Assembly: GCA_946624985.1 (NCBI GenBank)
Contig: CAMOSQ010000003.1
Coordinates: 1,255-65,254, forward strand
Source of the DNA: an uncultured Bacillales bacterium
Lineage (GTDB): Bacteria; Bacillota_I; Bacilli_A; RF39; UBA660
Reading direction: 5' to 3'
Length of the DNA stretch: 64,000 bases
In this document: positions 1 through 64,000 of the stretch, piece by piece
Layout of the letters: each line of letters starts with the position of its first letter
Position numbering within the stretch: the first letter of the stretch is position 1
Made by a program: the position numbers and the translations under genes
Notes under the pieces: generated by a model
Told to the model about the DNA's origin: nothing
Database searches by the model: none
The model's input: only the letters and a program-made list of their open reading frames with translations

Positions 1-159
1 TATAGAATATATTCATTTCTAATTGAATTATTTCTTATGTATTTATTTGTTGAATTAATTAATATAGATGATATGATTTCTAAAGTTATTGTTCAAATAG
101 TTGTTATTATTTTAAATTATATTTTTAGTAAATTATTTGTTTTTAAAAAAGAATCCTAA
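1..159 (+). CDS. 3' end of a GtrA-family membrane protein (partial; runs off the window start)
   Basis: Frame 1 is open from position 1 to the TAA at 157-159. The tail ...ILNYIFSKLFVFKKES matches the conserved C-terminus of GtrA-like proteins. A hairpin plus T-run follows at 152-180. Confidence 0.45.
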   Translation, partial: YRIYSFLIELFLMYLFVELINIDDMISKVIVQIVVIILNYIFSKLFVFKKES

Positions 160-215
160 TTATAGGATTTTTCTTTTGTTTTGTGCTAAAATATTTTATA
201 GTTAGGAGGGATTTT

Positions 216-2384
216 ATGTATATAAATGTTTTGGTTGAGTTAAAGGCTAAGAAGTTGGATAAAACTTTTACATATAAAGTTCCTTCTAGTTTAGTTGATA
301 ATGTTGATATAGGTAAAAGGGTTTTGGTTCCTTTTGGAAAACAAAAGTTGGAAGGTTTTATTTTATCAATTTGTGATGAATCAGATTTTTCTTATGAAAT
401 AAAGGATATTATAAGTGTTATTGATGATGTTGTTGTCATAAATAGTGAAATGATGAAATTAGGGGAGTATATTAAAAAGAAGACTTTGTGTACTTTGATT
501 AGTGCTTATCAAACTATGTTACCTAGTGCTTTAAAGGCTCATAAGGATTTTGTTGTAAAAAAGAAATATGAATCTTATCTAACTTTATGTTGTAATGATT
601 TTGAATTAAAGTCTGATAAGCAGAAAGAAATATATGAAATTCTTAAAAAAAATGAATTTGTTTTAAAGAAGAATTGTACTTCTATATCTAGTTATGTTGT
701 TAAAAGTTTCTTAGAAAAGGGGTATATTAAAGAGTTAAAAAAAGAAGTTTATCGTAATAATTTATCTGATATTAAGGAAGAGTCTAATATTGTTTTAAAT
801 GATGAACAACAAAGTGCGGTTGATCGTGTTATTTCTAGTGATGGTTTTAGAGCTTTTTTGCTGCATGGTGTTACTGGTAGTGGTAAGACTGAAGTTTATA
901 TGCATATTATTGATTATTATTTGAGTAAAGGTATGGAGGCTTTGGTTTTAGTTCCTGAAATTAGTTTGACTCCTCAAATGGTTCTTAATTTTAGAAAGAG
1001 ATTTGGTGCTAGTATTGCGATTCTTCATTCTTCTTTGTCGGATGGTGAGAAGTATGATGAGTATCGTAAGATTTTAAAAAAGGAAGTATCTATTGTTATT
1101 GGAGCTAGAAGTGCGATTTTTGCGCCTTTAACTAATATTGGTGTGATTATTATTGATGAGGAACATTCTAGTACTTATAAGCAGGATAATACTCCTAAAT
1201 ATAATGCGATTGATATTGCCATATATAGAGGAAGATATCATAACTGTCCTGTTGTTTTGGGTAGTGCGACTCCTAGTATTGAAAGTTATACCAGGGCAAT
1301 TTCTAATGTTTATGAATTAATTAGTTTGAAGCATCGTGTTAATAATAATTTACCTAAGGTTATATTGGTTGATATGATGAATGAGATTAAGAATGGAAAT
1401 AGGATTTTTTCTAATGTTTTAACTGATTCTATTAATGATAGGTTGGATAGGGGTGAGCAGGTTATTTTATTATTGAATAGGAGAGGTTTTTCTACTATTT
1501 CTAGTTGTAGTAATTGTGGATTTGTTGATAAGTGTCCTAATTGTGATATTCCACTTGTTTATCATAAGAGTTCTAATACTATGAGATGCCATTATTGTGG
1601 GTATGGAAGTAGAAAAAAATTTGAGTGTCCTGATTGTCATAATAAAAATCTTAATGATTTTGGTATGGGTACTGAAAAGTTAGAAGAATATGTTAAGTCT
1701 AATTTTAGTAAGGCTAGTGTTGTTAGAATGGATGTTGACACTACAAGTAGAAAGGGTTCACATGAGAAAATTATTAGTGATTTTCGTAATTTTAAGTATA
1801 ATGTTTTGATTGGTACTCAAATGATTGCTAAGGGACTTGATTTTCCTAAGGTAACTTTGGTTGGTGTTATAAGCGGTGATGCATCTTTAAATATTCCAGA
1901 TTTTAGAAGTGGTGAAAAAACGTTTCAACTTTTAAATCAGGTTTCAGGTAGAGCAGGTCGCGCTGATTTAACTGGATTGGTTATTATTCAAGGTTTTAAT
2001 ATGGATCATTATAGTATTGTTTGTGCAGCAAATAATGATTATTATTCTTTTTATGATGAGGAAATGAGAATTCGTAAACTCCTTGGATATCCTCCTTTTT
2101 ATAATTTGTGTTCTATTAAGGTTAAGAGTAAGTCTGAGGATGAGGCTTTTAAGGAAGGCGTAAAAATTGTTAAATATTTAAAAAGTAATTTGGATAGTTC
2201 TAATATTGTTTTGGGTCCAAGTAGTAGTAATATGATGAAGATTAATAATATTTATAATGTTCAGATTATTATTAAGTATAAAAAGACAGATGCTCTTATT
2301 GATAAGTTATTATTTATTAATAGTATGTATATTGATAATAGAAGTGTTTTTGTTGATATTGATTTAAATCCTTATAAGATATAG
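216..2384 (+). CDS. priA: Primosomal protein N' (PriA helicase)
   Basis: The ATG at 216 has the AGGAGG RBS. There is a Walker A (GVTGSGKTEVY), a DEEH box (IIIDEEHSSTYKQ) and a Cys4 zinc-binding CxxC...CxxC region. Length is about 720 aa. Confidence 0.9.
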   Translation: MYINVLVELKAKKLDKTFTYKVPSSLVDNVDIGKRVLVPFGKQKLEGFILSICDESDFSYEIKDIISVIDDVVVINSEMMKLGEYIKKKTLCTLISAYQTMLPSALKAHKDFVVKKKYESYLTLCCNDFELKSDKQKEIYEILKKNEFVLKKNCTSISSYVVKSFLEKGYIKELKKEVYRNNLSDIKEESNIVLNDEQQSAVDRVISSDGFRAFLLHGVTGSGKTEVYMHIIDYYLSKGMEALVLVPEISLTPQMVLNFRKRFGASIAILHSSLSDGEKYDEYRKILKKEVSIVIGARSAIFAPLTNIGVIIIDEEHSSTYKQDNTPKYNAIDIAIYRGRYHNCPVVLGSATPSIESYTRAISNVYELISLKHRVNNNLPKVILVDMMNEIKNGNRIFSNVLTDSINDRLDRGEQVILLLNRRGFSTISSCSNCGFVDKCPNCDIPLVYHKSSNTMRCHYCGYGSRKKFECPDCHNKNLNDFGMGTEKLEEYVKSNFSKASVVRMDVDTTSRKGSHEKIISDFRNFKYNVLIGTQMIAKGLDFPKVTLVGVISGDASLNIPDFRSGEKTFQLLNQVSGRAGRADLTGLVIIQGFNMDHYSIVCAANNDYYSFYDEEMRIRKLLGYPPFYNLCSIKVKSKSEDEAFKEGVKIVKYLKSNLDSSNIVLGPSSSNMMKINNIYNVQIIIKYKKTDALIDKLLFINSMYIDNRSVFVDIDLNPYKI

Positions 2385-2417
2385 TAAAATTATGATATAA
2401 TTATATTGGAGGTTATT

Positions 2418-4004
2418 ATGAAGAATTTTATTAGTATTATTATTACTTTTGTTATAGGTTTTATATTGTATTATTTTATGTTACCGGCATTTAATTTTCA
2501 TAGTGTTGATTTTTGGATATTTTTAATTTTAGTTCTTTTTACTTATTTTATAGTTAATTTGTTTTTTAATGTTGAAAGTATTGACTTTAAGAATTATAAG
2601 TTTTTTAGTGGTTATAAGTATTTAGGTATTATTGTTATTATTTGTATTGTTGTTATAGGAAGTATTAATTTTATTTTATCGCCTTTATTTAATTCTAAAA
2701 GTTATAGGAATAGGATTTTTGTTGATTCTTCTACTGAATTTGTTAGTGAGGTTCCATTAGTTGATTTTAATTCTTTACCTCTTTTAGATAAGGATTCTAG
2801 TCAAAAATTAGGTGATAGGGTAATGGGTCAAATGCCTGAGTTAGTTTCTCAATTTTATGTATCTGATATTTATACTCAAATTAATTATAATGGTAGTGTT
2901 GTTAGGGTTACTCCTCTTGAGTATGATGGTGTTATTAAATATTTTTCTAATAGAAAAGATGGTATAAAGGGATATATTTCTGTTGATTCTGTAAATGGTG
3001 AAGTTCATTTAGTTAAGCTTGATAAAGGGTTAAGATATATGCCTAGTTCTATGTTTAATGAAAATTTATATCGTAAGTTAAGATTTTCTTATCCTACTAA
3101 AATTTTTGGTGATGTTTCTTTTGAAATTGATGATGAGGGAATTCCGTATTTTATTGTTCCTGTTATTTCTTATAGTGGTGTTGGTCTTAAGAGAGATGTT
3201 AAGGGCGTTATTATTTTTAATCCTGTAGATGGATCTAGTAATTATTATGATTCTTTGTCTGTTCCTAAGTGGGTTGATAATGTTTATAAGGCTGATGTGA
3301 TACTTGAGCAGGTGAATGATTGGGGTAAGTATACTAAAGGTTTTTGGAATTCTATATTTGGTCAAAGAAATGTTGTAGCTACTACTGATGGGTATAATTA
3401 TATGGCTTATAATGATGATATTTATTTGTATACAGGTATAACATCTTTGGCAACTGATGAGTCTAATATTGGTTTTATTTTGACTAATATGAGAACTAAG
3501 GAAACTAAGTATTATGCTGTTCCTGGCGCTGAAGAATATTCTGCTATGGCTTCTAGTGAAGGTCAGGTACAACAAATGGGGTATGTTTCTACTTTTCCTC
3601 TTTTGATTAATTTAAATGGGAGACCTACTTATTTAATGAGTTTAAAGGATAATGCAGGTTTGGTTAAAATGTATTCTTTTGTTGATGTTGTTGATTATCA
3701 AAAGGTTGTTGTTACTGATTCTTCTTTGGGAATTCGTGAAGCAAGTCGTAATTATTTAACTAAACTTGGTTTGGATGGAGTTAATGTTGATAAGTTAATT
3801 GTAAAAAAAATAAAGATTAAGTCTATTAATTCTTATATTATTGATGGTAATTCTGTTTTCTTTATTGTTGATGAAGAGGGTAATAAGTATAGTGTTAATA
3901 TAAGTGTTAATAAGGATATTTTGCCATTTTTATCTGTTGGTGATACTGTTAGTGTTGGATATCCTGTTGTTGATGATGTTATAAAAGTAATGGAAATTAA
4001 GTAA
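2418..4004 (+). CDS. Membrane-anchored protein with a large extracytoplasmic domain; function unknown
   Basis: The ATG at 2418 follows a GGAGG RBS. Two to three N-terminal TM helices precede a roughly 430-aa soluble domain with no recognisable catalytic motif. Confidence 0.5.
   Translation: MKNFISIIITFVIGFILYYFMLPAFNFHSVDFWIFLILVLFTYFIVNLFFNVESIDFKNYKFFSGYKYLGIIVIICIVVIGSINFILSPLFNSKSYRNRIFVDSSTEFVSEVPLVDFNSLPLLDKDSSQKLGDRVMGQMPELVSQFYVSDIYTQINYNGSVVRVTPLEYDGVIKYFSNRKDGIKGYISVDSVNGEVHLVKLDKGLRYMPSSMFNENLYRKLRFSYPTKIFGDVSFEIDDEGIPYFIVPVISYSGVGLKRDVKGVIIFNPVDGSSNYYDSLSVPKWVDNVYKADVILEQVNDWGKYTKGFWNSIFGQRNVVATTDGYNYMAYNDDIYLYTGITSLATDESNIGFILTNMRTKETKYYAVPGAEEYSAMASSEGQVQQMGYVSTFPLLINLNGRPTYLMSLKDNAGLVKMYSFVDVVDYQKVVVTDSSLGIREASRNYLTKLGLDGVNVDKLIVKKIKIKSINSYIIDGNSVFFIVDEEGNKYSVNISVNKDILPFLSVGDTVSVGYPVVDDVIKVMEIK
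3078..3575 (-). other. Antisense ORF inside the 2418..4004 gene; probably not coding
   Basis: It is an N/I/R-rich, low-complexity translation lying wholly inside a better-supported gene on the other strand. Confidence 0.1.
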
Positions 4005-4072
4005 TTTTGTTACTTTTTTTCTTTTATTTTTATATATATTTTGTTATACTATTATAAATTTAAGGAGGTATT

Positions 4073-4771
4073 ATGAGGTATAATCGAGTTTTGCTTAAGT
4101 TAAGTGGTGAGTCTCTTGCTGGTTCAATGGAGAAAGGTATTGATTTTGAACGTGTTTTAGAGATTTGCGCTGAAATTAAGGAGTGTGCTGAATTAGGTAT
4201 TCAAATTGGAATTGTTGTTGGTGGTGGCAACTTTTGGAGGGGTAGAAGTAACAAGTATATGGATAGGGCAACTAGTGATTATATTGGTATGCTTGGTACT
4301 ACTATGAATGCTCTTGCTGTAGGTGATGCTTTTAAACAATTAGGTCAAGAAGTTCGTGTTCAAACAGGTGTTGAGATGAGACAGGTTGCTGAATTTTATA
4401 TTAAGGATAGAGCTGTTCGACATTTAGATAAGGGACGTGTTGTTGTATTTGGTTGTGGTACTGGAAGTCCTTTCTTTTCTACTGATACTGCTAGTGCACT
4501 TCGAGCTGCTGAAATCAATGCTGATGCTGTTTTAAAGGCAACTAATGTAGATGGTATTTATGATAAGGATCCTCGTAAGTTTGATGATGCAGTTATGATT
4601 AAGAAAACAAGTTATATTGATGTTTTGAATAAGAAACTTAATGTTATGGATAGTACTGCTACTAGTTTATGTATGGAGGAAGGCATTCCTATTATAGTTT
4701 TTAATATTAATAAAAAAGGAAATTTAAAGAAGGTTCTTTGTGGAGAAGATATCGGAACTTTTGTAAATTAG
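4073..4771 (+). CDS. pyrH: Uridylate kinase
   Basis: The N-terminus RVLLKLSGESL and the VVGGGN glycine loop are characteristic. Length is 232 aa with a good RBS. Confidence 0.95.
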   Translation: MRYNRVLLKLSGESLAGSMEKGIDFERVLEICAEIKECAELGIQIGIVVGGGNFWRGRSNKYMDRATSDYIGMLGTTMNALAVGDAFKQLGQEVRVQTGVEMRQVAEFYIKDRAVRHLDKGRVVVFGCGTGSPFFSTDTASALRAAEINADAVLKATNVDGIYDKDPRKFDDAVMIKKTSYIDVLNKKLNVMDSTATSLCMEEGIPIIVFNINKKGNLKKVLCGEDIGTFVN

Positions 4772-4821
4772 GTTAGAATTATAGATTTAAATTTTTATCG
4801 AATTTTAGTATTGTAATATAA

Positions 4822-4846
4822 AAAGCATGGTTTTTACCATGCTTAT
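4822..4846. terminator. Bidirectional rho-independent terminator between pyrH (+) and the CPBP gene (-)
   Basis: AAAGCATGG-ttttt-ACCATGCTT is a perfect inverted repeat flanked by A/T runs. Confidence 0.7.
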
Positions 4847-5772
4847 ATTGTTAATAAAATAATTTGTAGTGTTACTAGTAAGAAGTTGTGTATAAAGTGT
4901 ATTGATATTGGAACAAATATATTATCTGTTTTTGTTAGAATATATGCAAATACTATTCCTGGAGTTCCATATGGAATTATATATAAAATATCAAATATTG
5001 AATGTATATTTCCAATTACGTGTAAACCTCCAAATATTAGGCCTGATATTATAATAAATGTTGTATTATCTGTTATTATATTTCTTATACTTTGTCTAAA
5101 TACCATTTCTTCTATAAATGGTGCAATGAATGCAGCTTGTATGAATATATATAATGGATATTTTATTAATGATTCTTGTATTGATTGTTCATTTCCTGCG
5201 ATTGATCCTGTTAATTTATTAATGATTATATTTGATATTATCATTATTACAAGTGATAATATATAGTATGGTAGATAAGTTTCAAAGTATTTTTTCCAAT
5301 TTTTTTTGAATTTTTTAAAGTCTTCTTTTAGTTTTTTATTATTTATTAGTGTTATTATTGATATTATCATTATTTCAAATAGTATTAGATATATTGTTTT
5401 TGATGTTTTAGTAAGGTCATTAATGTTTATTTTTTCTAATATTAGTATTACTAGTTTTAAGAATGGTTCTAGCATATAGATAAAAATTGTTGAAATTCCT
5501 ATTATAAATGAATTTGTATATTTTTTTAGTTCTGTAATAGTATCTTTCATATGTTTTATAAAAAATGATAGTGAAACTGAAGTAGCAAATATTAGATATG
5601 TAATTGTTCCTATTTGTTTTTCTATGATATCTAAGTTGTTTATATCTACACCATATAGTTTAAAGTATGGAACTTTAAATATTATAATGAATGCATATAT
5701 TGTTAATGTTAGTATTATTAGGTATGTGTTTTTATATGTTTTGTCTATTTGCTTGTTTGTTAGTTTTTTCAT
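4843..5772 (-). CDS. CPBP-family intramembrane metalloprotease (CAAX protease / Abi family)
   Basis: It has multiple TM helices, the EExxxR motif (FIEEMVFRQ) and the FxxxH motif (FGGLHV). Confidence 0.75.
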   Translation of the reverse strand: MKKLTNKQIDKTYKNTYLIILTLTIYAFIIIFKVPYFKLYGVDINNLDIIEKQIGTITYLIFATSVSLSFFIKHMKDTITELKKYTNSFIIGISTIFIYMLEPFLKLVILILEKININDLTKTSKTIYLILFEIMIISIITLINNKKLKEDFKKFKKNWKKYFETYLPYYILSLVIMIISNIIINKLTGSIAGNEQSIQESLIKYPLYIFIQAAFIAPFIEEMVFRQSIRNIITDNTTFIIISGLIFGGLHVIGNIHSIFDILYIIPYGTPGIVFAYILTKTDNIFVPISIHFIHNFLLVTLQIILLTI

Positions 5773-5864
5773 ATTATCACCTATAATAAATTATATCACT
5801 TTTTTATGTTTTTTTTATAAAAAGATTTTTTTTTTTTTATTTTGTGATATAATATGGTTGTATT

Positions 5865-5891
5865 TCAAAAAAGAGTGGCTTAAGACCACTC
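5865..5891. promoter_or_regulatory. Perfect 7-bp palindrome in the rimP-nusA-infB leader
   Basis: AGAGTGG-cttaaga-CCACTCT lies about 25 nt upstream of the rimP RBS. It is not followed by a T-run, so it looks more like an operator or RNA structure than a terminator. Confidence 0.4.
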
Positions 5892-5913
5892 TTTAAAATT
5901 AGAGGAGGTATTT

Positions 5914-6165
5914 ATGGATAAGGCTAGTATTGTTAAGGATTTAATTGAAGATGCTATAGTTTCAAATGGTTATAAGCTTGCTGATGTTTTATATCTTAAG
6001 GAAGGAAGTACATGGTTTTTAAGGGTTATTATTGATAAAGATGGTATAATTAATGTTGATGATTGTACTTTTGTTACTAACCTTATTAATCCTATATTGG
6101 ATTCTAATGATCCAATAAGTGATAGTTATATTTTAGATGTTTGTTCTATAGAGAAGGGAGATTAA
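5914..6165 (+). CDS. rimP: Ribosome maturation factor RimP, N-terminal domain only (83 aa)
   Basis: It matches the RimP N-domain (...EGSTWFLRVIID...) and sits immediately upstream of nusA. It stops 1 nt before the nusA ATG, exactly where the SPG motif and C-terminal domain would normally follow. Confidence 0.6.
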   Translation: MDKASIVKDLIEDAIVSNGYKLADVLYLKEGSTWFLRVIIDKDGIINVDDCTFVTNLINPILDSNDPISDSYILDVCSIEKGD

Positions 6166-6166
6166 A

Positions 6167-7306
6167 ATGGATACTAAGGAATTTAAAACAGCTATTTCTG
6201 TATTGGTTAAGGAAAAAGGTATTAGTGAGGATGTTATTTATGAAGCTATGCGTCTTGCTTTAACTAGTGCATATAAAAAGAATTATCATTCTTTGAGTAA
6301 TGTTAGAATTGATATTAATGAGGATACTGGTAATGTATCGGTTTATTCTTTTAAAACTGTAGTTCCAGATAATTATGAGGAACTAGAAGAGTGGAATTTG
6401 CTTGATCAAGAGTCTACTGATGATGATGAAAAAGAACCATTTATTTTTGATGAGAGAATACATATTCCACTTACTGAAGCAAGGGCTATTGTTCCTGGAA
6501 TTGAGGTTGGTGAGACAATAGAGGAGGAAGTTACTCCTAAGGATTTTGGTAGAGTAGCTGCTGCTACTGCTAAGCAGGTTGTTATTCAAAAAATTCGTGA
6601 GGCTGAAAGAAATGGTATTGCTCTTGAATTTGGTGATAAGCAGGATGAACTTGTTAGTGGAATTGTTGAAATGGAGGATTCTCGTAATTATTATATTAAT
6701 TTAGGAAAGACTCAAGGAATTTTACCTAAGAGTGAGATTATTCCTGGTGAAACAATTAAGATGGGATCTAATTTAAAGGTTTATATTACTAAGGTTGATA
6801 ATGGGTCTAAAGGATGTACTATTCTTTTATCTCGTAGTCATTATGGATTTGTTAAGAGATTGTTTGAGTTGGAGATTCCAGAAATTAATGAGGGTATAGT
6901 TTTAGTTTATAGTGTTGCTCGTGATGCTGGAAATCGAACTAAGGTTGCTGTTTATAGTAATAATGAGAGAGTTGATGCAATTGGTTCTTGTATTGGTGAA
7001 CGTGGTATGAGAATTGCTAATATTCTTAAAGAGTTAAATGGCGAAAAAGTTGATCTTGTTTTATATGATAATGATTCTAGTAAATTTATTGAAAATGCTT
7101 TATCTCCTGCTAAAAATATTCATGTTTTTATTACTGATGAGAAGAAGAATGAGGCTTTAGTTGTAACTGATAATGATAATTTATCTTTGGCTATTGGTAA
7201 GAAGGGTTCTAATATTAAGCTTGCTGCTCGCTTAACTCATTATAAGATTGATGTTAAAACTTTTGAGCAGGCTAGTGAGATGGGAATTAATATTCATGAA
7301 GATTAA
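6167..7306 (+). CDS. nusA: Transcription termination/antitermination factor NusA
   Basis: It has the N-terminal domain, an S1 domain and KH domains (GERGMRIANI). Length is 379 aa, without an extra C-terminal acidic repeat. Confidence 0.95.
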   Translation: MDTKEFKTAISVLVKEKGISEDVIYEAMRLALTSAYKKNYHSLSNVRIDINEDTGNVSVYSFKTVVPDNYEELEEWNLLDQESTDDDEKEPFIFDERIHIPLTEARAIVPGIEVGETIEEEVTPKDFGRVAAATAKQVVIQKIREAERNGIALEFGDKQDELVSGIVEMEDSRNYYINLGKTQGILPKSEIIPGETIKMGSNLKVYITKVDNGSKGCTILLSRSHYGFVKRLFELEIPEINEGIVLVYSVARDAGNRTKVAVYSNNERVDAIGSCIGERGMRIANILKELNGEKVDLVLYDNDSSKFIENALSPAKNIHVFITDEKKNEALVVTDNDNLSLAIGKKGSNIKLAARLTHYKIDVKTFEQASEMGINIHED

Positions 7307-7556
7307 AAAAATTCCAATGAGAAGTTGTGTTGTTACTCGTGAAAAGTTACCTAAGCAGGAGCTTATTCGTGTTGTAAGAACACCTGATGGTAGTGTAATT
7401 GTTGATGTTACTGGTAAGGCTAATGGTAGAGGTGCTTATTTGAAAAAAGATTTATCTGTTTTTGAAAAGGCATATAGTAGTAAGGTATTGAATAAAATTC
7501 TTGAGGTTGATGTTCCTGATAGTGTGTTTGATGAATTAAGGGAGATATGTAAGTAG
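7296..7556 (+). CDS. ylxR: YlxR/RnpM (DUF448) RNA-binding protein
   Basis: MRSCVVTREKLPKQELIRVV is the DUF448 signature, and the gene occupies the conserved nusA-ylxR-infB position. The likely start is the ATG at 7296, which overlaps the nusA end. The ORF-track start at 7248 is an upstream extension. Confidence 0.8.
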   Translation: MKIKKIPMRSCVVTREKLPKQELIRVVRTPDGSVIVDVTGKANGRGAYLKKDLSVFEKAYSSKVLNKILEVDVPDSVFDELREICK

Positions 7557-7557
7557 T

Positions 7558-8034
7558 ATGAAAAGAGATAATTATATAACTTGGGATCAATATTTTATGG
7601 GTATTGCGCTTCTATCTAGTGAAAGAAGTAAGGATCCTAATACTTGTGTTGGAGCTTGTATTGTTAATAGTGATAATAAAATATTATCTATGGGTTATAA
7701 TGGTGCTCCTACAGGTTTATCTGATGATATTATGCCTTGGGGTAGGGATGGTGATACTATGAGTACAAAGTATGCATATGTATGTCATTCTGAATTAAAT
7801 GCTATTCTTAATTGTCCAACTAGTGTTAAAGGTAGTCGTTTATATGTTACTTTATTTCCTTGTAACGAGTGTGCTAAGGCTATTATTCAAGCAGGTATAA
7901 AGGAAGTAATTTATTTGGATGATAAGTACCATGATACGGATGGAAATCGTGTTGCGCGTATGATGTTTGATAATTGTGGTGTTACTTATAGAAAGTATGA
8001 AAAAGGTGGAAAAGATATAGTTATAAGTTTATAG
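7558..8034 (+). CDS. dCMP deaminase (CMP/dCMP deaminase zinc-binding; ComEB-like)
   Basis: It carries the HSELNAI...PCNECA zinc-binding signature. Length is 158 aa. Confidence 0.85.
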   Translation: MKRDNYITWDQYFMGIALLSSERSKDPNTCVGACIVNSDNKILSMGYNGAPTGLSDDIMPWGRDGDTMSTKYAYVCHSELNAILNCPTSVKGSRLYVTLFPCNECAKAIIQAGIKEVIYLDDKYHDTDGNRVARMMFDNCGVTYRKYEKGGKDIVISL

Positions 8035-8050
8035 AAAAGAGGTGCTTAAT

Positions 8051-10141
8051 ATGATGAGTGTACAAGAGTATGCGAGTGATGTTAATAGAACTGTTGAGTA
8101 TGTACTTAAAAAGTGTAATGAATTTGGTATTAATGTTAATAATGCTGATGATTTATTAGAAGAAGAGGATATTATTATTCTTGACAATAATTTAGATGAT
8201 GAAACTATTATTGACGAAACTGAGGAAATTGCTGCAGATATTGCTAGTAGTAAGAATATAGAGGTTAATGCTGGTAAACAAAAGTTAAAGAAGAAAAGTA
8301 ATGATAATGCTAAGAGTAAAAAAGATTTAGCTAATAAGAAAAAAGAAATGTATAAGAGTAAGGAAAAGCTTATTTCTAATACTGTTATAGATGATTCTAA
8401 ATTTGTTATATATCATGAAAATATGACTATTAGTGATCTAGCTTCTGCTATTGGTGTTAAGCCTGCAGATTTAATTAAGAAGTTATTTAATTTAGGTGTT
8501 ATGGCTACTACTAATAATAGTATAAGTTATGAGAATGCTGAATTACTTGTTATTGATTATAATAAGGAGTTAAAGCGTGAGGAAGCTACTAATGTTGCAG
8601 ATTTTGAAAATTTTGAAGTAATTGATAATGAAGAGGATTTAGTTAGTCGCCCTCCTGTAGTTACTATTATGGGGCATGTTGATCATGGTAAGACTACTTT
8701 GCTTGATACTATTAGAAAGAGTTCGGTTGCTTCTTTAGAAGCTGGTGGTATTACACAAGCTATTAGTGCTTATCAGGTTAAGTGTAATGATAAGTTAATT
8801 ACTTTTATTGATACTCCAGGACATGCTGCGTTTACTGAGATGAGGGCTCGTGGTGCTTCTATTACTGATATTATAATTATAATTGTTGCTGCTGATGATG
8901 GTGTTATGCCTCAGACTAAGGAAGTTATTGATCATGCTAAGGCTGCAGGTGTTCCTATATTGGTTGCTATAAATAAGATTGATAAACCAGGTGCTAATCC
9001 TGAACGTGTTATGACTGAACTTACTGAGTATGGTTTAACTCCAGAGGAATGGGGTGGAAATACAATAATTACTAAGATTTCTGCTTTGAATGGTACAGGT
9101 GTTGATGAGTTACTAGAGAATATTTTATTGGTTGCTGAAATGGAAAATTATAGAGCTAATCCTAATAGATATGCTATGGGTACTGTTATTGAGTCAAGAC
9201 TTGATAAGCATTTAGGTCCTGTTGTTACTGTTTTAATTCAAAATGGTACTTTAAGATTAGGTGATCCTATTGTTGTTGGTGAGTCTTATGGTAAGGTTAG
9301 AACTCTTAAGAATGATTTAAATGAGGAAATTACAAGTGCTTTACCTGGTACTCCTGTATTTATTACTGGTATTAATGAAACTCCTACTGCTGGTGATAAG
9401 TTTATGGCTTTTGAAACTGAGAAACAAGCTCGTAGTGTTGGTGAGGAAAGACGTGTTAAGGCTAAGTTACGTGATAATGCTCCTAAACAGTCTTTGTCTC
9501 TTGATGAAATATTTTCTAAGATTCAAGATGGTATTAAGGAAATTAATGTTATAGTTAAGGCTGATGTTAATGGATCTAGTGAGGCTGTTAAGAATTCATT
9601 AGAAAAAATTGATGTTGATGGAGTTCGTGTTAATGTTATAAGAAGTAGTGTAGGTGCGATTACTGAGAGTGATATAGTCCTTGCTCGCGCTACTGATGCT
9701 GTTGTTATTGGCTTTAATATTAGACCTAATAATTCTATTAAGGATTATGCAACTAGCCAAGGGGTAGAAATTAGATTATATGATATTATTTATAAGGCAG
9801 TTGAGGATATGGAGGCTGCTATGAAAGGTATGCTTGATCCTGTTTATGAGGAAAAGATTATCGGTAACGCAACTGTTAAACAATTATTTAAGTTTTCTAA
9901 GGTTGGAACTATTGCTGGATGCTTAGTAAATGATGGTATTATTAAGAGAGATTCTAAAGCAAGGGTAATTCGAGATAGTATTGTTATTTATGATGGTGAG
10001 ATAGGTTCAATTCAGAGGGAAAAGGATTCTGTTAAGGAAGTTAAAAAAGGTTTAGAGTGTGGAATTACAATTGCTAATTTTAATGATATTAAAGTTGATG
10101 ATGTAATTGAAGCTTATGAAATGGTAGAGGTAGAAAGATAA
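8051..10141 (+). CDS. infB: Translation initiation factor IF-2
   Basis: The G-domain motifs are [13 protein letters not shown] and NKID, and the C-terminal domains are conserved. The AGAGGTG RBS precedes the ATG at 8051. A GTG at 8042 is also possible. Confidence 0.95.
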
Positions 10142-10152
10142 TTTCTATCTTT
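10126..10152 (+). terminator. Terminator after infB
   Basis: TAGAAA-gataa-TTTCTA hairpin followed by TCTTTTTTT. Confidence 0.55.
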
Positions 10153-10233
10153 TTTTGTTGATAATAATTTTAGTTTTTATATTTTATTTTTGATTAATTT
10201 GTGTTAATATATATATAAGGTAGGTGTCCATAC

Positions 10234-13014
10234 ATGAAAAATAGAAAGAATAAGTTTTATTTATTGTTTGTTTTATGTTTTGTAATTGTTTTGGGTATTA
10301 TTATAATTCCTGGTTTAAAGAAAAATTATAAAGATGTTAAATCAAATAAATATTCAACTGCTCAAATAGAAGGATTTGAAAAAAATATATTTGGTTCTAC
10401 TGGTTGGGCTGTTATTGATTTAGAACTTAAGGAATCTACAGATGAAGGTTCAAATAAAGTTACAGATGTTAGTGCTGGTACTCCTTTTATGATATTAGGG
10501 GTTAATGGCTCATATTTTGAAATTAAATATGGAAATTATCATGGATATGTTGATAATAGTTATTGTATGATTAATCTTCCTGATGTTGTACCTAGTATTA
10601 AATATAATATAACTAATTCATATTCTAGTATTTATAAATCTTCTGGTATTGATATAGATGGTGTTACTGGTGAGACATTATATGGTACAAATTGTAATAA
10701 TAATTTATGTCAAGAAATTGGAACTGATGGAAAAGTTATGAATAATAAGATTAGTAGAAGTGAACATATTGCTCCTATTTTATATTCGGCTGCTTTAAAG
10801 ATTGCTCAGGCTCAGACTTTAGCAGTTAATGATGGATATAGTTTAATGATATATGATTCTTATAGACCAAGGAGTGTTAGTACATATATAGCGCAAAAAT
10901 TAAGCGATTTATATAGTAGAGATTCTATCGTTAAGAACGGTATTGATTTTAGTACTGGTGAATCTGGAACTCAATATAATTGGGGACAAGGTTGGTTTTT
11001 AGCTCAAGGATTGTCTACACATAATGTTGGTTCTGCTATTGACGTTACTTTATATAGCTTGAGTAATAATAGTGAGGTTAGTATGCCTACTGCTATGCAT
11101 GAACTTAGTACTGCAGCTATTAAGTATTATAGTCCTGAAGCACCGAAAGATTCTACAGGTTATTCTACAGGTATGAAAAATAATGAGGATGCACGAAGAC
11201 TTGATAATTATATGACTAGTGTAGGTATGGGAACTCTTGCTTCTGAATGGTGGCATTTTCAGGATAATGATGGATATAGTTTGTTAAGTAATGCGAATGG
11301 TGCTGATTTCCAAGTAACTAGCATTTTATCTGATTATGGTTTTTCAAATAATTTGACTGCTCCAGGTGATGTAAATGGTGATGGAAATATAAACGTTTCT
11401 GATGCAGAGTTAGTTTATAAATTTTATAAGTTCTTAGAAAGTAATACTTGCGATGGTTGTAATGAATTAAAAAATTATTCTGATGTTAATAGAAATAATT
11501 CTGTTGATTTAGATGATGTATATTTAATATTATCAACTATTGAATCTGATTTAATTACTTCGTCTTATACTATTGGTGATGATTATATTGACGTTGGAAC
11601 AGGTACTTTTGATGAAACAAAAGTAAGTTTATCAGATATTCAAAATTTAAGTTTAGATGTTGATAATGTAAATAATAAGGTTTTAATTAAGTATCATGGT
11701 GATGTAATTAAGGAATATGATATTGTTAGCTATAATTATCAAGGTAAGAACTTAGATAAAGATTATATATTTGCTAGTCCTAGTGAGGTTAGTGCTGATA
11801 AAGCCAGTGGAAAGTTTAGTTGTACTAATTGCTCTATTATTGTTGATCAGGATTACAACAAGGTTTATATAAAGAATGATATTAATAGTAATCAAAATTT
11901 AAGAGAGTTTGATTTAATTTATATGACAACTGGCTATAATATGGAAGGATCTTACATTGATGTTAATACTGAAAGTATTCAGGAATTTTTAAGTGGTATA
12001 TCTATTGTTAATTGTGATATTTGTGAGAGTTATATTAAAGATGGCGATAATATTAAAGATACTGGTAGTTTTATTGGTGGTGAAAAACTTGTTATAAGAA
12101 AAGATAGTAAAACTTTAAAGCAATATGATTTAATATTTAGGACTAGAAATGTTGTTATTTCTAAGAATTCACTTAATCTTGAATTAGACCAAGAAAAATC
12201 ATTTAATTTATCTGCAGATATCAAACCTAGTTATTCTACTAATAAGAATGTTACTTGGGAAAGTAGTGATCCTAGTGTTGCGACAGTTGATCAAAATGGA
12301 TTAGTTACTGCTGTAGGTGTTGGAAGTGCAAATATAACTGTAACAACAGAAGATGGTGAATTTTATGATGATTGTAGTGTTACTGTTGTTGAGTATTTTA
12401 CATGGCAAGTTGTTTATAGAAATAATGGTAGTGTTTATACCCAAAATTATAGAGCAGGTGAAAATGTTATTGTTAATGATATAGAATCTAAAAGGGAAGG
12501 TTATAGAATTGTTGGATGGAGATATAATAATCAAGATTATAGTTTAACTGATACTTTATCTATGCCAAGAATGCAAATTGAGTTAGAGGCTATATATGAA
12601 GAAATACCTAGTTTATCGGATTATACAATTGAAACTGTTGACAGTGTTAAATATATTAAGGATATTACTGTAAATACTAGTGTTTCTGATTTTACTTTAC
12701 AACTTGAATCTGGAAGAACTTTTAAAATATATGATGGTGATAATATCAAAACGTCTGGTAATATCGCTACTGGTAATGTTATTAAAATATATTCTGGAAA
12801 TGAACTTGTTGATGAATATCAAGTTGTAATTAAAGGCGATGTTAATGGCGATGGGGAAGTAAAGATAGGTGATGCAGTTAAAATTTATAAAAATCTATAT
12901 AATAATTTTTTTGGTGTTAGTGAGTGTATTAAAAAAGCTGCTGATTATAATGGTGATGGGGAAGTAAAAATAGGTGATTTTGTTAAAATTTATAAAGACT
13001 TATTTAATTCATGA
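10234..13014 (+). CDS. Secreted multidomain protein: M15 (VanY/D-Ala-D-Ala carboxypeptidase-like) peptidase + dockerin + Big_2 + C-terminal dockerin
   Basis: There is a signal/anchor sequence. The M15 motifs are SEHIAP, LSTHNVGSAIDV and EWWHF. The Ca-binding dockerin repeats are DVNGDGNINVSDAELVYKF/DVNRNNSVDLDDVYLI around aa 378-430 and GDVNGDGEVKIGDAVKIYK/DYNGDGEVKIGDFVKIYK at the C-terminus. The Big_2 Ig-like domain is NVTWESSDPSVATVDQNGLVTAVGVGSANITV. Confidence 0.7.
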   Translation: MKNRKNKFYLLFVLCFVIVLGIIIIPGLKKNYKDVKSNKYSTAQIEGFEKNIFGSTGWAVIDLELKESTDEGSNKVTDVSAGTPFMILGVNGSYFEIKYGNYHGYVDNSYCMINLPDVVPSIKYNITNSYSSIYKSSGIDIDGVTGETLYGTNCNNNLCQEIGTDGKVMNNKISRSEHIAPILYSAALKIAQAQTLAVNDGYSLMIYDSYRPRSVSTYIAQKLSDLYSRDSIVKNGIDFSTGESGTQYNWGQGWFLAQGLSTHNVGSAIDVTLYSLSNNSEVSMPTAMHELSTAAIKYYSPEAPKDSTGYSTGMKNNEDARRLDNYMTSVGMGTLASEWWHFQDNDGYSLLSNANGADFQVTSILSDYGFSNNLTAPGDVNGDGNINVSDAELVYKFYKFLESNTCDGCNELKNYSDVNRNNSVDLDDVYLILSTIESDLITSSYTIGDDYIDVGTGTFDETKVSLSDIQNLSLDVDNVNNKVLIKYHGDVIKEYDIVSYNYQGKNLDKDYIFASPSEVSADKASGKFSCTNCSIIVDQDYNKVYIKNDINSNQNLREFDLIYMTTGYNMEGSYIDVNTESIQEFLSGISIVNCDICESYIKDGDNIKDTGSFIGGEKLVIRKDSKTLKQYDLIFRTRNVVISKNSLNLELDQEKSFNLSADIKPSYSTNKNVTWESSDPSVATVDQNGLVTAVGVGSANITVTTEDGEFYDDCSVTVVEYFTWQVVYRNNGSVYTQNYRAGENVIVNDIESKREGYRIVGWRYNNQDYSLTDTLSMPRMQIELEAIYEEIPSLSDYTIETVDSVKYIKDITVNTSVSDFTLQLESGRTFKIYDGDNIKTSGNIATGNVIKIYSGNELVDEYQVVIKGDVNGDGEVKIGDAVKIYKNLYNNFFGVSECIKKAADYNGDGEVKIGDFVKIYKDLFNS

Positions 13015-13023
13015 TAAATATTA

Positions 13024-13050
13024 AGTAGATGTAAATCTACTTTTTTTACT
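13024..13050 (+). terminator. Rho-independent terminator
   Basis: AAGTAGAT-gtaa-ATCTACTT followed by TTTTTT. Confidence 0.7.
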
Positions 13051-13101
13051 TGTTTTTTTCATATTTTTATGTTATCATATATTTAGTAATGATAGAGGAG
13101 A

Positions 13102-13878
13102 GTGTTTATGATTAAATTTTTTAAAAAAATATTTGTTTTTGCTACGTTTGTTCTTTTTTTACCTTTATGTGTTAAAGCAGTGGATTATGGTTTGGGATTT
13201 ACTTGTCAAAAAAGTGATGGTACTGAATGTCCTAAACAGGGTACATCTTATGCAATTCCTAAGGGAGAGAAAGTTAAGCTTATTTTTGAGGTAACTGGTG
13301 AAGGTGTTTCTGGTTTTGAATCAAATGTTAGTTTACAAGCTGCTACTGGACCTTCAAATTTTGAATATAATGAATCTTTTTGGAATCTAACACAAGAAGG
13401 TGGCTTTTTGAATAATAAAATTATATTAGCTGGATCAAATAATTCAGGGGAACCAAAGTTTAGTTTTGATATTACTGCTGGTGATGCTGTCTATGCTTTT
13501 GTTACATTTAGTTCAATTGATATAAGTGATTCAGACGGTAATGATCATCCATTGCAAAATAATATCATTTATTCTTTTTATATTGTTTCCGATGATTCTG
13601 GAAATAGCGGCTCGGGTGCTAGTGGTGATACTGGAAATAATAATTCAGGTGATACTAATACAAATGATAACACTAACAGTAATACAAATACAAATACTAA
13701 TACTAATACTAAAAATGGTGATACAAAAGATAGTTCAGATTCTAATAAATCTAAAACAGATAATCCAGTTAATCCAAAAACAGGTGTAAAGGTTTCTATA
13801 TTTGGTATAATTTTTATGGGAATTGGATGTGTTTCTTATTTAGTTTTAAGAAAGAAAAATTATTTTAATAAAATATAA
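13102..13878 (+). CDS. Sortase-anchored surface protein (NPKTG sorting signal) with a Thr/Asn-rich repeat stalk
   Basis: It has a signal peptide and a low-complexity (NTNT)n segment. The C-terminal NPKTG motif is followed by a hydrophobic helix and a LRKKN tail, the classic cell-wall sorting signal. NPKTG is a sortase-B-type motif. Confidence 0.55.
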   Translation: MFMIKFFKKIFVFATFVLFLPLCVKAVDYGLGFTCQKSDGTECPKQGTSYAIPKGEKVKLIFEVTGEGVSGFESNVSLQAATGPSNFEYNESFWNLTQEGGFLNNKIILAGSNNSGEPKFSFDITAGDAVYAFVTFSSIDISDSDGNDHPLQNNIIYSFYIVSDDSGNSGSGASGDTGNNNSGDTNTNDNTNSNTNTNTNTNTKNGDTKDSSDSNKSKTDNPVNPKTGVKVSIFGIIFMGIGCVSYLVLRKKNYFNKI

Positions 13879-13903
13879 GTAGTTAAAAAAACTACTTTTT
13901 TTA
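13879..13903 (+). terminator. Rho-independent terminator
   Basis: GTAGTT-aaaaaaa-ACTAC followed by TTTTTTT. Confidence 0.65.
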
Positions 13904-13963
13904 TTTGACATATTTTTTTGTTTGTGTTAATATATTTGAAATTTTAAGGAAAGGGGATGAATT

Positions 13964-14440
13964 ATGGATAATACTAATTATTTGAGTGCTTTAACAAATG
14001 TTATAGATGTAAGAATTTATAAGAAGAAAGGTTCTCATATTGCTCATTTTGATATTCCATTTTTACTTGATTTATTTGAGAAAGTTGCTGCTAAAAAGAA
14101 TTATTGTTGTAATATTAATGGTTTAAAAACTTCTCTTGATATGATTAAGAATGATGGTACTAGTAATATAGAATTAAGCATGTTTTTAGCTACTCAATTA
14201 TCATATCAATATGCACTTTTTTTTAAGTATTTAATAAGTAAAGGTGAAAATGATTTTGATTGGGTTTATTCTTTTAATGATAGTTCTGATTCGCTTTTAA
14301 CAATATATGGTATTAATAATGTTATAGCATCTATTGGTGCTGGTATTGCTTCATATTGTGAGAGAGTTGGAGGAATTGATTTAAAGCAATTTTTCATGAG
14401 TCAATTGGATTCTTTAAATGCAAAATCTATTACTAAATAA
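13964..14440 (+). CDS. Hypothetical cytoplasmic protein
   Basis: It is a 158-aa ORF with a RBS and no recognisable motif. Confidence 0.4.
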
Positions 14441-14505
14441 AGACTAATGGTCTTTTTTTTTTTTTTTTATTTTGTTATAATAGTTTTGTTTATGAAGGTG
14501 ATTTT

Positions 14506-15528
14506 ATGAAGACAAGTGATTTTGATTTTGAGTTACCACAGGAGTTAATTGCTCAAACTCCTATTTTAAATAGGGATCAGTCTAGATTGTTGGTTTTGGA
14601 TAAGAATACTGGGGATATTGAACATCATATTTTTAAGGATGTTATAGATTATTTAAATCCTGGTGATGTTTTGGTTATTAATGACACTAAGGTTATTCCA
14701 GCACGTCTTATGGGTGTTAAGGAGGATACTGGTGCGATTATTGAGTTATTGCTTCTTAAAGATTTAGGAGATGATGTTTGGGAATGTTTGTCTAGACCTC
14801 AAAAGAGATTACATATTGGTACTATTGTTAAGTTTAGTGATGAATTAAGTGCCTCTGTTGTTGAGATACTTGATGACGGTGTTACTAGAGTTAAGCTTTT
14901 ATATGATGGAATACTTTTAGAAATTTTGGATAGATTAGGTGAGATGCCACTTCCTCCTTATATTCATGAAAAATTAAGTGATAAGGATAGATATAATACT
15001 GTGTATGCTAAAAACATTGGTAGTGCGGCTGCTCCTACTGCGGGATTGCATTTTACTAATGAATTGTTATCTGAATTAAGGAGTAAGGGAGTTATTATTA
15101 CTAATGTTACATTGCACGTTGGACTTGGAACTTTTAGACCTGTTGAAGTTGATGATATAAATAATCATCATATGCATTCTGAATATTATGAAATGAGTAG
15201 TGAGACTGCTGATATATTAAATAATGCTAAAGAATTAGGTAATAAGATTATAGCAGTTGGTACTACAAGTACTAGAACTTTAGAAACTATTATTAATAAG
15301 TATGGTAAGTTTGTAGAGTGTTCTGGTAATACTGATATATTTATTTATCCTGGATATAAATTTAAAGCAATTGATTCATTAATTACAAATTTTCATTTAC
15401 CTAAATCAACTTTGGTAATGCTTGTAAGTGCTTTGGCTGGTAAGGATAATATTTTAAATGCTTATAAAATAGCTGTTGATGAAAAGTATAGATTTTTCTC
15501 TTTTGGAGATGCAATGTTAATTAAATAA
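14506..15528 (+). CDS. queA: S-adenosylmethionine:tRNA ribosyltransferase-isomerase
   Basis: The N-terminus [14 protein letters not shown], the LHFT segment and the VGTTSTR segment are QueA hallmarks. Length is 340 aa. Confidence 0.9.
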
Positions 15529-15544
15529 GTTTTTTGGGGGATTT

Positions 15545-16486
15545 ATGGATAGATTAAATGAAATAATGTTACAATATGTTTTAAAGAGAAGACTTTTTGA
15601 TATATCTGATTATTCTTCTATTGAAACTATGTCTAAAATAATTCTTGATTCGAGAGTTCCTAATTTTAGAGATAAGAGAAAAAATAGATTTGGGTTAACT
15701 AATTCATATAAGTTAGCTTATGAGTTTTTCTATTCACTTGATCCAGAGTATGCTTCATATTTTGTTGAACGCTCTAATAGCGGAGATATTTATTTGAAGT
15801 ATTTTAAGGGTAATACTGAAAATGCATATTCTTTTATTGGTAAAGATGGACGTAAAAAAATTTATTTTCCTTATGGATTAGATATTTGTGATTGTTTTAT
15901 TTTAGTACATGAAATGTTTCATGATATGAATTTGGATTTAGAGAATAGTACACTTACTAGACATTTGTTTACTGAATATATTTCTTTTTTTGGTGAGTAT
16001 CTTTTTAAAGATTTTATTGATAATAAGTATGGAATTGATTTTTCTATTAGTTCTAAATATACTTATAATGGGTGTTATATGAAAGCAGTAAGTGTTCATT
16101 TCCAATTAACGCTTGTTAAGAAGTTTTTGGATAAAGGATATTTAGATGATTACGATATTGCGCGAATTATCAATCAATATAATCCTTTATATCGTGAAAT
16201 GTTACTGTCTCTTTATCGTCAGATTTATACAAATGGTGATTTATGTTTGGAATATGATTATAGATATGTTATTGCGGTATTACTTTCTTGTCATACAAGG
16301 GATTTAATGAAGGAAAAAAGATATGATGTTGATTTATTTAAATTTTTAAATGAAAATATTAATTATTTATATCCTGAGGAATTTTATAGTATGCTTGATC
16401 TTGATGTTGTAGATGAGTGTAATTTGGATCTTTCTCGTGCTTCTTATGATAGGTTACGTAAATCATATTGTAAATATATGAGGTGA
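15545..16486 (+). CDS. Hypothetical protein with an HExxH motif (possible metallopeptidase-like)
   Basis: The ILVHEMFHD motif is present. No other family signature is recognised. Confidence 0.35.
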   Translation: MDRLNEIMLQYVLKRRLFDISDYSSIETMSKIILDSRVPNFRDKRKNRFGLTNSYKLAYEFFYSLDPEYASYFVERSNSGDIYLKYFKGNTENAYSFIGKDGRKKIYFPYGLDICDCFILVHEMFHDMNLDLENSTLTRHLFTEYISFFGEYLFKDFIDNKYGIDFSISSKYTYNGCYMKAVSVHFQLTLVKKFLDKGYLDDYDIARIINQYNPLYREMLLSLYRQIYTNGDLCLEYDYRYVIAVLLSCHTRDLMKEKRYDVDLFKFLNENINYLYPEEFYSMLDLDVVDECNLDLSRASYDRLRKSYCKYMR

Positions 16487-16490
16487 TTTT

Positions 16491-17369
16491 ATGGTTATAG
16501 TTGTTGTTGGTCCTACTGCTGTTGGCAAGACTAAGATGGGGATTCTTCTTGCTAAAAAGTATAATGGTGAAGTTATAAATGCTGATAGTACTCAGGTATA
16601 TAGAGATTTAAATATTGCGACTGCTAAGGTCACTAAAACTGAAATGGAAGGAGTTGTTCATCATTTAATTGATATTTGTGATATTAATGATGATTATACT
16701 GTTTTTGATTTTCAAAGAGATTGCAGAAATTGTATATCTGATATTTTATCTCGTGGTAAGGTTCCTATAATTGTTGGTGGAACTGGTTTATATGTTAAGG
16801 CTGCTTTATATGATTATAAATTTGATGTTTTAAATGTTAAATTTGATTATAGTTCTTATAGTGACGAAGAATTATATAATAGATTAATTAGTATTGATCC
16901 TGATACTAGCGTTCATAAAAATAATCGAAAAAGAGTAGAGCGTGCTTTATCTTATTATGATTCTACTGGTAATTTACTAAGTTCTAAGGATAAGACGAAT
17001 GATTTATTGTATGATTGTATATTTGTTGGACTTACTACATCTAGGGAGATTTTATATGATAGAATTAATAAAAGGGTAGATTCAATGATTGATTTGGGAT
17101 TAATAGATGAGGCTAAATCTATTTATAATACTGGAGTTAGGAGTAAAGCTGTTATGACTCCTATTGGATATAAAGAATTGTTTTCTTATTTTGATGGTAA
17201 ATCGGATTTGACAAGTTGTATAGATTTGATTAAGCAAAAAAGTAGAAATTATGCTAAAAGGCAATATACCTGGTTTAATAATCAGATGAATATTAATTGG
17301 TTTGATGTTGATTTTGATAATTTTTCTAATACGGTTCAAAAAGTAATTAATTTTATAGATGTAAAGTAG
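16491..17369 (+). CDS. miaA: tRNA dimethylallyltransferase
   Basis: The P-loop is GPTAVGKT. Length and general profile fit MiaA. Confidence 0.9.
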   Translation: MVIVVVGPTAVGKTKMGILLAKKYNGEVINADSTQVYRDLNIATAKVTKTEMEGVVHHLIDICDINDDYTVFDFQRDCRNCISDILSRGKVPIIVGGTGLYVKAALYDYKFDVLNVKFDYSSYSDEELYNRLISIDPDTSVHKNNRKRVERALSYYDSTGNLLSSKDKTNDLLYDCIFVGLTTSREILYDRINKRVDSMIDLGLIDEAKSIYNTGVRSKAVMTPIGYKELFSYFDGKSDLTSCIDLIKQKSRNYAKRQYTWFNNQMNINWFDVDFDNFSNTVQKVINFIDVK

Positions 17370-17451
17370 AGTGTAAATCTATTATAATGATTTACATTTT
17401 TTGTTGATATTTTTTTTATTTTTGATACAATGTATTTAAGAAGGTGGATTT

Positions 17452-17904
17452 ATGGAAAAGTTTAAAGATAGTGGTTATTCTACTCATGGACATTTTAGAG
17501 CTGAATTATTTATTATTTCTTTTGCTTTATTGGTTGTTGGATTATTTGTTTTTCCTAAGGCTAAAGGTGTTATTTTAGATATTAAGCTTAATAGCGCAAT
17601 TGACAGTGTAAATTCATATAAGGAAAGTATTGATAGTTTTTATGTAAGTAAATTAATTTATGATAATTCTTTTAAGTTAGATGGTGTATATAATATATCT
17701 GATGGGGCATTAGTTTATAATGATAATATTTATAATATTATGGTTTCCGGTAATGTTCCAAATAGTGGATATTTATACTATCAAGATAATGTTTTGAAGG
17801 ATGGTTGTGTTGTTGTTGGCAATTATTCTGTAAAAGTATTGAATGGTCAGGTAGAGTCAGCAACTGTTGGAGCTTGTGATAGTACTATTGCTTATGGCAT
17901 ATAA
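17452..17904 (+). CDS. Small secreted/membrane protein, possibly a prepilin-like (type IV pilin/pseudopilin-like) N-terminus
   Basis: In STHG|HFRAELFIISFALLVVGLFVF there is a G followed by a hydrophobic helix with Glu at +5 after the putative cleavage site. This is a weak match to the class III signal peptide. Confidence 0.3.
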   Translation: MEKFKDSGYSTHGHFRAELFIISFALLVVGLFVFPKAKGVILDIKLNSAIDSVNSYKESIDSFYVSKLIYDNSFKLDGVYNISDGALVYNDNIYNIMVSGNVPNSGYLYYQDNVLKDGCVVVGNYSVKVLNGQVESATVGACDSTIAYGI

Positions 17905-17939
17905 AAAAATGAGATTTTTGATCTCATTTTAATTTTTTA
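17904..17939. terminator. Bidirectional terminator between the pilin-like gene (+) and rnj (-)
   Basis: ATGAGAT-ttttg-ATCTCAT has A-run and T-run on either side. Confidence 0.7.
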
Positions 17940-19620
17940 CTTTAATTTCTTTTTTTATGTCCATTATTACTGGTAGGATTATCGGTTTTCTACCTGTTTT
18001 ATCTAATATATATTCTGTTAAATTAGATACTATTTCTGTTTTTATTTCGTTGTAATTGATATGTTCTTTTATTTTTGTATTTATTACTTGTTTTACTATT
18101 TCTTCTAGTTGTTTTAGTAATTCTTGATTATCATTTACTAATACAAATCCTCTTGTAGTAATGTTTGGATTTCCTAATAGTATGTTGTTTTTTGTATCTA
18201 TATTTGCGATAATTACTACTATTCCATCGCTTGCCATTATTTTTCTATCTTTCATTACAGCATTTCCAACACTACCAATTCTATTTCCATCTACATAAAC
18301 GTCTCCTGCTTGTATTTTTTCATTTGATTTTGTTATTTTTCCTTTATGCATTATTAATACATCACCATTTTCAAGTACGAATGTGTTTTCTCTTGGTATT
18401 CCACATGATACTCCTAAGTCTGCATGTGTTTTTAGCATTCTATGTTCTCCATGAAACGGCATAAAGTATTTTGGATTAATTAGTCTAATCATTAGTTTTA
18501 GTTCTTCTTGATTTCCATGTCCACTTGTATGTACATCATTTAATGATGTGTTTGTATATACTTTTACACCTTTTAGATATAGTTTATTTATTGTTCTTGA
18601 TATACTAACTGCATTTCCTGGAATAGCTGATGATGAGAAAACAACTAAATCATTTTCTTTTAATTTTATTTGTTTATGTGTTCCAATTGCGATTCTTGAT
18701 AGAGCTGCAAGTGGTTCTCCTTGTGTTCCAGTGCATAGTAGGCATACTTTTTCTCCAGGAAGTGTATTTGATTCTTCTGGTGTTATGAATATTTCTTTGT
18801 GTTTTATATATCCATCTTGAATTGATATTTCGATGTTGTTTTCCATACTTCTTCCAAAAATTGCGATTTTTCTATCATTTCTTTTACAGGTATCTACTAT
18901 GTGTTTTAGTCTGTATATGTTAGAGGCAAATGTCGCAATTATTATTCTTCCATGATGACCTTTAAATATTTCTCCTAATGTTTGATCTACTTTTGATTCA
19001 CTTGTTGAAAATCCAGGATTTAGAGCGTTTGTGCTGTCACTTAGTAGTAGTGTAACTCCTTCTTTTCCAATTTGAGCCATTTTATGTAAATTTGCCATTG
19101 GTCCAATTGGTGTTAGGTCAAATTTAAAGTCTCCTGTTGTTACTATTGTTCCATTTGGTGTTTTTATACAGATTCCGTGTGAATCTGGTATTGAGTGTGT
19201 AGTCATAAAAAATTCTACTTCTATATATTTAAATTTTACTTTTGTATCTTCATTATATGTTATTAGATTATCGTATCTGATACCTCTATCTTCTAGTTTT
19301 CTTCTTATTAATCCAACTGCTTGATTTGGTGCATATATTTTTGGTATTTCTATGTTTTGTAGTAGAAATGGTATTGCGCCTATGTGGTCTTCGTGACCAT
19401 GTGTTATAAAAACAGCTTTTATTTTATTTTCATTTTGTTTTAAAAAAGTAAAGTCTGGAATTATATAGTTTACTCCAGGTAATTCTCCTTGTGGAAATGT
19501 TATACCGACATCCGTAATAATTATTTCATTTTTATGCATTACACAATACATATTTTTGCCGACTTCTCCAAGTCCGCCTAGTGCGAAAATTAAAGTTTTT
19601 TCGTCTTCAAATAATTTCAT
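17929..19620 (-). CDS. rnj: Ribonuclease J (metallo-beta-lactamase/beta-CASP RNase)
   Basis: The HxHxDH motif (THGHEDHIG) is present, and the beta-CASP and C-terminal domains are there. Length is 563 aa. Confidence 0.9.
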   Translation of the reverse strand: MKLFEDEKTLIFALGGLGEVGKNMYCVMHKNEIIITDVGITFPQGELPGVNYIIPDFTFLKQNENKIKAVFITHGHEDHIGAIPFLLQNIEIPKIYAPNQAVGLIRRKLEDRGIRYDNLITYNEDTKVKFKYIEVEFFMTTHSIPDSHGICIKTPNGTIVTTGDFKFDLTPIGPMANLHKMAQIGKEGVTLLLSDSTNALNPGFSTSESKVDQTLGEIFKGHHGRIIIATFASNIYRLKHIVDTCKRNDRKIAIFGRSMENNIEISIQDGYIKHKEIFITPEESNTLPGEKVCLLCTGTQGEPLAALSRIAIGTHKQIKLKENDLVVFSSSAIPGNAVSISRTINKLYLKGVKVYTNTSLNDVHTSGHGNQEELKLMIRLINPKYFMPFHGEHRMLKTHADLGVSCGIPRENTFVLENGDVLIMHKGKITKSNEKIQAGDVYVDGNRIGSVGNAVMKDRKIMASDGIVVIIANIDTKNNILLGNPNITTRGFVLVNDNQELLKQLEEIVKQVINTKIKEHINYNEIKTEIVSNLTEYILDKTGRKPIILPVIMDIKKEIKVKN

Positions 19621-19824
19621 TATTAACTCCTTTCTTTTTTGTATAGGACTTTATAATTATACAGTTTTTTTATTAATTTGTCCATATTTTTATTTTAATT
19701 GTTTTATATATAGTCTTATTGAAAGTAATTAAGTTGAATTCCATTAACTTTAGATGATGGGTAGTTCATAAGATATGTTTTTAAAGTTTTTTCATTTGTA
19801 ATAATTTTTAACATATTATTTAGT

Positions 19825-20208
19825 ATGTATAGTAAAGAAATTGAGGATAAGTTAAAACAAATAAAGATAGAGGATTTTATTTGGGTTATATATATTGGTA
19901 TTATTGCGCTTAGTTATTATTCAAATTATTTGGAAAAAAGGTTTTATGTTTGTAATGATTTTAATAGTAAGGATAAATATAGGAAGATAATGATTGTTAT
20001 TTTTTCTATATTAATTATTGTTTATTTTTATTTTCTTAAGGATTCTTATGATAGTGTTAGAAATTTAAATGATTCTGATACAGAAAAAAAGAAAAGATTA
20101 GTTTATTTATCTCTTCTTGCATCCTTATTAATATTTATTAGTGGAATAATATTTTTATATATTGCGATATCTGATACTGATTTAAATGTTGAACTTGCTT
20201 TTAATTAA
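19825..20208 (+). CDS. Hypothetical small membrane protein
   Basis: Three predicted TM helices, no motif. Confidence 0.35.
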   Translation: MYSKEIEDKLKQIKIEDFIWVIYIGIIALSYYSNYLEKRFYVCNDFNSKDKYRKIMIVIFSILIIVYFYFLKDSYDSVRNLNDSDTEKKKRLVYLSLLASLLIFISGIIFLYIAISDTDLNVELAFN

Positions 20209-20898
20209 TTATAGTGTTGTTCCAAGTATGAAAATACATATAAGCGCTATTAAAAGAGGGATAAGTGGTAAAAGTAGTACAATTATAGGTGCTAAAATAT
20301 TTGTTCCACCTTTTTGTTTTACTAGTTGTGTTAATTGATTAAATCCTAAGTCTGGATTATTTTGTTTGATTTTTCCAATTCTTTCTACTACTTCATTAAA
20401 GTAGAATTTTTTAAATATTATTCCTAAAAATAATCTAAATATTAAGATTAATGAATAATATATTATTATGTATGTGCTTAAGCCTTTTAATGCTGAAATA
20501 TTTCTAATGTTTTGTAATTCATATAATCTTCCTTGCGTAGTAAATGTAAAGAATCCAGAGATTGCGAATATTATTATATATATTATTATCGCAACTGCAT
20601 ATAATTTTCTATATAGGAAGTATAATGGTCCAAATAGGAATGCCCATAGTGAGAATTTTCCTTTTCTAAAATTATAGTATTTATCTCCTATATATATTTG
20701 TACTAATTCATCAAATTCTTTTTGATTTTGCAGTTTTCTATCTACTTCTTTTTGGTCTACTGGATTTTGATTATATACTCCTAAATTTCTTGTTGCGAAT
20801 TGATTGTCTTGTTGTGGTGAGTTATTTCTATTATATCCGCAATTACTACAAATTATTTCGTTGTCTTTTAATTCATTTCCACATTTTAAACATCTCAT
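20209..20898 (-). CDS. Zinc-ribbon-containing membrane protein
   Basis: There is an N-terminal CxxC...CxxC ribbon (CLKCGNE...CSNCG) followed by several TM helices. Confidence 0.5.
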   Translation of the reverse strand: MRCLKCGNELKDNEIICSNCGYNRNNSPQQDNQFATRNLGVYNQNPVDQKEVDRKLQNQKEFDELVQIYIGDKYYNFRKGKFSLWAFLFGPLYFLYRKLYAVAIIIYIIIFAISGFFTFTTQGRLYELQNIRNISALKGLSTYIIIYYSLILIFRLFLGIIFKKFYFNEVVERIGKIKQNNPDLGFNQLTQLVKQKGGTNILAPIIVLLLPLIPLLIALICIFILGTTL

Positions 20899-21036
20899 AA
20901 ATATTCTCCTTATCTTTATTTTAGTTTATCATATATCATCTATTTTTTTCAATATTTATTTTAAAAATATTATTCTATTTACATATTTTTTTATTTATGA
21001 TAAAATATTGTAAGTGATAATAAGGGAGGAAATGTT

Positions 21037-21450
21037 ATGGCATTTAGTTTAAAAAAATGGTTAAAAGAGGATGATAATGATATTTTTTCAGCTGATGGTG
21101 CAAGTGATACATATTATAATAAGACACCAGATGAGGCAACACTAGAAAATGGAAAGAGTAAAATGATTTTGCTTGAGCCTAGGGCTTATTCTGAATCTCA
21201 ACAAATAGTTGATCACTTAAAGGCTAGAAATACTGTTGTTGTTAATTTAAAGAGGGTTACATCTGATCAAGCTAAGAGAATTGTTGATTTTTTGAGTGGA
21301 ACAATTTATGCGATTGGTGGAGATATTCAAAAGATAGGTGGAGGTATTTTCTTACTTACTCCTAATAATGTTAATATTCAAGGATCTATTTCTGATGAAA
21401 AAGATGGAAAAGATATTCATGATAATGATGATATAAATATTGAATGGTAA
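21037..21450 (+). CDS. sepF: Cell division protein SepF
   Basis: The DUF552 core is [28 protein letters not shown]...[12 protein letters not shown]. Confidence 0.85.
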
Positions 21451-21525
21451 AATATAATTTTTTGTTAAATATTTATTGAAATATGGTATGAAGTGTGTTA
21501 GAATATACCTTATTCGAGGTGAGGT

Positions 21526-21987
21526 ATGGAAAAATATATAAATACACTTCGTAATGATGATGTTGTGAAGTATTTAAATGAAGTTATGAATAGACTTGCT
21601 CAAATAGAAGGTGAGAACAGTTTAAAAGATAAGCGACTTTACAATTATGATTTAGAGGTTAGAAGATTACAAAATGAAAATTTAAATCTTCATAATCAAA
21701 TTAATTATTATAAGAGTATAGAGGCAACTTTGAACAATTCTATGGCAATGGTTAGAAATACTTCTGAACAAATTAAAAATAATGCTTTAAAGGAACGTGA
21801 GGTTATAATTAGTGACGCAAAGGGTATTGCTTCTAGAATACTTAATGATGCATTAATTAAAGCTGAGCGTGTTAATATGGAAACTGATAAGTTGAAAAGA
21901 GATGTTTCTATATATAAGAATAAAGTAAGGTCTTTAATTGAGTGTCAATTAGAGGTTATTGATGATATTGAGAAAATTGATATTTAA
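21526..21987 (+). CDS. divIVA: DivIVA-family coiled-coil protein
   Basis: The central/C-terminal region IEATLNNSMAMVRNTSEQIKNNALKERE...LIECQLEVI aligns to Bacillus subtilis DivIVA (IEETLNKSILVAQEAAEDVKRNSQKEAK...MLIEAQLDLL). It sits at the conserved sepF ... divIVA-ileS position. The extreme N-terminus is shorter than in canonical DivIVA. Confidence 0.65.
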   Translation: MEKYINTLRNDDVVKYLNEVMNRLAQIEGENSLKDKRLYNYDLEVRRLQNENLNLHNQINYYKSIEATLNNSMAMVRNTSEQIKNNALKEREVIISDAKGIASRILNDALIKAERVNMETDKLKRDVSIYKNKVRSLIECQLEVIDDIEKIDI

Positions 21988-21994
21988 AACATAT

Positions 21995-22198
21995 GATGAA
22001 GACGATATATTATTTGATTTATAGAGAGTTAGTGGTTGGTGAAAACTGATATGAGGATAATATATGGATCACTTTTGATGTGTTTAATCCAATAGGTTAA
22101 AACGGTGACGCGTTATAGTTGTTGAGTGCATAGAGTTCTATGAATTAAGGTGGTACCGCGATATTTCGTCCTTAAATTTGTAGGATTTTTTTTTGGAG
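21995..22198 (+). promoter_or_regulatory. T-box riboswitch leader
   Basis: Stem-I elements AGAGAG and GGTGA are present. The conserved T-box sequence AATTAAGGTGGTACCGCG is at 22143-22160, followed by a U-run at 22186-22194. It lies upstream of the CaCA-ileS gene pair, so the predicted specifier is isoleucine. Confidence 0.75.
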
Positions 22199-22206
22199 GT
22201 TAATAT

Positions 22207-23157
22207 ATGATTTTACAAGTTTTATTATTAGTAATTGGTTTTATTGTTTTGATTAAGGGAGCAGATATTTTTGTTGATGGTGCTTCTAGTATTGCATTAA
22301 ATTTTAAGTTGTCTAAGATGTTAATTGGTCTTACTATTGTTGCTTTTGGAACTAGTGCTCCTGAGTTTGCGGTATCTGTTAAGTCAATTATTTCAGGTAA
22401 TGCTGATATGTTACTTGGTAATGTTATAGGTAGTAATATTTTAAACATTTTGCTTATAATTGGTATTTGTTCTTTAATACATCCAATTTATGTTAAGAGT
22501 AATACTGTTAAGAAGGAAATACCTATTGTTATGCTTATTAGTGGTTTATTATTTTTTTTAGTTAGGGATGATTTATTTGTTAAAAGTATTAATGAAGTAA
22601 GTAGAAATGATGGATTTATAATTTTATTATTTTTTACTATATTTATTTATTATTTGATTTCTATTATGAGAAATAAGACTGATGAAGATTCTGATGATAT
22701 GGCAAAGTTTGGAATAGGTAAGTCTATATTATTTACTTTGTTTGGTATTATTTGTATTGTTATTGGAAGTAATGTTGTTGTTGATAGTGCTTCTAAGATT
22801 GCGACTATATTAGGTGTAAGTCAAAGAATGATTGCCTTAACAGTTGTAGCATTTGGTACATCTTTACCTGAACTTGTTACATCTATTGTTTCAATTAAAA
22901 AAGGTGAACAAGAAATTCTTGTTGGAAATATAGTTGGAAGTAATATATTTAATATTGGAGTTGTTTTAGGTATTCCAGTTGCATTATTTGGAGGTGTTCC
23001 AGCTGTTGGTTTTAGCGTTATTGATTTAATTGTTATGATTGTTGCTTCTATGTTATTATTTTTATTTTCATTTAAGGATAGAAAGATTGATAAATTTGAA
23101 GGTGTAATAATGTTAATTATTTTTATAGTTTATTATACTTTTGTAATTGTAGGTTAG
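22207..23157 (+). CDS. CaCA-family cation/Ca2+ antiporter (YrbG-like)
   Basis: There are two alpha-repeat motifs (GNVIGSNILN / GNIVGSNIFN) and ten TM helices. Confidence 0.8.
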   Translation: MILQVLLLVIGFIVLIKGADIFVDGASSIALNFKLSKMLIGLTIVAFGTSAPEFAVSVKSIISGNADMLLGNVIGSNILNILLIIGICSLIHPIYVKSNTVKKEIPIVMLISGLLFFLVRDDLFVKSINEVSRNDGFIILLFFTIFIYYLISIMRNKTDEDSDDMAKFGIGKSILFTLFGIICIVIGSNVVVDSASKIATILGVSQRMIALTVVAFGTSLPELVTSIVSIKKGEQEILVGNIVGSNIFNIGVVLGIPVALFGGVPAVGFSVIDLIVMIVASMLLFLFSFKDRKIDKFEGVIMLIIFIVYYTFVIVG

Positions 23158-23166
23158 GAGGATTTT

Positions 23167-26100
23167 ATGGAATTTAAAGAATTAAGTAAAAAGAATATAA
23201 ATGAGGTTGAAAGTGATATATTATCTAGTTGGAAGGATATGGATATATTAAAGAAAACAACTGATCATAGAGAAGGTTGTGATGATTTTGTTTTTTATGA
23301 TGGCCCTATATATGCGAATGCGAAACCTGGTATTCATCATGTTTTTGCGAAAACTATTAAAGATTCATTTTGTAAATATAAGGTAATGAATGGTTATCAT
23401 GTTTTAAGAAAGATAGGCCTTGATACTCATGGTTTGCCAATTGAAGTTAATGTTGAAAAGAAGTTAGGTTTTAAGTCTAAGACTGATATTGAAAATTTAG
23501 GTGTTGAGAATTTTTGTAAGGAGTGCAAAAAGGAAACTGCTACTAATATAGATGAAGTTAAAAAAGTTACTGATATGATGGGACAATTTATTGATTGTGA
23601 TAATCCATATGTTACTTGTGATAATGAGTATATTGAGTCTGAATGGTGGATTGTTAATGAGTTAAATAAAAAGGGTTTAATTTATCATGGCAATAAAGTT
23701 TTACCATATTGTCCAAGATGTGGAACTGAGCTTTCTTCTTTTGAGGTTGCTCAAGGTTATAAAGAGGTTTCTGTTAATACAGTTTATGTTCCATTTAAGT
23801 TAGTTGATGATGATACTTATGTACTTGTTTGGACAACTACACCATGGACTTTAATGGCTAATGTTGCTTTATGTGTTAATCCATCTTTAGAGTATGTTAA
23901 AGTATTATCAAAGGGTTATAAGTTTATTGTTGCTTCTAGTTTAGTATCTTCTGTTTTAGGTGAAGAGTATGAAGTATTAGAAACTTATAAAGGTAGTGAT
24001 TTAGTTGGTTTAAAATATGAACAATTATTACCTTTTGTTGATGTTACTGGTAAGGCTTTTGAAATTTTATCTGATGGTTATGTAACTGCTAGTGATGGTA
24101 CTGGTATAGTTCATATCGCGCCAGCATATGGTGAAGATGATAATAGAGTAGCTACATCTAATGGTATAAGTTTTATTAATCCTGTTGATAAGAATGGATG
24201 TTATATCTGTGGTCCATGGAAAGGAAGACTTGTAACTGATCCAGAGCTTGAAATAGATATTATTAAGTATTTAAGTAGTGAAGATAAGTTATTTAAGAAA
24301 CAAAAGATTAGTCATGATTATCCACATTGTTGGAGATGTAAACAACCTTTAATTTATTATGCTAAACCTGCTTGGTATGTAAATAATACTAGTTATAAAG
24401 ATAAGATAATTGAAGCTAACAGTAAGATTAATTGGTATCCTGCTTATGTTGGTGAGAAGAGATTTAATAACTGGCTTGAGAATATGGTAGATTGGGGTAT
24501 TTCTCGTAATAGATATTGGGGTTGTCCACTTCCTATTTGGGAGTGTTCATGTGGTCATTTTGAGACTATTGGATCATGTGCTGAATTAAAGGAAAAAGCA
24601 ATTGAGGATATAGATATTGATGCATTAGAGTTACACAGACCGTATGTAGATGATATTCATATTAAGTGTCCAGATTGTGGTAAGAGTATGTCAAGAGTTC
24701 TTGATGTTATGGATGTTTGGTTTGATAGTGGTGCGATGCCTTATGCTCAATATCATTATCCATTTGAAAATAAGGAATTATTTGAGAGTCAATTTCCTGC
24801 TGATTTTATAGCTGAGGGTGTTGATCAAACTCGTGGATGGTTCTATGTTTTACTTGTTTTATCTACATTAATTAGTGGTGAATCAAGTTTTAAAAATGTT
24901 GTTGTTAACGATATGATGCTTGATGCTCATGGTAAGAAGATGAGTAAGTCTGTTGGTAATATTATTGAGCCAATTAGTATTATGTCTAAGTATGGTGCTG
25001 ATACTATTAGATGGTATATGCTATATGTTTCTCCTGTATGGACTCCATTAAAGTTTGATGAAGAGGGTGTAAAGGAAATATATTCTAAGTATATAAGTAC
25101 ATTTAAGAATTCTTATTCATTCTTCCAAATGTATGCTAATGCGGATGGGGTAGATCCAAGAGAGTATGATATTCCAGTAGAGAAACGTGAAGACATTGAT
25201 AAGTGGTTAATTTCTAAATTAAATAAATTAGTTAGAGATGTTATTAGTGCTTTTGAAGAATATGATTTAAATAAAGTTACTAGACTTATTATTCCATTTA
25301 TTAATGATGATTTATCTAACTGGTATATCAGAAGTAATCGAAGAAGATTCTGGGAAAGTGAGTTAACGGAATCTAAGAAAGCAGTTTATCTTACTACATA
25401 TGAGGTACTTGTTACTTTATGTAAGTTATGTGCGCCAATTACTCCATTTATTACTGAAGAAATTTACAAGAATTTAACTGGTGAAGAGTCTGTTCATTTA
25501 GCTGATTATCCAGTTTATGATGAGTCTTTAATTAATGATGAAGTTGAAGAAAAGATGGATTTAGTTAGAGATATTTGTTCTTTAGGTAGATTTGCTAGAG
25601 AGGATGCTAAAATAAAGGTTAGACAACCAATTAGTGAGGTTTTACTTGATAAGAATGTTTCTAAGTTGATTAATGAATTTGAATCTGTTATTAAAGAAGA
25701 ATTAAATGTTAAAGAGATAACTTATATTGATAATATGACTGATTATTTAGATTATATTATTAAGCCTAATTTTAGAGAAGTTGGTAAGATGTTTGGAAGT
25801 AATGTAGGTGAATTTACTAAATTACTTGGAACACTTTCTGTTAGTCAAATTGAAACTTTAAAGAACGATAGTATTAAAGTTGATTTTATGGGTAATGAAT
25901 TAGAGATTACTCCTTCTATGGTGTTAATCACAGTTAATGTTAAGGATGGATATTGTTCTTCTAATAATGGTCATGTATTTGTTATTTTAAATACAGAGTT
26001 AAATGAGGATTTAATCTTAGAAGGACTTGCTCGTGAGATTGTTAGAAAAGTTCAAAGTCTTAGAAAAGATAACGATTATGTTATTACTGATAGAATTAAA

Positions 26101-26262
26101 TTATATTATGATGGTAGTGATATGATAGATAAGACTATAGATAAATATAGTGATTATATAAAGAATGAGACTTTAGCTGTAGAATTAATTAAAGATACTA
26201 GTTTATCTGAATCATATGATATGAATGGAGAACAAGTTAAGGTTAAGACTGAGAGAATATAA
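23167..26262 (+). CDS. ileS: Isoleucyl-tRNA synthetase (long, 1031-aa form)
   Basis: This is a class I aaRS with KMSKS, a CP1 editing domain and C-terminal Zn-binding Cys pairs. It starts 10 nt after the antiporter gene. Confidence 0.95.
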   Translation: MEFKELSKKNINEVESDILSSWKDMDILKKTTDHREGCDDFVFYDGPIYANAKPGIHHVFAKTIKDSFCKYKVMNGYHVLRKIGLDTHGLPIEVNVEKKLGFKSKTDIENLGVENFCKECKKETATNIDEVKKVTDMMGQFIDCDNPYVTCDNEYIESEWWIVNELNKKGLIYHGNKVLPYCPRCGTELSSFEVAQGYKEVSVNTVYVPFKLVDDDTYVLVWTTTPWTLMANVALCVNPSLEYVKVLSKGYKFIVASSLVSSVLGEEYEVLETYKGSDLVGLKYEQLLPFVDVTGKAFEILSDGYVTASDGTGIVHIAPAYGEDDNRVATSNGISFINPVDKNGCYICGPWKGRLVTDPELEIDIIKYLSSEDKLFKKQKISHDYPHCWRCKQPLIYYAKPAWYVNNTSYKDKIIEANSKINWYPAYVGEKRFNNWLENMVDWGISRNRYWGCPLPIWECSCGHFETIGSCAELKEKAIEDIDIDALELHRPYVDDIHIKCPDCGKSMSRVLDVMDVWFDSGAMPYAQYHYPFENKELFESQFPADFIAEGVDQTRGWFYVLLVLSTLISGESSFKNVVVNDMMLDAHGKKMSKSVGNIIEPISIMSKYGADTIRWYMLYVSPVWTPLKFDEEGVKEIYSKYISTFKNSYSFFQMYANADGVDPREYDIPVEKREDIDKWLISKLNKLVRDVISAFEEYDLNKVTRLIIPFINDDLSNWYIRSNRRRFWESELTESKKAVYLTTYEVLVTLCKLCAPITPFITEEIYKNLTGEESVHLADYPVYDESLINDEVEEKMDLVRDICSLGRFAREDAKIKVRQPISEVLLDKNVSKLINEFESVIKEELNVKEITYIDNMTDYLDYIIKPNFREVGKMFGSNVGEFTKLLGTLSVSQIETLKNDSIKVDFMGNELEITPSMVLITVNVKDGYCSSNNGHVFVILNTELNEDLILEGLAREIVRKVQSLRKDNDYVITDRIKLYYDGSDMIDKTIDKYSDYIKNETLAVELIKDTSLSESYDMNGEQVKVKTERI

Positions 26263-26285
26263 GGAAGCATAGGCTTCCTTTTTAA
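26261..26285. terminator. Bidirectional terminator between ileS (+) and the sigma factor gene (-)
   Basis: AAGGAAGC-ata-GGCTTCCTT followed by TTT. Confidence 0.7.
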
Positions 26286-26977
26286 TTGTTGTTTTTATTT
26301 TTTATAAATTCTCTTAACATTTTTGTAAGTGCTCTTTTTTCTATTCTTGAAACATAGCTTCTCGATATACCTAGTTCTTTTGCTATTTCTTTTTGCGTTA
26401 CTTCGTCTTGATTATTTAATCCATATCTTTTTATAATTATATCTTTTTCTCTATTATTTAATACATTAAAGTATGTTTTTAATAGTTTTATATTATTTTT
26501 TGTATGTATATCCATAGCAAAGTCAGGATCTGGAGTTTTTAATATATCTAAAAGTGTTATTTCGTTTCCATCTTTATCGAATCCTATTGATTCATTAATG
26601 CTTACGTTTTTGTTGTTTTTTTTATTGTTTCTATAGTTCATTAGGATTTCATTTTCTATACATCTTGCGCAGTAGGTTGTAATTCTTGTTCCATGTTTAT
26701 ATGAGTAGCTATCTATTCCTTTTATTAGTCCTATTGTTCCAATGCTTATTAAATCATCTGTTTCGTTTTTGTTATCGTATTTTTTTACTATGTGGGCCAC
26801 TAATCTTAGGTTGTGTTCTATTAGTTTATTTCGTGCTTCAATGTTTCCTTGAAGCATTTTTTTTACATATTCTTCTTCTTGTTCTTTTGTTAGAGGTTCT
26901 GGAAATACATCGTTTGAATATGCTGCTGAGAATATGTAAAAGTCTTTAAAAAGGTATTTCAATATTTTTAAAAGCAT
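26282..26977 (-). CDS. sigK: Sporulation sigma factor with pro-sequence, SigK-like (SigE not excluded)
   Basis: A roughly 20-aa hydrophobic pro-peptide is followed by FPEPL (Bacillus pro-sigma-K has FPQPL). The region 2 segment LIEHNLRLVAHIVKKY is identical in pattern to SigK. Region 4 has an HTH. Confidence 0.6.
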   Translation of the reverse strand: MLLKILKYLFKDFYIFSAAYSNDVFPEPLTKEQEEEYVKKMLQGNIEARNKLIEHNLRLVAHIVKKYDNKNETDDLISIGTIGLIKGIDSYSYKHGTRITTYCARCIENEILMNYRNNKKNNKNVSINESIGFDKDGNEITLLDILKTPDPDFAMDIHTKNNIKLLKTYFNVLNNREKDIIIKRYGLNNQDEVTQKEIAKELGISRSYVSRIEKRALTKMLREFIKNKNNN

Positions 26978-27086
26978 ACAATCACTCCTAATAAAGTATA
27001 TTTATATTTTTAAAATTAATATCTAGTTTTGTCGAAATTCATGTAATGTTTCGTTTATTGTGATAAATTATAATTGAGGTGATTAT

Positions 27087-27431
27087 ATGCTTGATGTTAA
27101 TTTTGAATTTAGGAGAGGTATACTTTTTATAAGACTTTGTGGTGATCTTACTAAGAAAACAATAAGTCAATTTGATGAAATGGTTACTAATTTAATTCGT
27201 GATAATGGAATTCGTAATGTTGTTTTTAATGTTAGTTATTTGAATAAAATTGATTTAAAGGGAACTAGTAGATTGTTTTATAATTATGAGCTTTGTAAAA
27301 AAAATAGAGGTGTAAGTTTACTCTGCTGTGTTGATAATAATGATATACATAAAAAAATTGAGAATACTAGATTGTTTCAATATATGTATGATCTAAATGA
27401 TGAGCTTTCTGCTTTTAATTTTATTGAATAG
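27087..27431 (+). CDS. spoIIAA: Anti-sigma-F antagonist (STAS domain, SpoIIAA-like)
   Basis: This 114-aa protein has the STAS fold pattern (ILFIRLCGDL ... VVFNVSYLNKIDLKGTS). It lies directly upstream of sigF. Confidence 0.7.
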   Translation: MLDVNFEFRRGILFIRLCGDLTKKTISQFDEMVTNLIRDNGIRNVVFNVSYLNKIDLKGTSRLFYNYELCKKNRGVSLLCCVDNNDIHKKIENTRLFQYMYDLNDELSAFNFIE

Positions 27432-27440
27432 GGGAGGAAA

Positions 27441-28103
27441 ATGGAATCTTTAACCAATTTAATTGATCAAAATAAGAATTTAATTTATAAAATTACGACT
27501 TTGTTTACTGGTTATAGTAATAAGGAGGATTTGTTTCAAGTTGGTTGTATAGGTCTAATTAATGCTTATAAAAAGTATGATGAAAGTTTTAATACAAAGT
27601 TTTCTACTTATGCTTATCCATTTATTTTAGGCGAAATTAGTAATTATGTAAAAAAGGATAAAGGAATTAAAATAAGTAGAGAGTTGAATCGAATAAATTC
27701 AATGATTGAGCGTACAAGTATTTTACTCACTCAAAAGTATATGAGAGAACCTTCTATATCAGAGATTGCATCTTATTTGGAAATTGATGAAAGTTTGGTT
27801 GTTGATGCGATGATTTCTAGATATCCTACAATTAGTATGGATAGTGTTATTAATGATGATGGTAGGGAAATAACATTACTTGATACTATTCCTGATATTA
27901 ATAATTTAGATATGAATACTTTAGTAGCTTTGAAGGATGAATTATTGAAACTTAGTCCTTTTGAGCAGCAACTTATAAATGAAAGATATGTTAAGAATTT
28001 GACTCAAAGTGAAGTTGCATATAATATGGGTATTTCTCAGGTTCAGGTGTCTAGAAAAGAACAGAAGGTTTTGTCTAAGTTAAAAAGTAGTTTAATTTCA
28101 TAA
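27441..28103 (+). CDS. sigF: Sporulation sigma factor SigF (short form, 220 aa)
   Basis: DLFQVGCIGLINAYKKYD...KFSTYAYPFILGEI and SQSEVAYNMGISQVQVSRKEQKVL align with Bacillus SigF regions 2 and 4. The N-terminus is about 30 aa shorter than in B. subtilis SigF. Confidence 0.7.
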   Translation: MESLTNLIDQNKNLIYKITTLFTGYSNKEDLFQVGCIGLINAYKKYDESFNTKFSTYAYPFILGEISNYVKKDKGIKISRELNRINSMIERTSILLTQKYMREPSISEIASYLEIDESLVVDAMISRYPTISMDSVINDDGREITLLDTIPDINNLDMNTLVALKDELLKLSPFEQQLINERYVKNLTQSEVAYNMGISQVQVSRKEQKVLSKLKSSLIS

Positions 28104-28137
28104 AAAAAACAATAGACTAGCTCTATTGCTTTTTTTA
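28104..28137 (+). terminator. Rho-independent terminator after sigF
   Basis: CAATAGA-ctagc-TCTATTG followed by CTTTTTTT. Confidence 0.7.
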
Positions 28138-28432
28138 GATTGAGTACAGGAGTGAATTATATATCTATTATAGTTTGTTTAGAGGTTTTTGAAAGGAGAT
28201 ATGGAAGTAGGCGCAGAATGTACTCAAATCTAATTATAAATTCTCCTTTCATATAAATATTATCATTTGTGTTTTTTTTGTTCAAATAGATAATTTTTAA
28301 TTTCTGTTATTTTTTTTTTACAAATTATGTATTTTTGTTTTATCAGAAATTAATTATTGTACTTGTATATTTGTATATTAAATATTTTTGTATAAAAATA
28401 TATATTTTTTACAAAATATAAATGGTGATTAT

Positions 28433-28873
28433 ATGGAAAAAAGAAAGTATCAAAGCATTGTAAATAAATATACGCCTAAAGAAAATAGATTATATAATGC
28501 TTTAGTTGCATTTGTTGTTGGTGGTTTAATGGGAGTTTTAGGTGAAGTTTTAATGGAACTTTATTCATATTTTTTAAATATTCCTGTTAAGGAGGCTTCT
28601 GTGTTTATGATTGTTACTTTAATTTTTATTGGATGTTTATTTACTTGCTTAGGATTTTTTGATAAGTTTGTACATTTTTGTAAGTGTGGTCTTATAATTC
28701 CTATTACTGGTTTTGCACATGCTATGCAGAGTGCTGCTTTAGAGTACAGGAAGGAAGGACTTGTTTTGGGAATTGGCGCTAATATATTTAAACTTGCTGG
28801 TAGTGTTATTGTGTTTGGTGTATTTAGTGCTTATGTTTTTGGATTATTAAGATTGATTTTAATGGGGGCGTAA
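28433..28873 (+). CDS. spoVAC: Stage V sporulation protein AC
   Basis: KYTPKENRLYNALVAFVVGGLMGVLGEVL matches the SpoVAC N-terminus. Length is about 147 aa from the ATG at 28433, which has a GGTGA RBS. Confidence 0.8.
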   Translation: MEKRKYQSIVNKYTPKENRLYNALVAFVVGGLMGVLGEVLMELYSYFLNIPVKEASVFMIVTLIFIGCLFTCLGFFDKFVHFCKCGLIIPITGFAHAMQSAALEYRKEGLVLGIGANIFKLAGSVIVFGVFSAYVFGLLRLILMGA

Positions 28874-28874
28874 T

Positions 28875-29861
28875 ATGACTAATAAATATGATAATGTTTA
28901 TATTAATGATGTTAGTACTATTAGTGGTCCATATGAGGCGAAAGGACCTTTTAGTAAATTGTATGATAAGAGTTATAATGATTTTTATTTTGGTGAAAAG
29001 TCGTTTGAGACTGCTGAGAGTAAATTGATTGATGAGTCTGTTGATATTTTATTGGATAAGGTTGATAAAACAAGATTTCAAATTGATTTATTGATTTCTG
29101 GTGATCTTATGAATCAGCTTACAAGTTCTAATTATGCTGCTAGTAGACTTGGTATTCCTTTTTTAGGTGTATATAATGCTTGCGCTACTAGTGTTGAAGG
29201 ATTAATTATAGCTTCTAATATGGTAGAACATAAGTGTGTTGATAATGTTATATGTTCTGTTGCTAGTCATAATAATGCTGCTGAAAAGCAATTTAGATAT
29301 CCTGTGGAGTATGGTGGACCTAAACCATGTTATACAACATTTACAACTACTGGTGGTTGCAGTGCTTATCTTTCTCGTGAAAAAAAAGGTGTTCGTGTTG
29401 ATAGTAGTACTATTGGAACTGTTGTTGATATGGGAATAAAGGATGTTTATAATATGGGTGCTGTTATGGCTGCAGCTTGTGGGGATACAATTTATAAGCA
29501 TCTTTCTAATACTAAAAGAGAGCCTGGTTATTATGATTTGATTTTATCTGGTGATTTAGGAATTTATGGAAAGAAAATTTTGGTAGAGTATATGAGAACT
29601 GAATATAATATTAACCTTAAGAATTATGATGATGCAGCTAGCATGATTTTTGATGTTGATAGGCAATCTGTATATGCTGGTGGATCTGGGCCTGCTTGTT
29701 TACCACTTGTTGCATATTCTTATGTAATGGAAAAAATGAAACATGGGGAAATTAATCGTGTTCTTCTTGTTGCGACTGGAGCTTTGATGAATACTACTAT
29801 GGTTAATCAAAAGTTATCTATTCCTAGTATAGCTCATGCAATTAGTTTGGAGGTAATATAG
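28875..29861 (+). CDS. spoVAD: Stage V sporulation protein AD (thiolase-like)
   Basis: There are extensive matches to SpoVAD: ISGDLMNQL, ACATSVEGL, NNAAEKQFRYPVEYGG and RVLLVATGALMN. Confidence 0.9.
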   Translation: MTNKYDNVYINDVSTISGPYEAKGPFSKLYDKSYNDFYFGEKSFETAESKLIDESVDILLDKVDKTRFQIDLLISGDLMNQLTSSNYAASRLGIPFLGVYNACATSVEGLIIASNMVEHKCVDNVICSVASHNNAAEKQFRYPVEYGGPKPCYTTFTTTGGCSAYLSREKKGVRVDSSTIGTVVDMGIKDVYNMGAVMAAACGDTIYKHLSNTKREPGYYDLILSGDLGIYGKKILVEYMRTEYNINLKNYDDAASMIFDVDRQSVYAGGSGPACLPLVAYSYVMEKMKHGEINRVLLVATGALMNTTMVNQKLSIPSIAHAISLEVI

Positions 29862-30211
29862 TGATATATTTTAATGCATTTTTATTTTGTGGTTTGGTTT
29901 GTTTAATTGGACAAATTATTTTGGATAATACTAAGCTTACGCCAGGACATATTACTGCTTTATTTGTTGTAGTTGGTGCTTTTTTAGATATATTTGGTAT
30001 TTATGATAAAATTATATTGTGGGCTGGTGGTGGAGCTTGTGTTCCTATTACTAGTTTTGGTCATTTACTTATACATGGAGCAATGGCATCTGCTGCTGAT
30101 TATGGTATTATGGGACTTTTTATGGGAATATTTGATCTTACTGCTTCTGGTATATCGTCTGCCATTATATTTTCTGTTATTTTATGTTTTTTATTTCAAC
30201 CAAAAAGTTAG
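29861..30211 (+). CDS. spoVAE: Stage V sporulation protein AE (SpoVAEB)
   Basis: LIGQIILDNTKLTPGH...GAFLDIFGIYD...AGGGACVPITSFG matches SpoVAEB. Length is 116 aa. Confidence 0.8.
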   Translation: MIYFNAFLFCGLVCLIGQIILDNTKLTPGHITALFVVVGAFLDIFGIYDKIILWAGGGACVPITSFGHLLIHGAMASAADYGIMGLFMGIFDLTASGISSAIIFSVILCFLFQPKS

Positions 30212-30251
30212 TTGGTTGATTTTTTTTTAATATTGTGTTATAGTATGTTTT

Positions 30252-30947
30252 ATGTTTATGGGGGGAATTATGGGTAGTATTGATGCTATTTTAAAAAAAA
30301 ACGAAGGAATGAATGTTGAAAGAATCGGTGAATGCGCTAGACGTAATTTTATATGTTATATTATTAAAACTTTTTTGAATAGTATGAAGACTGGTGATAA
30401 TATTGATTATTTGACACGTTATTTTTTGGATTATAGTTTTATAAAGAATATTAATATTGATAATGGAAATTGTGTTATTGATTATTATGATGATGATGAT
30501 ATTTGTAGATCTATTAGCTTTGGTGTTGTTCCTGATGAATTATGTTCTAAGTTTGGTAGTATGTTTTATGATAAAACTACTGGAAAATATCTTTTTTCTG
30601 GAGAGTGTCATTCTGTTGTTTTTAAATTTTTAGAAAAGTATCCTGATTGTAGATTAAGTGCGGTAACTTCTATTTGTGAGAGTTTTAATAATGTTAAATA
30701 TTTTCATTCATATTTATGGGATAAAAATAGTAATGACATAATTGATTTTTCTAGAAATATTATTATGAAAAAGGAACAATATGATATGTTATTCTGTTTT
30801 GAAGAAATAAATGTGATGGATTATAATTCTATAATGGAATCTTTAAATAATTTATGTTATTGTCCTAAAAGAGATAAGTATTGTAGATTGCTTTATTTAG
30901 CGCTTGTTACTTTATCTAAAGAAGAAAAGGTATTAGTTAAAAGTTAA
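30252..30947 (+). CDS. Hypothetical Cys-rich protein
   Basis: 231-aa ORF with no recognised motif. Confidence 0.35.
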   Translation: MFMGGIMGSIDAILKKNEGMNVERIGECARRNFICYIIKTFLNSMKTGDNIDYLTRYFLDYSFIKNINIDNGNCVIDYYDDDDICRSISFGVVPDELCSKFGSMFYDKTTGKYLFSGECHSVVFKFLEKYPDCRLSAVTSICESFNNVKYFHSYLWDKNSNDIIDFSRNIIMKKEQYDMLFCFEEINVMDYNSIMESLNNLCYCPKRDKYCRLLYLALVTLSKEEKVLVKS

Positions 30948-30965
30948 AAAAAATAGAGTTTTTCT

Positions 30966-31346
30966 CTATTTTTCTTTTAGGTTTTCATCTTTAAGTTTAT
31001 TATATACATCTATTACGTCTAATAATTCTTGTTTTTCTTTGTAGTGTGGTATTACATGTAGATGATAGTGTTTTACTTCTTCGCATTCTCCGTTATTTTG
31101 TACAAATGTTATTCCGTCACAATCTAGTTTTGATGATATTAATTTTTTTATATATCTAGCAGTTTCTGTTATTTTTTTTAATGTTTCATTATCAATATCA
31201 TCTATATCTAAAAAATGTTTTTTTGGAATTATTAATGTATGTCCGTTTGTTTGTGGGTTTATGTCTAGGAATGCTAAAACTATATCGTCTTCATATAATT
31301 TGTATGCCGGTATTTCTCCACTTATTATTTTACAAAATATGTCCAT
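30966..31346 (-). CDS. HIT-family (histidine triad) hydrolase
   Basis: The HxHxHxx motif is present (HYHLHVIP). Length is 126 aa. Confidence 0.85.
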   Translation of the reverse strand: MDIFCKIISGEIPAYKLYEDDIVLAFLDINPQTNGHTLIIPKKHFLDIDDIDNETLKKITETARYIKKLISSKLDCDGITFVQNNGECEEVKHYHLHVIPHYKEKQELLDVIDVYNKLKDENLKEK

Positions 31347-31511
31347 ATGATCATCTCCATATTAATTATATCAAAAATTAAAAAAGAGTTTAACTCTTTT
31401 ACGTGAATATTTGCGAATATTCTATTTTATTATGTGAAATGTTATTTTTTTTAAACAAATAATTTTAAAAAATTATTATTTTATTGTATAATATTATGAG
31501 GAGATGATTTT

Positions 31512-32288
31512 ATGCATACTTTAAAAATTATTGATTTGTGTGTTAGTGTTGATGGCAAGCAAATTTTAAATAAATTAAATTTAGTGATTAATAGTGGTGA
31601 GATTCATGCAATTATGGGTCCAAATGGTACTGGTAAAAGTACTTTATCTAAAGTAATTATGGGTGATTCTAATTATAAAATAATGTCTGGTCATATTTAT
31701 TTTGATGATAAGGAAATTAATGATATGGCTGTTGATGAGAGAGCTCGTCTTGGTATTTTTTTAGGAATGCAGATGCCTATGGAGATTGAAGGAGTTAGTA
31801 ATGCTGATTTTCTTAGAACAGCTCTTCATAATAAGAATAGTGAATTTAAATTATATGATTTTATTAAGAAAATGAATAGTACTGTTGCTGATTTATCTAT
31901 GGATAAGGAAATGATTCATAGGGGTATTAATCAAGGTTTTTCTGGTGGAGAGAGAAAGAAAAATGAAATTTTACAAATGTATATGTTAGAGCCTAATACT
32001 GTTTTATTGGATGAGATTGATTCTGGACTTGATGTTGATAGTTTAAGGATTGTTGGGGAAGCTGTTATGAATTATTATAATCATGTTAAGCCTGGTATAC
32101 TTCTTATTACTCATTATCAAAGATTACTTGATTATATTAAGCCTGATTTCGTTCATATAATGATGGGTGGTTCTATTGTTAAAAGTGGCGATTTTTCTTT
32201 AGTTGATTTGATTGAAAAGTATGGATATGATTTAAATAAATTAGGAATTAGTACAAGTGTCGTAGAGGAAATTGGTTCTAATGAATAA
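31512..32288 (+). CDS. sufC: Fe-S cluster assembly ATPase SufC
   Basis: It has Walker A (GPNGTGKST), the ABC signature (FSGGERKK) and Walker B (LLDEIDSGLD). Confidence 0.9.
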   Translation: MHTLKIIDLCVSVDGKQILNKLNLVINSGEIHAIMGPNGTGKSTLSKVIMGDSNYKIMSGHIYFDDKEINDMAVDERARLGIFLGMQMPMEIEGVSNADFLRTALHNKNSEFKLYDFIKKMNSTVADLSMDKEMIHRGINQGFSGGERKKNEILQMYMLEPNTVLLDEIDSGLDVDSLRIVGEAVMNYYNHVKPGILLITHYQRLLDYIKPDFVHIMMGGSIVKSGDFSLVDLIEKYGYDLNKLGISTSVVEEIGSNE

Positions 32289-33066
32289 GATAATATTGGA
32301 TGATGTAAAAGTAGTTGATTCAGTTGTTGATGATTGTATTTCATATAATTTAATTGATAATGAGGATGTAAAGGTACTTAATATTGATGTTTTAGAATCT
32401 TGTGATTTGGATTTGGATTATAGGTTTTCGAGTGCTAAAGTAGAGGTATGTATTAATGTTTGTAGTAATATTATATTTAATGTTAATGAGATTATTAGTG
32501 GAGAAAGTGCTAAAGTTAGGACAAAGTATGTAATTGATGAGTCTAGTTTCGTTAATGTTTGTAAATTTAATAATATTGATAGTATTAAGGAATATTTTGT
32601 TTGTAATTTAAATGGAGTAGGTGCTTCTATTAATTATAATTTAAAGACTATTTCAATTAATCCTGAAAATTATGAATTTTTAGTTTATCATAATTTTAAA
32701 AATACTAATAGTAATATTTGTACAAATGGTGTTAGTATTAAAGACGGAAGTGTTTTATTTAATGTATCTTCTTTTATTGGTAAGGACATAACTGGTTGCG
32801 TTGCGTCTCAAGATAACAAAATTATTAATTTAAATGATAATGAATGTATTATTAAACCTAATTTGTATATTGATTGTGATGATGTTTCTGCAACTCATAG
32901 TGCATGGGTTGGTTCTTTTAGAGAGGATGAATTATTTTATTTACAGTCTAGAGGGATAGGCAGGGATGATGCTATTAGATTACTTATTTCTGGTTTTTTA
33001 ACTAGTAATATTTCAGATAGTTTATGTGATTATATAAAAAATATTCTAGATATGTATTGGAGGTGA
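32281..33066 (+). CDS. Short SufB/SufD-family Fe-S assembly protein
   Basis: The C-terminal segment LQSRGIGRDDAIRLLISGF is typical of the SufB/D beta-helix C-terminus. At 264 aa it is much shorter than canonical SufB or SufD. Confidence 0.55.
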   Translation: MNKIILDDVKVVDSVVDDCISYNLIDNEDVKVLNIDVLESCDLDLDYRFSSAKVEVCINVCSNIIFNVNEIISGESAKVRTKYVIDESSFVNVCKFNNIDSIKEYFVCNLNGVGASINYNLKTISINPENYEFLVYHNFKNTNSNICTNGVSIKDGSVLFNVSSFIGKDITGCVASQDNKIINLNDNECIIKPNLYIDCDDVSATHSAWVGSFREDELFYLQSRGIGRDDAIRLLISGFLTSNISDSLCDYIKNILDMYWR

Positions 33067-33070
33067 TTTT

Positions 33071-34267
33071 TTGAATCGTGATGATTTTTTAATGCTTAAT
33101 CGTGATATTATTTATTTTGATAATGGAGCGACTACTTTAAAGCCTAAGTGTTTAGTTGATGGTATTAGTGATTATTATAATAATTACAGCGCTAATGCAC
33201 ATAGGGGTGATTATGATATAAGTTTAAAGGTTGATATGATGTATGAGCATACTAGGGATCTTGTTCGTGATTTAATAGGTGCTTGTGATAGTAGTGAAAT
33301 TGTTTTTACTAGTGGTACAACTGATTCTTTAAATAAGATAATTTTTGGATATTTTAGGGATAAGTTAGTATCTGGTGATGAGGTAATTCTTACTAGAGCT
33401 GAGCATGCTTCTAATGTTTTACCTTGGTTTGAACTTAAGGATGAGTTGGATTTAAAATTAAGTTATATTTCTCTTAATGATGATTATGAGGTTACTCTTG
33501 ATAGTGTTAAGGAAAGTATTACTGATAAAACTCGAGTTATTTCTATTGCGCATATTAGTAATGTTGTTGGTGATATTAGGCCTATAAAGGATATTATTAA
33601 TTATGCACATTCAAAAGGAATTATTGTTATTGTTGATGGTGCTCAAAGTGTTCCACATGTTCCTATTGATGTAGTTGATATGGATATTGATTTTTTAGCT
33701 TTTTCTCTTCATAAGATGTGTGGTCCTACTGGTGTTGGTGTTTTATATGGTAAGAAGGAATTATTAAGTAATATTAAGCCATTAATTTATGGTGGTGGAA
33801 TGAATGCTAGTTTTAGTGATGATGGTGTTCGCGTTTATAAGGAACTTCCACATTTATTGGAAGCAGGAACTCCTAATATTGCTGATGTTATTGCTTCTGG
33901 AAAAGTTATTGAGTATTTAAATAATATTGGGTTAGATAAGATCTCTAGTTATGAATATGCTCTTAAGAAGTATGCGGTTGAGAAGTTATCTATGAATCCT
34001 AATATAATTATTTATAATAAGAATAGTAAGAGTGGTATTGTTACTTTTAATTATAAGGATGTTTTTGCTCAGGATTTGGCTATATATTTAAATAAGTATA
34101 ATATATGTGTTAGAGCAGGTAATCATTGTGCGAAAATTTTAAAAGAAGAGTTAAAGGTTAAGAATACTTGTAGGATTAGTTTTTATTTTTATAATACTTT
34201 TGATGAGATTGATAGATTATGTGAGGTTTTAAATAACCCTAATATTAAGGATGAGATTATTGGTTAG
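33071..34267 (+). CDS. sufS: Cysteine desulfurase SufS (class V aminotransferase)
   Basis: The PLP-lysine context is SLHKMCGPTGVGVLYG, and the C-terminal catalytic Cys region is RAGNHCA. It has a TTG start at 33071, or alternatively the ATG at 33092. Confidence 0.9.
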   Translation: MNRDDFLMLNRDIIYFDNGATTLKPKCLVDGISDYYNNYSANAHRGDYDISLKVDMMYEHTRDLVRDLIGACDSSEIVFTSGTTDSLNKIIFGYFRDKLVSGDEVILTRAEHASNVLPWFELKDELDLKLSYISLNDDYEVTLDSVKESITDKTRVISIAHISNVVGDIRPIKDIINYAHSKGIIVIVDGAQSVPHVPIDVVDMDIDFLAFSLHKMCGPTGVGVLYGKKELLSNIKPLIYGGGMNASFSDDGVRVYKELPHLLEAGTPNIADVIASGKVIEYLNNIGLDKISSYEYALKKYAVEKLSMNPNIIIYNKNSKSGIVTFNYKDVFAQDLAIYLNKYNICVRAGNHCAKILKEELKVKNTCRISFYFYNTFDEIDRLCEVLNNPNIKDEIIG

Positions 34268-34395
34268 AAAGTACTTTACTAAAGGTACTTTTTTTGATAC
34301 AATTATATTGTTTTATTGATTACGTAATTAAATTAATTATGATTACTTGCATATTTTTTATAAATATGATAAATTATTACAGTGAGGTGGATTAA

Positions 34396-34608
34396 ATGTT
34401 TGTATTATTAATCATAGTATCAATTTTATTGGTTGCTTTAGTTTTACTTCAAAGTGGTAAGGCTGAAAGTGCATCAAATATAATTACTGGTGGTAATGAT
34501 GATTTATTTGCTAATCGTAAGGAAAGAGGCGGAGAGTTATTTATTACTCGTTTGACTTTAGGATTAGGAATTGTTTTTATGTTGATATGTGCTTTTTATG
34601 GTTTATAA
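34396..34608 (+). CDS. secG: Preprotein translocase subunit SecG
   Basis: It is a 70-aa two-TM protein with the LLQSGK motif. Confidence 0.75.
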   Translation: MFVLLIIVSILLVALVLLQSGKAESASNIITGGNDDLFANRKERGGELFITRLTLGLGIVFMLICAFYGL

Positions 34609-34665
34609 GATGTTTTACATCTTTTTTTTTATTTAATTTGGTGTTATTATTAATATGGTGATGAT

Positions 34666-35007
34666 ATGGAAAAGATTGAAAGAAAAAGTATGGCTAAATA
34701 TATTGTTAGTTATTTAAATTATGTTGATGATAATATTGATACTGCTGATGATAAATTTATTGCTAATCATTTGATTAAGATTGGTTTTTTTCAACATGAA
34801 AGAATGATTCATTTGATTGTTACTGTTACTTATGCAGTTATTGATTTATTGGCGTTTTTTTTAGGAAGTGTTTTTAATAATATTTTTGTTATTATTTTTG
34901 GATATATGATAATGTGTTTTTTAATACCATATATTTATCATTATTTTCTTTTAGAAAATTGTGTTCAAAAGATGTATAGACAATATGATTTAATGAATAA
35001 TAAGTAA
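34666..35007 (+). CDS. Hypothetical membrane protein
   Basis: 113 aa, two TM helices. Confidence 0.35.
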   Translation: MEKIERKSMAKYIVSYLNYVDDNIDTADDKFIANHLIKIGFFQHERMIHLIVTVTYAVIDLLAFFLGSVFNNIFVIIFGYMIMCFLIPYIYHYFLLENCVQKMYRQYDLMNNK

Positions 35008-35057
35008 TATTTTAGTATTATCCTAATATAATCTAATAGATATATAAGGAGGATAAT

Positions 35058-35567
35058 ATGATAAATAAAAGAAATTTATGGTTTTTGACTTTGTTTAGTT
35101 TAATTTTAGTACTTAGTGTTTATTATATAACTATGCCTAGTGAGTTGCTTATTTCTAATGATGGTGATTATAATTTGGAACCAGTATCTTCTGAATCTGA
35201 ACCTGTTGTTAGTACTAATGAGAGTAGTATTTTGACTGCTCTTAGAATTGAGGCTGAAGAGAAAGTTAGTTCTGAAATAGAGGAACTTCAAGCTATTTTA
35301 GTTAATGCTGATGCTACTCCTGAGGAAAAAAATAATGCATATGAAAAAATTAAGAGTATTAATAATGTAAGAACTGAGGAGGAAAAGTTAGAGAAGCAAA
35401 TAACAGATGCATATTCTTTAAAGTCTTTTGTTAAAATTGATGGTGATCAAATAAGGGTTGTTATTGAAAGTGATAAGCACGATAGTGGTATTGCGAATAA
35501 TATAATACGTCTTATTCAAAAAAATTATGATAATGATAAGTATATATCTGTAAAGTTTCAGGTGTAA
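35058..35567 (+). CDS. spoIIIAH: Stage III sporulation protein AH
   Basis: The N-terminal TM segment LTLFSLILVLSVYYI matches the SpoIIIAH one (LTMLSLVVVLSVYYI). The C-terminal region matches the YscJ/FliF-like domain (...RVVIESDKHDSG...). Confidence 0.75.
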   Translation: MINKRNLWFLTLFSLILVLSVYYITMPSELLISNDGDYNLEPVSSESEPVVSTNESSILTALRIEAEEKVSSEIEELQAILVNADATPEEKNNAYEKIKSINNVRTEEEKLEKQITDAYSLKSFVKIDGDQIRVVIESDKHDSGIANNIIRLIQKNYDNDKYISVKFQV

Positions 35568-35572
35568 ATAAA

Positions 35573-35638
35573 ATCCCTCACTGTTTTTGATATTTTACAT
35601 ATAATATTGTGAGTATAAGCCACCCAGCAGGAAGTGAG
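35573..35638 (+). promoter_or_regulatory. 8-bp inverted repeat enclosing the gerE promoter/RBS region
   Basis: CCCTCACT (35573-35580) pairs with AGTGAGGG (35631-35638). The 3' arm contains the gerE Shine-Dalgarno sequence. Confidence 0.35.
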
Positions 35639-35645
35639 GGAAATA

Positions 35646-35852
35646 ATGTCTAAAGGTATTCTTACAAAAAGAGAAAAAGAGGTTTTTGATTTATTAATTC
35701 AAAATAAAATAACTTCTGAGATAGCTGATAAGTTGGATATAAGTGAAAAAACTGTTAGAAATCATATATCTAATGTTATGCAGAAGTTAGGAGTTAAGGG
35801 GCGTGCAGCAGCTGTTGTTGAACTTTTAAAAATTGGAGAAATTTCTTTATAA
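35646..35852 (+). CDS. gerE: Sporulation transcription regulator GerE (LuxR-type HTH)
   Basis: LTKREKEVFDLLIQNKITSEIADKLDISEKTVRNHISNVMQKLGVKGRAAAVVELL is nearly collinear with B. subtilis GerE. Confidence 0.85.
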   Translation: MSKGILTKREKEVFDLLIQNKITSEIADKLDISEKTVRNHISNVMQKLGVKGRAAAVVELLKIGEISL

Positions 35853-35880
35853 AAGTACATTTTATGTACTTTTTTTCATA
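35853..35880 (+). terminator. gerE terminator
   Basis: AAGTACAT-ttt-ATGTACTT followed by TTTTT. The ATG at 35864 used by the ORF track for the next gene lies inside this hairpin. Confidence 0.65.
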
Positions 35881-35902
35881 TTCTTTATTAGAGGTGGAGT
35901 TT

Positions 35903-36865
35903 GTGCTAAGAAAAATTTTTTTTAGAAAAGTTTTAATTTTTGCGTCAGCATTATTTGCTTTGTTTTTAATATATTTAGTTCCTACAGATAATGTAAATAG
36001 GTTGGAAAATGTTCGTAAAGAGGTTATGTATGTAGATAGTTCTGTTCCTGTTAATGATATTTTTTTGCTTGATAGTCATAATATGGTTAGTTTGACTAGT
36101 GTTATGGTTGGTGCGGATGATTTGGATACAAGGGTCAAAGAGTTGGTTGAGTCTTTAATTATTGGTAGTTCTCGTGAGGATTTATTACCAAATGGTTTTA
36201 AACCTATTATACCTAGTGATACTAAAATATTAAGTATAGGTATTGAAAATGATATTGTTAAGGTTGATTTTTCTAAAGAGCTTTTAGATATTGATGTTTC
36301 TTTGGAGGAAAAAATGATTTCTTCAATTGTTTATACTTTAACAAGTCTAGATGATATTAATGGTGTAATGATTTTTGTTGATGGTAATATATTAAATAGA
36401 CTTCCTAAGAGTGGTGTAACGTTACCTAGTACTCTTGATAGAAGTTTTGGAATTAATAAGGAGTATGATGTTACTAGTAGTAAGGATATTACGAGTGTTA
36501 CAACTTATTTTGTAGGTAAAAATAATGATTTATATTATTATATTCCAGTTACGAAGTATATGAATGATGATAGGGAAAAGATTAAAATAGTTATTGAAGA
36601 GTTAAAAAGTTCTAATGTTTATAATACTAATTTGATGAGTTTTTTAAATTCTAATACTAAGCTTATTAGTGTAGAGAAGAGTTTAGATGTTTTAAATCTC
36701 AATTTTAATGAATATTTATATAGTGATTTGGATACTCATGATATTTTAGAGGAGGTTATTTATACAATTTGTTTATCTATTCATGATAATTATGATGTTA
36801 AAGAGGTTGTTTTTAATGTTAATAACGAAGAAATTTATAAAAGTGTTTTAAAAAGTATTGAATAA
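35903..36865 (+). CDS. gerM: Germination protein GerM (two GerMN domains, membrane-anchored)
   Basis: LLPNGFKPIIPSDTKILSIGIENDIVKVDFSKE and YYYIPVTKYMNDDREKIKIVIEELK align with B. subtilis GerM. The likely start is the GTG at 35903, after the GAGGTGGAG RBS, rather than the ATG at 35864 inside the terminator. Confidence 0.7.
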   Translation: MLRKIFFRKVLIFASALFALFLIYLVPTDNVNRLENVRKEVMYVDSSVPVNDIFLLDSHNMVSLTSVMVGADDLDTRVKELVESLIIGSSREDLLPNGFKPIIPSDTKILSIGIENDIVKVDFSKELLDIDVSLEEKMISSIVYTLTSLDDINGVMIFVDGNILNRLPKSGVTLPSTLDRSFGINKEYDVTSSKDITSVTTYFVGKNNDLYYYIPVTKYMNDDREKIKIVIEELKSSNVYNTNLMSFLNSNTKLISVEKSLDVLNLNFNEYLYSDLDTHDILEEVIYTICLSIHDNYDVKEVVFNVNNEEIYKSVLKSIE

Positions 36866-36909
36866 ATGTTTATTTTATTGTATAATTAGTTTGTTCTTTT
36901 GAACGAACT

Positions 36910-36986
<77 letters not shown>

Positions 36987-36997
36987 CTTTGAAAATA

Positions 36998-37023
36998 ACC
37001 TAGGAATTTCCTGGGTTTTTAAG
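36998..37023 (+). terminator. Terminator after tRNA-Arg
   Basis: CCTAGGAA-t-TTCCTGGG followed by TTTTT. Confidence 0.6.
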
Positions 37024-37174
37024 TTGATAAATATATATTTTATGATATTATTTTTATGTAAGGAATATGAGCTCGAATTATTATATTTCTTATCTTAATA
37101 GTGATAATTTCTATTGAAATTGTCAAAAAAAACATAATTTGCTTTGTGCTTATTATGTTTTTTGTTTATAAATT

Positions 37175-37672
37175 TTAGTCATTTACTATTGAAGGTTTAG
37201 TATTTAACATATAGCTTTCTAACATAAAACTTCCACTTATGTTGCCACATGAACCAGCATTTGATGCTTCATAGTCTAATTCGTTTCCATTGCTTTTTTT
37301 TGGAAAAATAATGTTTTTTTCACCGTTTAGTGTAAGACTTGTTTCTGTTTCTGTGTATGTTCCACTTAATTTATTAACACCTTCACAGTTGTTTACATAG
37401 AAATCGTATTTTCCATTTGAGTATAGCTTTAATGTTGTGTACATATCTGGTCCATTATTTGTTGTATATCCGAAGAAACGGTATGTTCTTACAGATTGAT
37501 CTTGATTGCCTGTATTTTCAGTTTTAGTTGTATTATCTGTAGTGTTATTTGTAGATATTTCATTTTCATTTGGTGACTGATTAAAGAAAATATAACATCC
37601 CAAGATAGAAACTGCTACACATAGTATTGTTATTATGATATAAAGATTCGAATTCGTAGTTTGTTTTTCCAC
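37175..37672 (-). CDS. Predicted lipoprotein, unknown function
   Basis: The signal peptide has a lipobox (AVSILGC). The mature protein is rich in N/T. Confidence 0.45.
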   Translation of the reverse strand: MEKQTTNSNLYIIITILCVAVSILGCYIFFNQSPNENEISTNNTTDNTTKTENTGNQDQSVRTYRFFGYTTNNGPDMYTTLKLYSNGKYDFYVNNCEGVNKLSGTYTETETSLTLNGEKNIIFPKKSNGNELDYEASNAGSCGNISGSFMLESYMLNTKPSIVND

Positions 37673-37790
37673 AATATTTCTCCTTTCTATATGAAATTAT
37701 AGTAATTTTAATTATTAAAGTCAATTTTCTATTTTTTTTAAAAGTGTTATAAATTAATTATTAATGTGTATTATAATAATGGGCGATAAT

Positions 37791-38867
37791 ATGGATAAAA
37801 TAGTTTTATTGATAATTTTTTTTATTATGCTTATTGTTTTATTTTTAATTTTATATAAACCTTTTGGTGGTGTTCCTAATAAAGATGATTTTAAAAAATA
37901 TTTAAAAAGATCATCTATTATTAGAAATGAAAAATTTATTAATACAGCTATAGATAGAAAGTATGTTGATTTATATAGTAATAGGACTACTAATAAGGGT
38001 GTTAAACCTAGGGATAAGTTTTTAGTTAAACGATTTTCATATGTTAGTAGTTATGATAAAGATGATGTTTTAATTACCTGGTTTGGTCATTCTACAATTT
38101 TAATACAAATGAGTGGATTAAATATTTTAATTGATCCTATGTTTTCGTTTGTTTCTTCTCCTATATTTATTGGACCTAAGAGATTTAGTGATTTACCATG
38201 TTGTATAGATGGTTTACCGGATATTGATGTTGTTATAGTTACTCATGATCACTATGATCATTTAGATTATGATAGTATTAAAGAGTTAGATAAAAAAACA
38301 AGTAGGTTTATTGTTCCGCTAGGTATTGAAAAGGATTTAGAAAAATTTGGTGTTGATAGAAGTAAGATAATTAATATGGCTTGGTGGGAAGAAGTTCATA
38401 TTCTTGGTTTAACAATTGGATGTACTCCTTCTAGACATTATTCTGGGAGATTTAAGTTAGATGATGGTAAGTCTTTATATTCGTCTTTTATTTTTAGTGA
38501 TTCTTATAATACTATATTTTATAGTGGTGATACTGGTTATGGTGATCATTTTAATGAAATTGGTAAAAAATATGATATTGATTTTTCAATGCTTGATTCT
38601 GGACAATATAATGTTAAGTCACATGGTTATCATATGTTTCCTGAGGAAGCGGTTAGAGCTTCTATTGATTTAAAATCAAATTTATCTATGCCTGTTCATT
38701 GGGGGACGTTTGTTTTATCTAATCATTCTTTTGATGATCCAGTTAATAGATTTGTTATGAAGGCTAAGGAAGATTGTGTTAATTATATGATGCCTAAAAT
38801 TGGTCAAACTGTTAGTATAAAAGATTATAAAAGTTATCAAGATGAATGGTGGAAGAATATAAAATAA
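37791..38867 (+). CDS. MBL-fold metallo-hydrolase (NAPE-PLD-like) with N-terminal membrane anchor
   Basis: The HxHxDH motif is VTHDHYDHLD. The ATG at 37791 is preferred over the ORF-track start at 37764. Confidence 0.7.
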   Translation: MDKIVLLIIFFIMLIVLFLILYKPFGGVPNKDDFKKYLKRSSIIRNEKFINTAIDRKYVDLYSNRTTNKGVKPRDKFLVKRFSYVSSYDKDDVLITWFGHSTILIQMSGLNILIDPMFSFVSSPIFIGPKRFSDLPCCIDGLPDIDVVIVTHDHYDHLDYDSIKELDKKTSRFIVPLGIEKDLEKFGVDRSKIINMAWWEEVHILGLTIGCTPSRHYSGRFKLDDGKSLYSSFIFSDSYNTIFYSGDTGYGDHFNEIGKKYDIDFSMLDSGQYNVKSHGYHMFPEEAVRASIDLKSNLSMPVHWGTFVLSNHSFDDPVNRFVMKAKEDCVNYMMPKIGQTVSIKDYKSYQDEWWKNIK

Positions 38868-38920
38868 TATTATTATTGTATAAAATTAATAAGTTTCATC
38901 ATAATATAAATGGTGATAAT

Positions 38921-39394
38921 ATGGAAAAAGAAAAAAATAATATTAAGAATGAATCAGAAAATCAATGTAGTGAAAATATTAATGCTTTAGATGAGATTTG
39001 TAAGGGTGCTTGTATGGGAATGGACGCTATTCATTTTATTCTTGATAAGCTTGATAATGAAGATTTAAAGGAATATCTTAATAAAGATTATGAAAAATAT
39101 GAAAAGATTAAGAATGAAATTGAAGAAATTTATCCAGAGTATAATGATGGTAAACCTCATGAGACAGGTCCTATTAATAGGGCAATGACATGGTATAATG
39201 TTGAGATGAAAACACTTACTGATGATTCTACTAGTAAGATTGCTGAATTATTACTTCAAGGTATTAATATGGGAATTATTGAAGGTAGAAGAATTTTAAA
39301 TAAGAAATTGATTGATAATAAGGTTAGTGAAATTGTTTCTGAATATGTTTCTATGCAAGAGATGAGTATGGAAGTTGTTAAAAAGTATCTATAA
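38921..39394 (+). CDS. Hypothetical protein
   Basis: The ATG at 38921 has a GGTGA RBS. No motif is recognised. Confidence 0.35.
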   Translation: MEKEKNNIKNESENQCSENINALDEICKGACMGMDAIHFILDKLDNEDLKEYLNKDYEKYEKIKNEIEEIYPEYNDGKPHETGPINRAMTWYNVEMKTLTDDSTSKIAELLLQGINMGIIEGRRILNKKLIDNKVSEIVSEYVSMQEMSMEVVKKYL

Positions 39395-39430
39395 AATAAA
39401 TTTTATAGATATTTTATTTTTTAGTTCAAA

Positions 39431-39850
39431 ATGCATGATTTTTTTTGTAAAATTGAAAATGTTTCATCTAAGAAGGCTGATAGTAGTTCTATTAATTCTA
39501 ATGATGTTGAGGATAGTAATTATGCTGATTGGATGAATTATATTTTGAAGCAAGATATTAAAAGTATTACTCTTAGTAGAACAACAATTGATCCTGAAGC
39601 CGAACAAACAAATAATACAAAGGTTTATTTAATAGTTGATCAATTAAAGGATGTTTTTTCAAAATTTAATAGTTATAATTTAGATAAGACATATTTTCAG
39701 GGTAAAGGTAGTTTACGTGATTCTTTAATTATTTCATATTCTATTGATGGTATTAATTATGATGTTAAGATAGAGGATGCATTTATATCTACAAATATAA
39801 GTGATTCTAGTTTTTTATCTGCTCTTGAGAGTAGTAAGCATAGTGAATGA
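39431..39850 (+). CDS. Hypothetical protein
   Basis: 139-aa ORF, no motif. Confidence 0.3.
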   Translation: MHDFFCKIENVSSKKADSSSINSNDVEDSNYADWMNYILKQDIKSITLSRTTIDPEAEQTNNTKVYLIVDQLKDVFSKFNSYNLDKTYFQGKGSLRDSLIISYSIDGINYDVKIEDAFISTNISDSSFLSALESSKHSE

Positions 39851-40001
39851 GAATTTATTGAAGGTGCTAATTATGCTTATGTATTTAAGGATTATAATTC
39901 TTCTATTCTTGACGAATATTTTAAATAAGATAACGAAAGTTATCTTTTTTTGTGGCAAAAGTTATTGTTTTTTAGTAAAATAATAATAGGGAAGTGAAAT
40001 A

Positions 40002-41135
40002 ATGAAAGGATATAATAAGAAAAGATTATTTTTATTAGTATTAGTTATTGTTTTGATTATTAGTTTTATTTTAGCGTTTATTTTTATTAAGTCTAAGTCT
40101 TTAGATATAAAGTATGATAAGAATGTTGTTGTTAATCTAAATGATGAAGTATATGATATTGATAATATTACTATATTAAAAAATGGTAGTTTTGTTAATG
40201 ATAAGGTTCTTTTAGATACTTCCAAAGTTGGTGTACAGGAGGTTATGGTTATTGTTAAAAATTCTTTTAATAGAAATAAAGAAATTTCTTATAAATTAGA
40301 AGTTAAGGATAATGAAGGCCCAGTTATTAATTATAAGAATTTAAGTACAGAGGTTGGTAAGGATATTGATTTACTTGCTGGTGTTAGCGCTTTGGATAAT
40401 TCAGGTGAGTCTATTAGTGTTAGTGTTGAGGGTGATTATGATATTAATACTATAGGTGATTATAATTTGTATTATGTTGCTAGTGATTCTAGTGGAAATA
40501 CTACTCGAGATGAGTTTACTTTGACTGTTAAGCAAAAAAGAACTTCTGGATATCAAATTATGCCTGATAGAGAATTTAAGACTTCGAAGGGTTTTCCTGC
40601 TAAGACTAAGGATGGGTTTACATATGTTGATGGTTATTTAATTGTTAATAAAACATATAGTATTCCTTCTACTTATAATCCAGGTCTAGATAAAGATGTT
40701 CAGGCTCAAGCTAATTTAATGTTTGCTGATGCTAAAGCACTTGGCTTAAATATTTATATTTCTAGTGGGTTTAGATCGTTTTCTTATCAAACAACTTTGT
40801 ATAATCGTTATGTTAGTCAGGATGGAAAAGAGATGGCTGATACTTATTCTGCTCGTCCAGGTCATTCTGAGCATCAAACTGGTCTTGCATTTGACGTAAA
40901 TCAAATTGATAATTCTTTTGCTGATACACCTGAGGGTAAATGGATGGCTAATAATTGTTATAAGTATGGATTTATTTTAAGATATCCTAAGGGTAAGACT
41001 AATGAAACTGGTTATATGTATGAATCTTGGCATTTTAGATATGTTGGTACTGAGTTAGCTGAAAAATTATATAACAATGGTGACTGGATTACTATGGAGT
41101 CTTATTTTGGTCTTACTAGTGAGTATGATTATTAA
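40002..41135 (+). CDS. Membrane-anchored D-alanyl-D-alanine carboxypeptidase (M15B/VanY-like) with Ig-like (DUF5011-type) domain
   Basis: The M15 motifs are SGFRSFSYQ, GHSEHQTGLAFDV and ESWHFRYVG. There is an N-terminal TM helix. Confidence 0.8.
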   Translation: MKGYNKKRLFLLVLVIVLIISFILAFIFIKSKSLDIKYDKNVVVNLNDEVYDIDNITILKNGSFVNDKVLLDTSKVGVQEVMVIVKNSFNRNKEISYKLEVKDNEGPVINYKNLSTEVGKDIDLLAGVSALDNSGESISVSVEGDYDINTIGDYNLYYVASDSSGNTTRDEFTLTVKQKRTSGYQIMPDREFKTSKGFPAKTKDGFTYVDGYLIVNKTYSIPSTYNPGLDKDVQAQANLMFADAKALGLNIYISSGFRSFSYQTTLYNRYVSQDGKEMADTYSARPGHSEHQTGLAFDVNQIDNSFADTPEGKWMANNCYKYGFILRYPKGKTNETGYMYESWHFRYVGTELAEKLYNNGDWITMESYFGLTSEYDY

Positions 41136-41176
41136 TTTTAAAAATTTTTATAAAAGTATTTTAATGATATTATTAA

Positions 41177-42862
<1,686 letters not shown>

Positions 42863-42903
42863 TTTAAAAAAATCAAGGAAAAATTAATGAAATTTCCTTG
42901 ATT

Positions 42904-44004
42904 TTATATTGCTTCTTTAAGATCTCTTATGTATAAATTTTCTTTTTCTATTATTTTAACTTTTTTATCTATTTCACCTTTTACATTTTTCATTTTTATC
43001 GCATTTGTTACTACGACTATTAGACTAATTATTACGTATAAGTAGAATGTCACACCTCTACTTAATAACATTGATGCACTTATTAAATTTTTCCCAAATG
43101 CATTTTCAAATATTTTTAGGAATATTGTTTCACTTATTCCTATTGAGCCTGGTAGTGGTAGTGCTGAAACTGTTGTAAATAGCACTGCTTGCATAGTGAA
43201 AAATTGGAAGAGATTATATGAATTTAGTCCTAAAGCTTTATATATGCAATATGGAACTGAATAGTAGAATATTATTTGTATAAATCCTCTTATAATCGCT
43301 TTTATAAATTCATTCATATGTGTTTTAATAAATTCTGAACTTTTGTTATATTTTTTTAGTCCTTTTTCTATTTCCATACGTTTTTTATCAAGATTTTTAA
43401 TTTTTAATTTTTTTAGAATTAACATAAATAAATCTGTTATTTTTTTTGTTAGTTTTTGTGAGAATACGCATACTAGTAGGAAGAATAGTGCGGCTCCATT
43501 TATTGTTATTCCAACTAAGTATATCCATATAAGTCCTCCTTTTAGTGTTGAAGGATTTAGTATTGCGCAAATTATTCCTAAAGTTATTGTGCTGATTTGA
43601 AATCCACATAATATTATAAGTGATGACATAGTTGCTTTTGGTCCTGATATTTTTTCTTTTGTCATATAATAGATTTCAATTGGTTGTCCACCTGTTGCTG
43701 CTGGTGTTATTGAACTAAAGAAGAATCCAATTAGTGTAAATTTTAATGCCTTTAGTAATGATATTTTTCTTTCTCCTAATGCGTGTAATATACATCTTAT
43801 ATTATGTGATTCAGTTAAGTGATATCCTAGCATTAGTAGTGCTCCTAGTATTAGATAAAAAATATTTGTTGATTTTATATTATTTACTAGATCTTCTAAG
43901 CTTTGATCTTTAAAAATGAACCAAAATGTAATTACAATTAGTAATATAAAAAATATTAGATTTCTTATCATTCTTAGGTCTATTTTTTTTCTCATTTCAT
44001 ACAT
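42904..44004 (-). CDS. Flippase-like (UPF0104/LPG-synthase TM domain family) integral membrane protein
   Basis: It has 8-10 TM helices and a basic N-terminus. Its general resemblance to the YbhN/MprF-TM family is weak. Confidence 0.45.
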   Translation of the reverse strand: MYEMRKKIDLRMIRNLIFFILLIVITFWFIFKDQSLEDLVNNIKSTNIFYLILGALLMLGYHLTESHNIRCILHALGERKISLLKALKFTLIGFFFSSITPAATGGQPIEIYYMTKEKISGPKATMSSLIILCGFQISTITLGIICAILNPSTLKGGLIWIYLVGITINGAALFFLLVCVFSQKLTKKITDLFMLILKKLKIKNLDKKRMEIEKGLKKYNKSSEFIKTHMNEFIKAIIRGFIQIIFYYSVPYCIYKALGLNSYNLFQFFTMQAVLFTTVSALPLPGSIGISETIFLKIFENAFGKNLISASMLLSRGVTFYLYVIISLIVVVTNAIKMKNVKGEIDKKVKIIEKENLYIRDLKEAI

Positions 44005-44123
44005 CTCCCTTTTTTTTATTTATTTTATCATATTTAATAAAAAAAACATAATATATTTTATTATTTCTTGATTTTATGTTAAAATATATTAATAATTGTT
44101 TTGAATGTGATGGAAGTGAAAAA

Positions 44124-46433
44124 ATGAAGAAAATTGGTTTAACTTCAGAAGAAGTAAAAGAATTAGTTGATGCAGGTAAAACAAATTTTATAAAGGATAA
44201 ATCTAGTAAGAGTATTTTTCAAATTATATTTTTTAATGTTTTTACATATTTTAATGGTATTTTTTGTTTTCTTTCTATTCTTTTAATGTTGGTAGGTTCT
44301 TTTAAGAATTTAGCATTTCTATTGGTTGTTTTTTTAAATATAATAATTGGAATTATACAACAGTTGCGTGCAAAAAGAGTTTTGGATAAACTTGCATTAT
44401 TGGATTCTTGTGATTATATTGCGGTTAGAGATGGTGAAGAAATATCTGTTTCTTCTGAAATGCTTGTATTAGGTGATGTTATAAAGCTTCAAAGTGGGCA
44501 ACAGATTCCAGCTGATGCTGTTGTTATTTCGGGTGAAGCTTATGTTAATGAATCGTTATTAACTGGTGAGGTTGACGAAATTCAAAAGAAAAAGAATAGT
44601 GAATTAAAGTCTGGTAGTTTTATAGTTTCTGGTGATGTTTTTGCTAAACTTACTAAGGTAGGAAAGGATTCTTATATTTATCAATTGACTGAGAAGGCAA
44701 AGGAAGTTAAAGAAAAAAAATCTGATATGATATCTGATATAGAAAAAATAATTCGTGTTGCAGGATTTTTAATTATTCCGATTGGATTGTTATTAATGTA
44801 TCAGTCTGTTTATGTTAATGGATTATCTTATAAGGATGCTGTAACCTCAATGGTTGGTGCGATAATCGGTATGATTCCTGAGGGAATGTATTTATTGGTT
44901 ACTGTTGTTTTTGCACTTAGTTCTTTAAGATTGTCTAAAGTTAGTGTTTTGTTACATGATATGAAGTGTATCGAAACTTTAGCGCGAATTGATGTTTTAT
45001 GTGTCGATAAGACAGGAACTATTACATCAAATAAGATGAGTGTATCTGATGTTTTTGGTAGCTATAAGGAAAGTAAAAGTGATATTAAGAATGCAATTAG
45101 TGTTTTTTCTAAGTATGTGAATACTATCACGGATAATAATATTACTATTTGCGCTCTTAGGGATTATTTTGATTGTGATGATAAAATGGAATATGAGGAA
45201 ATTGTTCCTTTTAGTTCTAAGAAAAAGTATTCTCAAATTTCAACGAGTGATTCTATTTATAGATTAGGTGCTCCTGAGTTTCTTTTGTCAGATGATATAA
45301 TGGATAAAAATAGGAGTTTAATTGAGAATTATACTAGTAATGGGGAACGTGTAATTGTTTTTACTAAAGAGGTAAATGGTAATAATGTTCCAATATTATT
45401 TGTTAGTCTTTATAATGAAATAAGAGATACTGCTCAAGAAATATTTAAGTATTTTCAGACTCAAAAAATTAATGTAAAGGTTATTTCTGGAGATAATCCT
45501 TTGACTGTTTCAAAGGTTGCATTAGAAGCAAAAATTAAGAATGCTGAAAAGTATATTGATGCAATTACCTTGGATTCTTATGAAAAGATTTGTGATGCCG
45601 TTAAAAAGTATACTGTTTTTGGTAGGGTTAAGCCTGAGCAAAAGCAACAAATAATTAAGGCTATTAAGAGTATGGGATTAAAGGTAGCTATGACAGGTGA
45701 TGGAGTTAATGATATTCTTGCGATGAAGGAAGCTGATTGTTCAATTGCAATGGGTGAAGGTAGTGATGCTGCTAGAAAGGCATCGCAAGTTGTTTTATTG
45801 GATTCAGATTTTTCTCATATGAAGAATATTGTATATGAGGGTAGAAGAGATATAAACAATATAACTAGATCTGCGTCTTTGTTTTTATATAAAAATATTT
45901 TTTCTCTTCTTTTATCTGTTTTTTCAATAATTGCTGTTTTTAAGTATCCTTTACAACCAACTCAGATTTCTATGATTTCTATGTTTAATATAGGGTTACC
46001 TGCATTTTTGTTAGCAATGGAACCAAATGAAGAAAAACAGGAAAGAAAGTTTTTGACTCAGGTTTTAATTAATTCAATTCCTGCAGCACTTACATCATTT
46101 TTTACTATTGTTGCGATGATTTATTTTGCTGATTTATTTGATATTTCTAGTATAGAAGTTGGAACAGCAAGTGTATATTTGATTTCTGTTGTTGGTTTTA
46201 ATATTTTATGGGATATTACAAGACCGCTTAATAAGTATCATATAATAGTATTTATGATATGTGTTTTAGGTATTGTTTTGTGTTCAAGATATCTTTATAA
46301 TATTTTTGATATTGAAGATATATCAATTAAGGCTACTGTTTTATGTTTTGTTTTTGCGATTGCTGAGATGACTATCATTAGGGATATAAGATATTTTATA
46401 AATCTTTTTATGCAAAAAAAACGTAAGGTGTAG
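44124..46433 (+). CDS. P-type cation-transporting ATPase (P2/P3-like, HAD)
   Basis: The phosphorylation site is DKTGTIT and the hinge is GDGVNDILAMKEAD. There are TM segments on both sides. The ATG at 44124 has a GGAAGTGA RBS. Confidence 0.9.
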   Translation: MKKIGLTSEEVKELVDAGKTNFIKDKSSKSIFQIIFFNVFTYFNGIFCFLSILLMLVGSFKNLAFLLVVFLNIIIGIIQQLRAKRVLDKLALLDSCDYIAVRDGEEISVSSEMLVLGDVIKLQSGQQIPADAVVISGEAYVNESLLTGEVDEIQKKKNSELKSGSFIVSGDVFAKLTKVGKDSYIYQLTEKAKEVKEKKSDMISDIEKIIRVAGFLIIPIGLLLMYQSVYVNGLSYKDAVTSMVGAIIGMIPEGMYLLVTVVFALSSLRLSKVSVLLHDMKCIETLARIDVLCVDKTGTITSNKMSVSDVFGSYKESKSDIKNAISVFSKYVNTITDNNITICALRDYFDCDDKMEYEEIVPFSSKKKYSQISTSDSIYRLGAPEFLLSDDIMDKNRSLIENYTSNGERVIVFTKEVNGNNVPILFVSLYNEIRDTAQEIFKYFQTQKINVKVISGDNPLTVSKVALEAKIKNAEKYIDAITLDSYEKICDAVKKYTVFGRVKPEQKQQIIKAIKSMGLKVAMTGDGVNDILAMKEADCSIAMGEGSDAARKASQVVLLDSDFSHMKNIVYEGRRDINNITRSASLFLYKNIFSLLLSVFSIIAVFKYPLQPTQISMISMFNIGLPAFLLAMEPNEEKQERKFLTQVLINSIPAALTSFFTIVAMIYFADLFDISSIEVGTASVYLISVVGFNILWDITRPLNKYHIIVFMICVLGIVLCSRYLYNIFDIEDISIKATVLCFVFAIAEMTIIRDIRYFINLFMQKKRKV

Positions 46434-46526
46434 AATTATGGAGTTAATGTGTTAGCTCTTTTTTATTTAGTAAGTTGATTTAATTATATATATTTAGTAT
46501 AATAATTAATGTTTTAGGAGGCTAAA

Positions 46527-47447
46527 ATGAATAAGAAAATAAAGTTTATTTTTTGTATAATATGTTTTATTTTATCTTGTGTAAGTGTTTTTTTAATTAA
46601 TTTTATTGATTTGTTTCCTAAGAATTATTTAATAGTAATTATTTTTAGTTTTCTTTTTTTTAATATTTTAATATTTTTGTTTAATATATTTAATAAAAAA
46701 GTATTAAATATTATTGGTATTGTTTTGGAATTTATTCTTGCTATAATTATATTATTTTTGTTTTTTAGTCCTATTAAGATACCTGTTTTAACTTATCATG
46801 ATTTTACCTTAGTAAATCCTACAAATGAAATGCAAATAAATAAGAAAGTTTTTGAAAAACAGATGATGTATTTAAGTAAAATGGGGTACAAGACTTTAAA
46901 ATTAAAGGATATAGAGTGTTTTATTGAAAGTAAATGTAATTTATCTAGAAAATCAGTTTTAATAACTATTGATGATGGGTGGAAAAGTGAGTTGGAAATT
47001 GCGCTTCCTATTTTAAAAAAATATAATTTAAATGCAGTAATTTTTTATCTAGGTGAAAATGTTGATGGTAAAAATCAAAATTTTATGAATTTAGATGATT
47101 TAAAGAGGATTGAGGATGAATATGATAATATAGAGATTGCTAGTCATAGTTATTCTCTTCATTATGATGATGCATATATGCTTGATTTAAGTGAATTTGT
47201 TAGTGATATGAAAAAGATGAAGAAAGTTGTTAATTCAAAATATTATGCATATCCTAATGGAATGTATTCTCAAAAATATATGGAAGCATTAGAAAAGGAA
47301 AAGTATAGTTTGGCTTTTACTTTTGGACAGAATAATACTCATAGAAAATTAACCCAAAAAGATAATAGGTACGAGCTTCCTAGACTTAATTTTAGTACTG
47401 ATATGCCGTTATGGAAGTTTGTACTTAGATTAAATTGGTATAAATAA
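46527..47447 (+). CDS. Polysaccharide deacetylase (NodB/CE4 domain) with N-terminal TM helices
   Basis: The TIDDGW motif is followed by His-containing motifs (ASHSYSLH). Confidence 0.75.
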   Translation: MNKKIKFIFCIICFILSCVSVFLINFIDLFPKNYLIVIIFSFLFFNILIFLFNIFNKKVLNIIGIVLEFILAIIILFLFFSPIKIPVLTYHDFTLVNPTNEMQINKKVFEKQMMYLSKMGYKTLKLKDIECFIESKCNLSRKSVLITIDDGWKSELEIALPILKKYNLNAVIFYLGENVDGKNQNFMNLDDLKRIEDEYDNIEIASHSYSLHYDDAYMLDLSEFVSDMKKMKKVVNSKYYAYPNGMYSQKYMEALEKEKYSLAFTFGQNNTHRKLTQKDNRYELPRLNFSTDMPLWKFVLRLNWYK

Positions 47448-47855
47448 GTAAATTTGAGTCTATTTAATTGTTATTTGTGTTATAGTGTTTGTGTATTTTA
47501 TAATAACTTGGAGGTATTTGTATAGGAAGTATACAACATATTTATAGTCCAGATATGTGGAAAGTAGTTTTCGAATGAAAAAGTAAGATTTTATCTGGTG
47601 ATTATATATATAAAATAGTAATTTGATGGTGTGATGATGAAATATCGTGTGGAGAAATTGTTGAGTTTATTTCAAAACAGGTTATGACGATATATTAAGT
47701 GGGAAATATTTTGTTAAGGTTTTTCCTTATCATGAGAAAAAGAATGTTGTTATCGATGAAAACGAAAATATAATATCTTTAATAAGAGGTGTGAAAGATG
47801 TATTTTGAAAAAAATGATTAAGGATATTAAGTGATTTAAAAATATGATATAATAA
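47448..47855. other. About 400-bp non-coding stretch of noticeably higher GC/complexity than the flanks
   Basis: It holds only very short ORFs in any frame. There is no recognisable RNA-family motif such as RNase P, SRP or tmRNA. Confidence 0.3.
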
Positions 47856-48737
47856 ATGAAGAGTGATATCATGAAAAAATTATTTGGTGAAATTAATTTA
47901 ACATGGAAAAAATTAATTATTTTTTCGATTATAGCTGGAGTGTACACTGGTGTTATGGCAATGCTTCCAATTGCTGAAAATACCTCATTAGAGGATATAA
48001 GTATTTCATTTGAAGTATGGATATTATTTGGTATATTGATTATTATGAATAGTAAGTCTGCAAAAGATTCGGCATTAAAATGTTTTGTTTTCTTCTTGAT
48101 AAGTCAGCCTCTTGTTTATTTGGTTCAGGTGCCATTTAGTAATTTAGGATGGGGAATATTTAATTATTATAGAAACTGGATTGTTTGGACTATGTTAACA
48201 ATACCAATGGGATTTATTGGTTATTATATGAAAAAGGATAAGTTGTGGGGATTATTAATATTGGTTCCTATGTTAATATTTTTAGGTATACATTATAGTA
48301 ATTTTTTAGGAGAAACTATATATTATTTTCCATTTCATTTATTAAGTTGTTTATTTTGTTTTTTTACAATTTTAGTTTATCCTATAGTTATATTTGAAAA
48401 TAAAAGGATTAGGATTACTGGTGTTATAATAGGTATATTAATAATTCTTGCGATGAGTTTTATTCCACTATCTAAAGGAACTGTATATAATACAATTGTT
48501 TTAGTAAATGACGGTTCTGCGAGTGCAGTATTTGATGATAGTTATAAAGTTTATTTAAAAGATAGTAAGTTTGGTAATGTACATATAGAATATGACGAAT
48601 CACTTGATGATTATGAAGTTGTTGCAGAGTTTAAGAGAGGCGGTAAAACAGTTTTAATACTTGAAGATTCAAAGGGTAATAAAACTGAATATGATCTTGA
48701 TATAAAAAGGGACAAATATGATATAAATAAAAAGTAA
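47856..48737 (+). CDS. Hypothetical polytopic membrane protein
   Basis: 293 aa with about 7 TM helices and a soluble C-terminal tail. Confidence 0.4.
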   Translation: MKSDIMKKLFGEINLTWKKLIIFSIIAGVYTGVMAMLPIAENTSLEDISISFEVWILFGILIIMNSKSAKDSALKCFVFFLISQPLVYLVQVPFSNLGWGIFNYYRNWIVWTMLTIPMGFIGYYMKKDKLWGLLILVPMLIFLGIHYSNFLGETIYYFPFHLLSCLFCFFTILVYPIVIFENKRIRITGVIIGILIILAMSFIPLSKGTVYNTIVLVNDGSASAVFDDSYKVYLKDSKFGNVHIEYDESLDDYEVVAEFKRGGKTVLILEDSKGNKTEYDLDIKRDKYDINKK

Positions 48738-48874
48738 TATTAATGATGATGAAATTATAATTAATTTCATTTTTTTTGATAAAATTTGTTGAATAGGTGG
48801 TTCGTAGTTATGGTGATATTAATTGTTTTTAAAGTTCTTAAAAATAGAATAATTATGGTATAATGTTCTATGAA

Positions 48875-48975
48875 TTGGAGTTGAACCAAATGAGCGAAAA
48901 AAAAGGGTTTAATAAAACTAATATCAATTGGTATAATCCGACTTATGGAAAACCACTAACAAACTCTTATAATTA
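48875..48975 (+). repeat. Copy A of the rbgA translation-initiation region (RBS + first codons), ending in a 28-aa remnant ORF
   Basis: GGAGTTGAACCAAATGAGC...AATAAAACTAATATCAATTGGTAT is identical over 24 nt to the start of rbgA at 53285-53308. The remnant ORF is MSEKKGFNKTNINWYNPTYGKPLTNSYN. It is preceded by an extended -10 (TGGTATAAT at 48850-48858). Confidence 0.7.
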
Positions 48976-49037
48976 AAGATATTTAACTCAATTTCTTTTT
49001 ACATTTTGGAAGAAAAAATAGTGAAAAAATTTAAAAA

Positions 49038-50117
49038 ATGAGTGTAGTTACGACTTATGGAAAACTAAGATTTCAGATAAAGGAGATGATAATTTTGGCA
49101 AAAGATTTAATGATAAGAAGCAGTACTGAAGAATTTATAACATTTAAAATTAAGGAAAAGGAGAAAGGTATTCAAGTAAGATATGAAAATGAGACTTTAT
49201 GGATGACACAAAAAGCTATGGCCGAATTATTTGATGTTGAACAACCTGCAATAGCAAAGCATCTTATAAATATATATAATGAGAAAGAATTAGATAAAAA
49301 TTCAACTTATTCCAAAATGGAATTAGTTCAAAAAGAGGGAAACAGAAATGTTAAAAGAAATGTTGAGTTTTATAACTTGGATGCAATAATTTCAGTTGGA
49401 TATAGAGTAAATTCGATAAGAGCAACACAATTTAGAAGATGGGCAACTAACATTTTAAAAACATTCACTATTCAAGGATATGTTTTGGATAAAGAAAGAA
49501 TGAAAAACGGCTCATTTATTGATGATGATTATTTTGAAAAATTATTAGAAGAAATTAGAGAAATAAGACTATCAGAAAGAAGATTTTATCAAAAAGTAAC
49601 TGATATTTATGCTACAAGTATAGATTATGATGCTAAATCTCCAATTTCAATTAACTTTTTTAAAAAAGTTCAAAACAAAATGCATTATGCGGTATCTAAA
49701 CAGACTGCTGCAGAAATTATTTATGATAGAGCAAATTCAGAAAAAGAACATATGGGACTGACTTCTTGGAAAAAATCTCCTAATGGCAAAATAATGGAAT
49801 CTGATGTTGTAATTGCTAAAAATTATTTATCTAAAGATGAAATAAAAGATTTAGAAGGAATAGTCAGTGCTTTTTTAGAAATAGCAGAAAATAGGGCTAG
49901 AAGGCATATCCCAATGACTATGGAAGACTGGGCAACTTAATAGATAAATATTTATTACTTGATGATAGGGATATATTAAAAGATGCTGGTAAAATATCAC
50001 ACGAGATTGCTTGTGATAAATCATTAACAGAATTTGAAAAGTATAGAGTAAAACAAGATAAGCTGTATAAGTCAGATTTTGATTTATTATTGGAAGAAAG
50101 TAAAAAGGGTGATTAGA
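49038..50117 (+). pseudogene. RhuM-family (virulence_RhuM) protein gene, apparently frameshifted near its 3' end
   Basis: The 300-aa ORF 49038..49940 carries the RhuM core (ENETLWMTQKAMAELFDVEQPAIAKHL; FYNLDAIISVGYRVNSIRATQFRRWAT). The typical RhuM C-terminus (LLLDDRDILKDAGKISHEIACDKSLTEFEKYRVKQDKLYKSDFDLLLEE...) continues in the +1 frame from 49942 to the TAG at 50115-50117. Confidence 0.65.
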
Positions 50118-51005
50118 TGGTTAGAAAGATTATATTCTCATCTTGATAATCCAAATGAGTATGTGATTTTAGAAGGAGCACAAGGTTGTGATTTAGATTT
50201 AAATCATAGTGGTAATTATCCATATGTTACAAGCAGAAATGTTTCTACATCCCAATTACTAGCTGATTCAGGGATATCACCAGAAAGATTATTACAAACT
50301 ATAATGGTTATTAGGCCATTTCCTATTAGAATAAGTAATATTACTAAATTAGGAGATATTATATATACTGGTGCGTATGGAACTGGTCAAGAACTTACAT
50401 GGACTGAAATCAATGTTGCGGCTCAATTTGGATGGTATCCTTATAAAGAAATGTTAGATGATTTTAAAATTGAATATGAAGAAGATGAATTTTTAGAATA
50501 TGTAAGAGAAGATATATTAAGATGTCCTGAAATATATTTAAAGCAAATATTTGGAGATAAATATATTAATCCTACTGATGTAACTTTATTACAAGCATTA
50601 GAAATGGAAAGATTATATTATAAATCAATCGGTGAAAGAGAATATGAAAGTAACTATATTGAATTGCCTTTAACTGAATCAAAAGATTGTCCTACATGTA
50701 TTTATGATTTATCTGAACAAACTACTGTTACAAAGATGGAAAGAAGAATCTTTGATTTAGATATAAGAAAATTAATTAATAACTGTCGAATTAATACACC
50801 ATCTAGTTTATATTTAAATTTCTTTCAACATTTAAGTTATGCTCATAAAGGTTTAAATGGTAATTATGATGATATATATTTTGATAAACCATTAAGAGTT
50901 TATCTTGATTGGCTTGAAAGTGAAACTGGTATTGATATATCTACTTTAGGTACTGGTGCTAGAAATGATGAAAGAATAAAAAGAAAAGAATTAATAAAAA
51001 GATAG
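50079..51005 (+). pseudogene. Adenylosuccinate synthetase (PurA/PurZ)-like ORF lacking the N-terminal GTP-binding half
   Basis: VILEGAQGCDLDLNHSGNYPYVTSRNVS...ADSGISPE matches the PurA IMP-binding signature (LLEGAQG..LDIDHGTYPYVTSSN...ATGSGLGP). That motif normally lies about 220 aa into the protein, but here only about 25 codons precede it. Those codons overlap the RhuM tail and begin at a TTG. Confidence 0.5.
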
Positions 51006-51087
51006 GCTGGCCATATGACCTGGTAATGTAGAGTTGTAAATTGATTACAATTAATTTAAACCCCTAATAAATGTTATAAATTTAGAC

Positions 51088-51118
51088 AGATTAGTACAAA
51101 ATCTGCCTTTTTTATGCT
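51088..51118 (+). terminator. Terminator closing cassette 1
   Basis: CAGATT-agtacaa-AATCTG followed by CCTTTTTT. A TATAAT box at 51118-51123 lies immediately downstream. Confidence 0.6.
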
Positions 51119-51135
51119 ATAATTTTAATGATTTT

Positions 51136-51246
51136 AAAAAGGAGTTGATCCAAATGAATGAAAATAAAACTAATATAAACTGGTTGTTTACGATTTATCC
51201 AAGAATAGAAGAAAACCTAGGTAAAACAAGGGATTGTGGGATATAA
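51136..51246 (+). repeat. Copy B of the rbgA start-region repeat, with a 30-aa remnant ORF
   Basis: AAAAGGAGTTGATCCAAATGAATGAAAATAAAACTAATATAAACTGGTT is 47/48 identical to copy C. Its first 10 codons MNENKTNINW are the same as rbgA's, and it then diverges (..LFTIYPRIEENLGKTRDCGI*). Confidence 0.75.
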
Positions 51247-51382
51247 CATCTTGCAAGTTTTATATAAAGTTATGTTAAAATAGGGAAAAAATAATAAAAA
51301 ATGACTATTTTTAATGCAAAATATAGTAAGAAGTTTAAAGGTGATTACACCACCTAATAATAAGAATATTGAGGTAAATTAT

Positions 51383-52159
51383 ATGATTCACATTATGAAA
51401 TTGAAAGAACAATATTTCAATTATATTAGATATGGAACTAAGGAATATGAAATACGCTTAAATGATGAAAAAAGAAAAAATATAAAAAGTGGAGATTTTA
51501 TTGAGTTTCAAAAAGAACCATTTTTAGAAGAAAAAATGCTAATAATGGTTGATGACATATTACATTATGATAATTTCAACGAATTATTTAAGAACATAAA
51601 CATTGAGTTTTTAGCAGATTCATCAATAACAAAAAAACAATTAAATGCAGATTTAGAAAAATTTTATTCAATAGAGAAGCAAAAAGAATATGGTGTTGTT
51701 GCTATTAAGTTAAGAAAAGATATTGTAATTAATAATTCAAGTATTAATAATATTTCTTATAATGATAAAATTTTTGATATTTTAAAAAATAATTATTATA
51801 GTTTTGATTGTTGGTTTGATAAAATGAAATCTAACAATATTGATATATACTATACAAAGAAAGATAATAATATGACATCAATTATGATGTTAAAACTTGG
51901 CGAAACAGATTCTCAGCAATTTCTAGAGAAAGGCAATAAATTAAAAATTAGAACTCTTTTGGTTAATGATAAGAACAAAGGAATAGGGAAAACGTACATG
52001 AGTATTATTGATGACATTGCTATTAATAATAATATAGATTATATTTATTTAACCATAAAAAAAGATAATAAAGAATTAATTGATTTTATGAAAAGGTATG
52101 GATATAAGGAGTATAATCAATATAACGATGAATTTGTATATTATAAGGAGTTAAAATGA
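51383..52159 (+). CDS. ASCH-domain + GNAT acetyltransferase fusion protein
   Basis: The N-terminus MKLKEQYFNYIRYGTKEYEIRLNDEKRKNIKSGDFIEF is the ASCH/PUA-like beta-barrel signature. The C-terminus has GNAT motif A (NDKNKGIGKTYMS) and motif B (LIDFMKRYGYKE). The ATG at 51383 has a GAGGTAA RBS. Confidence 0.65.
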   Translation: MIHIMKLKEQYFNYIRYGTKEYEIRLNDEKRKNIKSGDFIEFQKEPFLEEKMLIMVDDILHYDNFNELFKNINIEFLADSSITKKQLNADLEKFYSIEKQKEYGVVAIKLRKDIVINNSSINNISYNDKIFDILKNNYYSFDCWFDKMKSNNIDIYYTKKDNNMTSIMMLKLGETDSQQFLEKGNKLKIRTLLVNDKNKGIGKTYMSIIDDIAINNNIDYIYLTIKKDNKELIDFMKRYGYKEYNQYNDEFVYYKELK

Positions 52160-52539
52160 GTATAATCTTAATGTCAATTAAACCTGAATATGTAGATAAA
52201 ATATTTACTGGCGAAAAGAAATACGAATATCGTAAAAGAATGTGCAAAGAAAAGATTGATACAATTATCGTATATTCTTCATCTTCAATACAAAAGGTTG
52301 TAGGAGAATTGAAAATAAAGCAGGTTTTATATGATAAGAAAACTATTATATGGAACACAACGTATAAGCAAGGCGGTATAACGAAAATTAAATATGATAA
52401 ATATTATGAAAATTGTGATTATGCTGTAGCATATGAAATAGAAAAATCAATATTATATGACAAACAAAAAGACTTAAAAGATTTTAATGTTAAAAAGGCG
52501 CCACAATCATATGTGTATATTACAAATAAAAGGAGTTGA
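52156..52539 (+). CDS. Stand-alone ASCH-domain protein
   Basis: MSIKPEYVDKIFTGEKKYEYRKR...IIVYSSSSIQKVVGEL is the ASCH signature. It overlaps the upstream gene by ATGA. Its stop codon lies inside repeat copy C. Confidence 0.6.
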   Translation: MSIILMSIKPEYVDKIFTGEKKYEYRKRMCKEKIDTIIVYSSSSIQKVVGELKIKQVLYDKKTIIWNTTYKQGGITKIKYDKYYENCDYAVAYEIEKSILYDKQKDLKDFNVKKAPQSYVYITNKRS

Positions 52540-52637
52540 TCCAAATGAATGAAAATAAAACAAATATAAACTGGTTGGCTTGTATTTATGCCGTACATCA
52601 CTTAAAGCCTTATAAAATGGGGACTTTTAAGAAATGA
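52528..52637 (+). repeat. Copy C of the rbgA start-region repeat, with a 30-aa remnant ORF
   Basis: It has the same 48-nt core as copy B. The remnant ORF is MNENKTNINWLACIYAVHHLKPYKMGTFKK*. Its downstream 80 nt are homologous to those after copy B, and both end at ATCTTGCAAGTTTTA. Confidence 0.75.
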
Positions 52638-52771
52638 GATCTTGCAAGTTTTAATAAAAAAAGAAGAAAAATTTGAAAAAACAGGTCAAGAATTACTCAT
52701 TTTTGAGGAGAATTAGGGTACTGGCTTGTAATATGCCGACACATTTAATATTTATAAAAAGAGGTGATAAA

Positions 52772-53251
52772 ATGGGGATATTTGTATTTGCCTTTACTGC
52801 GACTGGAAAATCAAATGTAGCTAAAAAGTATAAAAATGTTATAGATATGGAGTCAACACTTTATAAGTATATTGGTAATGACTTAGAAGATGAGTCTTTA
52901 AAAAGTACATCAAGATTTTTAAATGAAGAATGGCCAGAAAATTATTTTAAAGCACTAAAGGAAGTAAAAGACAAGTATGACTATATTTTAGTGGCTGATG
53001 AAATATGTAATGATTTTATATTAAACAATGGATATGAGTATTGGTATGTATATCCTAGAAGAGAATTAAAAGAAGAGTATTTAAACAGATGTAAAAAAAG
53101 AGGTAACAATGAAGAATTTATTTCTTGGTATTCAAAATTATGGGATGAGTGGATAGATAAATGTGAAGAAGATAAATGTGCATCAAAAAAAATAAAATTA
53201 AATAGTAATGAATATTTGGAAGATATACTTCCAAATTTGAAATTAAAATAA
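52772..53251 (+). CDS. Small P-loop NTPase / nucleotide-kinase-like protein (about 160 aa)
   Basis: The N-terminal Walker-A-like motif is FAFTATGKSN. Its size and layout resemble the shikimate/cytidylate/CPT-type kinase fold. The ATG at 52772 has an AGAGGTGA RBS. Confidence 0.5.
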   Translation: MGIFVFAFTATGKSNVAKKYKNVIDMESTLYKYIGNDLEDESLKSTSRFLNEEWPENYFKALKEVKDKYDYILVADEICNDFILNNGYEYWYVYPRRELKEEYLNRCKKRGNNEEFISWYSKLWDEWIDKCEEDKCASKKIKLNSNEYLEDILPNLKLK

Positions 53252-53272
53252 TTAATAAAGGAGATGACTCTC

Positions 53273-54142
53273 ATGAATGAAAATAAAACTAATATCAATT
53301 GGTATCCAGGTCATATGGCTAAAACAAAAAGATTAATAAGTGAGAATATTAATAAAATAGATGTTGTATATGAAGTAATAGATGCAAGAATGCCATATTC
53401 ATCAAAGATAAAAGATATAAAAAACTATATAAATAATAAACCAGTTATTTTAATAATGACGAAGATAGATTTATGTGATATGAAAGAAACAAATAAATGG
53501 ATAAAGTATTATGAAAATTTAGGTTATAAAGTATTAGGTATAGATCTTGAACACAATCCTAATCTAAAAAAAATAATTAATGCGACAAATGAAATAATGC
53601 AGGAAAAAGTGGAAAAAAGAATTGATAAGGGTATGATTAAGAGAAAGACAAGGGTATTAGTGGTTGGAATTCCTAATTGTGGAAAATCTACATTAATAAA
53701 TAGATTGGCTGGGAAAAAGGTTGTTGGAACTGGTAATAAACCTGGAATAACAAAGGAATTAAGTTGGATAAGAGTTAATGATGAAGTTGAATTACTAGAT
53801 ACACCTGGTATTTTATGGCCTAAGTTAGATCAGGAAACTGTTGCTTTAAATTTAGCTAGTTTAAGTGCTATAAAGGAAGAAATATTACCAATATACAATG
53901 TATTTTCATATATAATAAGTACTTTATATAAGTATTATCCAAATATACTTGAAGAAAGATACGGTATAAAAGAATTATCAGAAGATATGATTGAAAATAT
54001 GGATATAATTGGTAAGAGAAGAGGTTGTATATTAAGAGGTAATGAAATTGATTATGATAAAGTAATGAGTATTGTTTTAAATGATTTAAAAAGTGGTATA
54101 ATAAAGTCAATAACGTTTGAAAGAGTAAGTGATTATGAATAA
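53273..54142 (+). CDS. rbgA: Ribosome biogenesis GTPase A (YlqF/RbgA)
   Basis: NINWYPGHMAK at the N-terminus is followed by the circularly permuted GTPase motifs NKID (as TKIDL), GIPNCGKST and DTPG. The ATG at 53273 is preferred, because the ATG at 53264 abuts the RBS. Confidence 0.9.
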   Translation: MNENKTNINWYPGHMAKTKRLISENINKIDVVYEVIDARMPYSSKIKDIKNYINNKPVILIMTKIDLCDMKETNKWIKYYENLGYKVLGIDLEHNPNLKKIINATNEIMQEKVEKRIDKGMIKRKTRVLVVGIPNCGKSTLINRLAGKKVVGTGNKPGITKELSWIRVNDEVELLDTPGILWPKLDQETVALNLASLSAIKEEILPIYNVFSYIISTLYKYYPNILEERYGIKELSEDMIENMDIIGKRRGCILRGNEIDYDKVMSIVLNDLKSGIIKSITFERVSDYE

Positions 54143-54503
54143 AGATAAAAATGTATTAGTGCTTGCTTATTTAGGTGATGCTATATATGAGGTATATATA
54201 AGAGAATATTTAATCAATAATAATATTGTTAAAGTTGATATGCTTCAAAAAGAGGCAATAAAGTATGTAAGTGCTAAGGCACAAGCAAAAATAGTTAATA
54301 GTTTAATTGAACAAGGTATATTAAGTGATGATGAATTAGAAATATTTTATAGAGCAAGAAATCATAAAGGTACAAGACATCCTAAGAATACAGATATAAT
54401 AACTTATAAGCATTCAACAGGATTTGAAGCAATAATAGGATATTTATATTTAGAAGATAAGAAAAGATTAAATAAAATAATTAATATTATATTGGAGGAT
54501 TAA
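54129..54503 (+). CDS. mrnC: Mini-ribonuclease III (MrnC/YazC)
   Basis: LAYLGDAIYEVYIREYL is the RNase III-like signature. Length is 124 aa. Confidence 0.85.
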   Translation: MIMNKDKNVLVLAYLGDAIYEVYIREYLINNNIVKVDMLQKEAIKYVSAKAQAKIVNSLIEQGILSDDELEIFYRARNHKGTRHPKNTDIITYKHSTGFEAIIGYLYLEDKKRLNKIINIILED

Positions 54504-54504
54504 T

Positions 54505-55191
54505 ATGTATGTATTTGGAAAAAATGTTGCTAATGAAGTAATAAATGATGTTAAGAAAATTAAGAAAGCATATATTTCAAAAAATTTTGATGAAAAAAAT
54601 ATAATGTCAGTTTTGAACAGAAACAATATATATATTAAATGGATGGAAAAAAGAGATTTGGATAAATTTGTTGATGGTAATCATCAAGGTATTGTTTTGG
54701 AAATTGATGATTATGAATATTCTGATGTTGATGAATTAATAGAGGATAATGGAATAATAGTAATGTTAGATCATTTAGAGGATCCACATAATTTAGGTGC
54801 TATAATAAGAACCTGTGAAGCTGCTAAAGTATCTGGTATAATAATTCCAAAGGATAGATCTGTAAGTGTAAATTCAACAGTAATGAAGGTAAGTGCTGGA
54901 GCATTGGAACAGGTTAAGATTTCTCAGGTTACTAATTTGTCACAGACACTTAGTTATTTAAAAAAACAAGGTTATTGGATTGTTGGTACTGATATGCAAG
55001 GAACAAATTATACGGATATAGATTATAGTGGAAAAATTGTTATAATTATAGGTAATGAAGGTAAAGGTATGAGTGATATAATTAAAAAAAATTGTGATTT
55101 TATCGCTAAAATTCCAATGAGAGGTAGTATAAATAGTCTTAATGCATCAGTTGCTGCTGGAATAATAATTTTTGAAGCAATTAAAAAATAA
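54505..55191 (+). CDS. rlmB: TrmH-family 23S rRNA (Gm2251) 2'-O-methyltransferase RlmB-like (YacO)
   Basis: The SpoU motifs are LDHLEDPHNLGAIIRT, IIGNEGKG and SLNASVAAGIIIFE. Confidence 0.85.
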   Translation: MYVFGKNVANEVINDVKKIKKAYISKNFDEKNIMSVLNRNNIYIKWMEKRDLDKFVDGNHQGIVLEIDDYEYSDVDELIEDNGIIVMLDHLEDPHNLGAIIRTCEAAKVSGIIIPKDRSVSVNSTVMKVSAGALEQVKISQVTNLSQTLSYLKKQGYWIVGTDMQGTNYTDIDYSGKIVIIIGNEGKGMSDIIKKNCDFIAKIPMRGSINSLNASVAAGIIIFEAIKK

Positions 55192-55246
55192 TAAAATTAT
55201 TGGGAGGTTATTATGAATAATAGAATTAGATTTTGTTTAAAACATT

Positions 55247-55882
55247 ATGATTTTCAATTGTTTGGAGAATATAGTGTATAGAGATTTAAATGATTATGAG
55301 TTAATTTCATATGTTTCTGAAGATAATGAAGAAGCAAATAATATTCTATTTGAAAAATATAAACCATTAATAATTGATAGATCTAAAAAGTTGTTTAAAT
55401 ATTGTATGAATAAGGGTGTTGAATTAAATGATTTAGTACTTGAAGGAATGCTTGGTTTGAATGACGCTATAGTTAGTTTTAAGGATACTAAAGATGTTAT
55501 TTTTTATACTTATGCTTTAAAATGTATTAATAGTAGAATAATTACTTTTATAATAAAATCTGGAAGGTTAAAAAATAAGGTATTGAATGATAGTATTTTT
55601 TTAGAGTTGAATAGTCAGGATGAAAGTAATAATTATGGAAAAAATTTGGTTGATAATAGTTATAATCCTGAAAATGTTCTTTTAAAAGAGGAAAGTGTTC
55701 AGGAAATAATGAATATAATTGATACAGTTTTAAGTGATTTTGAGAGAGAAGTAATTAATTTAAAAATAAATGGATTTAAGTATAAGGAAATAGCTGATAT
55801 AACTGGTAAAGATATTAAGTCTATTGATAATTGTATTCAAAGATGTAAGAGTAAAATAAAAGAGGAACTAGATAAATTCTAG
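55247..55882 (+). CDS. sigH: Sigma-H (Spo0H)-type sigma factor
   Basis: It aligns to B. subtilis SigH (EGMLGLNDAIVSFKD vs QEGMIGLYKSIRDFKE; C-terminal ...IDNCIQRCKSKIKEEL vs ...IDNALQRVKRKLEKYL). It occupies the conserved mrnC-rlmB-sigH position. The start is uncertain. Confidence 0.75.
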   Translation: MIFNCLENIVYRDLNDYELISYVSEDNEEANNILFEKYKPLIIDRSKKLFKYCMNKGVELNDLVLEGMLGLNDAIVSFKDTKDVIFYTYALKCINSRIITFIIKSGRLKNKVLNDSIFLELNSQDESNNYGKNLVDNSYNPENVLLKEESVQEIMNIIDTVLSDFEREVINLKINGFKYKEIADITGKDIKSIDNCIQRCKSKIKEELDKF

Positions 55883-55961
55883 TTTTTTTAAAAAAAAAGT
55901 ACATTTTTTTTATGCATTATGATATAATGTATTAAGATAGGTGAAGTAAAGGGGAATAGTT

Positions 55962-56996
55962 ATGAATAGTGAAAATATAATTGATTTTATGAATAATAGC
56001 ACTGATACTTTTGAAAATAAGTCTGATGTAAATAATTCTTTTGATTTTAATAAAAGTTTTAATGATAATATTAATAAGGATAATAATGATAATTTTATTA
56101 ATGTTGATGATGATGACGATATAATTATTTCTAAGTCTTCTAATGATAATTTAAAGTTTGATAAAAATTATGATGACAAAATAATGAATATTATTAATGA
56201 TAAGAATTATGATATAGAATCTGATTCAATTATTTCTAAGTCTTCTAATGATGATTTGAAGTTTGATAAAAATTTTGATGATAAAATGATGAGTATTATT
56301 AATGATAAGAATTATGATAATGAATTTAAGTATGAGAATTCATCATCTGATGAAAAATTTGAGTTAGATAGTTTTTTTGATAGTATTTATAATGGTGTTG
56401 AGGATGCAAATGAATTAATATCTCAAATTAATCTTAAGAAACAAACTTTGATGGAAACAGAAAAGGAAATATCTAATTTAAAGGATCAAATAGCAAGGGA
56501 AAAAGAAGAATTTTCTAAGTATATGGATTCTCAAAAGCAAGCATTAGAATTAGAAAAGAAACAATTGAGAGAAAAGTCTGAACTTCAAAGATTAAGATTA
56601 TCTGAGGAAAGTGCTCAGGTTAAAAATGATGCAGAAGTTAGAAATAATGAGTTAGAGTTAAAGGAACAAAAATTAAAGGTTGAAGTAGAAAAATTAGAGA
56701 TGCAAAAGGCTAATTTTGCTAAGTATAAAGAAGTAGAAGAGGAAAAAATTAAAAATGAATTAGAAAAACTTGATATAGAGAGGGAACAATTACAGAAGGA
56801 AAGAGATTTAACTTTTCAAACAATAGAAAATAATAAAAAGGAATTTGAGATTGAAAAGGAACATTTTAATAGAATTAAACAAATTGAAGAGCAAAAATTA
56901 GAATCTGAAAGGGAAAATTTAAATAAGAATTGTGAAAGATTTAAAAGATTAGTTACAGGTCTTTCAAATAATTTTAATAAAATGCCAAGCGAATAG
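55962..56996 (+). CDS. Acidic coiled-coil protein with two N-terminal 37-aa tandem repeats
   Basis: The repeats are IISKSSNDNLKFDKNYDDKIMNIINDKNYD and ISKSSNDDLKFDKNFDDKMMSIINDKNYD. They are followed by a roughly 200-aa E/K-rich heptad region. Confidence 0.45.
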   Translation: MNSENIIDFMNNSTDTFENKSDVNNSFDFNKSFNDNINKDNNDNFINVDDDDDIIISKSSNDNLKFDKNYDDKIMNIINDKNYDIESDSIISKSSNDDLKFDKNFDDKMMSIINDKNYDNEFKYENSSSDEKFELDSFFDSIYNGVEDANELISQINLKKQTLMETEKEISNLKDQIAREKEEFSKYMDSQKQALELEKKQLREKSELQRLRLSEESAQVKNDAEVRNNELELKEQKLKVEVEKLEMQKANFAKYKEVEEEKIKNELEKLDIEREQLQKERDLTFQTIENNKKEFEIEKEHFNRIKQIEEQKLESERENLNKNCERFKRLVTGLSNNFNKMPSE

Positions 56997-57077
56997 TCCA
57001 GTATGGGCTATTTTTGTTTGTTAATATTGAAAAAACGAATAAATTATTGTATAATAAGGCTAATTCGGAGGGGTAAA

Positions 57078-57800
57078 ATGGATAGGATAATTTATATAGG
57101 TTTTTTAAAAGGTTATGGAAAAAATGAGGTTTTATTATATGAAGAAGGTGGGCAAATATTTGAGTGTTCTACAAATGTTAAGATACCTGAAAAACTAATT
57201 GAAAAAATACTATTAGCGCCTCAAGATGCTTTAAACACATATAATGGATATAGTAAAGAACAATTTTTAAAAGTATTGGCTGATTTAAAAGATGCTCAGC
57301 AACCTGAATTTGTTAGAGAATTAAGTGATTTAAAATTGAAATTATTGTTAAGAACTCACATTGTATATTGTGTTTATTTAAGATTAATTGACGAGAATAA
57401 ATTTAATGAAAATTTCAAAAGGAATGATAAAAATAATGTTATAGACAATAGTTATTCATTGCTAAAGTATAATCAACCTTTAATACCTATAATGGTGTAT
57501 CGTTCGATAGATGGTAAATTTAGAGAATTATTGACCGGTATTACAATAACAAGTATTGAAGCTGAAAACGCGGAATATGAAACTAATCATAGTTTAGTTC
57601 AATTAGGTGATAGTCATGCTGCATTTATAAATGTTCATGAATTAAAAATGGTATCTGAAATTGAGGTTAAAGAATATCAGGAAAATCATCAGTATAAAAA
57701 AATATTTGTGAAACAATTAAACGCTATATTTAGTAAAGCAACTGAATCATATGATAATGTTGTTGAAAATATGTTAGGTAAGAGAAAAACTTTAGAATAA
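57078..57800 (+). CDS. Hypothetical protein
   Basis: The ATG at 57078 has a GGAGGGG RBS. No motif is recognised. Confidence 0.35.
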   Translation: MDRIIYIGFLKGYGKNEVLLYEEGGQIFECSTNVKIPEKLIEKILLAPQDALNTYNGYSKEQFLKVLADLKDAQQPEFVRELSDLKLKLLLRTHIVYCVYLRLIDENKFNENFKRNDKNNVIDNSYSLLKYNQPLIPIMVYRSIDGKFRELLTGITITSIEAENAEYETNHSLVQLGDSHAAFINVHELKMVSEIEVKEYQENHQYKKIFVKQLNAIFSKATESYDNVVENMLGKRKTLE

Positions 57801-57852
57801 ATAAAACAGATGAATATCTGTTTTTGTGTTATAATAGTTTGGTGGTGGTATT

Positions 57853-59985
57853 GTGAGAAAACCAGAGTTACTTGCTCCAGTTGGTTCAAAAGAATCTTTA
57901 GTTGCAGCTATAGAAGCAGGGTGCGATGCTGTTTATTTAAGTGGAAAAAAATATGGTGCTAGGGTTTATGCATCTAATTTTAGTGATGAAGAAATTATTG
58001 AAGCGATAAAATATTCTCATATATATGGAGTTAAGGTTTATGTAACTGTCAATACAATAATATATGAAAATGAGGTTAATGATTTTATAGATTATGTGGA
58101 TATGCTACATAAAAATGATGTTGATGCAATAATTATACAGGATATAGGAATGTTTGATTTAATTAGGAAAATGTATCCTAATTTGGAAATTCATATCTCT
58201 ACTCAGATGCATGTTCATAATCTTGAGGGTGTTAAATTTTTTGAAAAGTTAAATGCTCAAAGAGTTGTACTTGCCAGAGAAACAAGTATTGATGTAATAA
58301 AAGATATTAAGAAAAAAACGAATATTGAATTGGAAGTATTTGTGCATGGTGCGCTTTGTATAAGTTATTCTGGTCAATGCTTAATGAGTAGCTTGATAGG
58401 TGGAAGAAGTGGAAATAGGGGAGCATGTGCTGGATCTTGTAGATTACCATATGATGTGATAAGTGATAATAAAAAGGTAAATATTGATAAGTATCCGTTA
58501 AGTACGAGAGATTTAATGACTTTAGATCATATAGGTGAATTGATAGAATCAGGAATTGATAGTTTTAAAATAGAGGGCAGAATGAAAAGACCTGAATATG
58601 TGTATCAAGTTGTAAGTTTATATAGACGTGCCATTGATTCATATGTTGGAACAGGAAAATCTGATATCACGCAAAGTGATATTGATGAAATGAAGAAAAT
58701 ATTTAATAGGGAATTTACAAGTGGATATTTATTTAATGAAAAATATATAATGAATTGTAAAAGACCAAATCATCAAGGGATTGAGATAGGTAAGGTAATT
58801 GATTATAAAAACGGATATGTATATGTAAAATTAAATGAAAAATTAAGTGTTCATGATGGAATAAGAATATTAGGTAAAGTTGATAAAGGTTTAATGTTAA
58901 ATAAAATTTTTATAAATAAGGAAAGTGTTAAAGAAGCAAATAAAAATGATATTATTAATTTTAAATATGAATATGTGGATAAAAATTCAATTGTTGTTAA
59001 AACGACAGATTATAATCAAATAGAAGAAATAAATAATAAAATTGAAAATAAAGGTAGAAAAGTTTTAATAAGTGGAAAAATTGTTTTGAAGGAAAATGCT
59101 ATATTGGAGTTATCTGATGGGAAAAATAAAGTTGTTGTTAGTGCTGATATAGTTGAGCAAGCAAAGAATAATCCTATAACAAAGGATAAGGTTGAAAAAC
59201 AGATTAATAGATTGAAGGATACACCATTTATATTTGATGATTTAGATATAATTATGGATGATTTTATTTTTGTAAATATTAGAGACTTGAATGAACTTAG
59301 GAGAAATGCAGTTGATCAATTGGTTCAAAAAAGACTTTATCATACTAAATATTTAAAGAATATTTATAATATAGATGTTCCTAATTTTGAAAGAAAATGT
59401 GATCAGAGTTATTTAATAAGTAATATCGAACAGTTTAAAAGAATTAATAAATATGATTATTTATATATTGATGATGATGAATTATTTAATAAAATTAAGG
59501 GTGATAATATTTATCTTAAATTACCAAGAGTCATAAATAAATATAATGATTTTAATGGACATTTACTAGTTGGTGAGATTGGCTCATTAAATAGATATAA
59601 AAATGTAGATACTGATTTTTCATTTAATGTTGTTAATTCTTATTCTGTTGCTTTTCTTCATAGTTTAGGAGTAAATAAAATTACTCTTTCTTATGAGCTT
59701 ACTTTAGATCAGGTAAAAGAAATTATTGATAATTATCATAAAAGGTATAAGAAGCATCCTAATTTAGAGGTTATAACAGAGTGTTATGAAGAAGTAATGG
59801 TTTCCAAGTTTAATTTATTAGATTATTATGGAATAGATAATGGGAAAATTAGAGATAGATTTGGCAAATTATATGATATAAGGATAAAAGATAATTTGAT
59901 GTATATATATAATTATCAAAAAAGAAATTTAAATAAGCAAGATTATTATGATATTGGAATTAATGTTACAAGAATTAATCTATAA
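57853..59985 (+). CDS. Peptidase U32 family protein (long form, 710 aa)
   Basis: The U32 N-terminal signature is PELLAPVGS...AGCDAVY and the E-x-F-x-H-G-A-x-C motif is EVFVHGALCISYSGQC. It has a GTG start. Confidence 0.8.
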   Translation: MRKPELLAPVGSKESLVAAIEAGCDAVYLSGKKYGARVYASNFSDEEIIEAIKYSHIYGVKVYVTVNTIIYENEVNDFIDYVDMLHKNDVDAIIIQDIGMFDLIRKMYPNLEIHISTQMHVHNLEGVKFFEKLNAQRVVLARETSIDVIKDIKKKTNIELEVFVHGALCISYSGQCLMSSLIGGRSGNRGACAGSCRLPYDVISDNKKVNIDKYPLSTRDLMTLDHIGELIESGIDSFKIEGRMKRPEYVYQVVSLYRRAIDSYVGTGKSDITQSDIDEMKKIFNREFTSGYLFNEKYIMNCKRPNHQGIEIGKVIDYKNGYVYVKLNEKLSVHDGIRILGKVDKGLMLNKIFINKESVKEANKNDIINFKYEYVDKNSIVVKTTDYNQIEEINNKIENKGRKVLISGKIVLKENAILELSDGKNKVVVSADIVEQAKNNPITKDKVEKQINRLKDTPFIFDDLDIIMDDFIFVNIRDLNELRRNAVDQLVQKRLYHTKYLKNIYNIDVPNFERKCDQSYLISNIEQFKRINKYDYLYIDDDELFNKIKGDNIYLKLPRVINKYNDFNGHLLVGEIGSLNRYKNVDTDFSFNVVNSYSVAFLHSLGVNKITLSYELTLDQVKEIIDNYHKRYKKHPNLEVITECYEEVMVSKFNLLDYYGIDNGKIRDRFGKLYDIRIKDNLMYIYNYQKRNLNKQDYYDIGINVTRINL

Positions 59986-60040
59986 TTCTTGTTTATTTTT
60001 TTTTTATGTATTATAATATATATAGAAAATAGGAGGGTAT

Positions 60041-60844
60041 ATGAAAAAGACAATTGTCGCTATTATATTATTGCTTGTTTTATTTCCTATTTTAATTAAA
60101 GGTGGGAATATTTATAATTTATGTGTTTATATTTTATCACTTATTGGATTAAATGAATTCATTAATATTAAAAGTATTAAGAAGGAAGTTCCGCTTTTTA
60201 TAAAAATTATTAGTTTTATATCAATTACTTTTTTGATATTTGCTAGTGTTAATGTTGTTAATCTTACATATTTTATTGATTATAGGGTTTTATCTGGAAT
60301 ATTTATATTGTTTTTAATTCCTACTTTAGTGTATAAGGATAGATCTATATATAGTATAAATGATGCTTTTTATTTAATTGGTGGTGTTTTATTTTTAGGA
60401 ATTTCTTTTTCATTATTGATAGTTGTTAGAAATTTTAATTTGAATATATTAATATATTTATTATTAATAGGTACTGTTTCTGATACATATGCTTTAATAA
60501 CAGGAAAATTAATTGGAAAGAGAAAATTATCAAAAGAAATATCTCCTTCTAAGACTATTGAAGGCTTGTTTGGTGGGATACTTTTTGGTACTTTTGTTCC
60601 AATTGTATATTATTTAACTGTTGTTAATTCAGATATAAGTATTATACTTCTTATTTTTGTTACACTGTTCTTGTGTTTATTAGGTGTTTTTGGAGATTTA
60701 TGTTTTTCTTCAATAAAAAGATATTTTGGAAAAAAGGATTTTTCTAATTTAATACCAGAACATGGTGGAGTGTTGGATAGATTTGATAGTATCATATTTA
60801 TTTTGTTAGGTTTTACTTTTTTTATAGGAATAATAGGAGGTTAA
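60041..60844 (+). CDS. cdsA: Phosphatidate cytidylyltransferase
   Basis: It is a polytopic membrane protein with the C-terminal CDS signature (SxxKRxxGxKDxSxLIPGHGGVLDRFDS). Confidence 0.85.
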   Translation: MKKTIVAIILLLVLFPILIKGGNIYNLCVYILSLIGLNEFINIKSIKKEVPLFIKIISFISITFLIFASVNVVNLTYFIDYRVLSGIFILFLIPTLVYKDRSIYSINDAFYLIGGVLFLGISFSLLIVVRNFNLNILIYLLLIGTVSDTYALITGKLIGKRKLSKEISPSKTIEGLFGGILFGTFVPIVYYLTVVNSDISIILLIFVTLFLCLLGVFGDLCFSSIKRYFGKKDFSNLIPEHGGVLDRFDSIIFILLGFTFFIGIIGG

Positions 60845-60845
60845 T

Positions 60846-61880
60846 ATGACTTTAATATATATGATTTTAATGTTGGGAATAATAGTTTTTATTCATGAAT
60901 TTGGACATTTCATATTTGCAAAAAAGGCTGGAATATATGTATATGAGTTTTCTATTGGTATGGGACCTAGAATTTTTAAATTCAATAGGAAAAATGATGA
61001 GACTGAGTATTCTATAAGATTGTTTCCAATTGGCGGTTATGTTCAGATGGCTGGTGAGGAAATAGAGGAGGATAAGGATATTCCAGTTGAAAAGAGAATG
61101 CAGTCTAAAACCTGGATACAAAGATTTTTAACTGTAATAGCTGGTATAATGTTTAATTTTATTCTTGCGCTTATAATATTTTTTATTGTTGGTTTGACTG
61201 TTGGATGTCCTTCTAATAAGCCTTATATTAATTTGGTTGATGATGGAATAAATAGTAATTTAATAAGTGTTGGAGATAGGATACTTGAAGTAAATGGTAA
61301 AAAGGTTATTTTTATTGATAAGATGTTACTTGATATACAGGTTAATAATAGCAAGCCTTTAAAGTTAAAATTACAGGATGAAAATGGTTCTAAAAGAGAT
61401 GTTACACTTAATCCTATTGAAGTTAATGAGGATGGAAAAGTTACTTATAAGTATGGTATAGGAATAGGCAATGATGTTGAGAAAGGCTTTTTAGCAGCAT
61501 TAAAGTATTCTTTTGTTAAATTTGCTAGTTTAATTACTCAAATGGTGTTTGTAGTTGGATATTTGTTTACTGGTAAATTAGGTTTGTCAAGTTTGTCTGG
61601 ACCTGTAGGTATATTTAATGTTGTTGGTGAATCAGCACAAGCAGGTTTTATAAATTTGGTTTATCTTACTGGTTTTATAAGTCTTAATGTTGGTTTTATG
61701 AATGTTTTACCAATACCTGCTCTTGATGGTGGAAGAATCTTATTCCTTATTATTGAAAAGATTAAAGGTAGTAAGATTGACGTTAAGTTTGAAAATACGA
61801 TTCATGTTATTGGATTTGCTTTATTAATGATTTTAATGGTTGTAATCACTTTTAATGATATTATTAGGATTATAAAATGA
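60846..61880 (+). CDS. rseP: RIP metalloprotease RseP (site-2 protease)
   Basis: The HExxH motif (IHEFGHF) is in TM1, a PDZ domain is present, and the LDGG motif is NVLPIPALDGG. Confidence 0.85.
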   Translation: MTLIYMILMLGIIVFIHEFGHFIFAKKAGIYVYEFSIGMGPRIFKFNRKNDETEYSIRLFPIGGYVQMAGEEIEEDKDIPVEKRMQSKTWIQRFLTVIAGIMFNFILALIIFFIVGLTVGCPSNKPYINLVDDGINSNLISVGDRILEVNGKKVIFIDKMLLDIQVNNSKPLKLKLQDENGSKRDVTLNPIEVNEDGKVTYKYGIGIGNDVEKGFLAALKYSFVKFASLITQMVFVVGYLFTGKLGLSSLSGPVGIFNVVGESAQAGFINLVYLTGFISLNVGFMNVLPIPALDGGRILFLIIEKIKGSKIDVKFENTIHVIGFALLMILMVVITFNDIIRIIK

Positions 61881-62146
61881 TTAAGCTAACAGATTTTGTT
61901 TATGATGAAGATGATGTGATAAGTGATTCAATTGTTAATTTTTATATTAATAATAAAGCAGACGAAAAATTTATTGAAAAATATATAAGTGATAATAGAT
62001 TTCAAAAATTTGTTAAGAAAAACTTTTTGATGAATAAAATAAGTGATAAGTATTTAACTAGATTATATAATGATTATAATGATGAAGATGATATTGTTGA
62101 TGAATATGATTATATAACTAGTGTTAATACTACAAGATGGATTTGA
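61877..62146 (+). CDS. Hypothetical small acidic protein
   Basis: 89-aa ORF overlapping the rseP stop codon. Confidence 0.3.
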   Translation: MIKLTDFVYDEDDVISDSIVNFYINNKADEKFIEKYISDNRFQKFVKKNFLMNKISDKYLTRLYNDYNDEDDIVDEYDYITSVNTTRWI

Positions 62147-62172
62147 AGTAGACTGATGTCTACTTTTTGTTT
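62147..62172 (+). terminator. Rho-independent terminator
   Basis: AGTAGAC-tgat-GTCTACT followed by TTTTGTTTG. Confidence 0.65.
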
Positions 62173-62228
62173 GATTTGACTTTTATAAGAAAAAGTGTAT
62201 AATATATGAGAAAAAAAGGGGAGTTTTT

Positions 62229-64000
62229 ATGAAAAATATAAGATTAAGAAAGGGTATTTTATCTGTTTTATTTGCTGGATTTACTTTGGTTAGTTTGTCA
62301 TCATGTGGTAAAAAAAATGAGGATGAAAAAGCTGAAAATCAGGTAGGTTATGTTGATGTAGAAAATCCTAAGTCTTTATCTTCTAGTGAGTTTGTTTTTT
62401 ATAATTGTGGTGATCATGATGATGTAGGAATATCTAATCAGGATAGGTTATTAAAAAAATGTGATGAACGTGATATTTCAGCAGGAATTATAATAGGTAG
62501 TGATGCGGAATCTCTTCTTGAAATATTTGAGGATGTTGAGTATACAAAGTCTGTTATTGAAAAGAATAATGTAGATTTACCTATATATTTTAATGTAGAT
62601 AAAATAATGTCAAATGATAAATTAAGTTATGTTGATAAGGCAAATCTTATTAGTGAGTATTTAAATCTTGTTTGGCAAAATAATATTTATGTTGGCTTAT
62701 ATGGAACTAGTTCTAATTTAGTATTTTTAGATAAGTATTGTATGTCTATATCTGATAAGTATGATTGTTTTGTTGTTGATGATGGAATTGTAAAGTATGA
62801 TGGAAATTATTCTTTTATTCAAAATAAGGATGGAAGTGTTATTTCTAATTATAGATCAGATGAATTTGATGATGATATTTCGAAGATGATTAAATCTAAT
62901 GGTTTTAATTGTAAGGAAAATTTTTCTCAAACTGGGTTTTATAAATTTGAGTTAAATGATAACATTGATAAGGTTGCTTTAAAATATGATTTGAGTGTTA
63001 ATGATATTTTATCTTTTAATGGTATTAGTAGGGAAGATTTAATTCCTGGTATTATTTTAAGGATTCCTAATCAAATACAGAATAAAACAATCTCTGTTTT
63101 TCCAACTTTGAATAGGCAAAATTCTGCTCTTTATAGAGGAATTGACATATCTTTTTATCAGGGGGATATTTCAAGTGAAAGATTTGAAAAATTATCTGGT
63201 CAAATTGATTTCGCTATATTAAAAATATCTGAGCAACAAGATAAGAATTTTAGTTTATTAAGAGAGGATCCTAAATTTAGAGATTATTATAATAAATGCG
63301 TTGAAAGTGATATTTCTGTTGGTGGATATTATGTTACACATGCTACAAATACTGATGAAGCTATTAAAGAAGCAAAACTTATTATAGATGGTATTAAAGG
63401 ATTAAATATTACTTTTCCAATATATATTGATTATGAGAATACTAAAGATTCAATATATGAAGATGAGTTTTATGAAATTAAAAAGAATAATGAATTTAAG
63501 AAAATGTTAGAGAGTGTTAATGAGTTGTTTTTAGATGCTGGATTTAGGTTTGGTATATATACTAATTTATCTACATATTCTGATATGGTTAGTATGATTG
63601 GTCAAGAAGAGTTGGAAAAATATGAAATATGGTTATCAAAGCCTAATGATTATAAAAGAACAAATTTTGTTGTTGATGAAGGCCCAGTATGCAAAACAAA
63701 TGATGGTTCTTTATCATATCCTTGTGATATGAATCAGGTATCTTGGTCTATTAGTGATTTAGGAATCGGTAATTCATCTGGTTGTGTAGATTATAACTTA
63801 TGTTATAAGGATTATAAAGCTCCTAAAGAAATAATTAAGTTACCTCCAGAGCAAATATTTGATACTAAGGAATATAAAAGAATTGATAAGAAAAGGGTGT
63901 TTAATAATATTATTAATTTTGGTGGAATAACAGCTGGGTTATTATTTAGTGTTTATGTAATTGGACATAGGAGAAAGATTAAGAGAAAACTTATAAAATT
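62229..64000 (+). CDS. Lipoprotein with LysM and GH25 (lysozyme/muramidase) domains (partial; runs off the window end)
   Basis: The lipobox is LVSLSSCG. The LysM segment is YKFELNDNIDKVALKYDLSVNDILSFNGI. The GH25 segment is RGIDISFYQGDIS...FAILKISEQ...GGYYVTHA. The frame is open to position 64000. Confidence 0.6.
   Translation, partial: MKNIRLRKGILSVLFAGFTLVSLSSCGKKNEDEKAENQVGYVDVENPKSLSSSEFVFYNCGDHDDVGISNQDRLLKKCDERDISAGIIIGSDAESLLEIFEDVEYTKSVIEKNNVDLPIYFNVDKIMSNDKLSYVDKANLISEYLNLVWQNNIYVGLYGTSSNLVFLDKYCMSISDKYDCFVVDDGIVKYDGNYSFIQNKDGSVISNYRSDEFDDDISKMIKSNGFNCKENFSQTGFYKFELNDNIDKVALKYDLSVNDILSFNGISREDLIPGIILRIPNQIQNKTISVFPTLNRQNSALYRGIDISFYQGDISSERFEKLSGQIDFAILKISEQQDKNFSLLREDPKFRDYYNKCVESDISVGGYYVTHATNTDEAIKEAKLIIDGIKGLNITFPIYIDYENTKDSIYEDEFYEIKKNNEFKKMLESVNELFLDAGFRFGIYTNLSTYSDMVSMIGQEELEKYEIWLSKPNDYKRTNFVVDEGPVCKTNDGSLSYPCDMNQVSWSISDLGIGNSSGCVDYNLCYKDYKAPKEIIKLPPEQIFDTKEYKRIDKKRVFNNIINFGGITAGLLFSVYVIGHRRKIKRKLIK

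Follow-up and report, generated by a model that had tools for sequence, protein, structure and literature searches.

A SpoIIAA-like STAS gene directly followed by a sigF-type gene, without spoIIAB, in a clade of uncultured low-GC Bacilli

How can sigma-F be controlled in a locus where a SpoIIAA-like gene is followed directly by a sigF-type gene? The activation of sigma-F through SpoIIE, SpoIIAA, and SpoIIAB is the textbook opening step of compartment-specific expression in endospore formation. In the window (the whole stretch of 64,000 nucleotides that was analyzed), a SpoIIAA-like STAS gene occupies positions 27087..27431 of the plus strand (114 aa; Pfam STAS, 43.5 bits) and ends in a TAG stop codon at 27429-27431. 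The sigF-type sigma gene follows at 27441..28103 on the same strand (220 aa; Sigma70 regions 2, 3, and 4). A preliminary description of this DNA had placed the STAS end at 27431 and the sigma start at 27441 and had reported that no GHKL kinase ORF was present; both statements were borne out, the former by the ORF positions and the latter by four lines of evidence. First of all, the spacer between the two genes is only 9 nt long, containing a GGAGG ribosome-binding site, and therefore has no space for an intervening kinase gene; in close relatives the gap is -1 to +9 nt. Moreover, no tblastn match was obtained in the 64-kb window with B. subtilis SpoIIAB and RsbW as probes, and none of the 37 window ORFs contained a HATPase_c or PP2C domain in Pfam scans. 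Finally, in a six-frame profile HMM search of the window and 99 loci (858 kb), the SpoIIAB/RsbW matches were confined to loci with the canonical gene order, and the SpoIIAB profile matched in none of the kinase-less loci. The absence of the kinase thus covers the 64-kb window and about 6-10 kb on each side of the locus in the relatives. Among the B. subtilis query sequences (SigF, SigG, SigB, SpoIIAB, and RsbW), the SpoIIAB query was validated by its recovery of strong true matches, and the SpoIIAA reference was consistent with the PDB alignment.

The comparison with close relatives, which the preliminary description had proposed, indicated that the layout is not a local accident. The kinase-less STAS-sigma pair was kept in about 45 related contigs, with sigma identities down to 39%, and the STAS gene was directly followed by the sigma gene in all loci whose sigma reached 149 bits or more in comparison with that of the window. 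These included CAG:710 (L008), the MAG Tb.RUG.4 (L007), and a complete 1.49-Mb genome (OW818670.1, L011). spoIIAB was found in nine more distant loci, whose sigma scores did not exceed 115 bits, and there the order was SpoIIAA-SpoIIAB-SigF wherever the contig reached far enough upstream. More than 120 sequence clusters were related to the window sigma at 69% identity or higher. The clade of uncultured low-GC Bacilli most likely corresponds to the order RF39 or a neighboring order: CAG-710 is a genus of RF39, and the gene content of the window is compatible with RF39. The window bacterium and its relatives are low-GC organisms of the gut or rumen. No second F/G-type sigma was found on the same contigs as the kinase-less loci when contigs were matched by length. 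Beside the main clade there exists a sister family, in which the sigma gene is either paired with a STAS gene or stands alone. One related pair (L096) has the same upstream box without spoVA, in a genome of about 1.1 Mb, and in genomes of this type DUF285 and arginine deiminase genes abound; related sigmas without any STAS gene occur in L056-58 and L098.

The surroundings of the pair are those of a sporulation locus. Downstream lie spoVAC (28433-28873), spoVAD (28875-29861), and spoVAE (29861-30211), all on the plus strand and assigned by both Pfam and NCBIfam; the start of spoVAC was placed at the ATG at 28433, whose ribosome-binding site GGTGATTATATG is identical to that of the STAS gene. 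The synteny of STAS upstream and spoVAC-AD-AE downstream of sigma was present in the window and most clade loci. An intact sigK gene (26282..26977, minus strand, 231 aa) is the divergent neighbor of the STAS-sigF unit and lies outside it; its product scored 305 bits with the SigK model NF004471 (cutoff 252) and bears an N-terminal segment resembling a pro-sequence, and sigK also adjoins the operon in L059 and L086-L095. The window also contains SpoIIIAH, GerE-like, and GerM-like genes.

Several conserved elements flank the two genes. On the plus strand at 27023..27036, 51-64 nt before the STAS start codon, there is a Spo0A-box-like motif CTAGTTTTGTCGAA, which we identify from the B. subtilis consensus TGTCGAA as a putative 0A box. 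It holds the sole TTTGTCGAA of the 64-kb window. Most of the 29 kinase-less loci analyzed, and L096 as well, kept the CTAGTTTTGTCGAA-type motif at a comparable distance, including deeply diverged loci (L007, L008, L011, L038, L041, L046, and L059 besides L096), and none was seen upstream of the canonical kinase-bearing loci. An extended -10-like element, TGTGATAAATT, lies 22 nt downstream of the box (27059..27069, plus strand), and TGTGnTAnAnT recurs at equal spacing from the box in related loci. It may act as a promoter element; the generic sigma-70 promoter scan did not call it. Behind sigF, sequence reading and the centroid fold revealed an AT-rich hairpin, CAATAGA...TCTATTG, with a T-run (28104..28136, plus strand), which is probably the terminator of a bicistronic operon. 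The terminator scan missed this hairpin because its stem has fewer than three G-C pairs. Farther downstream, a forespore-type promoter-like element, GTATA-N16-ACAAAATA, precedes spoVAC (28390..28418, plus strand), and GTATA-N16/17-CATAATA or a close variant occupies this place in 18 clade loci; it matches the sigma-F/sigma-G consensus and is presumably a promoter. The 284-nt spacer between sigF and spoVAC contained no Rfam family, no significant fold (z = -1.1), and merely short, unconvincing ORFs.

The identity of the sigma factor was investigated with family models and solved structures. The window sigma scored 192 bits with the NCBIfam SigF model TIGR02885, 139-151 bits with SigG models, and 130 bits with SigB. 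Among the clade members tested, the SigF models led the SigG models by 22-45 bits and SigB by a wider margin, and SigF also outscored SigG in 9 other clade sigmas. The best solved relative was Geobacillus sigma-F (1L0O_C, 147 bits), and the runner-up reached 108 bits. All clade members (126-198 bits) remained below the TIGR02885 cutoff of 321, as did the kinase-linked control SigF of L062, with 234 bits. The preliminary description had considered SigF to be about 30 aa short at its N-terminus. This shortness is real, since query residue 3 aligns with residue 29 of 1L0O_C and with position 33 of the 252-position PRK05572 model, but it is independent of the kinase loss, because the canonical kinase-linked SigF proteins of L060 and L062 are equally short (221-223 aa). 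In the neighbor-joining (NJ) tree, the clade was placed outside canonical SigF plus SigG (68% and 81% bootstrap). However, the tree also drew in L009, a FliA/SigD gene recognized from its che-gene context; this attraction makes the tree unreliable and points to long-branch artefacts. SigF and SigG were not separated in this tree, which also did not nest the clade inside canonical SigF.

Might the protein then be something other than sigma-F? It could be a SigF/G-like factor peculiar to this lineage, perhaps its only forespore sigma, or else a general regulator linked to STAS whose action extends beyond sporulation. The subthreshold scores of all clade members (126-198 against 321) and the NJ tree, in which SigF plus SigG form the sister group of the clade, speak for such a reading. 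So do the related sigmas lacking a STAS gene (L056-58 and L098) and the pairs with the same upstream box in genomes of about 1.1 Mb (L096), which, being without spoVA, suggest that the module may not be strictly sporulation-bound. Nevertheless, a canonical kinase-linked SigF also fell under the cutoff (L062), SigF models were ahead of SigG by 22-45 bits and of SigB by more, and Geobacillus sigma-F led the solved matches by 39 bits. In addition, the sigma gene lies between a SpoIIAA-like gene and spoVA, as in the spoIIA-spoVA neighborhood of Bacillus and Clostridium. We therefore regard this explanation as unlikely, and the different sigma sub-family envisaged in the preliminary description is not favored, given the SigF scores over SigG and the fitting context of STAS, spoVA, and Spo0A-box-like sequence.

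The STAS protein differs from SpoIIAA exactly where phosphorylation would occur. The phospho-acceptor of B. subtilis SpoIIAA is Ser58, in the motif D-S-S-G at the N-terminus of helix alpha-2. In the alignment, the window sequence D-L-K-G lies beneath this motif, and Leu57 replaces the phosphorylatable serine; a kinase thus cannot phosphorylate the window STAS at the canonical position. Serine or threonine occupied the acceptor column in 0 of the 115 members of the kinase-less STAS family, while the flanking residues Asp56 (114/115) and Gly59 (115/115) were kept. Across the 30 distinct STAS sequences of the kinase-less loci, the acceptor residue was L, M, I, V, F, C, E, K, N, Y, or P, with a single T (L036). 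At least 11 different residues, some of them bulky or charged, suggest that no kinase active site imposes a constraint on this position. The kinase-linked STAS proteins, on the other hand, carried the phospho-acceptor motif FMD-S-SG, with Ser in 6 of 6 distinct sequences. The loss of the kinase therefore correlates perfectly with the loss of the serine.

Despite this substitution, the predicted structure is that of SpoIIAA. The only sequence relatives of the window STAS with solved structures were SpoIIAA proteins (1TH8, 1TID, and 1AUZ). The AF2 model (pLDDT 93.5) superposed on 1THN_B, SpoIIAA from the SpoIIAB complex, with a TM score of 0.87 and an rmsd of 1.8 A, and its five best fold matches were Geobacillus SpoIIAA chains (TM 0.85-0.87), so the modeled protein retains the SpoIIAA fold. 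Leu57 is the first residue of helix 57-72 in this model. In the preliminary description, the protein was called a STAS-domain antagonist. The domain assignment holds (43.5 bits against the Pfam cutoff of 22.6), but the antagonist role does not follow from it: the canonical phospho-site is lost, and the score with the SpoIIAA equivalog TIGR02886 was 36.4 bits, below the cutoff of 114.75.

A second alternative is that spoIIAB has been relocated, possibly encoding a kinase-dead anti-sigma factor, and that the STAS protein is still its antagonist, controlled by abundance or ligand. The strong conservation of Asp56, Gly59, and the SpoIIAA fold, as if the old docking face were in use, would fit this scenario, as would the scope of the kinase search, which covered the window and the flanks of the loci. 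However, no match was found in 858 kb of clade DNA outside the canonical-order loci, and at least 11 different residues occupy the acceptor site. spoIIAB lay between spoIIAA and sigF in every spoIIAB-bearing locus analyzed here, and to our knowledge this is invariably its place. A gene-content survey that covered RF39, RFN20, and ML615J-28 (Microb Genom 2024, PMC10868615) reported, on the basis of KO counts from few genomes, that RF39 has a reduced number or none of the KOs for spoIIAB and spoIIE. Its wording, "reduced presence or complete absence", also leaves some room for a relocated gene. Because the serine is lost and because the survey reports spoIIAB and spoIIE as reduced or absent, we consider relocation quite improbable.

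It could also be argued that the locus is a decaying sporulation remnant in a lineage that forms no spores, with the STAS gene in the course of being lost. The lineage is genome-reduced, STAS or spoVA is missing in some relatives, and sporulation has been lost repeatedly in these orders according to the same survey (PMC10868615). But the STAS gene was intact in about 45 contigs, and 18 columns of its alignment were invariant across 70 sequences. The median dN/dS over 78 pairs was 0.21 for STAS and 0.25 for sigma; purifying selection thus acts on both genes, and the STAS value of about 0.2 is on a par with that of the sigma gene. The conserved promoter motifs and ribosome-binding sites and the intact sigK, spoVAC/AD/AE, SpoIIIAH, GerE-like, and GerM-like genes of the window likewise make decay very unlikely. 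Finally, the identical layout in independent assemblies (JGI, ENA, NCBI, and Logan) refutes the idea that the kinase gene is missing through misassembly or through a deletion in this contig only, and this idea deserves practically no credence.

Taken together, the locus is probably a derived spoIIA operon whose spoIIAB gene was lost by deletion in an ancestral lineage; the clade that descends from it is large, fast-evolving, and genome-reduced and consists of uncultured low-GC Bacilli. The remaining bicistronic unit would consist of a Spo0A-box-like promoter, a STAS protein with the SpoIIAA fold and without the canonical phospho-site, and a sigma-F orthologue, while spoVAC-AD-AE would form a separate downstream operon with a forespore-type promoter. 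Among the possibilities raised in the preliminary description, a different control of SigF is the best supported, as the layout is conserved in a deep clade and the acceptor serine is lost in 115 of 115 proteins; the kinase-less layout and the serine loss together imply that the control of sigma-F departs from the textbook. The partner switch of SpoIIAB kinase and SpoIIE phosphatase would not operate here, and the level of sigma-F may instead be set through Spo0A-dependent transcription. The STAS protein presumably persists because it is active without phosphorylation. Our best, still tentative, guess is that it could bind sigma-F directly, as an inhibitor or a chaperone, even though canonical SpoIIAA is not known to bind sigma-F; alternatively, its target might be some protein without homology to SpoIIAB. 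It is conceivable, and for now speculative, that an order-level lineage of putative endospore formers uses a two-protein sigma-F switch, in which a non-phosphorylatable descendant of SpoIIAA gates sigma-F and forespore activation proceeds without SpoIIAB or SpoIIE.

The resemblance to the spoIIA operons of B. subtilis and Geobacillus is close: a STAS gene of the SpoIIAA fold comes first and a sigF-type sigma gene last, the genes are tightly coupled, spoVA lies immediately downstream, and a Spo0A-box-like sequence lies upstream. Unlike them, the window operon is without the middle gene for the GHKL anti-sigma kinase, and its STAS protein carries Leu57 in place of Ser58 and scores below the SpoIIAA equivalog threshold. 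The promoter of B. subtilis spoIIA is of the sigma-H type, whereas the upstream element of the window resembles a 0A box plus an extended -10. In the RsbV-RsbW-sigma-B system and further partner-switching modules of the STAS/GHKL/PP2C type, the STAS fold and the operon link to a sigma of the SigB/F/G family are likewise present, but those modules all retain the kinase and the serine; moreover, SigB models gave the lowest scores of the three for the window sigma, and RsbV structures were more distant fold matches. SypA, BtrV, RbaV, and HmpV, as presented in the available text of PMC8256260, are, at the conceptual level, a precedent for the use of STAS proteins as the output, yet the conserved serine and a cognate kinase or phosphatase are kept there, and both are apparently gone here. 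In Actinoplanes sigma-SsdA/SipA (PMC10733313), a STAS antagonist domain is also physically tied to a sigma, and the wiring departs from the three-protein switch. There, however, STAS is fused to sigma and binds the anti-sigma domain SipA, while in the window it is a separate protein and no anti-sigma factor is evident. As regards RF39 itself, the window agrees with the available portion of the survey (PMC10868615), in which spoIIIAH is present in RF39 and sporulation is predicted "with markedly different ... regulation": spoIIAB is missing and SpoIIIAH is present. That portion makes no mention of a retained spoIIAA-like gene, the serine loss, the direct coupling of STAS and sigF, or the conserved promoter. 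Thus, the reduction or absence of spoIIAB and spoIIE in RF39 was already known, and the operon architecture and the STAS serine loss appear to be undescribed so far.

A large gut and rumen clade has therefore kept sigF, a spoIIAA that is non-phosphorylatable and under selection, spoVA, sigK, and other sporulation genes, and no kinase. The retention of these genes without the kinase implies either an unknown mechanism of sigma-F activation or a use outside classical sporulation. Either outcome informs how minimal a sporulation program can be and bears on what STAS proteins are capable of without a kinase, for which the STAS protein and the sigma factor provide a concrete, testable protein pair. 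Either outcome also bears on the prediction of spore formers from metagenomes. A recent classifier found spoIIAB in all of the spore formers that it predicted (PMC12536801), and markers based on spoIIAB would miss this clade.

We found that the coordinates and gene order given for 27087-28103 in the preliminary description were correct, and both reading frames read as stated. A 114-aa STAS ORF (27087-27431, + strand; Pfam STAS, 43.5 bits; stop codon TAG at 27429-27431) is followed by a 220-aa sigma-70-family ORF (27441-28103, +). The spacer of 9 nt, which holds a GGAGG ribosome-binding site, is too small for a kinase gene, and the reported absence of a GHKL ORF between the two genes was confirmed. 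An AT-rich hairpin and a T-run (28104-28136, +) lie 3' of the sigma gene, and next come spoVAC, spoVAD, and spoVAE (+; Pfam and NCBIfam matches); the start of spoVAC is probably ATG 28433 (146 aa) rather than TTG 28388. Divergently upstream of the STAS gene lies an intact sigK (26282-26977, - strand; SigK subfamily model, 305 bits). This gene is uninterrupted, and its N-terminal extension resembles a pro-sigma-K leader (…YIFSAAYSNDVFPEPL), implying that proteolytic activation is retained. The window has 27% GC, a strongly positive GC skew, and nearly all of its genes on the + strand; across 1-64000 the skew is uniform (+0.21 to +0.46 per 4-kb windows, at 25-30% GC), and neither origin nor terminus lies within it.

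Several other features were observed in the window. A T-box leader (21984-22176, +; Rfam RF00230, 103.8 bits) stands 5' of a Na+/Ca2+-exchanger-family gene (22207-23157), which is followed by ileS (23167-26262). It is unusual for a transporter gene to separate a T-box from an aminoacyl-tRNA synthetase gene. At 48000-60000 the AT skew becomes positive and GC falls to ~0.25. This region, with a RhuM-family protein (49038-49940), an adenylosuccinate synthetase fragment matching only profile positions 187-266 of 416 (50079-51005), and an ASCH-domain protein (51314-52159), may be an island with a pseudogene. A 926-aa protein (10234-13014, +) combines Peptidase_M15 (D-Ala-D-Ala dipeptidase), dockerin type I, and Big_2 domains, and the presence of a dockerin in a peptidase of the cell wall points to a cellulosome-like setting in the rumen or gut.

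The STAS-sigF pair is a real, lineage-wide variant of the textbook system. Grouping the relatives of the sigma factor at 90% identity gave over 120 clusters (69-100% identical, nearly all 218-220 aa), and 128 STAS relatives were found, nearly all of 113-115 aa. The STAS-sigma-spoVACDE order is kept in the MAG "Bacilli bacterium Tb.RUG.4" (sigma 42% identical), in Clostridium sp. CAG:710 (sigma 39% identical), and in the complete 1,494,278-bp record OW818670.1 (STAS 50% identical). We take CAG-710 to be an RF39 genus, for which the searchable literature gave no support. A metagenome scan with the sigma alignment yielded 74 loci, whose ORFs were classed by phmmer. Wherever the sigma scored at least 149 bits against that of the window (from ~39% identity up, ~45 contigs), a STAS gene lay immediately upstream; in the comparison with relatives called for in the preliminary description, the kinase-less layout was common to these contigs. 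Their STAS-sigma gap is -1 to ~+12 nt, and spoVA genes are usually downstream. The nine loci with a sigma of 115 bits or less possess spoIIAB, in the full SpoIIAA-SpoIIAB-SigF order where enough upstream contig was available. An artefact would have to recur in independent assemblies, where those with an identical sigma have the same neighbourhood.

The first alternative is that spoIIAB has been relocated. A MAG classifier found this gene in 63 of 63 predicted spore formers (PMC12536801), and Turicibacter has the canonical spoIIA trio (PMC13492147). In the 64-kb window, B. subtilis SpoIIAB and RsbW gave no tblastn match, and no HATPase_c or PP2C domain was detected by Pfam among the 37 ORFs. 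The SpoIIAB probe is valid, recovering matches of 88-154 bits in other fetched loci. A profile built from those loci and run on the six-frame translation of 100 sources (858 kb) matched nothing beyond its seed loci up to E = 10. A survey of RF39 gene content found spoIIAB and spoIIE reduced or absent (PMC10868615); that survey used only a handful of high-quality RF39 genomes, and its RF39 picture is matched here by the low GC, the 1.49-Mb relative, SpoIIIAH, and the "Bacilli bacterium" relatives. Both spoIIAB and spoIIE are very probably missing genome-wide.

A second alternative is that the sigma factor is not SigF, and all its SigF, SigG, and SigB scores do fall under the curated cutoffs. 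Its best match was SigF (TIGR02885, 192 bits), ahead of SigG (151 and 139 bits with two models) and SigB (130), and its closest solved relative was Geobacillus sigma-F in the complex with SpoIIAB (1L0O_C, 147 bits; next 108). The preliminary description had noted an N-terminus about 30 aa shorter than that of the Bacillus protein. Considering that canonical, kinase-linked SigF is only 221-223 aa in two loci, the short N-terminus is a trait of these low-GC lineages and not of kinase loss.

A decaying remnant was the third alternative. With the SpoIIAA equivalog model the STAS protein scores no more than 36 bits (cutoff 115). Its solved-structure relatives by sequence were SpoIIAA only (1TH8, 1TID, 1AUZ; E 4e-9 to 3e-6). 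The AlphaFold2 model from 70 homologues (pLDDT 93.5, pTM 0.85) retained the fold, its top five matches being Geobacillus SpoIIAA chains (TM 0.85-0.87, rmsd 1.8-2.0 Å). The gene is intact in all contigs of the kinase-less clade, with 18 invariant columns across 70 sequences of 50-92% identity. Median dN/dS (Nei-Gojobori, 78 pairs) was 0.21 for the STAS gene and 0.25 for the sigma gene, figures that are approximate at a dS of 0.5-1.0. The STAS gene is under purifying selection, with no decay.

The family was then aligned to B. subtilis SpoIIAA, the reference sequence being checked against the PDB alignment. At the Ser58 column the window STAS has Leu (D-L-K-G versus D-S-S-G), and this Leu57 opens helix 57-72 of the model, the place of Ser58 in SpoIIAA. 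None of the 115 family members has Ser or Thr in this column (L 67, M 15, I 14, F 8, V 3, few others), while the flanking Asp (114/115) and Gly (115/115) are conserved. Of the locus-derived STAS sequences, the six distinct ones linked to a kinase all show FMD-S-[SA]G (one is FMD-S-SA), and the 30 distinct kinase-less ones have L, F, M, V, I, C, E, K, N, Y, or P in this column, with Thr in one. Kinase loss and serine loss correlate across loci.

A Spo0A-box-like motif, CTAGTTTTGTCGAA (27023-27036, +), lies 51-64 nt 5' of the STAS start codon, with a perfect core of TGTCGAA, which we take to be the Spo0A-box consensus; an extended -10-like element, TGTGATAAATT, follows 22 nt after it on the + strand. 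Since TTTGTCGAA, present once in the window, occurs at least once in 26 of 100 shuffles, its uniqueness alone is not significant, and the evidence is conservation across loci: the box stands at a near-constant offset in almost every kinase-less locus, the most divergent included, and was not seen upstream of the canonical operons fetched. Moreover, a GTATA-N16/17-CATAATA-type element 5' of spoVAC (28390-28418 in the window) is conserved in 18 loci and resembles the forespore (sigma-F/sigma-G) promoter consensus. These signals suggest that the operon is expressed early under predicted Spo0A control and feeds into a regulon of forespore type.

The evidence best supports a derived spoIIA operon, in which spoIIAB would have been deleted at an early stage of a Bacilli clade that is fast-evolving and genome-reduced; afterwards the SpoIIAA descendant would have needed no phospho-acceptor, and would have lost it. 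Spo0A would control the operon, and the STAS protein presumably now acts without phosphorylation. Based on the continued selection on STAS and its tight co-translation with sigma-F, direct binding to sigma-F is the most economical hypothesis, predicted only tentatively and on balance doubtful; it is about as plausible that STAS has a non-homologous partner encoded at another genomic site. Gene presence and absence were partly anticipated by one survey (PMC10868615). The operon structure and protein features appear undescribed, and our literature search found no description of a retained non-phosphorylatable STAS gene or of direct STAS-sigF coupling.

In OW818670.1 (1469187-1489528) only 5-25 kb separate the STAS-sigF-spoVA locus from the record end, and a gyrA/parC-like gene is next to it. 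Should the record begin at oriC, the operon would be close to the origin, in contrast to B. subtilis spoIIA, and this would bear on models of forespore-specific activation. Close relatives (L086, 7906-9189; L087-L094) carry an extra 427-aa sigma (regions 2, 3, and 4; SigA-like size) between ileS and sigK, which is missing from the window and in some contigs is split into ORFs of 131 and 266 aa.

A second search, seeded with three STAS-less sigma relatives (L056-58), revealed a sister family of 207-211-aa sigmas. On a 1.09-Mb ENA scaffold (L096, 7600-8633) a 210-aa sigma is preceded, with a 4-nt overlap, by a 113-aa STAS reading FVD-K-SG at the acceptor site, and the CTAGTTTTGTCGAA box is again upstream; L097 has such a pair too. 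Related SigF-like sigmas of 207-215 aa without an upstream STAS (L056 2938-3561, L058 2199-2822, L057 709-1356, L098 8001-8636) could reflect reduction taken one step further, or be a paralogue resembling sigma-G; L056 and L058 retain the upstream membrane-protein neighbour common to L096. No spoVA genes follow the L096 pair, whose scaffold holds many DUF285 and arginine-deiminase-pathway genes. Thus, the two-gene module outlasts its sporulation neighbours in some lineages and may persist where other sporulation genes were shed, and such pairs caution against assigning it a sporulation-only role.

Follow-up and report, generated by a model that had tools for sequence, protein, structure and literature searches.

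A tandem array of integrase-less cassettes at the 5′ end of rbgA in an uncultured Bacillales bacterium, probably accreted through large serine recombinases supplied in trans

Why does the start of rbgA, an essential gene, occur repeatedly upstream of the gene itself, and how did the DNA between the copies come to lie there? The window, that is, the whole 64-kb stretch of DNA that was analysed, contains rbgA at 53273–54142 (+ strand), which encodes the 289-aa ribosome biogenesis GTPase A (Pfam MMR_HSR1 and RsgA_GTPase). The first-pass annotation had reported extra copies of the rbgA start upstream of the gene, and each was found where it had been placed: the RBS and first codons occur four times in one orientation, at ~48877, 51137, 52528 and 53256. 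A 23-nt start motif matched the window 3 times against 0.02 expected by chance, and a profile scan of the core over the 64 kb returned exactly four sites, every one on the + strand. The four copies delimit three head-to-tail cassettes ahead of rbgA, namely A (48932–51183, 2252 bp, composite), B (51184–52574, 1391 bp) and C (52575–53302, 728 bp), all on the + strand, and a sharp breakpoint lies right after ...AAYTG(G), past 48931, 51183, 52574 and 53302. Copies B and C were near-identical, as annotated, with 1 difference across the 48-nt core; however, the homology that follows them extended over ~150–200 nt rather than the ~80 nt described, and corresponds to a conserved leader module.

The outermost copy, copy A (48856–48931, + strand), is of attL type and comprises TGGTATAAT (48856–48864), GGAG (48877–48880), an ATG at 48890 and a last TGG at 48929–48931; with a 12-nt insertion, its codons read MSEKKGFNKTNINW in place of MNENKTNINW. 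It had been described as a mosaic with a 3′ part identical to the genuine rbgA. The identity held, in that the 24 nt AATAAAACTAATATCAATTGGTAT at 48911–48934 are identical to 53282–53305 of rbgA, but the mosaic reading did not, since the same N-terminal variant was found ahead of rbgA in a relative (L059). Judged from its sequence, copy A is probably the 5′ end that rbgA originally had in this genome, now displaced. Cassette A then begins with a left arm X (TATAATCCGACTTATGGAAAAC...) and leader (48932–49094, +), and has a second type-matched arm copy, X′ (CGACTTATGGAAAAC), at ~49047–49066; this X/X′ architecture was matched in L076_5575 and L081_8247. The following RhuM-family gene (49095–50117, +; Pfam PF13310, 4.7e-96; PADLOC candidate defence family PDC-S05, 4e-132) is disrupted by a frameshift or stop near 49938–49940, with its C-terminal part in another frame up to 50117; RhuM homologues are 330–375 aa long. 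An N-terminally truncated PurA/PurZ-like (adenylosuccinate-synthetase-like) gene fragment (50079–51005, +) comes next; its Pfam match spans just profile positions 187–266 of 416, its scores against NCBIfam PurZ and PurA are far under the cut-offs, and it also matches phrog_1211. The right arm is copy B (51086–51183, +), in which a hairpin with a T-run is followed by TGCTATAAT (51115–51123), GGAG (51141–51144), an ATG at 51154, the codons MNENKTNINW and a last TGG at 51181–51183. A full rbgA promoter of native type lies ahead of copy B, whose region is near-identical to native rbgA upstream DNA of L016, L062 and L068, with the promoter directly 5′ of rbgA in L016. The left 1.2 kb of cassette A is 87–89% identical to the RhuM cassettes of L013 and L081, although RbgA identity is just 57–65%.

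Cassette B opens with its left arm X (TTGTTTACGATTTATCC...), after which a leader module extends as far as X′ (~51340–51362); two genes follow, and copy C (52528–52574) forms the right arm. Its first gene (51383–52159, +) encodes a 258-aa protein with ASCH and GNAT acetyltransferase domains (Pfam ASCH and Acetyltransf_1; PADLOC candidate PDC-M11A, 5.7e-26), and the second (52156–52539, +) a 127-aa ASCH-domain protein (PADLOC candidate PDC-M11B, 2e-41; phrog_3136), whose TGA stop falls within the RBS region of copy C (GGAGTTGATCC). In cassette C, the left arm X (TTGGCTTGTATTTATGCCG...) and a leader module precede X′ (~52721–52746) and one gene (52772–53251, +). The 159-aa product matched phrog_4182 (8e-34) and gave no match in Pfam, NCBIfam or PADLOC; a Walker-A-like motif, TATGKS, was identified by eye, and the exact protein recurs on 22 or more contigs. 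At its right end cassette C carries the arm GGAGATGACTCTC-ATGAATGAAAATAAAACTAATATCAATTGG (53260–53302), from which rbgA now takes its RBS and first 10 codons. The native part of rbgA starts at the Trp codon (53300), and the RBS and first 9–10 codons belong to cassette C. The cargo of the cassettes takes in candidate defence genes.

We compared the locus with those of relatives, i.e., loci in metagenome-assembled genomes (MAGs) of uncultured low-GC gut and rumen Bacilli. Whether the content at this site is variable or fixed had been left to such a comparison, and it was found to differ strongly. Profile scanning detected 1–5 extra rbgA-start copies in 21 of the 44 relative loci with at least 3 kb of upstream sequence, and across 81 loci every copy lay upstream of rbgA and shared its strand. 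The pattern is thus one of the whole lineage. In 19 of 79 cases the contig broke off no more than 600 nt ahead of the Trp codon, and only 1 of 79 had less than 600 nt past the rbgA coding region. Array cargo was very diverse across loci, and the cassettes were small, co-oriented and mostly single-gene. Four genomes whose rbgA genes are 98.6–99.2% identical carried four different arrays and N-termini, and L059 differed from L054 by an extra 3.4 kb inserted exactly at ...AAATTG^. Conversely, identical cassettes were found in differing arrays and species. Cassettes were 86–97% identical across species with RbgA at 50–70% identity, and cassette C was 99–100% identical in L090, L091 and L093–L097, where rbgA is merely 71–81% identical. 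These results show that cassettes spread horizontally as discrete units, and the varied arrays with identical cassettes across species uphold the earlier proposal that an essential gene start is a recurrent entry point regenerated each time.

The identity of cassette C dropped exactly at the Trp codon junction, 53302. Its right arm was unchanged in 8 contexts, including the private polymorphisms GACTCTC and ATCAATTG, and what followed it downstream was either rbgA or one of 4 or more different X arms; the base after the break (G or C) tracked the downstream partner. The breakpoint is therefore fixed at ...AAYTG^, within ~2 nt. On sequence grounds, such a fixed breakpoint indicates site-specific recombination rather than scattered homologous recombination.

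Large serine recombinases (LSRs; domains Resolvase, Recombinase and Zn_ribbon_recom) were the sole recombinases found in these arrays. In L065, L064 and L019 they immediately preceded rbgA or a junction, and fragments of them were present at the site in L009, L032, L043, L053 and L070. The L065 LSR, a protein of 415 aa, is kept at 96–98% identity beside rbgA genes that are mutually only 44–64% identical. In L084 the right arm of an L065-type LSR element abuts the X arm of the cassette that follows, and a single array, L096, holds both cassette C and an LSR. A search starting from the LSRs found relatives at 41–98% identity 0–2 genes upstream of rbgA; P0007, P0013, P0020, P0027, P0029 and P0104, at 41–55% identity, were all 0–2 genes upstream of it, and a seventh relative, P0008, is interrupted by an IS30-like gene. 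Other LSRs, triplets included, were also present at the site. An LSR clade is thus specifically associated with the rbgA site. Orthology to Ccr was rejected, as NCBIfam CcrA/B/C scores were 61–107 against cut-offs of 700–900. In the window itself, tblastn with four LSRs detected no LSR, and a regular-expression search and an Xer-derived HMM detected no tyrosine recombinase, in agreement with the annotated absence of an integrase. Furthermore, no tyrosine integrase was found upstream of rbgA in ~100 loci; the only tyrosine recombinases met were Xer-like genes 4–7 kb downstream of rbgA.

Our preferred reading, to which we give a probability of roughly 70%, is that integrase-less cassettes accreted at rbgA via LSRs supplied in trans, much as in composite SCC elements. 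The three cassettes at 48.9–53.3 kb would have been added serially by site-specific recombination at one point, the TG of the Trp codon ahead of YPGHM (~nt 28–29 of the rbgA coding sequence), and this TG may be the crossover dinucleotide. Each cassette consists of a left arm X of ~25 nt, in many cases with a conserved leader (~150–190 nt) behind it, 1–2 cargo genes in the orientation of rbgA, and a right arm of ~46 nt with RBS, ATG and ~10 codons (MNENKTNINW), in some cases preceded by a full promoter. Upon insertion, the right arm would become the new rbgA 5′ end, replacing the RBS, the N-terminus and sometimes the promoter, so that the essential gene is kept intact, while the earlier 5′ end would be displaced upstream and leave a short remnant ORF there. 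The regenerated junction could be targeted again, since the right arm is a close copy of the target's left half, and this would permit serial insertion and tandem arrays. The enzyme would most likely be an LSR of the ~400–415-aa clade carried by sibling elements at the rbgA site; such an LSR would catalyse cassette insertion and, given that the window has none, would act in trans on LSR-less cassettes. This arrangement would be comparable to ccr-less SCC elements or CIMEs.

Classical LSR attP and attB sites have little in common outside the central dinucleotide. The element arm here copies ~46 nt of the target and looks closer to the identity segment of a tyrosine integrase; this long identity may reflect selection for continued rbgA translation. 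Note that the X arms fall into several dissimilar types, and one recombinase might not recognise all of them. No dyad symmetry above chance was detected at the junctions, and no circular junction or excised form of the cassettes was observed.

The first-pass annotation had left two mechanisms side by side, homologous recombination within the gene start and a site-specific recombinase encoded elsewhere, and the fixed break and the LSR clade association favour the latter. Homologous recombination alone, in which RecA exchanges ~46-nt direct repeats with no dedicated recombinase, and excised circles re-insert Campbell-style at any core or arrays are swapped by transformation, is unlikely. The repeats are indeed 90–100% identical across ~46 nt, loss of the leader module in L094–L096 resembles a deletion between X and X′, which are short direct repeats, ~80 nt of rbgA is duplicated at an atypical junction in L053, and Tn5253 can be moved via homologous recombination of its flanks (PMC8571831). 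However, this route predicts mosaic cores, whereas the right arm of cassette C is invariant up to ...CAATTG and all breaks fall within the same 1–2 nt; the rbgA flanks (71–81% nt identity) are too diverged for interspecies exchange of cassettes that are 99–100% identical, conserved left arms begin exactly at the break, and the site has a dedicated recombinase clade. We consider it distinctly unlikely that a Tn5252/Tn5253-type tyrosine integrase, encoded elsewhere or beyond the flanks, performs the site-specific reaction with the LSRs as mere cargo. Streptococcal ICEs at the rbgA 5′ end share the same geometry (PMC4701971, PMC8571831), and long element–target identity is typical of such enzymes, but the ~100 loci yielded only the downstream Xer-like genes, the sequence left of the break varies (CAATTG, AAACTG, AAATTG, TAACTG) and so fits poorly with an identical overlap of 6–8 bp, and the LSRs keep a constant position beside the right arm and accompany the site from host to host.

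An integron-like system, with capture by an IntI-type integrase at folded attC-type sites, would account for small, co-oriented, mostly single-gene cassettes of 0.6–2.5 kb, which is within the integron range, and for very diverse cargo including defence candidates. It is nevertheless highly improbable: neither IntI nor any other tyrosine recombinase was found in the arrays, junction strands fold like shuffled sequences (z ~0) with no consensus structure found, and the repeat reproduces the start of a gene and not an attC. Integron membership is effectively refuted by this lack of IntI and of structured sites. Equally hard to credit is a segmental duplication of the rbgA start that is ancient, fixed and without present mobility, or an assembly artefact. 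The frameshifted RhuM gene and truncated PurA-like gene, which imply that part of cassette A is decaying, count in its favour, but this explanation is contradicted by the content differences between near-identical genomes and by the 99–100% identical cassettes shared with other species and positions. Against it, too, is the recurrence of arrays in many independent assemblies, e.g., on contigs of 351 kb, 545 kb and 1.19 Mb.

The array of the preferred LSR-based reading still resembles integrons in that small, co-oriented cassettes, mostly of one gene, are ordered at one site, with hugely diverse, partly defence-related cargo and the same cassette recurring in different arrays. It differs in having no IntI, attC hairpin or attI/Pc platform, in using a functional gene start as the repeat, and in being wired to an essential gene both transcriptionally and translationally. 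CIMEs, ICE/IME accretion and the tycheposons of Prochlorococcus likewise involve integrase-less units bounded by att repeats of integrase-bearing relatives and stacked at one reused site, where partial target-gene copies mark the boundaries. Those systems, however, use tyrosine recombinases and mostly tRNA genes or 3′ gene ends, and their larger units are without the uniform cassette ends found here.

The SCC/SCCmec composite islands of staphylococci and the Enterococcus cassette chromosome also involve LSR insertion at one point in the end of a ribosome-related housekeeping gene. There, too, an element-borne repeat regenerates the gene end, reuse of the regenerated site gives tandem arrays, and many members have no recombinase of their own and presumably depend on one acting in trans. 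On the other hand, the SCC target is the rlmH 3′ end, whereas here it is the rbgA 5′ end (RBS, start codon, N-terminus and sometimes promoter); the LSRs here are non-Ccr and shorter (~400–415 aa), the cassettes are far smaller (0.6–4 kb, mostly 1–2 genes), and the hosts are uncultured low-GC gut Bacilli.

Streptococcal ICEs insert at the rbgA 5′ end by a tyrosine integrase, duplicating the upstream region and the first 20 nt of the coding sequence, and the gene is restored with the element-borne copy adjoining it (PMC4701971, PMC8571831); this use of the same site is a counterpoint to the LSR reading. Tn5253/Tn5252-family and other streptococcal ICEs share with our array the target gene and its end (PMC8571831, PMC6079316, PMC4701971). 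The att repeat likewise comprises the upstream region and first codons, the break is at its right edge, and the N-terminus is alterable (E. faecalis). The ICE break presumably falls at the same codon as here, if nt 20 is counted in a coding sequence that we take to begin MATIQWFPGHM. These ICEs, however, are conjugative elements of 20–65 kb with tyrosine integrases, usually in single copies, whereas here the recombinases are LSRs, cassettes run from less than 1 kb to 4 kb, and up to six or more of them can make up an array. The rbgA 5′ end is a known ICE target, as for Tn5253, and the miniature LSR-linked cassette array adds a new form of its use.

The array in the window is built around a core of about 46-48 nt, a copy of the rbgA RBS and first codons, that occurs four times on the + strand. 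Specifically, motif and profile scans placed copy A at RBS GGAG 48877 and ATG 48890 (codons MSEKKGFNKTNINW), copy B at RBS 51141 and ATG 51154, copy C at RBS 52532 and ATG 52545, and copy D at RBS 53260 and ATG 53273. Copies B, C and D encode MNENKTNINW, which in copy D continues into YPGHM... of the genuine RbgA. The core profile matched just these four sites in the 64 kb, and a 23-nt start motif occurred three times in the window against 0.02 expected. The first-pass annotation, which had described these copies, a 47/48 identity between copies B and C, and a copy A whose 3' 24 nt equal the real rbgA start, was correct on each point: one base separates B and C across 48 nt, and the final 24 nt of A are those of D. 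In each copy, similarity stopped sharply past ...AAYTGG (after 48931, 51183, 52574 and 53302), and these breaks define the cassettes that follow copies A, B and C, namely cassette A (48932-51183), cassette B (51184-52574) and cassette C (52575-53302). The cassettes measure 0.7-2.3 kb, carry 1-2 cargo genes each and have a GC content of 0.23-0.27, the same as the flanks. Upstream synteny between species, examined to fix the left edge of the array, was not conserved, so that the left boundary rests on the absence of more core copies in the window. In our reading, copy A is the original start of this genome's rbgA, now displaced, and copy B is a right arm (RBS, ATG and about 10 codons) bearing a promoter; the right arm of cassette C is the current rbgA start. 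At junction A (48929-48937), ...AATTGG is joined to the left arm TATAATCC to give TGGTATAAT, an extended -10-like motif reading into cassette A. This type of left arm (X, about 25 nt) was also seen in two related loci, L076 and L081, as TGGTATAAACC.

Polarity was constant among relatives. The related loci (L numbers, mostly contigs of uncultured MAGs) come from gut and rumen MAGs with RbgA 55-87% identical to that of the window and labelled Bacilli, Mycoplasmatota, 'Tenericutes' or Erysipelotrichaceae, the nearest named organism being Clostridium sp. CAG:433. Core copies in 80 loci always lay upstream of rbgA and on its strand. Among the 44 loci with at least 3 kb of upstream sequence, the profile scan found one to five extra cores in 21 and none in 23; the maximum of five was reached in L012, L056 and L073, and a looser motif scan gave a sixth in L012. 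Contigs ended within 600 nt upstream of the Trp codon at which the core ends in 19 of 79 cases, against 1 of 79 ending less than 600 nt beyond the rbgA coding region, a clustering expected for a repeated, strain-variable segment. As read from empty sites, the presumed native arrangement is a hairpin, a T-run, TGnTATAAT, about 25 nt, AAGGAGTTGATCCAA, and then ATGAATGAAAATAAAACTAATATAAATTGG directly followed by TATCC. MNENKTNINW and even the RBS region were identical among RbgAs otherwise about 58% identical; note that the frequency of this peptide is biased upward, as it helped to find part of the loci.

The content of the array was variable even between close relatives. In L051, L053, L054 and L059, rbgA is 98.6-99.2% identical from the Trp codon, yet the four loci have four different 5' regions, N-termini and arrays; compared with L054, L059 has an extra 3.4 kb (two cassettes) inserted at ...AAATTG^. 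The proposal that the start of a conserved essential gene served repeatedly as an entry point for accessory DNA is thus supported, and an ancient arrangement with the same content in all related genomes is clearly contradicted by the four arrays on nearly identical rbgA genes and by cassettes shared between species. An atypical junction was observed in L053 (2800-2960 and 3780-3900), where the upstream copy runs about 50 nt beyond the Trp codon into rbgA (…WYPGHMAKTKRQIKEK, then a stop), giving a duplication of about 80 nt versus the usual 30; it perhaps arose from a different recombination event or enzyme.

Cassettes have also spread horizontally. Homologous cassettes showed 86-97% DNA identity between species whose RbgA proteins are 50-70% identical, and the exact cassette-C protein was encoded on at least 22 contigs. 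Cassette C was 99-100% identical in L090/91, L093, L094-96 and L097, where rbgA is 71-81% identical, and lay there either adjoining rbgA or two to three cassettes away, with differing neighbours. Between the window and L093, identity was about 100% right up to the junction of cassette C and rbgA and about 70% directly beyond it. The right arm of cassette C (GGAGATGACTCTC-ATG...ATCAATTG) bears private polymorphisms and was identical in 8/8 contexts, before rbgA (TATCC or TACCC) or before four or more distinct left arms. The left core changed with the upstream neighbour, and the base after TTG (G or C) tracked the downstream partner. Because the right arm is invariant while the left core and the next base follow the neighbours, the core in its entirety is part of the 3' end of the upstream cassette, with every exchange falling within 1-2 nt. 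The breakpoint was confined to ...AAYTG^N at all junctions, as would be compatible with crossover at TG.

Of site-specific recombinases, the arrays contained only large serine recombinases (LSRs) with Resolvase, Recombinase and Zn_ribbon_recom domains. In 8 of the 80 loci of the RbgA-seeded set, LSRs or their fragments lay upstream of rbgA, and none lay downstream in any locus; LSRs with these domains stood at the element end in L065, L083-L085, L064, L019, L099 and L102-L110. A search of the window for LSRs and tyrosine recombinases found no recombinase in cassettes A-C or elsewhere, bearing out the earlier remark that it holds no integrase. In L065, a 415-aa LSR occupies the right end of a 3.6-kb element, whose left boundary is a junction of core and X and whose right boundary is an element-borne promoter, RBS and N-terminal arm joined to rbgA. 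LSRs of this type at 96-98% identity adjoin rbgA genes that are mutually only 44-64% identical. In L084 such an LSR is inside an array, where its arm leads, after ...CAATTGG, into the X arm of the cassette that follows, and L096 holds cassette C and an LSR within one array; LSR-bearing and LSR-less units have the same junctions in both loci. When the search was started from the LSR, relatives at 41-55% identity were all co-oriented with rbgA and located 0-2 genes upstream of it, with one apparent exception, L100. This locus was rejected as a counter-example: its LSR element (5560-7001), otherwise identical to the rbgA-adjacent one of L102, is cut at the -10 box of the right arm beside an IS30-like (HTH_38) gene on the opposite strand, and is an example of secondary rearrangement.

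By family, the array LSRs are generic. Their best NCBIfam models were XisF and CcrB/C/A, all far below cut-off (61-107 bits on CcrA/B/C versus cut-offs of 700-900), their best PDB matches were the TnpX, TP901-1 and PhiC31 integrases, and they also matched the phrog_95 integrase. We considered whether the LSR gene is a cassette bounded by its own junction and rejected this, as homology of the LSR module begins at a palindrome 90 nt upstream. The module (L065:2820-2900, L083:3870-3953, L084:6925-7003, L085, L086) opens with the perfect palindrome ATCGCAATAT-TAAG-ATATTGCGAT, a possible operator for control of the recombinase; a terminator-like hairpin and then a TGTTATAAT promoter come next. At the site in L064 (5716-9909) and in the IMG/VR contig L082 (2497-6247, - strand), three consecutive serine recombinase genes (about 155, 550-570 and 530-545 aa) lie directly upstream of rbgA or the core. 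A similar 'triplet of serine integrases' has been reported in some streptococcal ICEs (PMC4701971). Among viral contigs, L082, with its LSR triplet and GNAT cassettes, was the one core match; neither the right arm of cassette C nor the predicted circular junction, ...CTAATATCAATTG joined to GTTGGCTTGTATTTATGCCG, had a match there.

The first-pass annotation had left the mechanism open. We consider LSR-mediated, SCC-like accretion of cassettes the most likely one, with a probability of roughly 0.7. A circular element or cassette would carry a junction of its right arm with its left arm X, and an LSR would recombine this junction with the rbgA 5' site, at a crossover predicted from the breakpoint to be the TG of the Trp codon. 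The right arm of the element would then supply rbgA with its RBS, ATG and N-terminal codons, sometimes also a promoter, and the old rbgA start would stay upstream, fused to X, as a short remnant ORF. As the right arm copies the left half of the target, the new rbgA junction would again be target-like, making serial insertion possible. Cassettes lacking an LSR would retain both arms and be moved in trans, for which the 99-100% identical cassettes shared by different arrays are indirect evidence. That the LSR catalyses the reaction, and acts in trans on LSR-less cassettes, we infer from sequence comparison.

Recombination between the cores alone would need no dedicated enzyme at the site. Most right arms copy about 46 nt of the native site, so that they depart from the usual LSR pattern in which attP and attB are alike only at the crossover. 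The LSR-proximal arms are more divergent and have in common only ...AT[CT]AA[CT]TGG, and dyad symmetry at attB or the junctions was not above shuffles. Exchange scattered over 46 nt of homology should leave hybrid cores, and none was seen at the junctions compared; we therefore regard recombination between the cores alone as unlikely. A tyrosine integrase encoded elsewhere in the genome appears slightly less probable still. A regex and an Xer-derived HMM found no tyrosine integrase in the arrays, in any locus upstream of rbgA, or in the window; the only candidates were Xer-like genes of about 300 aa located 4-7 kb downstream of rbgA in nine loci (L061:15709-16602, L062:4297-5193, L074:16802-17719, L075, L076, L077, L078, L033 and L044). 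These are probably housekeeping Xer genes, and none was detected in the window.

In most cassettes, the left arm X recurs as a type-matched copy, X', immediately ahead of the cargo RBS, and X and X' enclose a conserved leader of about 150-190 nt. In the window this module occupies 51184-51382, 52575-52771 and also 48932-49094, and it is part of the leader alignment of related loci too. The leader may act as promoter cassette, regulatory element or accessory recombination site. It holds a palindrome seen by eye, CCTTATAAAATAAGG, and the motif ATCTTGCATGTTTTATATAAAAATATGTTAAAAT, which may represent a -35 element and an extended -10 element. Copies of cassette C that are otherwise 99.5% identical occur with or without the leader, and copies that lack it show a hybrid X/X', the outcome expected of a deletion between the repeats. 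An Rfam scan of 48000-54000 (E<=1) found no known RNA family, and RNAalifold predicted zero pairs on 29 leader modules. In a consensus scan of the array, promoter-like sites were no more numerous than in shuffles and terminators were not found; the promoter calls (TGnTATAAT before copies A and B) are accordingly based on conservation across loci. Gene C and rbgA have no promoter between them, so that transcription of rbgA must now start inside the array or upstream of it.

The cargo is nearly always co-oriented with rbgA and highly diverse across loci. Cassette A carries a RhuM-family gene, matching the PADLOC candidate PDC-S05, and a PurA/PurZ-like gene. The RhuM frame breaks near 49938, its C-terminal part running on in another frame to 50117, and the PurA/PurZ-like ORF (50079-51005) is without its N-terminal half (about 190 residues), reflecting either partial decay of the cassette or sequencing error. 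Cassette B encodes an ASCH+GNAT protein and an ASCH protein, which match the two components of the PADLOC candidate system PDC-M11, and cassette C encodes a 159-aa protein that matches phrog_4182 and is not assignable to a function. Recurrent families among 101 array ORFs were GNATs, HTH proteins, RhuM, KilA-N/Bro-N, ASCH, NADAR, cytidine/dCMP deaminases, MazG and AbiEii-like ATPases. Nucleotide-metabolism genes (dCMP/cytidine deaminases, dUTPase_2, NUDIX, MazG, AAA_18/AAA_33 kinases, UDG and NTP_transf_6) and GNAT acetyltransferases were abundant in the arrays of L090 (1-8200), L091, L094-L097 and L106, and reverse transcriptases (RVT_1) adjoin the LSR in L100 and L102; this cargo may point to a theme of defence or counter-defence. 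Cargo ORFs often stop within the RBS region of the next core (window 52528-52539; L012:6881; L073:3872/4535/9680; L008:1057), the stop of window gene B2 being the TGA of GGAGTTGATCC, which suggests tight packing and possibly translational coupling of the cargo to the next start.

If the LSR-mediated reading is true, rbgA would be the single addressable place where a whole lineage of small-genome uncultured Bacilli from gut and rumen stores a large part of its flexible gene pool, including candidate anti-phage genes, GNATs, nucleotide deaminases, hydrolases and kinases, and the array would explain a systematic break in MAG assemblies of the lineage. It would offer a clean natural case of an essential gene whose promoter, RBS and N-terminus are rewritten by mobile DNA without harm. 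It would further define a family of serine integrases that are compact (about 400-415 aa), have a defined natural target of about 50 bp and come with many natural donor arms, which would be of practical interest for genome engineering. More tentatively, and in our view less likely than not, the arrays might form a lineage-wide gene-capture platform, a serine-recombinase counterpart of the integron, whose minimal cassettes would each comprise 1-2 genes between a left arm of about 25 nt and a right arm of about 46 nt, the latter doubling as the translation start of an essential gene. A dedicated short-LSR clade would then insert, stack and exchange cassettes between species in trans, defence and nucleotide-metabolism genes would be banked with their expression and retention coupled to rbgA, and the leader with X/X' would be functional as a promoter cassette or accessory site.

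The rbgA 5' end is not new as a target, since streptococcal ICEs that carry tyrosine integrases are established users of this attachment site; the insertion point of Tn5253 follows nt 20 of the rbgA CDS, and the element duplicates an 83-bp attB spanning the upstream region, so that the CDS is restored and an element-borne copy is left adjoining rbgA (PMC8571831, PMC6079316, PMC4701971). The arrays share with Tn5252/Tn5253-type ICEs the 5' insertion, the duplicated upstream region and first codons, and the restored CDS (PMC8571831, PMC4701971), but they have cassettes of 0.7-2.3 kb with 1-2 cargo genes in place of a tyrosine integrase and conjugation module. We found no description in the literature of the miniature uniform cassette format with arrays of up to six units at rbgA, of an LSR associated with this site, or of the spread of such cassettes across a lineage of uncultured Bacilli. 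Relatives resemble general LSR elements in having their own LSR at the element end, unlike the window, whose cassettes are bounded by the att sites of integrase-bearing relatives and are devoid of a recombinase, as in CIME-like or satellite elements. The likeness to integrons is in outcome only: there is no IntI next to the array, and attC-like folding of ssDNA from 10 junction types was no better than in shuffles (z -0.8 to +1.4). Membership in SCC fails on recombinase family and target, since the array LSRs, which have the three LSR domains, fall far below the cut-offs of the Ccr models, and insertion is at the 5' end of rbgA rather than the 3' end of rlmH (orfX). However, direct repeats with the target-gene end surround each unit, and tandem composites include recombinase-less units. 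In function, the closest analogue is the SCC composite island, where an LSR likewise reuses the regenerated end of a ribosome-related gene and some members lack a recombinase.
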